DNA of 39,256 nt, from positions 1-39,256 of the forward strand of contig JBHACQ010000126.1 of assembly GCA_041854625.1 (NCBI GenBank). The letters are read 5' to 3'. The notes under the pieces were generated by a model. That model saw only the letters and a list, made by a program, of their open reading frames with translations. It was not told the origin of the DNA and made no database searches. Source of the DNA: Leptotrichia sp. GTDB lineage: Bacteria > Fusobacteriota > Fusobacteriia > Fusobacteriales > Leptotrichiaceae. The translations under genes were made by a program, and so were the position numbers. This document shows, piece by piece, positions 1-39,256 of the stretch; position 1 is the stretch's first letter, and each line of letters starts with the position of its first letter.

Positions 1-122
1 AAATATTTTACCTTTATTTTATCTTTAGATTTTCATAAAAAATAAATAAGAATAGAATTTTATCGTTTTTTTTAGTATAATTTACATATAAGAATAAAAA
101 TATCATTTAAGGGGAAGTAAAA

Positions 123-260
123 ATGAAAGAGATAATATTTCTGGTTCTAGGAATTATGATAGTTCTAGGACTGCTGAAGAAAATGTTTAAACTGGTAAAA
201 TGGGTAATAATCATAGCTATAGCCTTGGCAGCATATAAATATTTTTTACCATTATTCTAG
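123..260 (+). CDS. small hydrophobic membrane protein (45 aa), not in the ORF track
   Basis: Manual translation MKEIIFLVLGIMIVLGLLKKMFKLVKWVIIIAIALAAYKYFLPLF*; purine-rich SD (AAGGGGAAG) upstream; TATAAT at 76-81; two hydrophobic segments separated by a Lys-rich loop. Confidence 0.7.
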   Translation: MKEIIFLVLGIMIVLGLLKKMFKLVKWVIIIAIALAAYKYFLPLF

Positions 261-360
261 GAAATATGATGACGGTAATGGACGGACTTCAGCAAAAAAG
301 ATTTACGGTAAGAGAATAAAAAATGTCCTATACAAATAATTTGAGAAAGGAAAAGAATAA

Positions 361-2043
361 ATGAAGACAGACAGGGAACTTATAAAGACACTTCTTTCAA
401 TGGACGGGAAAAGCTACGGGCTATATAAGAGCCTGAAGGGGGTATATAAATATCATAGGTTTATATTGAAGATAGATAAAATACAGGCAGACCCTTATGC
501 ACCACCTTCGAAAATGAGGATGATAATTGATAGGAAGACAGCAGGAATACCTGAAAATCTTATTGATTCAAGGGAAAAGAAGACAGCTGCTTCAGATTTT
601 CTGACAAGGGCTTTCTATAATAAGATAAGAACCATGGGAAATAGCAGGAATGTAATAAATATTGACAAGTGTGGTCAGGAAGTTGTTGAAAGGACATCTG
701 TAATTATAAGGGAAAATGAAATAGAAGCAAGGTTTGAGGCAGAACTTCCGGCAGCAGGCAGAAGAATTTTAGGAAGAGAAGCTTCCAGGCTGTTTGAAGT
801 AATGCTGCCAGAAATAATGGAAAGTGTATTTCTATATGAAAATATTGATAAAAAAGGACTGGAAAAACATATAAGCCTGTATATGGAACAGGAGTACATA
901 AGGGAAGAACTAAAAAAAAGGGAACTAGTGGCATTTATAGGAAATGGAGCAATTCTTCCAAGGGAAAGCGGGATTTCAGTAAAACCTCTTAATAAAGGTA
1001 TACCTTTTATGAGTCCTGAAAAATTCCAGGTTACTTTAAATCTTCCTGATGGGAAAGAAATAACCGGAATGGGAATCGGAAAAGGTATAACTCTGGTGGT
1101 AGGTGGTGGATACCACGGGAAATCAACATTACTTAATGCACTTGAACTGGGAGTCTATAATCATATAGAAAGGGACGGAAGGGAATATGTAATAACAGAC
1201 AGCAGTGCCGTAAAAATAAGGGCAGAAGATGGAAGGAACATAGAAAAGGTTAATATAAGCCCTTTTATTAACAATCTGCCCCAGAATAAAAATACAGAGA
1301 AGTTTTCTACAGAAAATGCCAGTGGAAGCACTTCACAGGCAGCAAATGTATCTGAAAGTCTTGAAATGGGCACTGCCCTTCTCCTCATTGATGAGGATAC
1401 ATCAGCTACGAACTTCATGATAAGGGACAGCAGGATGAAAAAACTGATTGTAAAGGAAAAGGAACCGATAACTCCGTTTTCTGATAAAGTAGAGAAGCTT
1501 TACAAGGAAATGGGAGTTTCTACAATACTGATAGTGGGCGGTTCAGGAGATTATTTTGGAGTAGCTGATAATGTAATAATGATGGATGAGTATGTACCTA
1601 AAGATGTTACAGAGAAAGCAAAGGAAATTGTTTCATCAGAAAAGGAAAATATAGAGGAAGCCTGTGAAGGATTTGGTAAAATAACAGGGAGGGTCATTTT
1701 AAAGAAAAGTTTCAGCCTGTCAGGAAAGGAAGGCAGGATAAAAGCCAGAGGAAAGAATGTAATCCAATATGGAAAGGAAAATATTGACATTTCATATCTG
1801 GAACAGCTGATAGACGGCTACCAGTCTAATGGAATAGCTGTCATACTTGAGTACTTCAAGGACAACTTTCTGGATGAAAAGACAGGTATAAAGGATTCAG
1901 TAGACAGGCTATATGAATTTATCAGGGAAAAGGGACTGGAAGCAGTAGCATCCTATACAGGGCATCCGGGAAATTATTCCTTGCCTAGAAAAGAAGAATT
2001 TATAGGTACAATAAACAGATACAGAAAGCTGAAAATAAAATAG
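361..2043 (+). CDS. stand-alone ABC-class ATPase (ABC_ATPase / MRB1590-like family)
   Basis: Walker A GGGYHGKST, Walker B LLLIDEDTSATNFMIRD, ENASGSTSQAA, N-terminal QADPYAPPS and LPAAGRRILG motifs; SD GAAAGG. Confidence 0.85.
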   Translation: MKTDRELIKTLLSMDGKSYGLYKSLKGVYKYHRFILKIDKIQADPYAPPSKMRMIIDRKTAGIPENLIDSREKKTAASDFLTRAFYNKIRTMGNSRNVINIDKCGQEVVERTSVIIRENEIEARFEAELPAAGRRILGREASRLFEVMLPEIMESVFLYENIDKKGLEKHISLYMEQEYIREELKKRELVAFIGNGAILPRESGISVKPLNKGIPFMSPEKFQVTLNLPDGKEITGMGIGKGITLVVGGGYHGKSTLLNALELGVYNHIERDGREYVITDSSAVKIRAEDGRNIEKVNISPFINNLPQNKNTEKFSTENASGSTSQAANVSESLEMGTALLLIDEDTSATNFMIRDSRMKKLIVKEKEPITPFSDKVEKLYKEMGVSTILIVGGSGDYFGVADNVIMMDEYVPKDVTEKAKEIVSSEKENIEEACEGFGKITGRVILKKSFSLSGKEGRIKARGKNVIQYGKENIDISYLEQLIDGYQSNGIAVILEYFKDNFLDEKTGIKDSVDRLYEFIREKGLEAVASYTGHPGNYSLPRKEEFIGTINRYRKLKIK

Positions 2044-2065
2044 AGGGAATGATAAGGAGTTAGTT

Positions 2066-2239
2066 ATGGGTATATTGAAAAAAATATGGGATAAGCTTCC
2101 TGAAGGAAGACCATGCTGCGTGCCTGAACCAGAAGCATGGATTGGAGAAAAAAGAAATGAGGAACTGAATGAAGACAATCAGAACAATGAAGCTGAAAAA
2201 ATACATGACAGGAAAGAAAATAAGGATAACGGAGCTTGA
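2066..2239 (+). CDS. small protein (57 aa) with a PCC motif and acidic tail, not in the ORF track
   Basis: AAGGAG SD at 2054-2059, ATG 2066; MGILKKIWDKLPEGRPCCVPEPEAWIGEKRNEELNEDNQNNEAEKIHDRKENKDNGA*. Confidence 0.65.
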   Translation: MGILKKIWDKLPEGRPCCVPEPEAWIGEKRNEELNEDNQNNEAEKIHDRKENKDNGA

Positions 2240-2291
2240 AAGGTGACAGCAGGGATTTTTAAAGTCCTGAAATGTTAAAAGAGGCGTTGCC

Positions 2292-2352
2292 AGGAAAAAC
2301 TTTTATTAACAGTAGATTAACTAACTGGAGGAATAAAAGTTTTTCCTTTTTT
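2292..2352 (+). terminator. intrinsic terminator
   Basis: Perfect 16-bp inverted repeat AGGAAAAACTTTTATT (2292-2307) / AATAAAAGTTTTTCCT (2332-2347) followed by a T tract. Confidence 0.75.
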
Positions 2353-2368
2353 ATTATGGTCAAATATA

Positions 2369-2397
2369 TTGTAAAATAATTTCATTTAGTTTATAAT
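2369..2397 (+). promoter_or_regulatory. sigma70-type promoter of the pheA/aro operon
   Basis: TTGTAA-17 bp-TATAAT. Confidence 0.65.
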
Positions 2398-2432
2398 ATT
2401 ATAAAATAAAAAAATTAATTATGGTGATGTAT

Positions 2433-3605
2433 ATGAAAGAACTGGATTTGAAGGAAATAAGGGGAAGAATAGATGAGATAGACAAGAAAATCGTAATGCT
2501 GATGGAGGAAAGACTTCACATAGTTGAAGAAGTTGCTCTTTATAAGAAGCAGAATAATATGAAGATATTTGATGAAAAAAGGGAACAGGAAGTAATAGAA
2601 AGAAATCTGAAAAATGTCAGGGACAATGGATTAAAGAGGTATATAGAAATTATTTTGAAGGATATAATGGATTCCAGTAAGGAGTATCAGAAATTTAAAA
2701 TAGGAATACCTAGAAAATATATTAATGACCTTGATTTTTATGGAAAAAAGATAGGGTATACAGGAGTTCCAGGCTCATATGCCTATGAAGTACTGATAAA
2801 TCTCCTTAAGAATAATATGAAGTCAGAATATCTGGAAGATGAAGATAACAAAAGGAACATAGTTAACTTTAACTCCCACAGTGACCTTGTAGAAGCTGTC
2901 CATAGAGGTGAAATCGATATGGCTATATTACCTATTGAAAATTCCATAGTAGGGGAAGTCAGGGACAGCATTGACTTGATAAATAAGAAGAATATATACA
3001 TAATAGGAGAAGTTCAGCACAAAATAGAACATAATCTACTGGGGATAAAAGGAAGCAGCCTGGAAAATATAGAAAAGGTATATTCTCATGAACAGGCTAT
3101 CATACAGTGTTCAGAGTTTTTAAGAAGTCATCCGGACTGGAAAACTGAAAAAATGGGAAATACAGCACTTAGCGGGAAATACATTTCTGATATGGGGGAT
3201 AGCAGGAATGCCTGCATTGCCAATATGAGGACAAAGGAAATGTACAATTTGGAAGTACTGAAGGAAAATATAAATAATGAAAAGGAAAACTACACGAGAT
3301 TTTTTGTAATATCCAATGAAGAAATAAGTGTTTCAGAAAGTGAAAAAATAAGTATAGTCACAAGTACTAAAAATGAATCAGGGGCCTTGACAGAATTATT
3401 AAAAATACTTTCAAAATATGGATTGAACATGGTTAATTTAAAATCGAGACCACGGATAAAGAAACCGTGGGAGTATTATTTCTATATAGATTTTGAAGGG
3501 AATATGAAACACGAAAAAGTAAGTAAGGCACTTGAAGAAATAAGGATAAAATCCACGTATTTACGGATTTTAGGAAATTACAAGATATATAATCTGAAAA
3601 TATAA
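2433..3605 (+). CDS. pheA: bifunctional chorismate mutase / prephenate dehydratase with ACT domain
   Basis: N-terminal CM (IRGRIDEIDKKI...KK...DEKRE), PDT motifs LPIENS, SHEQA, NYTRF, ACT NLKSRP...YYFYIDFEG; alternative start 2421. Confidence 0.92.
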   Translation: MKELDLKEIRGRIDEIDKKIVMLMEERLHIVEEVALYKKQNNMKIFDEKREQEVIERNLKNVRDNGLKRYIEIILKDIMDSSKEYQKFKIGIPRKYINDLDFYGKKIGYTGVPGSYAYEVLINLLKNNMKSEYLEDEDNKRNIVNFNSHSDLVEAVHRGEIDMAILPIENSIVGEVRDSIDLINKKNIYIIGEVQHKIEHNLLGIKGSSLENIEKVYSHEQAIIQCSEFLRSHPDWKTEKMGNTALSGKYISDMGDSRNACIANMRTKEMYNLEVLKENINNEKENYTRFFVISNEEISVSESEKISIVTSTKNESGALTELLKILSKYGLNMVNLKSRPRIKKPWEYYFYIDFEGNMKHEKVSKALEEIRIKSTYLRILGNYKIYNLKI

Positions 3606-3635
3606 TTATTGATAAGACTGAAAGACAGAGGGAAT

Positions 3636-4382
3636 ATGAGATTAGATAGATTTTTAGCAAATTCGGGAGTAGGAACCCGTAAAGAAGTAAAAGATTTACT
3701 GAAAAAAAGAAAAATAAAAGTAAATGGTGCTATAATAATAGATGGCAGTATCCATGTAAGAGAAAATGAAGATGAGGTGGAATATAACGGAAAAATAGTA
3801 AACTATAAGCCATTTATCTACATTATAATGAACAAGCCTGAAGGAGTAATTTCTGCAACCGAAGATAGGGAGCATAAGACAGTAATAGACCTGCTTGAAG
3901 GGAAATACAGGACTTACAGTCTCTTTCCGGTAGGGAGGCTTGATATTGATACTGAAGGTCTTCTAATTCTTACAAATGATGGAATTCTTGCCCATAATCT
4001 GCTGTCGCCGAACAGACATGTTGAGAAGAAATATTTTGTAAGGCTGAAAAATCCCCTTCTTAATGAAGATATAGAAAAGCTGGAAAAAGGAATAGAACTG
4101 GAAAATGGAGTTGTTACAAAAAGTGCCAAGGTGGAGATACTGGAAAATAACTTTGATTCAATAAACAGGGAAACAGGTGAGAAAAAAACAAGCAGTGCCA
4201 ATATTATAATAAGTGAAGGTAAGTACCATCAGGTAAAAAGAATGTTCAAGGCTGTAAATAATAAGGTAGAGTATCTTAAAAGAATACAGATGGGGCAGCT
4301 TAAACTGGATAAAAATCTGGGACTGGGAGAATATAGGGAGCTGACTGAAGAAGAACTGGAACTGTTAAAAAATGCTAACTAA
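3636..4382 (+). CDS. rRNA pseudouridine synthase, RsuA family (S4 + catalytic domain)
   Basis: MRLDRFLA S4 start, MNKPEG, catalytic PVGRLDIDTEGLLILTNDG, EGKYHQVKRM. Confidence 0.92.
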   Translation: MRLDRFLANSGVGTRKEVKDLLKKRKIKVNGAIIIDGSIHVRENEDEVEYNGKIVNYKPFIYIIMNKPEGVISATEDREHKTVIDLLEGKYRTYSLFPVGRLDIDTEGLLILTNDGILAHNLLSPNRHVEKKYFVRLKNPLLNEDIEKLEKGIELENGVVTKSAKVEILENNFDSINRETGEKKTSSANIIISEGKYHQVKRMFKAVNNKVEYLKRIQMGQLKLDKNLGLGEYRELTEEELELLKNAN

Positions 4383-4402
4383 AAATATTGGAAAGGATGA
4401 AA

Positions 4403-5218
4403 ATGGAAAGACTAGGATTATTAGGAGAAAAACTGGGACATAGTTATTCCAGAGAAATACATGAAATTTTTTTCAGACTCACAGGGAAAAAAGCAGTCTA
4501 TGATATGATAGAAAAAAAGAATGAAGAAATTCCAGTTTTCATGGAAGAGCTTAGGACAGGAAAATATAAGGGAATAAATGTAACGATACCTTATAAAGTA
4601 GAAGTAATAAGATATCTTGATGAAATATCAGATATAGCTAAAAATATAGGAGCAGTTAATACTATAACATATAAGGATGGAAAGCTGATAGGGGATAATT
4701 CTGACTACTTCGGATTTTTAAAGACATTGGAGCTGAACAGTATTGATGTAGAAGGGAAAAAAATACTGATGCTTGGAACAGGCGGAGCTGCAAAGGCAAT
4801 ATATAGCGTACTTAAAGATAGAGGTGCCTTAAATGTATATATTGCAACAATAACTGAAAACGATCCTTTCACCATACGGAAATCCGACAGGTTAATCCAT
4901 TATTCAGAAATAAGGAATATAAGGAAAGTTGATGTAATTATAAATACAACTCCAGTAGGAATGTTTCCTGAAATAAATATGACGCCACTTGATGAAATAA
5001 ATATGATAGAAACTGATAATGTAATTGACATAATATATAATCCAGAAGAAACGGTACTCATGAAAAAGTATAGGAAAAGGGGAATAAAAGCAGTAAATGG
5101 GCTTATGATGTTAATTTCACAGGCTATAAAGTCTGAAGAAATATGGAATGACAGTAATTACGGGGAAGAAATACTTTATGAAATACATAAGGAGCTTTCA
5201 AAGAGGATATATAGATAA
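4403..5218 (+). CDS. aroE: shikimate dehydrogenase
   Basis: LGHSYS, NVTIPYK, GAVNT, GDNSD, GTGGAA, NTTPVGM, DIIYNP, NGLMML..QA. Confidence 0.93.
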   Translation: MERLGLLGEKLGHSYSREIHEIFFRLTGKKAVYDMIEKKNEEIPVFMEELRTGKYKGINVTIPYKVEVIRYLDEISDIAKNIGAVNTITYKDGKLIGDNSDYFGFLKTLELNSIDVEGKKILMLGTGGAAKAIYSVLKDRGALNVYIATITENDPFTIRKSDRLIHYSEIRNIRKVDVIINTTPVGMFPEINMTPLDEINMIETDNVIDIIYNPEETVLMKKYRKRGIKAVNGLMMLISQAIKSEEIWNDSNYGEEILYEIHKELSKRIYR

Positions 5219-5256
5219 TCAGACAATAAAGATAATATGGAAAGGTAATAAATACA

Positions 5257-6129
5257 ATGAGAAAAGCATTAATAATATTTTTAACAGCATCCATGTCAGT
5301 GTTTTCAATGACAAATAAGGAAATAATCGATCAGGGTATGTTAAAGCAGAAACAGGTATTTGAAAAATATTTTAATACATCTGAAGATAAAAAAAAGTCA
5401 AGGAAGGATGCGAACTTATTAAATAAGGTCTATCCTGAAATTATAGAATGGCTATATAGTAGAAATAAACAGACACATGAAGCTGAGCTTTCAAGGATGA
5501 ATAGAGAAAAAAGTGAAGGAAGGAAGGAATTTAAACCTCTTCTGGCAACGTATAATGAATATGTGAATGAAAATTCAGTTTTTTCAAAGATACTTCTGTC
5601 AAATTTCCTGCCTGTCAAGGAAGATATACAGTCGTATGTATATACTACAGCGTATATAACACTGGAGAATTTTTATTTGAATGTGAATACTGTAATTGAA
5701 GGGAAAAAAGATGAAAAGACCCTCAAGGAAAATGTGGATACAATAATTAACTATCTGTATCATTCTGGAGATTCAAGGACAAAGGAAGATTATTTAAATA
5801 TGACATCATCTGATTTAAGAAAAATAGTTTCAGAAGAATTTGTTAAACTGGACGGTATACTGGGAAAAAAAGGTCTGACAGGGAGTGAATCCTTCAAGAA
5901 ACAGGTTAACAGTGTGAGAAATACATTGAAAAAGGTAGAAAAACTATATAATAAATATGATACGAATTTTGACTTATACATAGACAGTCTGGATATGAAG
6001 AGTGAAAGTAAGGACAATCTTAAAAAGCTTGTGAAATTTGAAGAAATTTCTAATCTGAAATTTTTGATACAGAGTTTAGAAAATCCAGAAGAAAAAGATA
6101 AAAAAGGAGATGGAAATGGAGAAAAATAG
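5257..6129 (+). CDS. hypothetical secreted, probably helical protein
   Basis: Signal-peptide-like N-terminus MRKALIIFLTASMSVFS; SD GAAAGG; no recognised domain. Confidence 0.7.
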   Translation: MRKALIIFLTASMSVFSMTNKEIIDQGMLKQKQVFEKYFNTSEDKKKSRKDANLLNKVYPEIIEWLYSRNKQTHEAELSRMNREKSEGRKEFKPLLATYNEYVNENSVFSKILLSNFLPVKEDIQSYVYTTAYITLENFYLNVNTVIEGKKDEKTLKENVDTIINYLYHSGDSRTKEDYLNMTSSDLRKIVSEEFVKLDGILGKKGLTGSESFKKQVNSVRNTLKKVEKLYNKYDTNFDLYIDSLDMKSESKDNLKKLVKFEEISNLKFLIQSLENPEEKDKKGDGNGEK

Positions 6130-6847
6130 TAACTATAAAGCTTCGGATATGAAAATATACAATGAACTGGATGATTTTGCTGCCGAAGTTCTGAATGGAG
6201 AAGAACTAATAAAATATATGGGGGCAAGAAGGGAGTATTTTCTTTCACAGGAAGAGGCAGTTTCAAAATATTTTAGTTCAGGCGAAGTAAAGGAAAAGAT
6301 ATCTACATATGGAGATTTCTATTACCATTATCTAGCAGAATACAGTAGAGGATACATGTATAAGATTGGGAATACGGGATATACTGAAGGGTTTAGGGAA
6401 ATGCTTCAGAAATATGAACTGGATCCAGATATAATTGATGTTAACTGGGAAAATGTGAAGGAAAAAGAGGAAATTTATGAAACTGACCTCTCAGATATAC
6501 TTTTTGCTATGATAAGCTATGAAATAGGAAAACATGGTTTCGTAATATTTGGAATTAATATGGGATTCGAATCAACTATATATTTTATAGTTAATGAAAA
6601 AGCCTATAGTTCAAGAATAAAAAAGAATTATGATTTTATTACGCTTTTTGACCTGGAATTTCTGGAAAATGTATATAATGAGATATATGAAGTAACAGAA
6701 GACATCGGCGAAAAAAAGGTAAGGATAGGGGACTTCCTGGAAAAGAAGAATAATAAATATTATACGATGTTTAGAAACAGGGAGGCTAATACAGTAATAG
6801 AAAACCTGAACAGTGATAATGACGAAAAACTGAAACTTATACTGTAA
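6116..6847 (+). CDS. hypothetical acidic protein
   Basis: Long ORF overlapping the upstream stop; AAGGAG SD before ATG 6116; no confident family. Confidence 0.7.
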   Translation: MEKNSNYKASDMKIYNELDDFAAEVLNGEELIKYMGARREYFLSQEEAVSKYFSSGEVKEKISTYGDFYYHYLAEYSRGYMYKIGNTGYTEGFREMLQKYELDPDIIDVNWENVKEKEEIYETDLSDILFAMISYEIGKHGFVIFGINMGFESTIYFIVNEKAYSSRIKKNYDFITLFDLEFLENVYNEIYEVTEDIGEKKVRIGDFLEKKNNKYYTMFRNREANTVIENLNSDNDEKLKLIL

Positions 6848-6900
6848 GAAGAATTATAAAAAGATATAATGGCTATGAAAAGAAAAAGGGAGAATAGGAA

Positions 6901-7089
6901 ATGTTTAATTTTAAGACAGGTGATGTAAATATAATGTTAAGTATGATAAATATGAAACTGAGGGATGAATTTTCAAGTCTGGACAGTTTTGCAGCGTATT
7001 ATTCTATAAATAAGAATGAAATTGTAGAAAGAATGGAAGATAACGGTTTCAGATATAGTGAAGATGAAAACCAGTTTAAGAGATTTTAA
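6901..7089 (+). CDS. DUF4250-like small protein
   Basis: MLSMINMKLRDEFSSLD...GFRY....NQF pattern; SD GGGGAG. Confidence 0.8.
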   Translation: MFNFKTGDVNIMLSMINMKLRDEFSSLDSFAAYYSINKNEIVERMEDNGFRYSEDENQFKRF

Positions 7090-7124
7090 GGTTACTTTGG
7101 AAATAATCTAGGAGAAAGAGAAGC

Positions 7125-7637
7125 ATGGAAAATATAGTATTAATTGGGATGCCTGCAAGCGGGAAAAGTACTGTTGGGAAACTTCTTTCTAAAAAGATAG
7201 GATATGAGTATTATGATGCAGACAGGTATCTTGAAAAAAATGAAAATGTCAGGATAAGTACCCTGTTTGCAGAAAAGGGAGAGGATTATTTCAGAAAGCT
7301 GGAAACAGAATATCTGAAAAAGCTTTCCCAGAAGAAGAAAATAATAATATCTACTGGAGGAGGAGCTGTAAAGAAGCAGGAAAATATGGAAATTTTAAAA
7401 AAGAATGGAATAATAGTCTTTTTAAGTAGAAGTATTGATAAAATAGCTAAGGAGAATCATGAGCATAGACCTCTTCTTCAGAATATAGACAATATACATA
7501 AACTGTATTCAGAAAGGATAGAACTATATAACAGGTATGCAGATATTATAATAGAAAATGAAGGAACTTTAGAGGAAACTGTGAATAAGACAGCAGAATC
7601 AGTGAAAAAATATATAATGAAAGGGAAGAGGTCATGA
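7125..7637 (+). CDS. aroK: shikimate kinase
   Basis: IGMPASGKSTVG P-loop, GEDYFRKLE, STGGG, RPLL. Confidence 0.95.
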   Translation: MENIVLIGMPASGKSTVGKLLSKKIGYEYYDADRYLEKNENVRISTLFAEKGEDYFRKLETEYLKKLSQKKKIIISTGGGAVKKQENMEILKKNGIIVFLSRSIDKIAKENHEHRPLLQNIDNIHKLYSERIELYNRYADIIIENEGTLEETVNKTAESVKKYIMKGKRS

Positions 7638-8068
7638 ATAAGATTATTGTTATAAATGGACCTAACCTTAATTTTCTTGGAATAAGGGAAAAGGGGATAT
7701 ATGGCAATGAAGACTATGATACATTATGTAGGTATATAAAGGAAAGTTTCATTAGGGAGGATGTAAATATAGAAATTTTCCAGACAAATTATGAAGGCAA
7801 AATTGTGGATATCCTTCAGAAGGCATATTATGATAAAGTGGAAGGGATTGTAATAAATCCAGGAGCTTTTACCCACTATAGCTATGCAATACATGATGCC
7901 CTGAAATCAGTATCTATACCGGCAGTTGAAGTTCATCTGAGCAATATCCATGAAAGGGAGGATTTCAGGAAAATATCAGTTACTGCTCCTGCCTGTGTAA
8001 AGCAGATTTATGGTAAAGGAAAGGAAGGGTATATAGAGGCTGTCAGATACCTTCTGGAAAATTTTTAA
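7634..8068 (+). CDS. aroQ: type II 3-dehydroquinate dehydratase
   Basis: NGPNLNFLGIRE..IYG, INPGAFTHYSYAIHDA, EVHLSNIHEREDFR. Confidence 0.96.
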   Translation: MNKIIVINGPNLNFLGIREKGIYGNEDYDTLCRYIKESFIREDVNIEIFQTNYEGKIVDILQKAYYDKVEGIVINPGAFTHYSYAIHDALKSVSIPAVEVHLSNIHEREDFRKISVTAPACVKQIYGKGKEGYIEAVRYLLENF

Positions 8069-8098
8069 GATAATATAAATTAATTTGTGAGGGAATAT

Positions 8099-8533
8099 AT
8101 GGAATTTAAGGATAATGATAGTGTAGATGCATGTAGGATTGCCTTGAAAATGGCAATATCATCGAGAGAGGAGGAAAAGGAGCTCATAAAAAAATATAGG
8201 GGGGAAGGCATTAAGGTAGCAGCTGTGAATGTCGGCGGCTCAATGCCGGGATCAAGATTTAAATTTATAGAAAGTGCCTTAATTGCAGCAAAGAGAAATA
8301 ATCTTATTCGGGATGAACATGTACACGATGGAGCTGTAATCGGTGCAGTAAGAGAGGCAATGAGTCAGATTGAGACAAATATAAATGGACTTAGTGTAGG
8401 TGGAAAAATAGGGATAGCTAGAAATGGAGAACATTTAGGAGTTGCAATATTTTTAAGTGTGGGAATACTTCAGTTTAATGAGGTTATTACTTCTGTAGCT
8501 CATAGGTCTATAGCTGTCCTAGATGGTGAATAG
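8099..8533 (+). CDS. hutP: HutP-family RNA-binding/antiterminator-like protein
   Basis: RIALKMAISSREEE, IESALIAAKR, GAV.GA..EA, GGKIGIARNGEH; no hut genes nearby. Confidence 0.75.
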   Translation: MEFKDNDSVDACRIALKMAISSREEEKELIKKYRGEGIKVAAVNVGGSMPGSRFKFIESALIAAKRNNLIRDEHVHDGAVIGAVREAMSQIETNINGLSVGGKIGIARNGEHLGVAIFLSVGILQFNEVITSVAHRSIAVLDGE

Positions 8534-8561
8534 TAAAATTATTGGAAGGAGAACTGCGGAA

Positions 8562-9233
8562 ATGAAAGAAAGATCGTTTGATGAATTAAATCTGTTTATA
8601 TTTGATATGGATGGTCTATTGTTTGATACAGAATCAATTTATGTTGATTATGGGAAAAAACTTGTGGAAGAGATGGATTATAAAATGACAGATGATATTA
8701 TTGAAAAGACGACAGGACTTACTAATGAAGAAGCGAAAAAGATATATCTGGCAGAATTCGGAAGAAGTTTTCCGTATGATGAGATAGTACAGAAAGTCTA
8801 TAACTATATAATTTCAGAAGCTGAAAAAGGAAATATCCCCCTTATGAAAGGTGCAGAAGAAATTCTGCAATTCCTTTATGAAAGGGATAAGAAGATGGTT
8901 TTAGGTACATCGGCAGACAGCGTAATGGCTAATACACTCTTAGAAAGTAAGGATATAAAAAAGTATTTTAGTCATATTATAACTTCAAATGATGTAGAGA
9001 GAGGGAAACCTGATCCGGAAGTGTTTTTAAGAGGAGCCGGAAAGCTTAATATTAATCCGAGTAAGACTGTAGTCTTTGAAGATTCGATAAATGGAATAAA
9101 GGCGGCGTATTCCGCAGGAATGCTTCCTGTTATGATACCGGATAAAATAACCCCTGCAGAAGATATAGATGATATATTATATAAGAAATTTAATAATTTA
9201 ATAGAAGCAATGAACTATTTCAAGAAAAAATAA
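8562..9233 (+). CDS. HAD-superfamily phosphatase (beta-PGM/CbbY-like)
   Basis: FDMDGLLFDTE motif I, GKPDPE, VFEDSINGIKAA; alternative start 8523. Confidence 0.9.
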   Translation: MKERSFDELNLFIFDMDGLLFDTESIYVDYGKKLVEEMDYKMTDDIIEKTTGLTNEEAKKIYLAEFGRSFPYDEIVQKVYNYIISEAEKGNIPLMKGAEEILQFLYERDKKMVLGTSADSVMANTLLESKDIKKYFSHIITSNDVERGKPDPEVFLRGAGKLNINPSKTVVFEDSINGIKAAYSAGMLPVMIPDKITPAEDIDDILYKKFNNLIEAMNYFKKK

Positions 9234-9387
9234 TCTTGAAGAGAGGATGTAATTAGAGCTAAAGCATTATAAACAAAGAATCTATTTCAAAAAATTATAA
9301 AAAAAAATAAATAATTTTTAAAAAGGTATTTCTTTTTTTAAAAAATAGGGTATACTTTAATGTAGAGAATAAATTGGAGGTAATGTT

Positions 9388-10641
9388 ATGGAAATTTTAG
9401 CTATGATTTTAGCTGGTGGAAGAGGGTCTAGACTAGACATATTATCAGAAAAAAGGGTTAAACCGAGTGTTCCCTTTGCAGGAAAATTCAGGATTATTGA
9501 TTTTGCATTGAGTAACTGTTCAAATTCAGGTATTTATGATGTTGCATTATTGACACAGTATTTACCGCTTTCATTAAATGAACACATTGGTTCAGGGAAA
9601 CCATGGGATTTTGACAGGAGAGACTCAAGCATAACAATGTTACAGCCACATGAAAAACCAGGTGGAAATGCATGGTATCAGGGAACTGCTGATGCAATCA
9701 GACAGAACATAGAATTTATTAAGGGGAAAAATCCTAAGTATGTACTGATTTTATCGGGGGATCATATTTATAAGATGAACTATAAATGGATGCTGGCAGA
9801 TCATGAAAAAAGTGGGGCCGAATTAACTATTGCTGTTCAGGAAGTACCTATAGAAGAAGCAGGAAGATTTGGAATTTTTGAAGTTGATGAAAATAAAAAG
9901 ATACTTGATTTTGAAGAAAAGCCGGCTGAACCAAAAAGTAACCTCGCATCAATGGGTATATATATATTTAATACAGAAGTATTATTGGAATACCTTGAAA
10001 AAATGGTTGAAGAGGATCTGGATTTTGGAAAACATGTGATTCCTGAGATGATTAAGGAAGAAAGAAAAGTGTTTGTTCACTGTTATGACAGCTACTGGAT
10101 GGATGTAGGAACATATGATTCTTATCTGGATGCTAACCTTGACTTAATTAAGAAGTCTGAAGAAGTAGGAATAAATCTTTATGACCAGCATTGGAAAATA
10201 TACACGAGAAGTGAGGATTTGGCACCAGTAAGAATAGGAGTTACAGGAAGTGTACTAAACTCATTAATCTGTAACGGATGTAAAATAGAAGGAAGAGTTG
10301 AAAATTCCGTATTAGGACCTGGGGTAACAGTAAGAAAGGGATGTACTGTAAAAAATAGTATCATTTTTTCAGGAACATACATTGATGAGAATTCCAATGT
10401 AGATACAATGATTATAGATAAAAAGGTGTATGTAGGAAAGAATTCTATTTTAGGACATGGTGATGACTATTCTCCTAACAGGGATAAACCTGAACTTCTG
10501 ACAAGAGGAATAAGTGTTATTGGGAAAAGTGCACATATTCCAGATGGTTCAATTGTAGGAAGGAATGTAAGAATATTTGGAAGAGTGAGACTGCATGATG
10601 GCAACAAATTTGTTCATAGTGGAGAAACAATAAAAGAATAG
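9388..10641 (+). CDS. glgC: glucose-1-phosphate adenylyltransferase (ADP-glucose pyrophosphorylase)
   Basis: ILAGGRGSRL, KPSVPFAGKFRIIDF, WYQGTADA, SGDHIYKM, FEEKP, DFGKHVIP; GGAGG SD. Confidence 0.96.
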   Translation: MEILAMILAGGRGSRLDILSEKRVKPSVPFAGKFRIIDFALSNCSNSGIYDVALLTQYLPLSLNEHIGSGKPWDFDRRDSSITMLQPHEKPGGNAWYQGTADAIRQNIEFIKGKNPKYVLILSGDHIYKMNYKWMLADHEKSGAELTIAVQEVPIEEAGRFGIFEVDENKKILDFEEKPAEPKSNLASMGIYIFNTEVLLEYLEKMVEEDLDFGKHVIPEMIKEERKVFVHCYDSYWMDVGTYDSYLDANLDLIKKSEEVGINLYDQHWKIYTRSEDLAPVRIGVTGSVLNSLICNGCKIEGRVENSVLGPGVTVRKGCTVKNSIIFSGTYIDENSNVDTMIIDKKVYVGKNSILGHGDDYSPNRDKPELLTRGISVIGKSAHIPDGSIVGRNVRIFGRVRLHDGNKFVHSGETIKE

Positions 10642-10652
10642 GGGTGATTAGC

Positions 10653-12038
10653 TTGAAAATTGTTTATCTGGCTTCAGAAGTTTATCCATTTTTTAAGACT
10701 GGTGGGCTGGCAGATGTAATGCAGGCTCTACCTAAAAAGATGCAGGAATTAGGACACGAAGTTTCCATAATAATGCCTAAATATGATAAAATTCCGTTAA
10801 AATATCTGGAAAAGCTTGAATGGGTTGCAAGGCTGGAAAGTCATGGAGACATCTTTAACCTTGTAAAATATCCTGATGATAAAATAAACTATTATTTCAT
10901 TGAAAATAAAGCTCTTTATGAAAGAGGGCATGTTTATGGTGATAGTGATGAAGATATCCAGTATGCCATGTTTTCAGAATTAGCTCTCAGATTTTTAAAG
11001 GAAATAGACCTTCAGGCAGATATTCTTCACTGTAATGACTGGCAGACAGGTCCTGTACCGTACTTTTTAAATATAAGGTATAACCATGATCCTTTCTACT
11101 GGGATATGAGAACAGTATATACGATACATAATTTAATGTATCAAGGTAGATTTTCAAAACATTCATTTGAAAGGATGGGGTATTTTATAGATGGGCATGA
11201 CCTGAACTTCATGCAGATAGGTATAGGGTATGCTGATATTGTGAATACAGTAAGTCCTACTTATGCAGAAGAAATTAAATATCCTTATTTCAGTGAAGGT
11301 CTTGAGTGGATAACGAATGTAAAAAGGATTTATGGTGTCTTAAATGGAATTGATGTTGAGGAATTTGATCCTGAAACAAATGAAGATATAATTCACTATA
11401 ATGTAGAAACTCTTGAAAAGAAAAAGGAAAATAAGTATAGATTACAGGAAAAACTGGGTCTTCCTAAGTCTGACAATGCCCTTATTTCGATGGTTACAAG
11501 GCTTGTTGAAGGAAAAGGTCTAGATCTTGTATCGGCAGTACTTGAAAACCTTTTACAGTATGATGCTGTACAGATTGTAATTTTAGGTAGCGGAGATAAG
11601 TTCTATGAAGATTATTATAACTATCTGGCAGGAAAATATCCTGATAAGTTTAAGGTGTATTTAGGATATAATCCTCATCTTGCAAATGAAATATATGCGG
11701 GAAGTGACATGTTCCTGATGCCTTCGAGGTATGAACCTTGCGGACTTAGCCAGATGATAGCAATGAGGTTTGGGACAATACCGATTGTAAGGGAAACAGG
11801 AGGATTAAAAGATACTGTAAGACCTTATAATATCTTTACAGATGAAGGAAATGGATTCTCCTTTACAAATTTTAATGCAGATGACATGCTTTTTACAATA
11901 AAGGTAGCTCAGGGAGTTTATTATGATATGCCTGATATATGGGAAAAGCTGGTGAAAAGAAATATGGAAATAGATTTTTCATGGGATAAGTCAGCAAAAG
12001 AATATTTAAAATTATATGAAGAAGTTAAAAGATATTAA
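10653..12038 (+). CDS. glgA: glycogen synthase
   Basis: KTGGLADV, HCNDWQT, TIHNL.YQG, MPSRYEPCGLSQM, TGGLKDTV; TTG start after GGGGTG. Confidence 0.96.
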   Translation: MKIVYLASEVYPFFKTGGLADVMQALPKKMQELGHEVSIIMPKYDKIPLKYLEKLEWVARLESHGDIFNLVKYPDDKINYYFIENKALYERGHVYGDSDEDIQYAMFSELALRFLKEIDLQADILHCNDWQTGPVPYFLNIRYNHDPFYWDMRTVYTIHNLMYQGRFSKHSFERMGYFIDGHDLNFMQIGIGYADIVNTVSPTYAEEIKYPYFSEGLEWITNVKRIYGVLNGIDVEEFDPETNEDIIHYNVETLEKKKENKYRLQEKLGLPKSDNALISMVTRLVEGKGLDLVSAVLENLLQYDAVQIVILGSGDKFYEDYYNYLAGKYPDKFKVYLGYNPHLANEIYAGSDMFLMPSRYEPCGLSQMIAMRFGTIPIVRETGGLKDTVRPYNIFTDEGNGFSFTNFNADDMLFTIKVAQGVYYDMPDIWEKLVKRNMEIDFSWDKSAKEYLKLYEEVKRY

Positions 12039-12051
12039 CATAATTAATATA

Positions 12052-12090
12052 AAGGGAACTATACAAGATATTTCTGTATGGTTCCCTTCT
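12052..12090 (+). terminator. hairpin/terminator after glgA
   Basis: AAGGGAACTATACA / TGTATGGTTCCCTT 14-bp stem with one wobble; weak U tract. Confidence 0.6.
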
Positions 12091-12171
12091 AATTATGGAA
12101 AGAGTAGACTTATGAAAAATATGAGTTTGCTAAGAAAAATGGAACCACTGGTAGAATAGAGGGGAATAAAA

Positions 12172-12672
12172 ATGAAAATAGAAGATATTTCAATAAAATA
12201 TAAAGTGAAAAAACTAGAGGAAGAAGATATAAATGAAATATACGGCATATGTAAAGAAAATGAAACATACTACAAATATTATAAGGAAACACCTACATTA
12301 GAAAATGTAAAATTAAGTTTTACGGAGTTACCAGAAGGGAAAACATTAAGAGATAAATATTTTCTGGGATTTTATTATAATAAAGAATTGATTGCAGTTG
12401 CAGATCTGATAGCAGGATATCCTGATGTAGAAACTTTGTTTATAGGATGGTTTATAATGAATAAGAAGTATCAGAAAAGGGGAATTGGTTCAGAAATACT
12501 TAATGAGGTTCTTTCTTTTGCTAAAAATGAAGGTTTTAAACGTTCGAAATTAGGATATATTAAAGGAAATAAGGAAAGTGAAGGATTCTGGATTAAAAAT
12601 AATTTCATTAAAAAAGAACCGGAAATAGAACAGGAAAAATATACTGTCATAATAATGGAGAAAGAGCTATAA
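12172..12672 (+). CDS. GNAT family N-acetyltransferase
   Basis: Acetyl-CoA motif A YQKRGIGS and C-terminal N....FW.K..F. Confidence 0.88.
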   Translation: MKIEDISIKYKVKKLEEEDINEIYGICKENETYYKYYKETPTLENVKLSFTELPEGKTLRDKYFLGFYYNKELIAVADLIAGYPDVETLFIGWFIMNKKYQKRGIGSEILNEVLSFAKNEGFKRSKLGYIKGNKESEGFWIKNNFIKKEPEIEQEKYTVIIMEKEL

Positions 12673-12863
12673 TATAAAAATATAATATTTTTAAAATAAA
12701 TATCTGCAAGACAAATGTATTTTTTGAGAGAAAAAATCATCAAAAAATCATGTTACAACTAAAAAAGTGGAGAAAAATGGGAAAATTAAAGCTTGAAAAC
12801 ACTGTGTTATTAGGAGTTAGAGAGTCTTCAAATACTAAAATATTTAAAATTAAAGGAGAAGAA

Positions 12864-13508
12864 ATGAGGAAACTATTTTTAACTTCATCATTTGAAGAAG
12901 TAGAAAAACTGTTCGTCCAGTTTATTAATGAACACTTTGGAAGTATTGAGAATATAAAGGGAAAAAAAGTAGAAATAATTTCTACGGCATCTCTAGTGGA
13001 AGGGACTGATGTTCATGTCAGAAAGGCTGTAGAAATATATAAGAGGTTAGATTTTAATGTAGAAATTATGGAACTGACTGAACATACTGAAGAAATGTTG
13101 AAAGACAGGATAAAAGATACTGACTTCTTACATATTTCAGGCGGAAACACATTTTTTCTGCTACAGGAAATAAAAAAGAAGAATCTGATGGAATTTATAG
13201 CAGAAAGGATAGATTCTGGAATGATATATGTAGGGGAGTCAGCAGGGACTCTTATTACATGCCCGGATATATTTTATGCAGATGATGTGGATAATAAAGC
13301 ATTAGCACCTGAGTTAAAGAGTACAAAGGGACTTGATATAATTCCTTTTTACCCTCTTCCCCATTATCAGAATGAGCCTTTCACTGAAATAGTGGAAAAG
13401 ACATTAATAAAGTACGACTGTAAGCTTAAACTGTTTCCATTCAGTAATAATGAAGTAATAGTAGTGGATGGAGAAGAAATGGATATTATAACATTACATG
13501 AAATGTAA
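12864..13508 (+). CDS. peptidase S51 / peptidase E-like (class I glutamine amidotransferase fold)
   Basis: MRKLFLTSSF start after AAGGAG; SGGNTFFLL, nucleophile elbow GESAG, LPHY. Confidence 0.88.
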   Translation: MRKLFLTSSFEEVEKLFVQFINEHFGSIENIKGKKVEIISTASLVEGTDVHVRKAVEIYKRLDFNVEIMELTEHTEEMLKDRIKDTDFLHISGGNTFFLLQEIKKKNLMEFIAERIDSGMIYVGESAGTLITCPDIFYADDVDNKALAPELKSTKGLDIIPFYPLPHYQNEPFTEIVEKTLIKYDCKLKLFPFSNNEVIVVDGEEMDIITLHEM

Positions 13509-13580
13509 TACTGTATACTGGGAAATTTAAGGGAAACTACGACAGCATTGCTACAGGGGGATTAGATGGGCAATAAGACA

Positions 13581-13627
13581 GAGGGAATTTGACAAGTTTA
13601 TTTTACTCTTAAATTCCCTTATTTTTT
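13581..13627. terminator. hairpin between convergent genes (probable terminator)
   Basis: GAGGGAATTTGA / TTAAATTCCCTT stem followed by ATTTTTT. Confidence 0.65.
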
Positions 13628-13638
13628 GTATTAAGCTG

Positions 13639-13977
13639 TTATATTTTCTTAACAAATTCTGATTTTAATTTCATTGCACCAAAACTGTCAATTTTACAAT
13701 CGATATTATGGATACCGTCGTCAATTAATCTTATATTTTTTACTTTTGTACCTCTTTTTAAATCGCTTGTCGCCCCTTTTACTTTTAAGTCTTTAATTAT
13801 TGTAATGCTGTCCCCATCTTGTAAAATATTTCCATTTGCATCTTTTACAACATTTTCTTTGCTTTTATCTGATGTTTCTGAAGCCATCCATTCGTGAAAG
13901 CATTCAGGACATACAAGCATATTCCCATCTTCATAAGTATATTCCGAATGGCAGTTCGGACAATTTGGTAAACTCAT
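13639..13977 (-). CDS. phnA: PhnA/YjdM zinc-ribbon protein
   Basis: [36 protein letters not shown]...[15 protein letters not shown]; alternative TTG start 13986. Confidence 0.93.
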
Positions 13978-14031
13978 ATAATTCAATTCATTGTTAAAGC
14001 AACAATGCTCCTTTCTTTTTAAATTGTATAT

Positions 14032-14040
14032 ATTATATCA
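14032..14040 (-). promoter_or_regulatory. extended -10 promoter of phnA
   Basis: TGATATAAT on the minus strand. Confidence 0.5.
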
Positions 14041-14104
14041 TGAATTTAGAAAAATTGTCGTGATTAATATTATAATTTAAAGTATATCATAAATGGTAAA
14101 AATC

Positions 14105-14113
14105 TGATATAAT
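14105..14113 (+). promoter_or_regulatory. extended -10 promoter of the U32 gene
   Basis: TGATATAAT. Confidence 0.5.
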
Positions 14114-14171
14114 ACTGTAGAAAACTGTAATATGATTAATAAATATATATTAGATATAGATTGGAGAAGAA

Positions 14172-16361
14172 ATGAATATAGTCGCACCAGCAGGAAATTA
14201 TGAAAAGTTAGAGGCGGCAATAAAGGCAGGAGCAGATGAAGTATATTTCGGATTAAAGGGATTTGGAGCCAGAAGAAATAATCAGAATCTTGGAATACAG
14301 GAAATACTGGATGGAATTGATTATGCCCATTTAAGGGGAGTAAAGACATTGCTTACATTGAATACAGTAATGAAAGACATAGAAATAGATACCGCCTATT
14401 ACAATATAAGCAGGATTTACGAACACGGTATTGATGCAGTAATAGTTCAGGATCTGGGATTTGCCAGATTTATAATGGAAAATTTTCCTGGACTTGCAGT
14501 GCATGGAAGTACACAGATGACAGTAGCGAACCATGTGGAAGCAGAAAAACTTCGTGAACTTGGATTTTCAAGAGTAGTCCTCGCAAGGGAACTTTCATTT
14601 GAGGAAATCAGGAGTATAAGGGAAAAGACTAAAATAGAACTGGAAATATTTGTTTCAGGTTCACTCTGTATAGCTTATTCAGGGAACTGCTATATAAGCA
14701 GCTTTATAGGGGGAAGAAGTGGAAATAGAGGACTTTGTGCCTATTCGTGCAGGAAGAAGTTTAAAGATGAGGAAGGGAAAAGGGAATATTTTTTGAGTCC
14801 GAATGACCAGTTTCTCCAGAAAGAAGAAATTGACAGTCTTATGGATATAGGTATAGAAGGTATAAAAGTGGAAGGGCGTAAAAAGTCTTCTGAATATGTA
14901 TATGAGACAGTAGGGTATTACAGCAGTGTAATAAAAGGAAATCCTAGACCGTCAGAAAGTTATAAACTTTTTAACAGAGGCTATTCTAAAGGATATTTCT
15001 ATCTTGATAACAAGCTTATGAATTTTAAGTATTCTTCTAATTTTGGATATTTTCTGGGGGCAAGAATAGGAGAAGGAAACAGCTTTATGATAGATGACGA
15101 ACTGGTACTAGGAGACGGGGTGCAGTTTGTGGATAAAGAATATAACGTAATTTCAGGAGAGTATGTAAACAGGATTTCTGTCAATGGAGAAAAGGTTTCT
15201 AAAGCAGAAAAGAATCAGATAGTTTCCATTGGAAAGCTTCCAGAGGAAACAAAGTATATATATAAAAACTATTCTAAGGAAATAAATGACAGGATAATCC
15301 ATAATATAAAGATGTCCAGAAGACATGCAACTATTCATGGGGAACTGAAAGCAAAAAAAGGTCAGGAAATTGAGCTGAAGTTTTTTATATATAATCTGAA
15401 GGGAGAAAAGATTGAAAGTATAAGGAAGGGAATGATGATAAATCAGGAAGCTAAAAAGAAGATAACAATAGATCAGATATCTGAAAAACTGGGGGAACTT
15501 GGAGAAACGACCTTTGAAATAGGAAATATTTCCATTGATTATGACGGGATTTCGTTTATTCCCTTCAGTGAATTGAAAATGTTAAAAAGGGAATGCGTAT
15601 CTGAACTGAAAGAAAGGCTTCTTGAATCATATAAAAGAAAACCTGTTTCACGAAAAACTTATAATTTCAAAGATAATTGTGAAGGGAAGGGTATAGAAAA
15701 TACACCATTATTTTCAGCACTTGTTTCCAACAAGGAACAGGAAAGAGCCTGTCAGGAAATGGGAATAACTAAGATTTACTATAGGCAGTATGATGTAGCA
15801 AAGGAGAAAAACCTTCATAGAACAGATAAGATAAAGACAGACAGTAAGCTAGCATCAAACCTATATCAGGTTGTCATGGGAGAAAGAAGGGGAATGAAAG
15901 GGCAATCTGTAGACTGGAACCTGAATGTCTTTAATAATTATACCCTTGATTTATTTTCCTGTTTCAATAATGTTGAGACAGTATTCCTTTCTCCTGAACT
16001 GAATTACAGACAGCTGAAGAACATTAAATCAGATAGGGTCAGGAAGGGTCTTGTAATATATGGGTATCTGAAGGGGATGTATATAGAACATAAGATATTT
16101 GATAAGGAGTATAAGGAGCTTACAGGAGAACATTATGACAGGTACAGGATAGTGAAAAATGGACTTGATAATATAGAGCTTTATCTGGATAAACCTATGA
16201 ACCTTATCCCGAAACTGAAGGAAATAAAAGAACTTAAATTTGATGAACTCCGGCTTGACTTTATCTTTGAAAGCTATAAGGAAGTAAAGGAAATAATAAA
16301 GAGCCTGGATACAGGAAAAGGTAGATATAATCCATATTCCTTTGAAAGAGGGGTTTATTAA
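14172..16361 (+). CDS. peptidase U32 family Fe-S protein, long RlhA-like form (probable RNA hydroxylase)
   Basis: APAG, GAD.VY.G, HGSTQM, LAREL, Cys cluster LCIAYSGNC...NRGLCAYSCR, KVEGRKK; 729 aa. Confidence 0.88.
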   Translation: MNIVAPAGNYEKLEAAIKAGADEVYFGLKGFGARRNNQNLGIQEILDGIDYAHLRGVKTLLTLNTVMKDIEIDTAYYNISRIYEHGIDAVIVQDLGFARFIMENFPGLAVHGSTQMTVANHVEAEKLRELGFSRVVLARELSFEEIRSIREKTKIELEIFVSGSLCIAYSGNCYISSFIGGRSGNRGLCAYSCRKKFKDEEGKREYFLSPNDQFLQKEEIDSLMDIGIEGIKVEGRKKSSEYVYETVGYYSSVIKGNPRPSESYKLFNRGYSKGYFYLDNKLMNFKYSSNFGYFLGARIGEGNSFMIDDELVLGDGVQFVDKEYNVISGEYVNRISVNGEKVSKAEKNQIVSIGKLPEETKYIYKNYSKEINDRIIHNIKMSRRHATIHGELKAKKGQEIELKFFIYNLKGEKIESIRKGMMINQEAKKKITIDQISEKLGELGETTFEIGNISIDYDGISFIPFSELKMLKRECVSELKERLLESYKRKPVSRKTYNFKDNCEGKGIENTPLFSALVSNKEQERACQEMGITKIYYRQYDVAKEKNLHRTDKIKTDSKLASNLYQVVMGERRGMKGQSVDWNLNVFNNYTLDLFSCFNNVETVFLSPELNYRQLKNIKSDRVRKGLVIYGYLKGMYIEHKIFDKEYKELTGEHYDRYRIVKNGLDNIELYLDKPMNLIPKLKEIKELKFDELRLDFIFESYKEVKEIIKSLDTGKGRYNPYSFERGVY

Positions 16362-16406
16362 GAGTATAGTTATTAATCTATTGGAAGTTTGAAATGAGGG
16401 TTAAAA

Positions 16407-17501
16407 TTGGAAATTATAAAAAATAAGAGATATGTAGAAAGGTTATACACGCTGCTTGCAGCATCAATTTTTATTCATTATATTTTAGTAATAGTAACCG
16501 TTCTTTTGATACTGAAGGAAATATTTACATCTGGAGAATATAAGAAAATATTGAAAAACAAGTCTTTAATAGTAGTGGAAATCATACTGGGAATAGCAGT
16601 TGTGACTTCATTACTTAACAGAAACTACTATGGACTTATAGCAGTTCCCATCCTGCTATGTCTTATGGTTGCGAGATACTATACTTTGAGAATAGATGAA
16701 GGATTTAAGAAAAGTAATCTGGAACTGATAGGTAAGATATCTGTAATTCCTTTTTTTATAGGAATTATAGAATATATGGTAACTAGGGACAGGATAGGAT
16801 ATTTTTCATATCTGAATCCCAATTATCTAGGAAGTATAATGATGATGACCGCTATTATAAACCTTTACTTTGGAATGGAAAAGAAAGCAGTTCCTAACTT
16901 TATTATATTTATTTTAAATATGACAACAATTTTAATGTCAGGCTCAAGATCTGCATTAGCATCAGCAGGGATAGGAATAATGGTACTACTGTTTTATTTT
17001 CTGGAGAGGAAATATTTTATAGGGTGTCTTCTCCTTCTCATCGGGTATGTTTTAGGAGTGTATTTTGGAAGATTTCCATTTCTGAGACTTGATACTATTG
17101 CTGAATATTATAGGTTAAGGGCAGACATAATAAAGACAGCATTTAAGATTTTTAAAAGTACGGATATACTGTATGGGCATGGAAATTTCTATTATTATAA
17201 GCTTACCAATTATGTATATCCCCATTCTCACAATGCCCTGACAGAGTCACTTATAAGTTATGGGGTGGCAGGGACAGTTGCATTGGGGATTGTAGTTTTA
17301 AGGTATCTTTATGATATTCTCAGGAATGACAAGAAAAATACATTGAAAATAGCGCTGATTTCAGGAGTAGCAGCACATAATTTTACAGACTTTACAATAT
17401 TCTGGATACAGACTGTGCTATTGTTTATAATGGCTCTTTCCTATGTTGAAGATGTAGAGGAAAGAAAAAGGATAGGTATAAGGATTTATAGGAACAGATA
17501 G
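16407..17501 (+). CDS. O-antigen ligase / Wzy_C-like multi-pass membrane protein
   Basis: About 10 hydrophobic segments, NPNYLG, SGSRSAL, YGHG, HSHN; TTG start after GAGGG. Confidence 0.75.
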   Translation: MEIIKNKRYVERLYTLLAASIFIHYILVIVTVLLILKEIFTSGEYKKILKNKSLIVVEIILGIAVVTSLLNRNYYGLIAVPILLCLMVARYYTLRIDEGFKKSNLELIGKISVIPFFIGIIEYMVTRDRIGYFSYLNPNYLGSIMMMTAIINLYFGMEKKAVPNFIIFILNMTTILMSGSRSALASAGIGIMVLLFYFLERKYFIGCLLLLIGYVLGVYFGRFPFLRLDTIAEYYRLRADIIKTAFKIFKSTDILYGHGNFYYYKLTNYVYPHSHNALTESLISYGVAGTVALGIVVLRYLYDILRNDKKNTLKIALISGVAAHNFTDFTIFWIQTVLLFIMALSYVEDVEERKRIGIRIYRNR

Positions 17502-17641
17502 AAGTGTTCAGTATTTTTATGTAAAGTAGAAGAAACAGCTTAAAGATAGTCCTGATTAAGATGGCTCCTGTGCTAAAATAGTGTACCTTTTATTTGGAAT
17601 ATGAGACGAGAATAAAGTTAAAATTAATAGAATAATAAAAA

Positions 17642-17703
17642 AACTCATGGTAATCTTTCGTATACCTCTTATAGTTATACGAGTCTATCATGAGTTATTA
17701 TTT
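17642..17703. terminator. long bipartite hairpin between convergent genes
   Basis: AACTCATGGTA / TATCATGAGTT enclosing TCGTATA / TATACGA; flanked by A-rich and T-rich tracts. Confidence 0.65.
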
Positions 17704-17766
17704 TCTATATGCTGTATATTTTATAGTATATCCATATCTAAAACAATTTCTATATAATATATAAAA

Positions 17767-18129
17767 CTAGTCAATAAAAAACAGGTCAATAATCTTTTCA
17801 ATATATGGGATTTTAATTTCTTTTTCCATGAAAGAAGCTACTGCTGCAACAATCTGAAAAACTCCTGCAGATATTAGAAGCAGATAGAAAAAATATTGTC
17901 CGACAAATCTGACTGCCCAGATTGGAGCAGAAATTAAAATAAGAATATGCATAATCAATGTCTGTTTTGAATAACTTCTTACAAAGCTGTTCTCCTTTTC
18001 AAAAATCAATGAGATTATTGTCAGAAGTAAACCTGCTCCTGGAAGAAAGAAACTTAAATTTATTAAAAATGCAGCTCCGTTTGCCCTCAATCCTGCAAAT
18101 GTTTTCTGGTTACTAATTTCAGTATTCAT
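17767..18129 (-). CDS. small 3-TM membrane protein (DUF4870-like)
   Basis: EKENSFVR.YSKQ and KIPYI patterns with hydrophobic segments; AGGAGG SD on the minus strand. Confidence 0.75.
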   Translation of the reverse strand: MNTEISNQKTFAGLRANGAAFLINLSFFLPGAGLLLTIISLIFEKENSFVRSYSKQTLIMHILILISAPIWAVRFVGQYFFYLLLISAGVFQIVAAVASFMEKEIKIPYIEKIIDLFFID

Positions 18130-18171
18130 TATATTACCTCCTAAATAACGTGTATTATTAGTTACAGGGAA

Positions 18172-18230
18172 ATTTTAACATAAAAAAGTCAAAAAATCAA
18201 ATTGAAATATATGATTAAAAAGAGTATACT
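18172..18230. promoter_or_regulatory. back-to-back divergent sigma70 promoters
   Basis: Minus strand: TTGATT(18200-18195)-17-TAAAAT with TG extension; plus strand: TTGAAA(18202)-17-TATACT(18225). Confidence 0.6.
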
Positions 18231-18272
18231 GTAGCTAAGAAATCAATACTGTGGAATGGTGGAGAAATAAGG

Positions 18273-19253
18273 ATGATATATTTTATCGGAGGATTGAAAA
18301 ACAGGGAATTTAAATATTTTGATATAATAGGAAAAATAAGGGAGGAAAACAGGGGAATAAGTGAAAGTTTTTACGATGCGGATATTAAGGAAGAAGATAA
18401 GTTCCTTGAAAAAATAAGCTTTAATTCAATATTTTCATCTCAGGAAATGATAGTACTGAAAAGGGCTGAAAAATTGAAAGATCTGGAGAAGACTCTGGAA
18501 TATATCTCGAACCTGGATGTAGAAAATAAAGAAATTATAATTGATTATGAAAGGGAAGATGGTAAAATTCCGGTAAAATTAAATAAGCTGCTTGAACTAC
18601 TGAAAAAGGAAAAGAAAATGGAAGTATTCCTATTCCTGAAAGAAAGCAATGAAGAAATAAGGAAATATGTACAGAATGAACTGGGGGTATCATCTAGGGA
18701 CGCAGTACTGCTATTGGAAATGATAGGAGATAATCCTTTTAAAGTAAGAAATGAGATTGAAAAAATAAAAGTATACCTGAATGGAGATACTTTAAACATT
18801 GAGGAAATAAGGAATGTAATAACAGTCAATAAGGAATATAAGCTGTATGAGATGACTGAAAAAATATTTTCAGATAAATCTGAAGAGGTAATGGAATATC
18901 TTGAAAGGACAAAGGAATACATGGGAATTCTATATTCCTTATATGGAGAACTGGAAATAATGTATAAATTAAGTAATTTTAAGAAAATGGGAAAGGATTT
19001 CAGCAATAATTATAATGTATTTAAGAATCAGTTTGAGGAAGTGAAGGAAGCCTTCAGGACAAATAACAGGGTTCCGAATTCCTATTCTATATTTAAGAAA
19101 CTGGAGAGAGTAAGAAATTATTCCAATGAAAATCTAGGTAAGCTGGTATACAGATGCTGGGAAGCTGAAAAGGATATAAAGACAGGAAAGATTACAATGG
19201 AAGCTGGAATTGAAGTTCTGATGATGGAAATATCTTCTTATTACAGGAAATAG
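18273..19253 (+). CDS. holA: DNA polymerase III delta subunit
   Basis: MIYFIGG start, SIFS...IVLK, NEIEKI..Y, C-terminal EKDIKTG; 326 aa. Confidence 0.75.
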   Translation: MIYFIGGLKNREFKYFDIIGKIREENRGISESFYDADIKEEDKFLEKISFNSIFSSQEMIVLKRAEKLKDLEKTLEYISNLDVENKEIIIDYEREDGKIPVKLNKLLELLKKEKKMEVFLFLKESNEEIRKYVQNELGVSSRDAVLLLEMIGDNPFKVRNEIEKIKVYLNGDTLNIEEIRNVITVNKEYKLYEMTEKIFSDKSEEVMEYLERTKEYMGILYSLYGELEIMYKLSNFKKMGKDFSNNYNVFKNQFEEVKEAFRTNNRVPNSYSIFKKLERVRNYSNENLGKLVYRCWEAEKDIKTGKITMEAGIEVLMMEISSYYRK

Positions 19254-19328
19254 CGGGGATATTGACAGTCATATGATTTCTGTCTGGAATTGTTCAATAT
19301 ATTTTCATTTCTTTTGAACAGGAGGAGG

Positions 19329-21635
19329 ATGATTATAATTTCGAAAATTATAGAATTTAGAAATGTCAGCTTATTAAAGGAAGGCAGATTAATAATAGAT
19401 AATGTGTCGTTTTCCTTAAAAAGGAACGCCTATAATGTCATTATAGGGAGAAATGGTATAGGGAAATCTACTATATTAAAACTGATTACAGGATTAGAAA
19501 AACCTAATAGCGGAGAAATTTATACAGATAATGTAAGAATGAAATATGGTGAGGAAGAACTGTATAGAGCCAGAAAAAGAATCGGGACAGCCTTTCAGAA
19601 TACAGATGAAGAACTTATAGGGACAACTGTGCTGGATAATCTGATTTTTGTGATGGAAAATAATTGTATACCCAAGGAAGAAATGAGGGAATATATTGAA
19701 AAATACACACTTCTTTTTAATATGGGAGACATATTAAATAAAAGAAAATGTGAAATTACAGAAAGTGAAAAATGTAAAGTAGCATTGGCTACTTCAGTTG
19801 TATCAGGGGCGGATATTATTTTAATGGATGAAGTAAGCGTCAGAGCTGACAGTATAATGAAAAAAGAAATGGAAAGAATTATTGATATTCTACTGAAAGA
19901 AGGAAAGACTGTCATTTCAGTTACTCACGATACAGATGAAATAAGGAAGAGTGACTTTGTAGTATATTTGAAAGAAGGAGGGCTAATAAAGGAAGGGAAA
20001 CCGGAGGAAATATTTCCGGAATATTTAGAAGAAATGATGAATACAGAGTTTCCAGTGTATGAAAGTAAAAGGGAGCCTGTTAATCTGATACAGGAGGGAG
20101 ATAATTTAGAGGGAGTTACAAAAATAGTACTTTCAGAAGTAAACTTTACTTTAGGAAAAAATGGTGAAAAAATAATAGATAATCTTTCAGTAAGTATTCC
20201 AAAGGGGAAGATAACTTCTATTATAGGGAAATCAGGCAGTGGAAAGACTCTGCTTCTTGAACTTATGTCAGGGATATTGCTTCCATCAGAAGAATTTTCA
20301 GGTGAAATTTCCTGTGTTAAAGAAGACGGGGTTCTGCATATTAATAAAAATACTCCGGAAAGGGAAATAAAGGAAGCTTTCAAGAATTTTAATATTGTAT
20401 TCCAGCATCCGGAAGAACAGTTCTTTGAGACTACAGTAAGAAATGAAATTAAATATAATATCATAAAAAAATATAGTTTAAATGGAAAGGAAACTTTGGA
20501 AACGGATCTTAGAATAAAGGAAGCTGCACTAATATTTGGTTTTGACGAAGAATTTACGAATAAGTCCCCCTTCAAGCTGTCAGAAGGTGAGAAAAAGATG
20601 GTAAGCCTGGTTATGGCAGTATGCCTTAAACCGGAAGTGCTTTTATTGGATGAACCTTTTGCAGGATTAGATTATACTACGAAAAAGAAGATTGTTAAGC
20701 TGATTGAAGAACTGAAGAAGGAAGGGGTTACTGTAATATTAACGGAAAAGGATAAAGGCCCAGGATATCAGTGTTCAGATTATTTTATACAGCTTGAAGG
20801 AAAACATATTAAGAAAGAAGCAAAAGAATCACGTGATATGAAAAAATTAAATGTGGAGGAGAAATTTTCCAGACCTTCCTTTTTTCATAGGCTTGATCCC
20901 AGAAGTAAAATACTTTCAACATTAATAATTATAATATTACTGTTGATAACCCCCTTATTCTTGCGGAATTCATATTATAAGGGATATATATATATATCAA
21001 TATTTCTTCTAGGACATGTGACAATCTTCAGGCTGGATATGGTGAAAGCTATAAAAAGAATGAAGATATATCTGATTACTGCTGTAATATTGACCTTCTT
21101 TAACATATTGTTTATGAGAAGCGGTGTACTTCTAGCTGATTTTGGGTATATAAAAATTTATGATACTCCAATAATGTATTCGTTGAATATAATATATCAG
21201 ATATTTCTTATTATAGTTGTTACAGAAATTTTTACAGCAACTACAGAAGGAAACGAAATAATGAAGGGAATAAGTTACATAATGAGAAAAGGAAATAGGA
21301 ATAGCGAATCTGCCTTAATGTTTACAGTTGCTACAGGATTTATTCCTACAGTTTATGAGAAGGTAAGGCAAATAATAAAAGTACAGAAAAGCAGAGGGGC
21401 GGATTTTTCATTAAAGGGTATTAGAAGTATAGAGGAGCTTTTTCTTCTTATTATACCGTTATTTTATCTTACTGCACAGAAAATGAATAAAAATTCTGAA
21501 ATAATGTCCTCCAGAAATTTTGTTATAGGCAGGGAAAGGAGTGAATACAGGAAATTAAGGTTTAGTACAGCAGACTATATCTATATGGGGATAGTAGCAG
21601 TATTTTCAGTATCCTATATATATTTTATTTTATAA
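19329..21635 (+). CDS. fused ECF energizing module: EcfA-EcfA'-EcfT in one polypeptide
   Basis: Two NBDs (GRNGIGKS..IILMDE..VTHD; GKSGSGKT..VFQHPE..LSEGE..LLLDEPFAGLD) followed by a CbiQ/EcfT domain (HRLDPRSKI, QKSRG, MSSRNF); no internal stop; exact start uncertain. Confidence 0.85.
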   Translation: MIIISKIIEFRNVSLLKEGRLIIDNVSFSLKRNAYNVIIGRNGIGKSTILKLITGLEKPNSGEIYTDNVRMKYGEEELYRARKRIGTAFQNTDEELIGTTVLDNLIFVMENNCIPKEEMREYIEKYTLLFNMGDILNKRKCEITESEKCKVALATSVVSGADIILMDEVSVRADSIMKKEMERIIDILLKEGKTVISVTHDTDEIRKSDFVVYLKEGGLIKEGKPEEIFPEYLEEMMNTEFPVYESKREPVNLIQEGDNLEGVTKIVLSEVNFTLGKNGEKIIDNLSVSIPKGKITSIIGKSGSGKTLLLELMSGILLPSEEFSGEISCVKEDGVLHINKNTPEREIKEAFKNFNIVFQHPEEQFFETTVRNEIKYNIIKKYSLNGKETLETDLRIKEAALIFGFDEEFTNKSPFKLSEGEKKMVSLVMAVCLKPEVLLLDEPFAGLDYTTKKKIVKLIEELKKEGVTVILTEKDKGPGYQCSDYFIQLEGKHIKKEAKESRDMKKLNVEEKFSRPSFFHRLDPRSKILSTLIIIILLLITPLFLRNSYYKGYIYISIFLLGHVTIFRLDMVKAIKRMKIYLITAVILTFFNILFMRSGVLLADFGYIKIYDTPIMYSLNIIYQIFLIIVVTEIFTATTEGNEIMKGISYIMRKGNRNSESALMFTVATGFIPTVYEKVRQIIKVQKSRGADFSLKGIRSIEELFLLIIPLFYLTAQKMNKNSEIMSSRNFVIGRERSEYRKLRFSTADYIYMGIVAVFSVSYIYFIL

Positions 21636-21752
21636 GGATAATTTGCGGATTTTAAATTATAGAAAAGGTATTTTAAGTATTTATAATATTAAAAATTCTT
21701 TTATATTTTAAATATTAAGTAAGATTCTTGTGAAAAAAATTTTCATATGGTA

Positions 21753-21780
21753 TTGCATTATTAAAAAAATGTTGTAAACT
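21753..21780 (+). promoter_or_regulatory. candidate promoter of the rnf operon
   Basis: TTGCAT-16 bp-TAAACT in an AT-rich intergenic region. Confidence 0.45.
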
Positions 21781-21818
21781 AATATTATAGGAAACTATTT
21801 TTTAAGGAGAGAAGAAAT

Positions 21819-23123
21819 ATGAACTTAATAAGTGGAATAGGGAAAATTAAGCTAAAAGGCAGAAAAGAGCTGACAAAGTCAAAAGAAATAGTTAGCATAC
21901 CTGCACCTTCAGTTATTTACATTCCTTTAATTATAGGAGCTTCAACAGATTTTGAAGTTCATGTGAAAGAAGGGGATGAAATATTTAAAGGAACTAAATT
22001 AGCTACAAGGAAAGATTTGTATGTCCCGATTTACAGTCCTGTATCTGGAACTGTAAAAGGAATTGAGAAAAGAATGCATATGTCAGGTAAGGTACAGAAC
22101 CATCTGGTTATTGAAAATAATCATAAGGATGAAGAAATTGTGCCATTTTCTTATGAAAATCCAGATAATCTTTCTCCAGAGGAACTGGTGGCGGCAATAA
22201 AGGAAATAGGAATACTTGGTCTGGGAGGTTCAGGGTTTCCGACATATGTGAAATATGAGAATGCTAAAAACATTGATACTGTTCTTATAAATGCAGTAGA
22301 ATGTGAACCATATCTGACTTCGGATTACAAAATAATGGAAAAGCATTCTGAAGAGCTGGTAGACGGGACTAATTTTTTAATGAAGGCGGGAAAAGCGAAA
22401 AAGGGGATAATAGCTGTAAAAATAATCAATGACAAATTAATTGAAAAACTTAAGGAAAAAGCAGCAGGTTTTAAAGATATAGAGGTAGTTCCTGTGGCTG
22501 ATGCCTATCCGATGGGATGGGAAAGAGTTCTTATAAGAGAGCTTTTTAAAAAGGAATATGACAGGTTTCCTGGGGAAATAGGAATAGTTGTCAATAATGC
22601 TACAACAGCAATCTATCTTTCTGAAGCTTTAAGATATAGAAAACCTATAACACACAGAATAGTGACGATTTCAGGAGAAGCAGTAAAGAATCCTGAAAAT
22701 GTATATGTTCCTATCGGTACATCAGTAGATTATATTATAGAAAAAATCGGTGGCTATTTACCTAATGTGGAAGAAATAGTTGTTCTTGCAGGAGGGCCTA
22801 TGATGGGGAAATCAATAGCCAATGATACATTTGTAATAAATACCCACAGTAATTCTATAACAATCCTGCCTAAAGAAAATCTGGAAGAACTGCCATGTCT
22901 GAGATGCGGACTTTGTGTGGAGTACTGTCCGGCTAAAATACAGCCTGTCCAGATAATGAATGCAGAAAAACAGAAAAATCTGGAAGCTGTTACGGAAGCT
23001 TCAGCTGATAAATGTATAACATGTGGAATATGTTCATTTATATGTCCGTCAAAAATAGAAGTTACAGACTGGGTTGGAAAAGCCAAGACGAGAATAAATA
23101 ACGCACGAAAGGCAGGTAAGTAA
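21819..23123 (+). CDS. rnfC: Rnf electron transport complex subunit C
   Basis: GLGGSGFPT, INAVECEPYLTSD, YPMGWE, GGPMMG, two CxxCxxCxxxCP motifs. Confidence 0.95.
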   Translation: MNLISGIGKIKLKGRKELTKSKEIVSIPAPSVIYIPLIIGASTDFEVHVKEGDEIFKGTKLATRKDLYVPIYSPVSGTVKGIEKRMHMSGKVQNHLVIENNHKDEEIVPFSYENPDNLSPEELVAAIKEIGILGLGGSGFPTYVKYENAKNIDTVLINAVECEPYLTSDYKIMEKHSEELVDGTNFLMKAGKAKKGIIAVKIINDKLIEKLKEKAAGFKDIEVVPVADAYPMGWERVLIRELFKKEYDRFPGEIGIVVNNATTAIYLSEALRYRKPITHRIVTISGEAVKNPENVYVPIGTSVDYIIEKIGGYLPNVEEIVVLAGGPMMGKSIANDTFVINTHSNSITILPKENLEELPCLRCGLCVEYCPAKIQPVQIMNAEKQKNLEAVTEASADKCITCGICSFICPSKIEVTDWVGKAKTRINNARKAGK

Positions 23124-23124
23124 T

Positions 23125-24180
23125 ATGAAGATAATATTTAAGAGGACAACGCCTACTTATCGTAATCAGCTGTCTACCCAGAATGTAATGGTATACCTTA
23201 CAATAGCACTGTTAATTGTCAGCTTATGCTCAGTGGGATATTATTTTACTTTCGGGATGGACTATGGGATAAAGGCGATATTAATGATAGCAGTATCACT
23301 GGCAGCAGCATATCTGACAGAAGCTGGATATTTTTATCTTATGAAGGAAAAAGATATAAAGAAAGCTGTCAATAGATCATTCCCCTATGTTACTGCAATA
23401 CTTTTTGCACTAATACTTCCAATAGGAACACCATATTATGTAATAGCAGCAGGGAGCATTTTTTCAATATTTGTAGGAAAACTTATATTTGGTGGTTTCG
23501 GTCAGAATATTTTTAATCCTGCATTGATAGGAAGGGTTTTTGTCATGATGTCTTATGGAGACAAACTGACAGCAGTATTGCCAGGGAAATCAGTAGATGG
23601 AATAAGCAGTGCCACTCCTACAGCGGTCCTGGCAGGGGCAGGATGGATGGAAAAGCTTGACATGTCTTTTTCAGACCTGTTTCTAGGATTTTATAAAGGT
23701 TCAATAGGAGAAACATTTACTCTTCTAATACTTATACTGGGAGTATTTCTTGCATTAAAGAAGGTACTGGACTGGAGGCTACCCGTATTCTATATAGGTA
23801 CATGTTTTATTATAGCGTTTGCTGCAGGAATAGTCCGTGGGCTTCCGCCATTAAATTTTGCACTTATTCATATAGGAATTGGAGGTCTTGTATTTGGTGG
23901 AATATTTATGCTTACAGATCCTGTAACTTCTCCTGTAAGTCCTTTCGGAAAAATATTGTTTGCAGTAGGAGCAGCCTTCTTTACAATGCTTTTGAGATTT
24001 AAGTCAAACATGCCAGAAGGGGTTCTATATTCAATACTTATAATGAATATGCTGACACCGATGATTGATAAATATACTATAACACCTACAAATAAGGAAG
24101 AAATGAAGAAAATAGCTGTTATAGGTGTATCGGTAGTATTGAGTATCCTGATTATAATATCAGTATGGAAGGGGGCGTAG
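23125..24180 (+). CDS. rnfD: Rnf subunit D
   Basis: FGGFGQNIFNPAL.GR, flavinylation-type DGISSATP, GSIGE, FMLTDPVTSP. Confidence 0.95.
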   Translation: MKIIFKRTTPTYRNQLSTQNVMVYLTIALLIVSLCSVGYYFTFGMDYGIKAILMIAVSLAAAYLTEAGYFYLMKEKDIKKAVNRSFPYVTAILFALILPIGTPYYVIAAGSIFSIFVGKLIFGGFGQNIFNPALIGRVFVMMSYGDKLTAVLPGKSVDGISSATPTAVLAGAGWMEKLDMSFSDLFLGFYKGSIGETFTLLILILGVFLALKKVLDWRLPVFYIGTCFIIAFAAGIVRGLPPLNFALIHIGIGGLVFGGIFMLTDPVTSPVSPFGKILFAVGAAFFTMLLRFKSNMPEGVLYSILIMNMLTPMIDKYTITPTNKEEMKKIAVIGVSVVLSILIIISVWKGA

Positions 24181-24185
24181 AAGTT

Positions 24186-24704
24186 ATGAAGAAATCATTG
24201 TATCTAAGTATGTTTCTGGCAGTAGTGAGTATAATTTCAGCATTAATACTTTCCTTGACTAATTCTCTTACATCTGAAACAATAAAGAATGCCAATATAG
24301 CTAAACAGAACAGGAAACTTGAATCAATGTTTAACATTAATACTAAATTTACAGAAGAAAAGGTTCCTGAAGATTCAAAGGAAATAGAAAAAATATTTAA
24401 GGCAGAAGAAAACGGTAAAGTTACAGGATATATATATAGCTTGTCATCAAAGGGATACGGAGGAAAAATGAGATTTATGGTGGCAATAAGTAAAGATGGT
24501 AAATATATAGCTTTTGATTCCCTGGAACATAATGAGACGCCAGGATTTGGTACAAAAATGGATGAAGCCAGATATAAGAGTCAGTTTAAGGAAAAACCTA
24601 TAACTGAAGGAGTAGATGGCATAAGTGGTGCAACAGTAACATCAAAAGGTCTGAATAAGGGATTTGAAGCTGCTGTGAAGCATTTTGAAGGAAATTACAG
24701 ATAG
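24186..24704 (+). CDS. rnfG: Rnf subunit G (FMN-binding)
   Basis: N-terminal TM, KGYGG, ETPGFG, DGISGATVTS flavinylation motif. Confidence 0.93.
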   Translation: MKKSLYLSMFLAVVSIISALILSLTNSLTSETIKNANIAKQNRKLESMFNINTKFTEEKVPEDSKEIEKIFKAEENGKVTGYIYSLSSKGYGGKMRFMVAISKDGKYIAFDSLEHNETPGFGTKMDEARYKSQFKEKPITEGVDGISGATVTSKGLNKGFEAAVKHFEGNYR

Positions 24705-24717
24705 GAGGAGTATAAAA

Positions 24718-25404
24718 ATGAAAAAATGGGATATAGTAAAATCAGGAATAATAAAGGAAAATCCTGTCTTTGTAATGTTTCTAGGTACATGTCCTATACT
24801 GGCGACAACAAATTCCCTGACTAATGCAGTCGGGATGTCTGTTGCATTTGCTGTAGTATTAATGATTACAAATACAATAATTGCAGCAATGAGGAAAATA
24901 GTACCTGATCAGATAAGGATACCTGTATATATAGTAGTTATAGCAACAGCAGTAAAATTCTGTGAAATGCTTTTAAATGCATATGCGCTTCCTGTCTATG
25001 AGTCACTGGGAGTGTTTCTGGCACTTATAGTAGTAAACTGTATTGTCCTTGGAAGGGCAGAGTCTTTTGCAAGTAAGAATACTGTAATGGATTCTTTAAT
25101 GGATGCGATAGGAGTAAGTATAGGATTTGCAGTAAGTCTTATATTGATGTCTTCTTTCAGGGAAATATTGGGAACAGGAGGACTGAAGCTGAAAAGCCTT
25201 TTTGATAGTGAAAAAGTAGTTTTTGATATACCTCTGTTCAGAAGTTATGCAGCATCCTTCTTTACATCTGGGGCAGGAGCTTTCTTAAGCTTTGGAATAC
25301 TTACAGGATTATTTAATATATACAAGAGCAGACAGGAAGAAAAGCAGAAACAGGCTGAAAAAGAAGCTAAAAAGCCTGTAGCTAAGGAAGGGAAGGTGGC
25401 ATAA
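24718..25404 (+). CDS. rnfE: Rnf subunit E
   Basis: ENPVF..LGTCP.LA, RIP...VIA, LIVVNCIVLGRAE, REILGTG; AGGAGG SD. Confidence 0.95.
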   Translation: MKKWDIVKSGIIKENPVFVMFLGTCPILATTNSLTNAVGMSVAFAVVLMITNTIIAAMRKIVPDQIRIPVYIVVIATAVKFCEMLLNAYALPVYESLGVFLALIVVNCIVLGRAESFASKNTVMDSLMDAIGVSIGFAVSLILMSSFREILGTGGLKLKSLFDSEKVVFDIPLFRSYAASFFTSGAGAFLSFGILTGLFNIYKSRQEEKQKQAEKEAKKPVAKEGKVA

Positions 25405-25976
25405 TGGAACTGGTAACATTATTTATATCGGCAGTCTTGATAAATAATATAATTCTAACAAAATATCTGGGAGTATGTCCATTCCTGGGAGTATCTAAAA
25501 GTGTGAAATCTTCCTTTGGAATGGGACTTGCTGTAATATTTGTCATTTTTTCATCTTCAATTATAACATATGGGCTATATTACCAGGTTTTAGTTCCTTA
25601 TAAGATGGAATATCTGGATCTGATAACTTTCATACTGGTTATAGCTTCCCTTGTACAATTTGTAGAAATGGTAATAAAGAAATTTTCTCCAGCCCTTTAC
25701 AAAGCACTGGGAGTTTATCTTCCCCTAATAACTACAAACTGTGCTGTATTAGGAACAGCCCTTCTGAATATAAGGGAAGGATATAATTTTTCTCAGATGC
25801 TTGTAAACTCAATAGCAGTTCCAGTAGGATTTATGCTTATAATGCTTGTATTTGCTACAATAAGGGAAAGACTGGAACTTGCAGACACGCCTAAACATTT
25901 TAAAGGTAATGGTATTTCACTAATAACTGCCGCCCTCATGGCAATGGTAATGCTAGGATTTGCAGGGGTGGTATAA
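25404..25976 (+). CDS. rnfA: Rnf subunit A
   Basis: NN..L..YLGVCPFLGVSK, LGVYLPLITTNCAVLG, IRERL. Confidence 0.96.
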   Translation: MELVTLFISAVLINNIILTKYLGVCPFLGVSKSVKSSFGMGLAVIFVIFSSSIITYGLYYQVLVPYKMEYLDLITFILVIASLVQFVEMVIKKFSPALYKALGVYLPLITTNCAVLGTALLNIREGYNFSQMLVNSIAVPVGFMLIMLVFATIRERLELADTPKHFKGNGISLITAALMAMVMLGFAGVV

Positions 25977-25977
25977 A

Positions 25978-26160
25978 ATGAATATAAATATAGCTCCGGT
26001 TCTATGGGTTTTATTTCTAGTAGGAATATTCATATTAACTTATATTCTGAATAAGAAGACCCCAAAGCCGGAAGGTTGTGAAGATTTAATAAAAAATGCA
26101 GGTTGCAGAGGCTGCAGACAGATTTCGTGTGGCCATCATCCTGACAGAAGGGAGAAATAG
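25978..26160 (+). CDS. small membrane-anchored Cys-rich protein (60 aa) between rnfA and rnfB
   Basis: ATG 1 nt after the rnfA stop and stop 2 nt before rnfB; MNINIAPVLWVLFLVGIFILTYILNKKTPKPEGCEDLIKNAGCRGCRQISCGHHPDRREK. Confidence 0.8.
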   Translation: MNINIAPVLWVLFLVGIFILTYILNKKTPKPEGCEDLIKNAGCRGCRQISCGHHPDRREK

Positions 26161-26162
26161 GA

Positions 26163-26474
26163 ATGCAGATAGAAGCATTGATAGTACTAGGTATAATTGG
26201 AGCAGTTCTTGGACTGTTACTGGGAATAGCGGATAAATATTTACAGGTACAGGTGGATGAAAGATTGACTAAACTGGGTGAAATGCTTCCTAAATTTAAC
26301 TGTGGAGCATGTGGATATCCGGGATGCAGTGGTTTTGCAGAAGGAATTTTAAGTGGAGAAGTAAAATCTTTGAAGCAGTGTAAACCTATGAAACCTGTAT
26401 TAAGGATGGAAATCAAGGAATATCTGGAATCTACTCCAGGGCTTGATGGAGAAACTATAAAAGTAGAAGTCTAG
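26163..26474 (+). CDS. rnfB: short RnfB (TM + single N-terminal Fe-S domain only)
   Basis: TM helix, VDER....LP..NCGACGYPGC...A...C.P; no ferredoxin CxxCxxCxxxCP domains; 103 aa. Confidence 0.85.
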   Translation: MQIEALIVLGIIGAVLGLLLGIADKYLQVQVDERLTKLGEMLPKFNCGACGYPGCSGFAEGILSGEVKSLKQCKPMKPVLRMEIKEYLESTPGLDGETIKVEV

Positions 26475-26489
26475 AATCTGGAGAAAAGA

Positions 26490-27683
26490 ATGAAGAATTA
26501 CATAGCAGGAGAAACATTGACCTCAGAAAACAGGTCTTTACTGGAATATATGAAGACAATAATAAAAAGAATCAACGGGACAGGGCTTATGCTTTTGGCA
26601 TTAGCCTTGTCTTCTTCCTGTATGAAGAACAGTGAAAAAATGTACACTGAAACAATAGATGGATTATTTGATACAACACATGTCATATCAGGATATGATA
26701 TGGATGAGAAGAAATTCATGAAAAAAGTGGAATTTTATAAGAAGGAAATGGAAAGGCTCCATAACCTTTATACAATTCATGAAAATATAGAAGGAATAAA
26801 TAACATAAAGACAATAAATGATAATGCAGGAATCAAGCCTGTAAAAGTAGATGGAGATATAATAGTCCTTCTGAAGGATTCAATAAAATGGAACAGGGAA
26901 ATAAGCAGTAATGTAAATATTGCAGCAGGGAAAATAATAGATTTATGGGAAAAAGGAAGAAAAGAAAATAAACTTCCTGATACAGAGGATCTGGAAGAAG
27001 CAAAAAAATGCAGTAATATTGATGATATTATAATAAATGAGAAGGAATCTACTGTCTTCCTCAAAAGAAAATGTATGATGTTGAATGTAGGGGCAGTAGC
27101 AAAGGGGTATGCAGTAGAAATAGCATCTGACAAGATGAAAAAAGAAGGAATGGATTCCCTCATAATATCAGCTGGTGGAAATGTAAAGGTTATAGGGAAA
27201 AGGAAAGTTCCTAGAAAAGAAAACGGAAAATCGGATTTAAGAAACTGCAGGCATGAATTCTGTATAGGAATAGCGTCACCAATATATAATAATGAAGAGC
27301 TGGACAAGAATAATATATATAATAAAAAGGAGAATTCATATATTTCTAAAGTTGCAGTATCAGATATGTCTGTAGTGACTACTGGAAATTATCAGAGATA
27401 TTTTTATTTGAAAGGAAAAGTTTATGGTCACATTATTAACTTGGAGACACTGTATCCGTCAGATATGTTTGCTTCAATAACGATTCTAACTGAAAATTCA
27501 GGTTTTGCGGACTTCATGTCAACGGCATTGTTTATGATGTCTTATGAAGAGGGGAAGAAACTTATAGAAAAAATAGGAACAAAAGAAAAAATAGAGGTTA
27601 TATGGGCTATGAAAACAGGTGATATAGAATCATCAGATGGACTGGTTAACGGAGAAAATTATGTTGAATATGATTTTAAGTAG
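26490..27683 (+). CDS. apbE: FAD:protein FMN transferase (ApbE/FmnB), probable lipoprotein
   Basis: Lipobox-like LALSSSC, GAVAKGYAV, AGGNV, TTGNYQRY, HIIN..T.YP, ADFMSTALF; alternative start 26550. Confidence 0.92.
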   Translation: MKNYIAGETLTSENRSLLEYMKTIIKRINGTGLMLLALALSSSCMKNSEKMYTETIDGLFDTTHVISGYDMDEKKFMKKVEFYKKEMERLHNLYTIHENIEGINNIKTINDNAGIKPVKVDGDIIVLLKDSIKWNREISSNVNIAAGKIIDLWEKGRKENKLPDTEDLEEAKKCSNIDDIIINEKESTVFLKRKCMMLNVGAVAKGYAVEIASDKMKKEGMDSLIISAGGNVKVIGKRKVPRKENGKSDLRNCRHEFCIGIASPIYNNEELDKNNIYNKKENSYISKVAVSDMSVVTTGNYQRYFYLKGKVYGHIINLETLYPSDMFASITILTENSGFADFMSTALFMMSYEEGKKLIEKIGTKEKIEVIWAMKTGDIESSDGLVNGENYVEYDFK

Positions 27684-28095
27684 GACAGATAACAGGAGTG
27701 GAATAAATATTTATGATGCAGCCTATATTTTTATTATAATTATAGCTTCTGTATTTTTAATATATTCAGGAAGGGTCTTTGTAAGTGGAAAAGGTAGCAG
27801 AGCTATTGTAAAATATAATAACAGGGAAATAATAGCTCTTGATTTAAGCAGAAATCAGACAGTCATCCTTAAAAGACGGAATTATCCCCTGCTTCTTGAT
27901 GATATGATTATAGAAGTTAAAAATAGGAAGGTAGCTGTAATAAAGGAAAAATCTCCTTATAATTATTGTTCGTTAATGGGATTTACAGACAGTGTGACAA
28001 GACCGATAATATGTCAGCCTAATAAAGTTACGGTTATAATTGAAACCGATGATAAAAATTCAGAAAATACAGATGTCGATGCGGAGGTACGTTAA
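27637..28095 (+). CDS. NusG domain II-like membrane-anchored protein (EetA-like)
   Basis: N-terminal TM, then IEV....V.V....SP..YCS.MG......PIICQPNKV; real start may be 27664 or 27670. Confidence 0.78.
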   Translation: MDWLTEKIMLNMILSRTDNRSGINIYDAAYIFIIIIASVFLIYSGRVFVSGKGSRAIVKYNNREIIALDLSRNQTVILKRRNYPLLLDDMIIEVKNRKVAVIKEKSPYNYCSLMGFTDSVTRPIICQPNKVTVIIETDDKNSENTDVDAEVR

Positions 28096-28626
28096 TTGGA
28101 AAGGAAGGATTTCATAGATTCAGACAGCAGGCTGAAAAAGGCACTTCAGATGTCAATGCTTCTTAGTTTAAGTATAGTACTTCAGATAGCTGAGTCATTT
28201 ATAGTTATTCCCTTTTTTCTGCCTGGAATAAAGCTCGGACTGGCAAATATAGTTACTATTGTAATTCTTTATATATACGGAATAAGGGAAGCCTTTAAGG
28301 TAGGAGTAATGCGGGTAGTCATATCAGGAATACTGAGAAGCGGGTTAGGTATCAATTTCTTATTTTCTTTAAATGGAATGATGCTGTCTGTACTTGTTTC
28401 GGGTTTCTTAAAAAAAACGGGAAAGTTTTCAGTAATAGGAGTCAGCATTGCAGGGGCAAATTTCCATATAATAGCCCAGATAGTGACAGCTTCCTTTATT
28501 TATAGGACAAGACTGCTGTTTATAAGCTACCTTCCATATATGCTTTTAGTAACATTGATTACAGGTTCCATAACAGGATATCTGGCAGGGGAAGTTCTTA
28601 AAAGGACTGATTTTGAAAGTTTTTAA
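28096..28626 (+). CDS. Gx transporter family / ECF S-component-like membrane protein (EetB-like)
   Basis: ES.I..P...PGIKLGLANIV, FS.IGVSIAGA.FH..AQ, YLP; GGAGGT SD with TTG start. Confidence 0.85.
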   Translation: MERKDFIDSDSRLKKALQMSMLLSLSIVLQIAESFIVIPFFLPGIKLGLANIVTIVILYIYGIREAFKVGVMRVVISGILRSGLGINFLFSLNGMMLSVLVSGFLKKTGKFSVIGVSIAGANFHIIAQIVTASFIYRTRLLFISYLPYMLLVTLITGSITGYLAGEVLKRTDFESF

Positions 28627-28751
28627 TGTAAAAAATGAAAAAAGCTTGATTTTTACGGCAAAAAATGATAATATATTTTGGTAATTTTGCATCTAATATT
28701 TTCTAGAGCAATATTTATAAATATAAATATAATTTTTGAAAGGAGGCTGGA

Positions 28752-29018
28752 ATGGCACACTCTAAATCATCTAAAAAGAGAATATTTATTGGAGAAAGAA
28801 ACGAAGCAAGAAATAAAGCTATCAAAAGTAGGGTAAAAACATTTGTAAAAAAAGTTCTTTCAGCTGTTGAAGCTAAAAATGTCGACGAAGCTAAAGCAGC
28901 ATTACAGGTTGCCTATAAAGAATTAGATAAGGCTGTAACAAAGGGAGTTCTTAAAAAGAACACTGCTTCAAGAAAAAAGTCAAGACTTTCATTAAAAGTT
29001 AATGCATTAGCAAATTAA
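28752..29018 (+). CDS. rpsT: 30S ribosomal protein S20
   Basis: MAHSKSSKKR, RNKAIKSRVKT, DKAVTKGVLKKNTASRKKSRL; AGGAGG SD. Confidence 0.98.
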   Translation: MAHSKSSKKRIFIGERNEARNKAIKSRVKTFVKKVLSAVEAKNVDEAKAALQVAYKELDKAVTKGVLKKNTASRKKSRLSLKVNALAN

Positions 29019-29062
29019 TTGCAGATGATTAATTTTAAAAAAATTTTTTTAAGATTATACAG

Positions 29063-29196
29063 TTAAAGCTGCCTTAAAGCTAATAAATCATTCTGTCTAA
29101 GAAAGATTTTCAGCTTGAGGCAGTTTTAATTTTAACGTATGGAAATTCCGTAAAAATTACATAATGTGATGGCGGAATCTTTCCATATGTTTTTTT
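29063..29196 (+). terminator. two tandem long hairpins after rpsT; the second ends in a T tract
   Basis: TTAAAGCTGCCTTA..AGCT / AGCT.TGAGGCAGTTTTAA (29063-29129); ACGTATGGAAA.TTCCG / CGGAA..TTTCCATATGT + T6 (29135-29196). Confidence 0.7.
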
Positions 29197-29234
29197 ATTG
29201 AAATTGAACTTTAATCAGGAGAATCAAATAAGAG

Positions 29235-29263
29235 TTGAAAAAAAAGTGTATATATAGTAAAAT
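29235..29263 (+). promoter_or_regulatory. sigma70 promoter of the dinG operon
   Basis: TTGAAA-17 bp-TAAAAT. Confidence 0.6.
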
Positions 29264-29281
29264 CTTTTAGTAGGAGGAGAG

Positions 29282-31753
29282 ATGATAGTTACTGATTTTA
29301 TTAATTCTAATATTATTGAAGAAATGAAAAATGAAATAAGAAATTCTGGAGGAAATGAAATTTTTTTCAGAGGAATTCCTGACAGTAAAGGAATAGTGCA
29401 GGAAATTGAAGTAATAGCTAGAGGTAACGGATATTCTGTAGCAGCATTGCTGAATATGATGAAAAAAAATGAAGTAATAATTCATAACCATCCTTCGGGG
29501 GTTCTGGTTCCCTCCAATGCAGATGTAAGTATTTCCAGTGTTTATGGAAATAGCGGTGGAGCATCATATATAGTTAATAATAATGTTGATGATATCTATA
29601 TAATTGTTCCCCTGAAAAAATATTTGAGAATAGATATAGATGACTTTTTTGGAGAAAATGGGAAAATTCATCAGGAGATAGATAAATTTGAAATACGTAA
29701 AGAACAGTATAAAATGTCTAAGTATATTGAGAAGAGCATGAATGAGAATCATAAGCTCATAGTAGAAGCAGGAACTGGGACAGGAAAGACAATAGCCTAT
29801 CTTCTCCCAACCTTGCTTTATGTACTGGAAAATAATCTGAAGCTTATTATTTCCACAAATACGATAAATCTTCAGGAACAGCTTATAAATAAGGATATTC
29901 CTCTGATAAAAAGGATAATAGGTAAAGAATTTGATTATGAAATAGTAAAAGGCAGAGGAAATTACCTCTGTAAAAGAAAACTTTATAATATGAAGACTAT
30001 TATAACTGATAAGGATACTGAGGAAGAAAAGAATGAGAAGATAATATTTAAAAATCTGATGGAGTGGGATAAGAAAACAGAAACAGGAGATAAAAATGAA
30101 GTAGAATACGGGATTTCAAATAAAGTGTGGGAAGAAGTGAGCAGTGAAACAGATACATGTATGGGGGTAAAATGTCCATACTATTCAAACTGCTATTTTT
30201 TTAAGGCGAGGAAGAAAGTTTCTAATTCGGATATGCTCATTCTTAACCACCATATGTTTTTCGCAGATCTATCAATAAGAAACGAGATAGGTTTTAATAC
30301 AGAATATTCAATCCTTCCCAATTATGATGTGATAGTCTTTGATGAGGCACATAATATAGAAGACACTGCCAGAAACTATTTTACATATGAAATTTCAAGA
30401 TATTCCTTCGGAAGACTTATGGGAAATATATATAATAGAAGAGCTTTGACAAGTACAAATTCAGGCTTTTTCACAAAACTCCTGGTACATCTGAATGAAA
30501 ACCTTCCACAGGAAGAATACATAAAAATAGATGATATGAAAGATGGGATTATAGGCAGCCTAAATGAGTTCTATGATAAAGGAAATGAAATTTTTGATAG
30601 GATAATATATATTTTTTCACAGGAAATGTCATCATCAGAGATAAAAAAGAGGATAGATAAGGACGAAATAAGAAAAAACAGAGACTGGAAGGAAGTAGAA
30701 AGATTACATAGGGATTTTAAGCAGATATATGGGGAGCTTTTAAGAAAAATTGTAAAATTCATGAATACGGTAGATGATTTTAATATGGAAGATGAAACTG
30801 GAATAATATTTGACTTTTCAAAGTATTTTGAAAAGCTTAAGCAATATTTTTCAAATTTCGAATTTATTCTTCAGTCTGATGACGGAAATTATGTCTACTG
30901 GATTAATATTATACCGTCAAAGGCTAATATAAAGCTTTATGCTACTCCTTTCAGTATATCAGATGAGCTGGATAATAATCTTTTCAGTAAGATGGAAAGA
31001 ATAATATTTACGTCAGCAACTCTGACAGTAGAAGATAAGTTTGATTATTACAGGGAAAGTATTGGCTTGAGGGATAATAGGGAAAAAAGGGTTGAAGAAG
31101 TAATTATAAATTCCCCTTTTGATTATGAAAAGCAGATGAAAGTCTACATTCCAGAGGATTTACTTGATCCGGGGAATATGGAGTTTTTAGAAGATTCTGC
31201 TGAATTTATTGAAAAGATGATAAAAAAGACGGAAGGACACTGCTTTCTTCTGTTTACTTCATACAGCTCCTTGAATTTTGTGTATAATAAGATAAAAAAA
31301 TACTTTGATAGCAGGGAATATACCCTTATAAAACAGAATGAATATCCAAGACATGAAATGATAGAAATATTTAAGAATTCCAGAAATCCTGTCTTATTTG
31401 GAACTGACAGTTTCTGGGAGGGAGTAGATGTCCAAGGAGAGCAGTTACAGTCTGTAATTATAGTTAAATTGCCCTTTAAAGTTCCGAATGATCCTGTTAC
31501 AGAAGCTATTATTGAAAATATAAGGATAAAAGGCGGAAATCCCTTTAACAGCTATCAGGTTCCACAGGCAGTAATCAAGTTTAAGCAGGGAGTAGGGAGG
31601 CTTATTAGAAGTAAGGAAGATAAGGGGATTATAACAGTTTTAGATAGCAGGATAATAAAAAAAAGTTATGGAAAGAAGTTTTTAAAGACCTTACCTAAAA
31701 ATATAATTATAAAAAACAGAAGTGAAATCTTGGGAATAATGGATACAAAGTAG
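29282..31753 (+). CDS. dinG: DinG/YoaA-family Fe-S helicase with N-terminal JAB/MPN (RadC-like) domain
   Basis: HNHPSG...PS..D; EAGTGTGKT, KGRGNYLC, C....CPY..C, DEAH, TSATL, LFTSY, FWEGVD, QGVGRLIR. Confidence 0.88.
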   Translation: MIVTDFINSNIIEEMKNEIRNSGGNEIFFRGIPDSKGIVQEIEVIARGNGYSVAALLNMMKKNEVIIHNHPSGVLVPSNADVSISSVYGNSGGASYIVNNNVDDIYIIVPLKKYLRIDIDDFFGENGKIHQEIDKFEIRKEQYKMSKYIEKSMNENHKLIVEAGTGTGKTIAYLLPTLLYVLENNLKLIISTNTINLQEQLINKDIPLIKRIIGKEFDYEIVKGRGNYLCKRKLYNMKTIITDKDTEEEKNEKIIFKNLMEWDKKTETGDKNEVEYGISNKVWEEVSSETDTCMGVKCPYYSNCYFFKARKKVSNSDMLILNHHMFFADLSIRNEIGFNTEYSILPNYDVIVFDEAHNIEDTARNYFTYEISRYSFGRLMGNIYNRRALTSTNSGFFTKLLVHLNENLPQEEYIKIDDMKDGIIGSLNEFYDKGNEIFDRIIYIFSQEMSSSEIKKRIDKDEIRKNRDWKEVERLHRDFKQIYGELLRKIVKFMNTVDDFNMEDETGIIFDFSKYFEKLKQYFSNFEFILQSDDGNYVYWINIIPSKANIKLYATPFSISDELDNNLFSKMERIIFTSATLTVEDKFDYYRESIGLRDNREKRVEEVIINSPFDYEKQMKVYIPEDLLDPGNMEFLEDSAEFIEKMIKKTEGHCFLLFTSYSSLNFVYNKIKKYFDSREYTLIKQNEYPRHEMIEIFKNSRNPVLFGTDSFWEGVDVQGEQLQSVIIVKLPFKVPNDPVTEAIIENIRIKGGNPFNSYQVPQAVIKFKQGVGRLIRSKEDKGIITVLDSRIIKKSYGKKFLKTLPKNIIIKNRSEILGIMDTK

Positions 31754-31765
31754 TTGGAGGATAAA

Positions 31766-33814
31766 ATGACAATCAATATATTTGGCCGGGAAATTATTTT
31801 GGAAATAAAAGAACTGAATAAAAGAAGTAAGAACTCAAAGAATAAGGGATTTAAGTTTCTTTTTAGATATATTCTGGCAGTTATAATATTTTTTATATTT
31901 GGTACTATGATAGAAATTTCAAGGCTGAAGGAAAATTATGAAATTGGAACTGTAGCCGAATCAGATATTATAGCTTATAAAAATGTGACATACTATATTG
32001 ATATACTGGATGAAAATATACAGGCTAAAATAATAGAAACGACAACACCTGAGTACGATGAAATTCCGGAAGTGAGGAAGGAAACGATAGATTCTATCAA
32101 TCAGTTCTTTAAGGAATTGAAAGAACTTGATATGTCGAATAGTGAAAATATAAGAAATTATATGAGAAGTAAGAAGTATACTTTTACTGAAAAGGACTAT
32201 AAGGATATTTCTGCAAGAAATGATGTAGGGTATATTGTAAATTTAATTACGGCAGCAACGGAAATATACAGTACAGGACTCGTAAAAATGGAGGATCTGA
32301 ACAGGATTATAAGAAAGAACAATATGAAGCTTGATGACCTGGATGTGAAGATTTTAAAGAATTTCCTGAAACCTAACCTGAAGATAAATGAAACTGAGAC
32401 AAGAAAGAAAATAGAAGAAAATATTGATTCTCTAAAGGATAAGGAAATAAGAATCTATAAGGGGGATATAATTGTAAAGAAAGGTGAAATAATAGACAGC
32501 GATGCCTATGTCAAACTGGAAAAGCTTAACATGATAAGAAGGGAAGATAAAGTCAGAAAAATAATAGGGTTGTCTGTAACATATATTATAATAATAAGCC
32601 TGTTATACTATATAATGAAAAAATATAGTGAAAAGGAAATGGAGTCAAATGCTTTCTATCCTTCAATGATAACAATAATAATAATAAATACATTATATAT
32701 TATGTTCTTTCATAATGAATATAGTATCTATCTTTTACCCTTTGCAATGATTCCTATAATTTTGACAGTGTTGGGGAATAAGATATATGCACTGACCTTT
32801 ACTTTTTTTAATATGATAATCCTGTCAAGGGAAGAATCATGGTTTCTGGTGACAATAGCAGTGTCAGTAGTGGCAATATATAAGGCAGATAAACTGACTA
32901 ACAGGACAAGTATAGTAAAACTTGGAATTTTTCTAGGAGTCTTTCAGGCAATACTTTCTTTAAGTTACGGGCTTGTTAATCAGATTGAATTTGGATTTTT
33001 AATGCTTACAATGATATTTTCAGTATTTTCAGGAATATTTACGGGAATGCTTTCTCTTGCACTGCTGCCGTATCTGGAAAATACCTTTGATATACTGACG
33101 GATATAAAACTGCTTGAATTAAGTGATTTTTCACATACTCTGTTGAAACAGCTGCTTCTTACAGCTCCTGGGACATTCCATCACAGCATAATGGTTGGAG
33201 CACTGGCAGAAAGTGGAGCAGAGGCAATAGGAGCAAATGCGACTTTTGCACGTATAGCCTCTTATTATCATGATATAGGGAAAATGAAGAGGCCGACATT
33301 CTTTGTGGAAAACCAGAGGGGAGGAAGAAATCCCCATGACAAGACAAGTCCTTCACTAAGTGCATTGATAATTACTTCCCATACTAAGGATGGGTATATT
33401 CTAGGAAAGCAGAATAAACTTCCAAAGGAAATACTGGATGTCATATTGGAACATCATGGAACGACTCTTGTACAGTATTTTTACTATAAGGCTCTGGAAA
33501 ATGACAGTAATGTACTGGAATCTGACTTCAGATATAGCGGACCTAAACCTAGGAGCAAGGAAAATGGGATTATCCTTCTGGCGGATACAATAGAGGCTGC
33601 GGTGAGATCTTCTGAAGATAAGAGCAGGGAAGGTATTGAAAACTTAATAAGATATCTGGTAAAGTATAAAATAGATGATAATCAGCTAAGCGATTCAGAC
33701 CTGACTCTTGGAGAAATAGAAAAAGTCATACAGGCCTTCCTGAATACATTACAGGGGGCGTACCATGAAAGGATTAAATATCCTAAAATAGATGAAAAAA
33801 TGAAAAAGAGGTAA
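31766..33814 (+). CDS. 7TM-HD phosphohydrolase (PgpH-like, candidate c-di-AMP phosphodiesterase)
   Basis: Extracytoplasmic domain, multi-TM region, APGTFHHS, YYHDIGK, EHHGT, LADTIEAA; located just upstream of ybeY. Confidence 0.87.
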   Translation: MTINIFGREIILEIKELNKRSKNSKNKGFKFLFRYILAVIIFFIFGTMIEISRLKENYEIGTVAESDIIAYKNVTYYIDILDENIQAKIIETTTPEYDEIPEVRKETIDSINQFFKELKELDMSNSENIRNYMRSKKYTFTEKDYKDISARNDVGYIVNLITAATEIYSTGLVKMEDLNRIIRKNNMKLDDLDVKILKNFLKPNLKINETETRKKIEENIDSLKDKEIRIYKGDIIVKKGEIIDSDAYVKLEKLNMIRREDKVRKIIGLSVTYIIIISLLYYIMKKYSEKEMESNAFYPSMITIIIINTLYIMFFHNEYSIYLLPFAMIPIILTVLGNKIYALTFTFFNMIILSREESWFLVTIAVSVVAIYKADKLTNRTSIVKLGIFLGVFQAILSLSYGLVNQIEFGFLMLTMIFSVFSGIFTGMLSLALLPYLENTFDILTDIKLLELSDFSHTLLKQLLLTAPGTFHHSIMVGALAESGAEAIGANATFARIASYYHDIGKMKRPTFFVENQRGGRNPHDKTSPSLSALIITSHTKDGYILGKQNKLPKEILDVILEHHGTTLVQYFYYKALENDSNVLESDFRYSGPKPRSKENGIILLADTIEAAVRSSEDKSREGIENLIRYLVKYKIDDNQLSDSDLTLGEIEKVIQAFLNTLQGAYHERIKYPKIDEKMKKR

Positions 33815-33818
33815 AAAA

Positions 33819-34283
33819 ATGCTGGAATGTGATATAACTTATGAAATAGAGAATATGGAAGATTTTATGGAAGAAGAAAGAATAGAGAAATTCTGTAATT
33901 TTATATTGAAAAGGGAATATGGAGAAGAATATGAGAAAAATAACTACTATCTGTCATTTTTAATTACAACAGATGAAGTTATAAGGGAAATAAACAGGGA
34001 ATACAGGGAGAAGGATTCAGCAACTGATGTAATATCTTTTGCTTACAATGAAACAGAAAATATGGGACCTGTAAATATCCTGGGAGACATTGTAATATCA
34101 GCAGACAGGATAAGATGTCAGTCAGAAGAGTATGGACATACATCTGAAAGGGAGTTTTATTATGTACTTTGCCATGGACTCTTACATTTACTAGGGTATG
34201 ATCATATTGAGGAAAAGGAAAGGTCTATAATGAGGAAAAAGGAAGAAGAAATTCTGGAAGAATTTAACTACACAAGAAACTAG
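33819..34283 (+). CDS. ybeY: rRNA maturation endoribonuclease YbeY
   Basis: NREYR..D..TDVISF, LGDIVIS, HGLLHLLGYDH. Confidence 0.96.
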   Translation: MLECDITYEIENMEDFMEEERIEKFCNFILKREYGEEYEKNNYYLSFLITTDEVIREINREYREKDSATDVISFAYNETENMGPVNILGDIVISADRIRCQSEEYGHTSEREFYYVLCHGLLHLLGYDHIEEKERSIMRKKEEEILEEFNYTRN

Positions 34284-34316
34284 CTGATAAAATTATAAAA
34301 AATTAGGGAGGAGAGA

Positions 34317-35126
34317 ATGAGCGGACAGGAAAAACCTAAAAAAAAGAATTTTATATTCAGAAGGTATGAAAATTATGACTGGGATATAAAAAAGGAAAGA
34401 GAAAGAGATAGGAGAATAGTGGACAGTTTTAATTTTGCAATAGAAGGGCTTACTGAAGCGTTGAGAAATGAAAAGCATATGAAGGTACATATTCTTCTTG
34501 CGATAATAATTGTTATACTGGCTATACTTACTAATGCTACTAAAGTAGAAATACTAATAATTTCATTGTCGGTTTCCTTTGTTATAATTACAGAAATGAT
34601 AAATACATCTGTTGAGGCATTAGTTGATTTAATATCTCCCAACAGGCATCCGTTAGCCAAGCTTGCGAAAGATGTAGCAGCAGGGGCAGTGCTGGTTGCT
34701 GCAATTAATGCAATCTGTGTAGGCTATCTACTGTTCTATGATAAAATGCTTGATATATTTGACAGTAAAAATAAGTTACATATTCTAGCTGCAAGGAAGG
34801 GGAATGTGGCAATCCTGATACTGGTTCTGACAGCAATTATTGTAATAGTAATAAAATCATTCTATAAGAGAGGGACTCCTCTGGAGGGAGGAATGCCTAG
34901 CGGTCATAGTGCAATGGGATTTGCAGTGTTTGGAATAATGCTGTTTATTACAGGAGATATAAGGGTACAGGCTCTTGCTCTTTTTATGGCTCTTCTTGTG
35001 GCTCAAAGCAGGGTAAAGGCAGGGATACATAGTTTTAGGGAGGTACTGGCTGGAGGACTTCTAGGATTTACGATAGCTTTTGTAATTATGTTTATAATGG
35101 TTCAGTTTAGAATACTTTATAATTAG
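34317..35126 (+). CDS. dgkA: DgkA (diacylglycerol/undecaprenol kinase) fused to a PAP2 phosphatase domain
   Basis: SFNFAIEG, EMINTSVE..VD, AKDVAAGAV; then GMPSGHS and SRV..GIH..EV..G. Confidence 0.87.
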   Translation: MSGQEKPKKKNFIFRRYENYDWDIKKERERDRRIVDSFNFAIEGLTEALRNEKHMKVHILLAIIIVILAILTNATKVEILIISLSVSFVIITEMINTSVEALVDLISPNRHPLAKLAKDVAAGAVLVAAINAICVGYLLFYDKMLDIFDSKNKLHILAARKGNVAILILVLTAIIVIVIKSFYKRGTPLEGGMPSGHSAMGFAVFGIMLFITGDIRVQALALFMALLVAQSRVKAGIHSFREVLAGGLLGFTIAFVIMFIMVQFRILYN

Positions 35127-35391
35127 GGACTAAACTGAAATTGTAAAGAAAGTAGGTACAAGGTACTTTAAAAATTAAGAAAAATAATATATAATAAATT
35201 AAAGTCTAAATTATTCATTAAAGACTTTTAGTATATTGTAAATAGAAAGGCTTTTATAGTTTTATTAAAAAATTTATTTTTTAATAATTTATACGGGTAA
35301 TTTAGAATGAATAAATTAAGTGTTTGTAAGACAAATATACTTTTTGAGAAATCAGAAAGTGCCAAAAAATAAATAATTAGGAGGAAAAATT

Positions 35392-36318
35392 ATGTCAATA
35401 TTAGTTTTTGGACACAAAAATCCGGATACAGATACAATATGTTCGGCAATCGCTTATGCAAAACTTAAGAATAAACTGGGGAAAGATGTAAAACCTGTAA
35501 GGCTTGGTGAACTTAATGAAGAAACGAAGTATGCGATAAACTATTTTAAGATGGATATTCCGGAGCTTGTGGAAAATGTTGCAGGGAAAGAAGTAATACT
35601 GGTAGATCATAATGAAAGAACTCAGACAGCAGATGGCTTTGAAGAAGCAAAGGTACTTGAACTTATCGATCATCACAGAATTTCAAATTTTAATGTTGAT
35701 GAACCTTTAATGGTGAGAATGGCACCAGTAGGATGTACAGCTACAATAATATTGAAAATGTTTAAGGAAAATGATATAGTCCCTTCAAAGGAAGTTGCAG
35801 GCTTAATGCTTAGTGCGATAATTTCTGATACATTACTGTTTAAATCACCTACATGTACTGAATGTGATGTAAAGGCTGGAAAGGAACTTGCAGAAATAGC
35901 AGGAGTAAATGCTGAAGAATATGGGCTTGAAATGTTGAAAGCAGGAACTGCCCTGGGGGATAAGAGCGACTCTGAACTATTGAATATGGACATGAAGATA
36001 TTTGACATTGACAGTACTAAAATTGGAGTAGCACAGATAAATACAGTGAATGAAGATGAAATTATTGAGAAGAAAGAAAGTCTTATTTCAGAAATTAATA
36101 ACATTATAAACAGGGAAGGATTGAAGTTTTTTGTATTTATAGTTACAAATATACTATCAAATGACTCTGTGGGAATAGTTGCAGGAGAAGGTACTGAAGT
36201 TGTGGAAAAAGCTTTTGGAGAAAAAATATCAGGTAACCTGATAGCTTTAAAAGGTGTAGTTTCAAGAAAAAAACAGGTAATACCTCCTTTAACTAAAGCG
36301 ATACAGGAAGATAATTAA
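35392..36318 (+). CDS. ppaC: manganese-dependent inorganic pyrophosphatase (family II)
   Basis: GHKNPDTD, LVDHNE, IDHHR, SDTLLFKSPT, VVSRKKQV. Confidence 0.96.
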   Translation: MSILVFGHKNPDTDTICSAIAYAKLKNKLGKDVKPVRLGELNEETKYAINYFKMDIPELVENVAGKEVILVDHNERTQTADGFEEAKVLELIDHHRISNFNVDEPLMVRMAPVGCTATIILKMFKENDIVPSKEVAGLMLSAIISDTLLFKSPTCTECDVKAGKELAEIAGVNAEEYGLEMLKAGTALGDKSDSELLNMDMKIFDIDSTKIGVAQINTVNEDEIIEKKESLISEINNIINREGLKFFVFIVTNILSNDSVGIVAGEGTEVVEKAFGEKISGNLIALKGVVSRKKQVIPPLTKAIQEDN

Positions 36319-36334
36319 ATAATAAAGTGCAGAA

Positions 36335-36612
36335 AGTTAAACTACTGGTATAAAACTTATGAGAAAAGTCCAGGACTGGAAGGTCAATAAAGGACTTTTT
36401 TCATAGGAAATGTAAAAAGTCTCATGCTATTTCCAATATTGAAGTCTCAATAAAAAAATGGGGGTAGCAGGAGTGTCTGGAATGGAGCAGGAAAGACCAC
36501 CGGAAAAATAAATTTTGTGATATGAGGCAGTATATAGTATTTATTGGTTCTATTTGCAGTAGCAGTCTTAAGATACGGTATAAAAGATTGAGAAAATACC
36601 AGTCTGGTAACT
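36335..36612 (+). other. multi-hairpin structured intergenic region (candidate ncRNA, long 3' UTR or repeat element)
   Basis: Long-range ACTGGTAT/ATACCAGT closure plus internal 16-bp and 11-bp stems with many G-U pairs. Confidence 0.4.
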
Positions 36613-36638
36613 AAAAGGTAAATAAAATCTAATTAAAA

Positions 36639-36667
36639 TTGAAAAATAAAATTCTATATGGTATAAT
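36639..36667 (+). promoter_or_regulatory. sigma70 promoter
   Basis: TTGAAA-17 bp-TATAAT with TG extension. Confidence 0.7.
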
Positions 36668-36687
36668 CGCTTAAAGAGAGGAAGGTC

Positions 36688-37035
36688 ATGGCAATAATAG
36701 AATTTAAACGCAGAGATGAACTAAAAATCTTATTTGGTATAAAATTACCTTCAATAGTAGCATCTTTTTATAAGGAAATTATAAATAGGAAACGTTCTTA
36801 TGAAATAATAAGGGATACATTCAATATAGAAGAAGGAAGGCTTATTAATATTGTAGATGTTGTAGATGGATTGGGAAATCCTGCTTCTGTTCTGGTAGTA
36901 TATGATAATTTTATTTCTGAGAGGGAGAGATTGAAAGCTGATCTTGAAATAGAAGTTTTTGATTTTAATATTTATGAATTGAATTATAATAGTGATATTG
37001 ATATTGAAGACATAATAAAAAGAATAAAAAATTAA
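36688..37035 (+). CDS. hypothetical protein (115 aa)
   Basis: Own promoter and GAGG SD; no recognised motif. Confidence 0.75.
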   Translation: MAIIEFKRRDELKILFGIKLPSIVASFYKEIINRKRSYEIIRDTFNIEEGRLINIVDVVDGLGNPASVLVVYDNFISERERLKADLEIEVFDFNIYELNYNSDIDIEDIIKRIKN

Positions 37036-37054
37036 GATTAGAAAGGTTGATGAA

Positions 37055-37681
37055 ATGAAGAAGATAACGTTATTATTAGGAATTTTGATGCTGGCATTTT
37101 TTAGTATAGGGAATGCCGGGATGAAACTTACAAAAGAAGAGAAGAAATTTAAGAAGACAATGAAGAATTTTGAACTGGAAGCTGTAATAAGGACAAATAA
37201 AGGGGATATATCTGTATACTTATATCCGGAAGCTGCTCCTATAAATGTAGCAAATTTCGTATTTCTAGCAAAAAATAATTTTTATAACGGGCTCACTTTT
37301 CATAGAGTTATACCTAATGCACTTGTCCAGGGTGGAGATCCTTTAGGAAATGGTACAGGTGGCACAGGATACATGGTGAATGATGAAATATCAGACTGGT
37401 TAAGTTTTGAAAATGAGGGAATACTGGCTTTTGCAAATAGTGGACCAAATACAAACAGCAGCCAGATATTTATAACAATGTCACCTTTATCTCAGCTGAC
37501 AGGAAAACATACTATAATAGGAGAAACTAAATCTAGACAGGATTTAAGTGTACTTAAAGTATTAAGACAGGATGATAAGATTCTAAGTATAGAAATTAAA
37601 GGGAAAAAAGTGGATAATTTCTTAAGCCATTTTCCTGTGGAAGTTAGTCAGTGGGAAGCTGTACTTAAATCAGGTCAGTAG
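37055..37681 (+). CDS. secreted cyclophilin-type peptidyl-prolyl isomerase
   Basis: Signal peptide; FYNGLTFHRVIP, QGGDPLGNGTGG, ANSGPNTNSSQ. Confidence 0.93.
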   Translation: MKKITLLLGILMLAFFSIGNAGMKLTKEEKKFKKTMKNFELEAVIRTNKGDISVYLYPEAAPINVANFVFLAKNNFYNGLTFHRVIPNALVQGGDPLGNGTGGTGYMVNDEISDWLSFENEGILAFANSGPNTNSSQIFITMSPLSQLTGKHTIIGETKSRQDLSVLKVLRQDDKILSIEIKGKKVDNFLSHFPVEVSQWEAVLKSGQ

Positions 37682-37734
37682 AAAGTCCTGAGAATATTTT
37701 ATAATAAGGATCTTTATAACAAGTCAATATGTTT

Positions 37735-37769
37735 GAGAATTCCATAGACAAAAAAGGAATTCTCTTTTT
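37735..37769 (+). terminator. intrinsic terminator
   Basis: GAGAATTCC / GGAATTCTC followed by TTTTT. Confidence 0.7.
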
Positions 37770-37867
37770 CAGTTTATGAAGAAAGTAAATATAAAGAAAA
37801 TTTTTATTTTCTATATAGCAGATATTTAAATAGCTGGACATGTATGTAAAAAAATTATATAAAAGAC

Positions 37868-37896
37868 TTGCAAAAAATTAGAAAATATATTATTAT
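37868..37896 (+). promoter_or_regulatory. groESL promoter
   Basis: TTGCAA-17 bp-TATTAT directly upstream of CIRCE. Confidence 0.7.
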
Positions 37897-37900
37897 ATAG

Positions 37901-37927
37901 TTAGCAGTCTGAGTTAGTGAGTGCTAA
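37901..37927 (+). promoter_or_regulatory. CIRCE element (HrcA operator)
   Basis: TTAGCAGTC-N9-GAGTGCTAA, one mismatch from TTAGCACTC-N9-GAGTGCTAA. Confidence 0.93.
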
Positions 37928-37959
37928 AAATGTCATAAATAAATTTAGGAGGACAGAAA

Positions 37960-39256
<1,297 letters not shown>

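What the first reader, a model, noticed from the sequence alone, without database searches (positions are those of the whole stretch)
19329..28626. Candidate self-contained Rnf + flavin-delivery system: fused ECF module, rnfCDGEA-X-B, apbE, EetA-like and EetB-like genes
Seen: an ECF energizing module lies directly upstream of the rnf operon, and ApbE, NusG-II and Gx/S-component-like genes are tightly packed after rnfB. RnfG (DGISGAT) and RnfD (DGISSAT) both carry flavinylation motifs. Established: ApbE/FmnB uses extracytoplasmic FAD to FMNylate these Thr residues. In the Listeria EET locus, FmnA (EcfT-like) and EetB (S-component-like) are implicated in exporting FAD to FmnB. Inference: the A-A'-T fusion and the Gx protein form a dedicated flavin exporter that matures an ion-pumping Rnf complex in a probably diderm organism, rather than a vitamin importer. 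No other S-component is visible in the window.
Basis: partly seen in the sequence, partly recalled or inferred. Interest (0 to 1): 0.85.

Follow-up and report, generated by a model that had tools for sequence, protein, structure and literature searches.

The report
Borrowed Rnf pump with flavin exporter
This gene cluster in a Leptotrichia-family bacterium encodes a compact Rnf ion-pump complex, likely acquired from gut Erysipelotrichales, together with the enzyme and transporter predicted to export FAD and attach flavin to it; the arrangement is already catalogued in print, and what is new here is a three-part transporter fusion missing motifs of one ATP site and a tiny conserved cysteine-rich gene inside the Rnf operon.

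Summary
Observation confirmed. The genes are ecfA-ecfA'-ecfT (one 768-aa ORF), rnfCDGEA, X, a short rnfB (103 aa), lipoprotein apbE, eetA and eetB. The FAD-export reading is probably right but is not new. Rivera-Lugo 2023 (PMC9973259) showed EetB/FmnA/EcfAA' export FAD, reported eetB beside Rnf, ApbE and ECF genes, and its Data Set S1 lists this same gene order for two Leptotrichiaceae. Here eetB and FMN-binding clients occur in the same 24 of 41 Fusobacteriales genomes, and within the family the ECF module occurs only beside eetB. Additions: (1) RnfC nests inside Erysipelotrichales (AU p 2.6e-64 against a Fusobacteriales clade), so the Rnf block was likely transferred. (2) The triple fusion is recent: all 4 fused clusters lost the NBD1 signature and NBD2 His of one composite ATP site, and 116 of 116 unfused ones keep both. 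(3) Gene X (60 aa, one helix, four Cys) lies between rnfA and rnfB in 39 of 39 short-RnfB loci and 0 of 12 long-RnfB loci. Against: the T domain is not shown to be FmnA, and 8 of 16 other Fusobacteriales have EetB without a clear EcfT. Verdict: new variant of a known kind, interest 0.33.

The parts
19329..21635 (+). EcfA-EcfA'-EcfT triple fusion (768 aa). NBD1 about residues 6-232, NBD2 about 268-490, EcfT about 517-765. NBD1 signature and NBD2 H-loop His are degenerate; both EcfT arginine motifs are kept.
21819..23123 (+). rnfC (434 aa), Erysipelotrichales-type
23125..24180 (+). rnfD (351 aa), flavinylation motif at residue 158
24186..24704 (+). rnfG, FMN_bind domain with flavinylation motif; the only PF04205 protein found in the assembly (longest ORF starts at 24165; start inferred from orthologs)
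24718..25404 (+). rnfE (longest ORF starts at 24685)
25404..25976 (+). rnfA
25978..26160 (+). gene X: 60 aa, one N-terminal helix, four conserved Cys; candidate extra Rnf subunit
26163..26474 (+). short rnfB (103 aa): helix plus one PF04060 4Fe-4S domain, no polyferredoxin domain
26490..27683 (+). apbE flavin transferase with a lipobox-like Cys (residue 44 of the longest ORF; true start probably Met21)
   Evidence: orthologs called LIPO in PMC9973259 Data Set S1
27637..28095 (+). eetA-like (PF07009 NusG domain II, one helix); true start probably a little downstream
28096..28626 (+). eetB / Gx family S-component (PF07456)

Best explanation
The cluster encodes a compact Rnf ferredoxin:NAD+ ion-pump complex, likely imported from an Erysipelotrichales-like donor, with its own predicted maturation kit: EetB likely binds cytoplasmic FAD and, with the neighbouring EcfA-A'-T module, would move it to the periplasmic face, where lipoprotein ApbE would attach FMN to RnfG and RnfD. 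Shown: gene identities, motifs, linkage, co-occurrence, RnfC ancestry, and loss of the two motifs of one composite ATP site in the fused forms. Inferred: substrate and direction (by homology to Listeria EetB), the T-EetB partnership, one working ATP site in the fusion, and electron entry from a soluble ferredoxin or flavodoxin into the single RnfB cluster, possibly aided by X.
For: EetB/FmnA/EcfAA' are genetically required for FAD export in Listeria and EetB pulls down FAD (PMC9973259, abstract through discussion read). PF07456 and PF04205 occur in the identical 24 of 41 Fusobacteriales genomes. Among 24 family relatives eetB is in 7; the ECF module ortholog is in 6 of these, each time between holA and rnfC (the seventh contig ends inside rnfC), and in none of the other 17. 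BioY is in 15 of 24, 8 of which lack the module, so it does not track it. The genome's other two EcfT genes sit with their own S genes. The 4 family genomes with ApbE but no eetB carry only a signal-less ApbE, so they need no export. The EetB model (pLDDT 89.2) has only ECF S-components among the listed Foldseek rows up to rank 21, best TmRibU TM 0.69, E 4.1e-3. The complex prediction T+EetB gave weak support: 0.48, best control 0.00, runs agree in at least 89% of contacts, partner pLDDT at least 72. That mark was reached by 116 of 157 solved and 2 of 215 mismatched pairs, but at 0.60 or under by only 18 solved and both mismatches, and like complexes are solved, so it may be likeness only. ribD and ribH are present, so flavin import is less needed. 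A one-cluster RnfB works in Thermotoga maritima (PMC7414866 passages), and a PFOR gene is present.
Against: Nothing was assayed. All family co-occurrence may be one acquisition, so it is not independent. 5 of 16 other Fusobacteriales have eetB, ApbE and FMN-binding clients with no PF02361 match, and 3 more have only sub-cutoff matches, so EetB may work without an ECF module. The module diverges fast (40-55% identity against 71-92% for RnfC/D and 60-70% for HolA), and the fused forms have decayed motifs; one relative also has a degenerate NBD2 Walker A. The T domain is not resolved as FmnA (AU p 0.34), Fusobacterium bioY-linked (0.46) or Erysipelotrichales housekeeping (0.22). No Foldseek match reached E 0.001. 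The genome is 83% complete, so more S-components may be missing; FAD synthetase and LpxC were not found either.
Confidence: 0.65

Rival explanations
1. EetB exports FAD on its own as a solitary S-component. The ECF module is dispensable and decaying, and the triple fusion is a neutral read-through kept by its place behind holA.
For: 8 of 16 other Fusobacteriales have eetB and clients but no over-cutoff EcfT, including a single-contig 99% complete genome (G029). The module diverges fast, and ATPase motifs are lost in 4 of 4 fused clusters.
Against: 116 of 116 unfused AA' proteins keep both signatures and both His loops. The module is found only with eetB in the family. Fused ORFs are intact across studies and keep site 1 and both EcfT arginines. 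Listeria needs FmnA and EcfAA' for export. The Fusobacteriaceae EetB is a distant type (24-30% identity, purB-glmM context).
Confidence: 0.2
2. The module is a general (group II) energizing module serving BioY or other vitamin importers, with EetB one client or none; its position before rnfC is incidental.
For: An orphan bioY exists in the genome and in all module-bearing relatives. The best non-family matches of the T domain are housekeeping EcfT and Fusobacterium bioY-linked EcfT. The assembly is incomplete.
Against: BioY is also present in 8 family genomes without the module. No PF07155, PF09515 or PF06177 S-component was found, and none turned up among 27 hydrophobic candidates, of which 7 unclear ones were scanned.
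Confidence: 0.12
3. EetB and the module import flavin, or EetB is a heptaprenyl diphosphate synthase subunit as its Pfam name says.
For: Pfam and JGI names. The closest solved fold is the riboflavin importer RibU.
Against: Six-helix membrane S-component model. Listeria EetB did not substitute for RibU in uptake. rib genes are present.
Confidence: 0.03

Closest known systems
Listeria monocytogenes EetB-FmnA-EcfA-EcfA' FAD exporter with FmnB (ApbE); Rivera-Lugo et al. 2023, PMC9973259
   Same: PF07456 S-component, eetA neighbour, ECF T and two ATPases, lipoprotein ApbE, flavinylated client. The paper counts eetB with apbE in 2,169 genomes, with Rnf in 572 Clostridia, with ECF-T in 291 and ECF-A in 796. 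Its Data Set S1 lists ecfAA'-ecfT-rnfCDGEA-small gene-short rnfB-apbE-eetA-eetB for Leptotrichia_A and Pseudoleptotrichia.
   Different: Own ATPases instead of shared ones; A, A' and T on one chain; one composite ATP site degenerate; diderm host; the client is Rnf rather than PplA; T not shown to be of the FmnA clade.
Rnf of Thermotoga maritima with a 10.56-kDa one-cluster RnfB (Kuhns et al. 2020, PMC7414866)
   Same: Order rnfCDGEAB, RnfB reduced to a helix and one predicted 4Fe-4S domain, flavinylated RnfD and RnfG.
   Different: An extra four-Cys gene X between rnfA and rnfB (the passages read mention none in Thermotoga; not tested there). The coupling ion is untested here.
Erysipelotrichales / Bacilli Rnf operon rnfCDGEA-X-shortB (loci L047-L073, L116-L144)
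   Same: Same order, same X, same short RnfB; RnfC 54-59% identical in the nearest group; L051 and L060 also carry apbE-eetA-eetB directly behind.
   Different: No ECF genes upstream of rnfC in 26 Erysipelotrichales loci (18 with 2.5 kb or more of upstream sequence); their ecfAA'T sits elsewhere, before a truA-like gene (neighbour name recalled); their RnfD is C-terminally longer.

Membership tests
EetB-type ECF FAD exporter | S-component of PF07456 (the paper's definition of an eetB homolog) | tested here: met
   E 8.4e-34, 117 bits over cut-off 30
EetB-type ECF FAD exporter | ECF S-component fold | tested here: met
   six-helix model, pLDDT 89.2; listed Foldseek rows up to rank 21 all S-components, TM up to 0.69, though none at E 0.001 or better
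EetB-type ECF FAD exporter | Linked to eetA, extracytosolic apbE and a flavinylated client | tested here: met
EetB-type ECF FAD exporter | T subunit of the FmnA clade | tested here: inconclusive
   long-branch clade of its own; AU does not reject FmnA, Fusobacterium or housekeeping sisterhood. The FmnA stand-ins were 4 eetB-adjacent EcfT genes from unnamed Bacilli, not the Listeria protein.
EetB-type ECF FAD exporter | T-EetB binding | tested here: inconclusive
   weak support 0.48 against best control 0.00; may reflect solved like complexes
EetB-type ECF FAD exporter | FAD binding and outward transport | not testable with these tools
   needs assay
Canonical ECF module | Two intact composite ATP sites | tested here: not met
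   NBD1 signature reads ITESE and NBD2 His loop reads TEK; Walker A/B of both domains and the NBD1 His are kept
Canonical ECF module | EcfT with two arginine coupling motifs | tested here: met
   QKSRG and SRN motifs
Rnf complex | Six subunits RnfCDGEAB | tested here: met
   RnfC and RnfA over the TIGR cut-off, RnfD/G/E just under, RnfB short
Rnf complex | Flavinylation motifs in RnfD and RnfG | tested here: met
Rnf complex | Polyferredoxin C-terminal domain of RnfB | tested here: not met
   103 aa, PF04060 only; precedent in T. maritima
Rnf complex | Ferredoxin:NAD+ activity coupled to Na+ or H+ | not testable with these tools
   needs assay

The most novel reading that the evidence does not exclude
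Bacilli-type minimal Rnf complexes have an unrecognised seventh subunit, the four-Cys membrane mini-protein X, that holds a metal centre and stands in for the polyferredoxin domain missing from RnfB. This Leptotrichiaceae lineage imported that complex and matures it with a single-chain ECF exporter running on one ATP site, which would be a two-gene model for studying ECF export.
Probability: 0.3. Interest if true: 0.6.

Novelty: new variant of a known kind. Interest (0 to 1): 0.33.

Why it matters
ECF export has been shown genetically in one organism, and its mechanism is open. A naturally fused A-A'-T plus EetB is a two-gene system for reconstitution, and its one degenerate site tests whether export needs two ATPs. 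X offers a concrete test of how Rnf complexes with a one-cluster RnfB accept electrons. The cluster also shows an oral fermenter apparently replacing a reduced native Rnf with a transferred one.

Tried and rejected
Rfam scan of the window: 0 matches, so no FMN riboswitch. Promoter/terminator scan: promoter-like sites near chance and no terminator-like site in the gaps of the cluster. EcfT and ATPase trees did not resolve the module's origin (ATPase tree: outside the sampled Bacilli housekeeping clade, AU p 0.14 for a Fusobacterium sister). My first idea, that the module came with the Rnf from Erysipelotrichales, rests only on best-hit scores and is not shown. Rows left out of the first EcfT tree: 11 of 68 (10 distant T types and one mis-started ORF), plus duplicates and one truncated gene. 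The apparent split of AA' in G017 is an N gap in the assembly. 'ApbE without EetB' as counter-evidence was rejected because those ApbEs lack a signal peptide. The PF09605 search rang in no control and is uninformative. A sequence search of the PDB with the EetB alignment gave 0 hits. The X model was confident only for its helix (pLDDT 73.8, pTM 0.43), so I ran no fold search; X has no Pfam hit at E 0.01. No RNA holder was listed. Paper searches (listings only) showed nothing on X, on the transfer or on such a triple fusion; one search returned unrelated eukaryotic papers, and the library lacks most subscription papers. The Data Set S1 text was cut at 4 million characters, and my search of it for fusions and for X was not run.
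Full report
Observation. The window holds, on the + strand, holA, a 768-aa ORF at 19329-21635 with two ABC ATPase domains and an EcfT domain, then rnfC, D, G, E, A, a 60-aa ORF X, a 103-aa rnfB, apbE, a PF07009 gene and a PF07456 gene, then rpsT. Contigs of two runs from different studies span the fusion in one piece and a third spans the A'-T junction, with no indels (one run may be the source). The nearest named records are Leptotrichia/Leptotrichiaceae (RnfC 75-92%). An Omp85 gene supports a diderm envelope; LpxC was not found in this 83% complete assembly.

What is already in print. Rivera-Lugo et al. 2023 (PMC9973259; I read parts 1-3 of 6, abstract through discussion) showed that EetB, FmnA and EcfA/A' are needed for FAD export to FmnB in Listeria. 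They defined eetB homologs as PF07456 and counted them beside apbE (2,169 genomes), eetA (3,328), ECF-T (291), ECF-A (796) and Rnf (572 Clostridia). All 36 Leptotrichiaceae rows of its Data Set S1 that the tool holds (file cut when stored) show the same gene order as this window, with AA' and T separate, labelled Rnf, EetA and EetB. An earlier scan note on another genome (e1-2372150) reached the same verdict for an EetB-EetA fusion; it is not independent support.

Does the module belong to EetB? In 41 Fusobacteriales genomes, PF07456 and the FMN-binding domain PF04205 mark the identical 24. Among the 24 family relatives, 7 have eetB. The ECF module ortholog is in 6 of these, always between holA and rnfC, and the seventh contig ends inside rnfC; none of the other 17 has it. 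One more named Leptotrichiaceae locus has the same layout. BioY is in 15 of 24, 8 of them without the module. The genome's other two EcfT genes lie with their own S genes. Searches for PF07155, PF09515 and PF06177 were blank, as were 7 unclear candidates out of 27 hydrophobic ORFs. Four family genomes have ApbE without eetB, but theirs is a signal-less ApbE of a reduced rnfCD cluster or next to its small partner gene. These counts are among kin and may reflect one event. The EetB model is a six-helix S-component. The T+EetB prediction gave weak support only: 0.48 against a best control of 0.00, in a band reached by 18 of 157 solved pairs and both passing mismatches, and possibly from likeness to solved ECF complexes.

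Against the reading. Outside the family, 5 of 16 genomes have eetB, ApbE and FMN-binding proteins but no EcfT match, and 3 more have only sub-cutoff ones. In the 8 examined, eetB lies away from rnf between genes I read as purB and glmM (names recalled from their N-termini) and is 24-30% identical to the window's. EetB may therefore work without a module. The T domain forms its own long branch; sisterhood with FmnA-like genes, with the Fusobacterium bioY module or with Erysipelotrichales housekeeping EcfT is not rejected (p 0.34, 0.46, 0.22). The ATPases fall outside the sampled Bacilli housekeeping clade.

The fusion. Only G000 and G003 among the genomes, and 4 of the 120 listed protein clusters (190 hits), are triple fusions; the rest are AA' plus T. 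All 4 fused clusters have lost the NBD1 signature (ITESE, ISEEE, LTAEE) and the NBD2 His loop, while 116 of 116 unfused keep LSGGE and the His (the 116 are close kin, but the more distant unfused relatives agree). By established ABC architecture these two elements serve the same composite site, so the fusion likely has one working ATP site. The module diverges faster than its neighbours (40-55% identity against 71-92% for RnfC/D). This fits either a streamlined asymmetric exporter or early decay.

Origin of the Rnf. RnfC is 46-59% identical to Erysipelotrichales RnfC and 31-36% to other Fusobacteriales. In a 36-row tree it nests inside Erysipelotrichales (99/98 and 100/99), and a clade of all Fusobacteriales RnfC is rejected (p-AU 2.6e-64). 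Two Erysipelotrichales loci have the whole rnfC-to-eetB order. The scan's patterns came from my own alignment, so the sampling leans to close relatives. The family's second, reduced rnfCD cluster groups weakly (81/78) with native Fusobacteriales RnfC, which suggests loss of the native complex and replacement by transfer (inference).

Short RnfB and X. RnfB keeps only the helix and the flexible one-cluster domain (domain layout from PMC12174285 passages). T. maritima has a 10.56-kDa RnfB and pumps Na+ (PMC7414866 passages), so this is no sign of breakage. A small ORF with three or more Cys lies between rnfA and rnfB in 39 of 39 distinct short-RnfB loci (42 before removing three duplicates) and 0 of 12 long-RnfB loci; 38 of 39 keep all four Cys. 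All short-RnfB loci belong to one Bacilli-derived lineage, so this is conservation rather than independent correlation. The ESM Atlas puts X near unnamed and FeoB-associated Cys-rich clusters of Bacillota (0.92-0.93), and the paper's supplement labels one ortholog FeoB_associated without comment. Searches showed no description of X as an Rnf subunit. [quoted passage not shown]

Verdict. A real, conserved cluster whose main function was already proposed and catalogued. The new elements are the likely cross-phylum transfer, the one-site triple fusion and the candidate subunit X. New variant of a known kind; interest 0.33.

Noticed in passing
G000:C15 (L024:3180-9069) and a second copy on G000:C29; also L040-L043: A reduced 'half-Rnf' cluster: ABC exporter gene, a 166-aa low-complexity protein with an N-terminal hydrophobic stretch, signal-less apbE, rnfC, and an rnfD lacking the flavinylation motif; no rnfG/E/A/B. 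In G000, G004 and G023 it lies beside genes that look like envelope glycosylation genes. G006, G018 and G019 keep rnfD and the small gene without apbE at that place. It differs from the NQR/RNF-like system defined in PMC8238504. The C29 copy may be contamination.
   Followed up: partly
L027-L034 (8 Fusobacteriales genomes outside the family): PF07456 gene in a purB/glmM-like context, far from rnf; several of these genomes have no detectable EcfT, so they are candidates for a solitary flavin exporter.
   Followed up: partly
window 19320-19340; L008 about 7150-7180: The ribosome-binding site abuts the annotated ATG, and one relative has no in-frame ATG/GTG/TTG there; a conserved Ile codon a few bases on may be a non-standard start for the ECF ATPase gene.
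   Followed up: no
L047-L073: Erysipelotrichales RnfD is C-terminally extended (450-640 aa against 351 here), and one RnfG is 513 aa; several Bacilli loci have extra 300-340-aa genes between rnfG and rnfE.
   Followed up: no
L118, L120, L122: Bacilli clusters with rnfC, rnfD, divergent rnfE/rnfA, apbE and eetB but no rnfB match.
   Followed up: no
window 29282-31753: DinG-like helicase with an N-terminal RadC-like JAB domain, conserved in relatives.
   Followed up: no
window 361-2043, 5257-6129, 6110-6847, 8087-8533, 36688-37035: ORFs with no NCBIfam match.
   Followed up: no
window 19200-22200: Near-identical DNA occurs in runs recorded as pig and oral metagenomes.
   Followed up: partly
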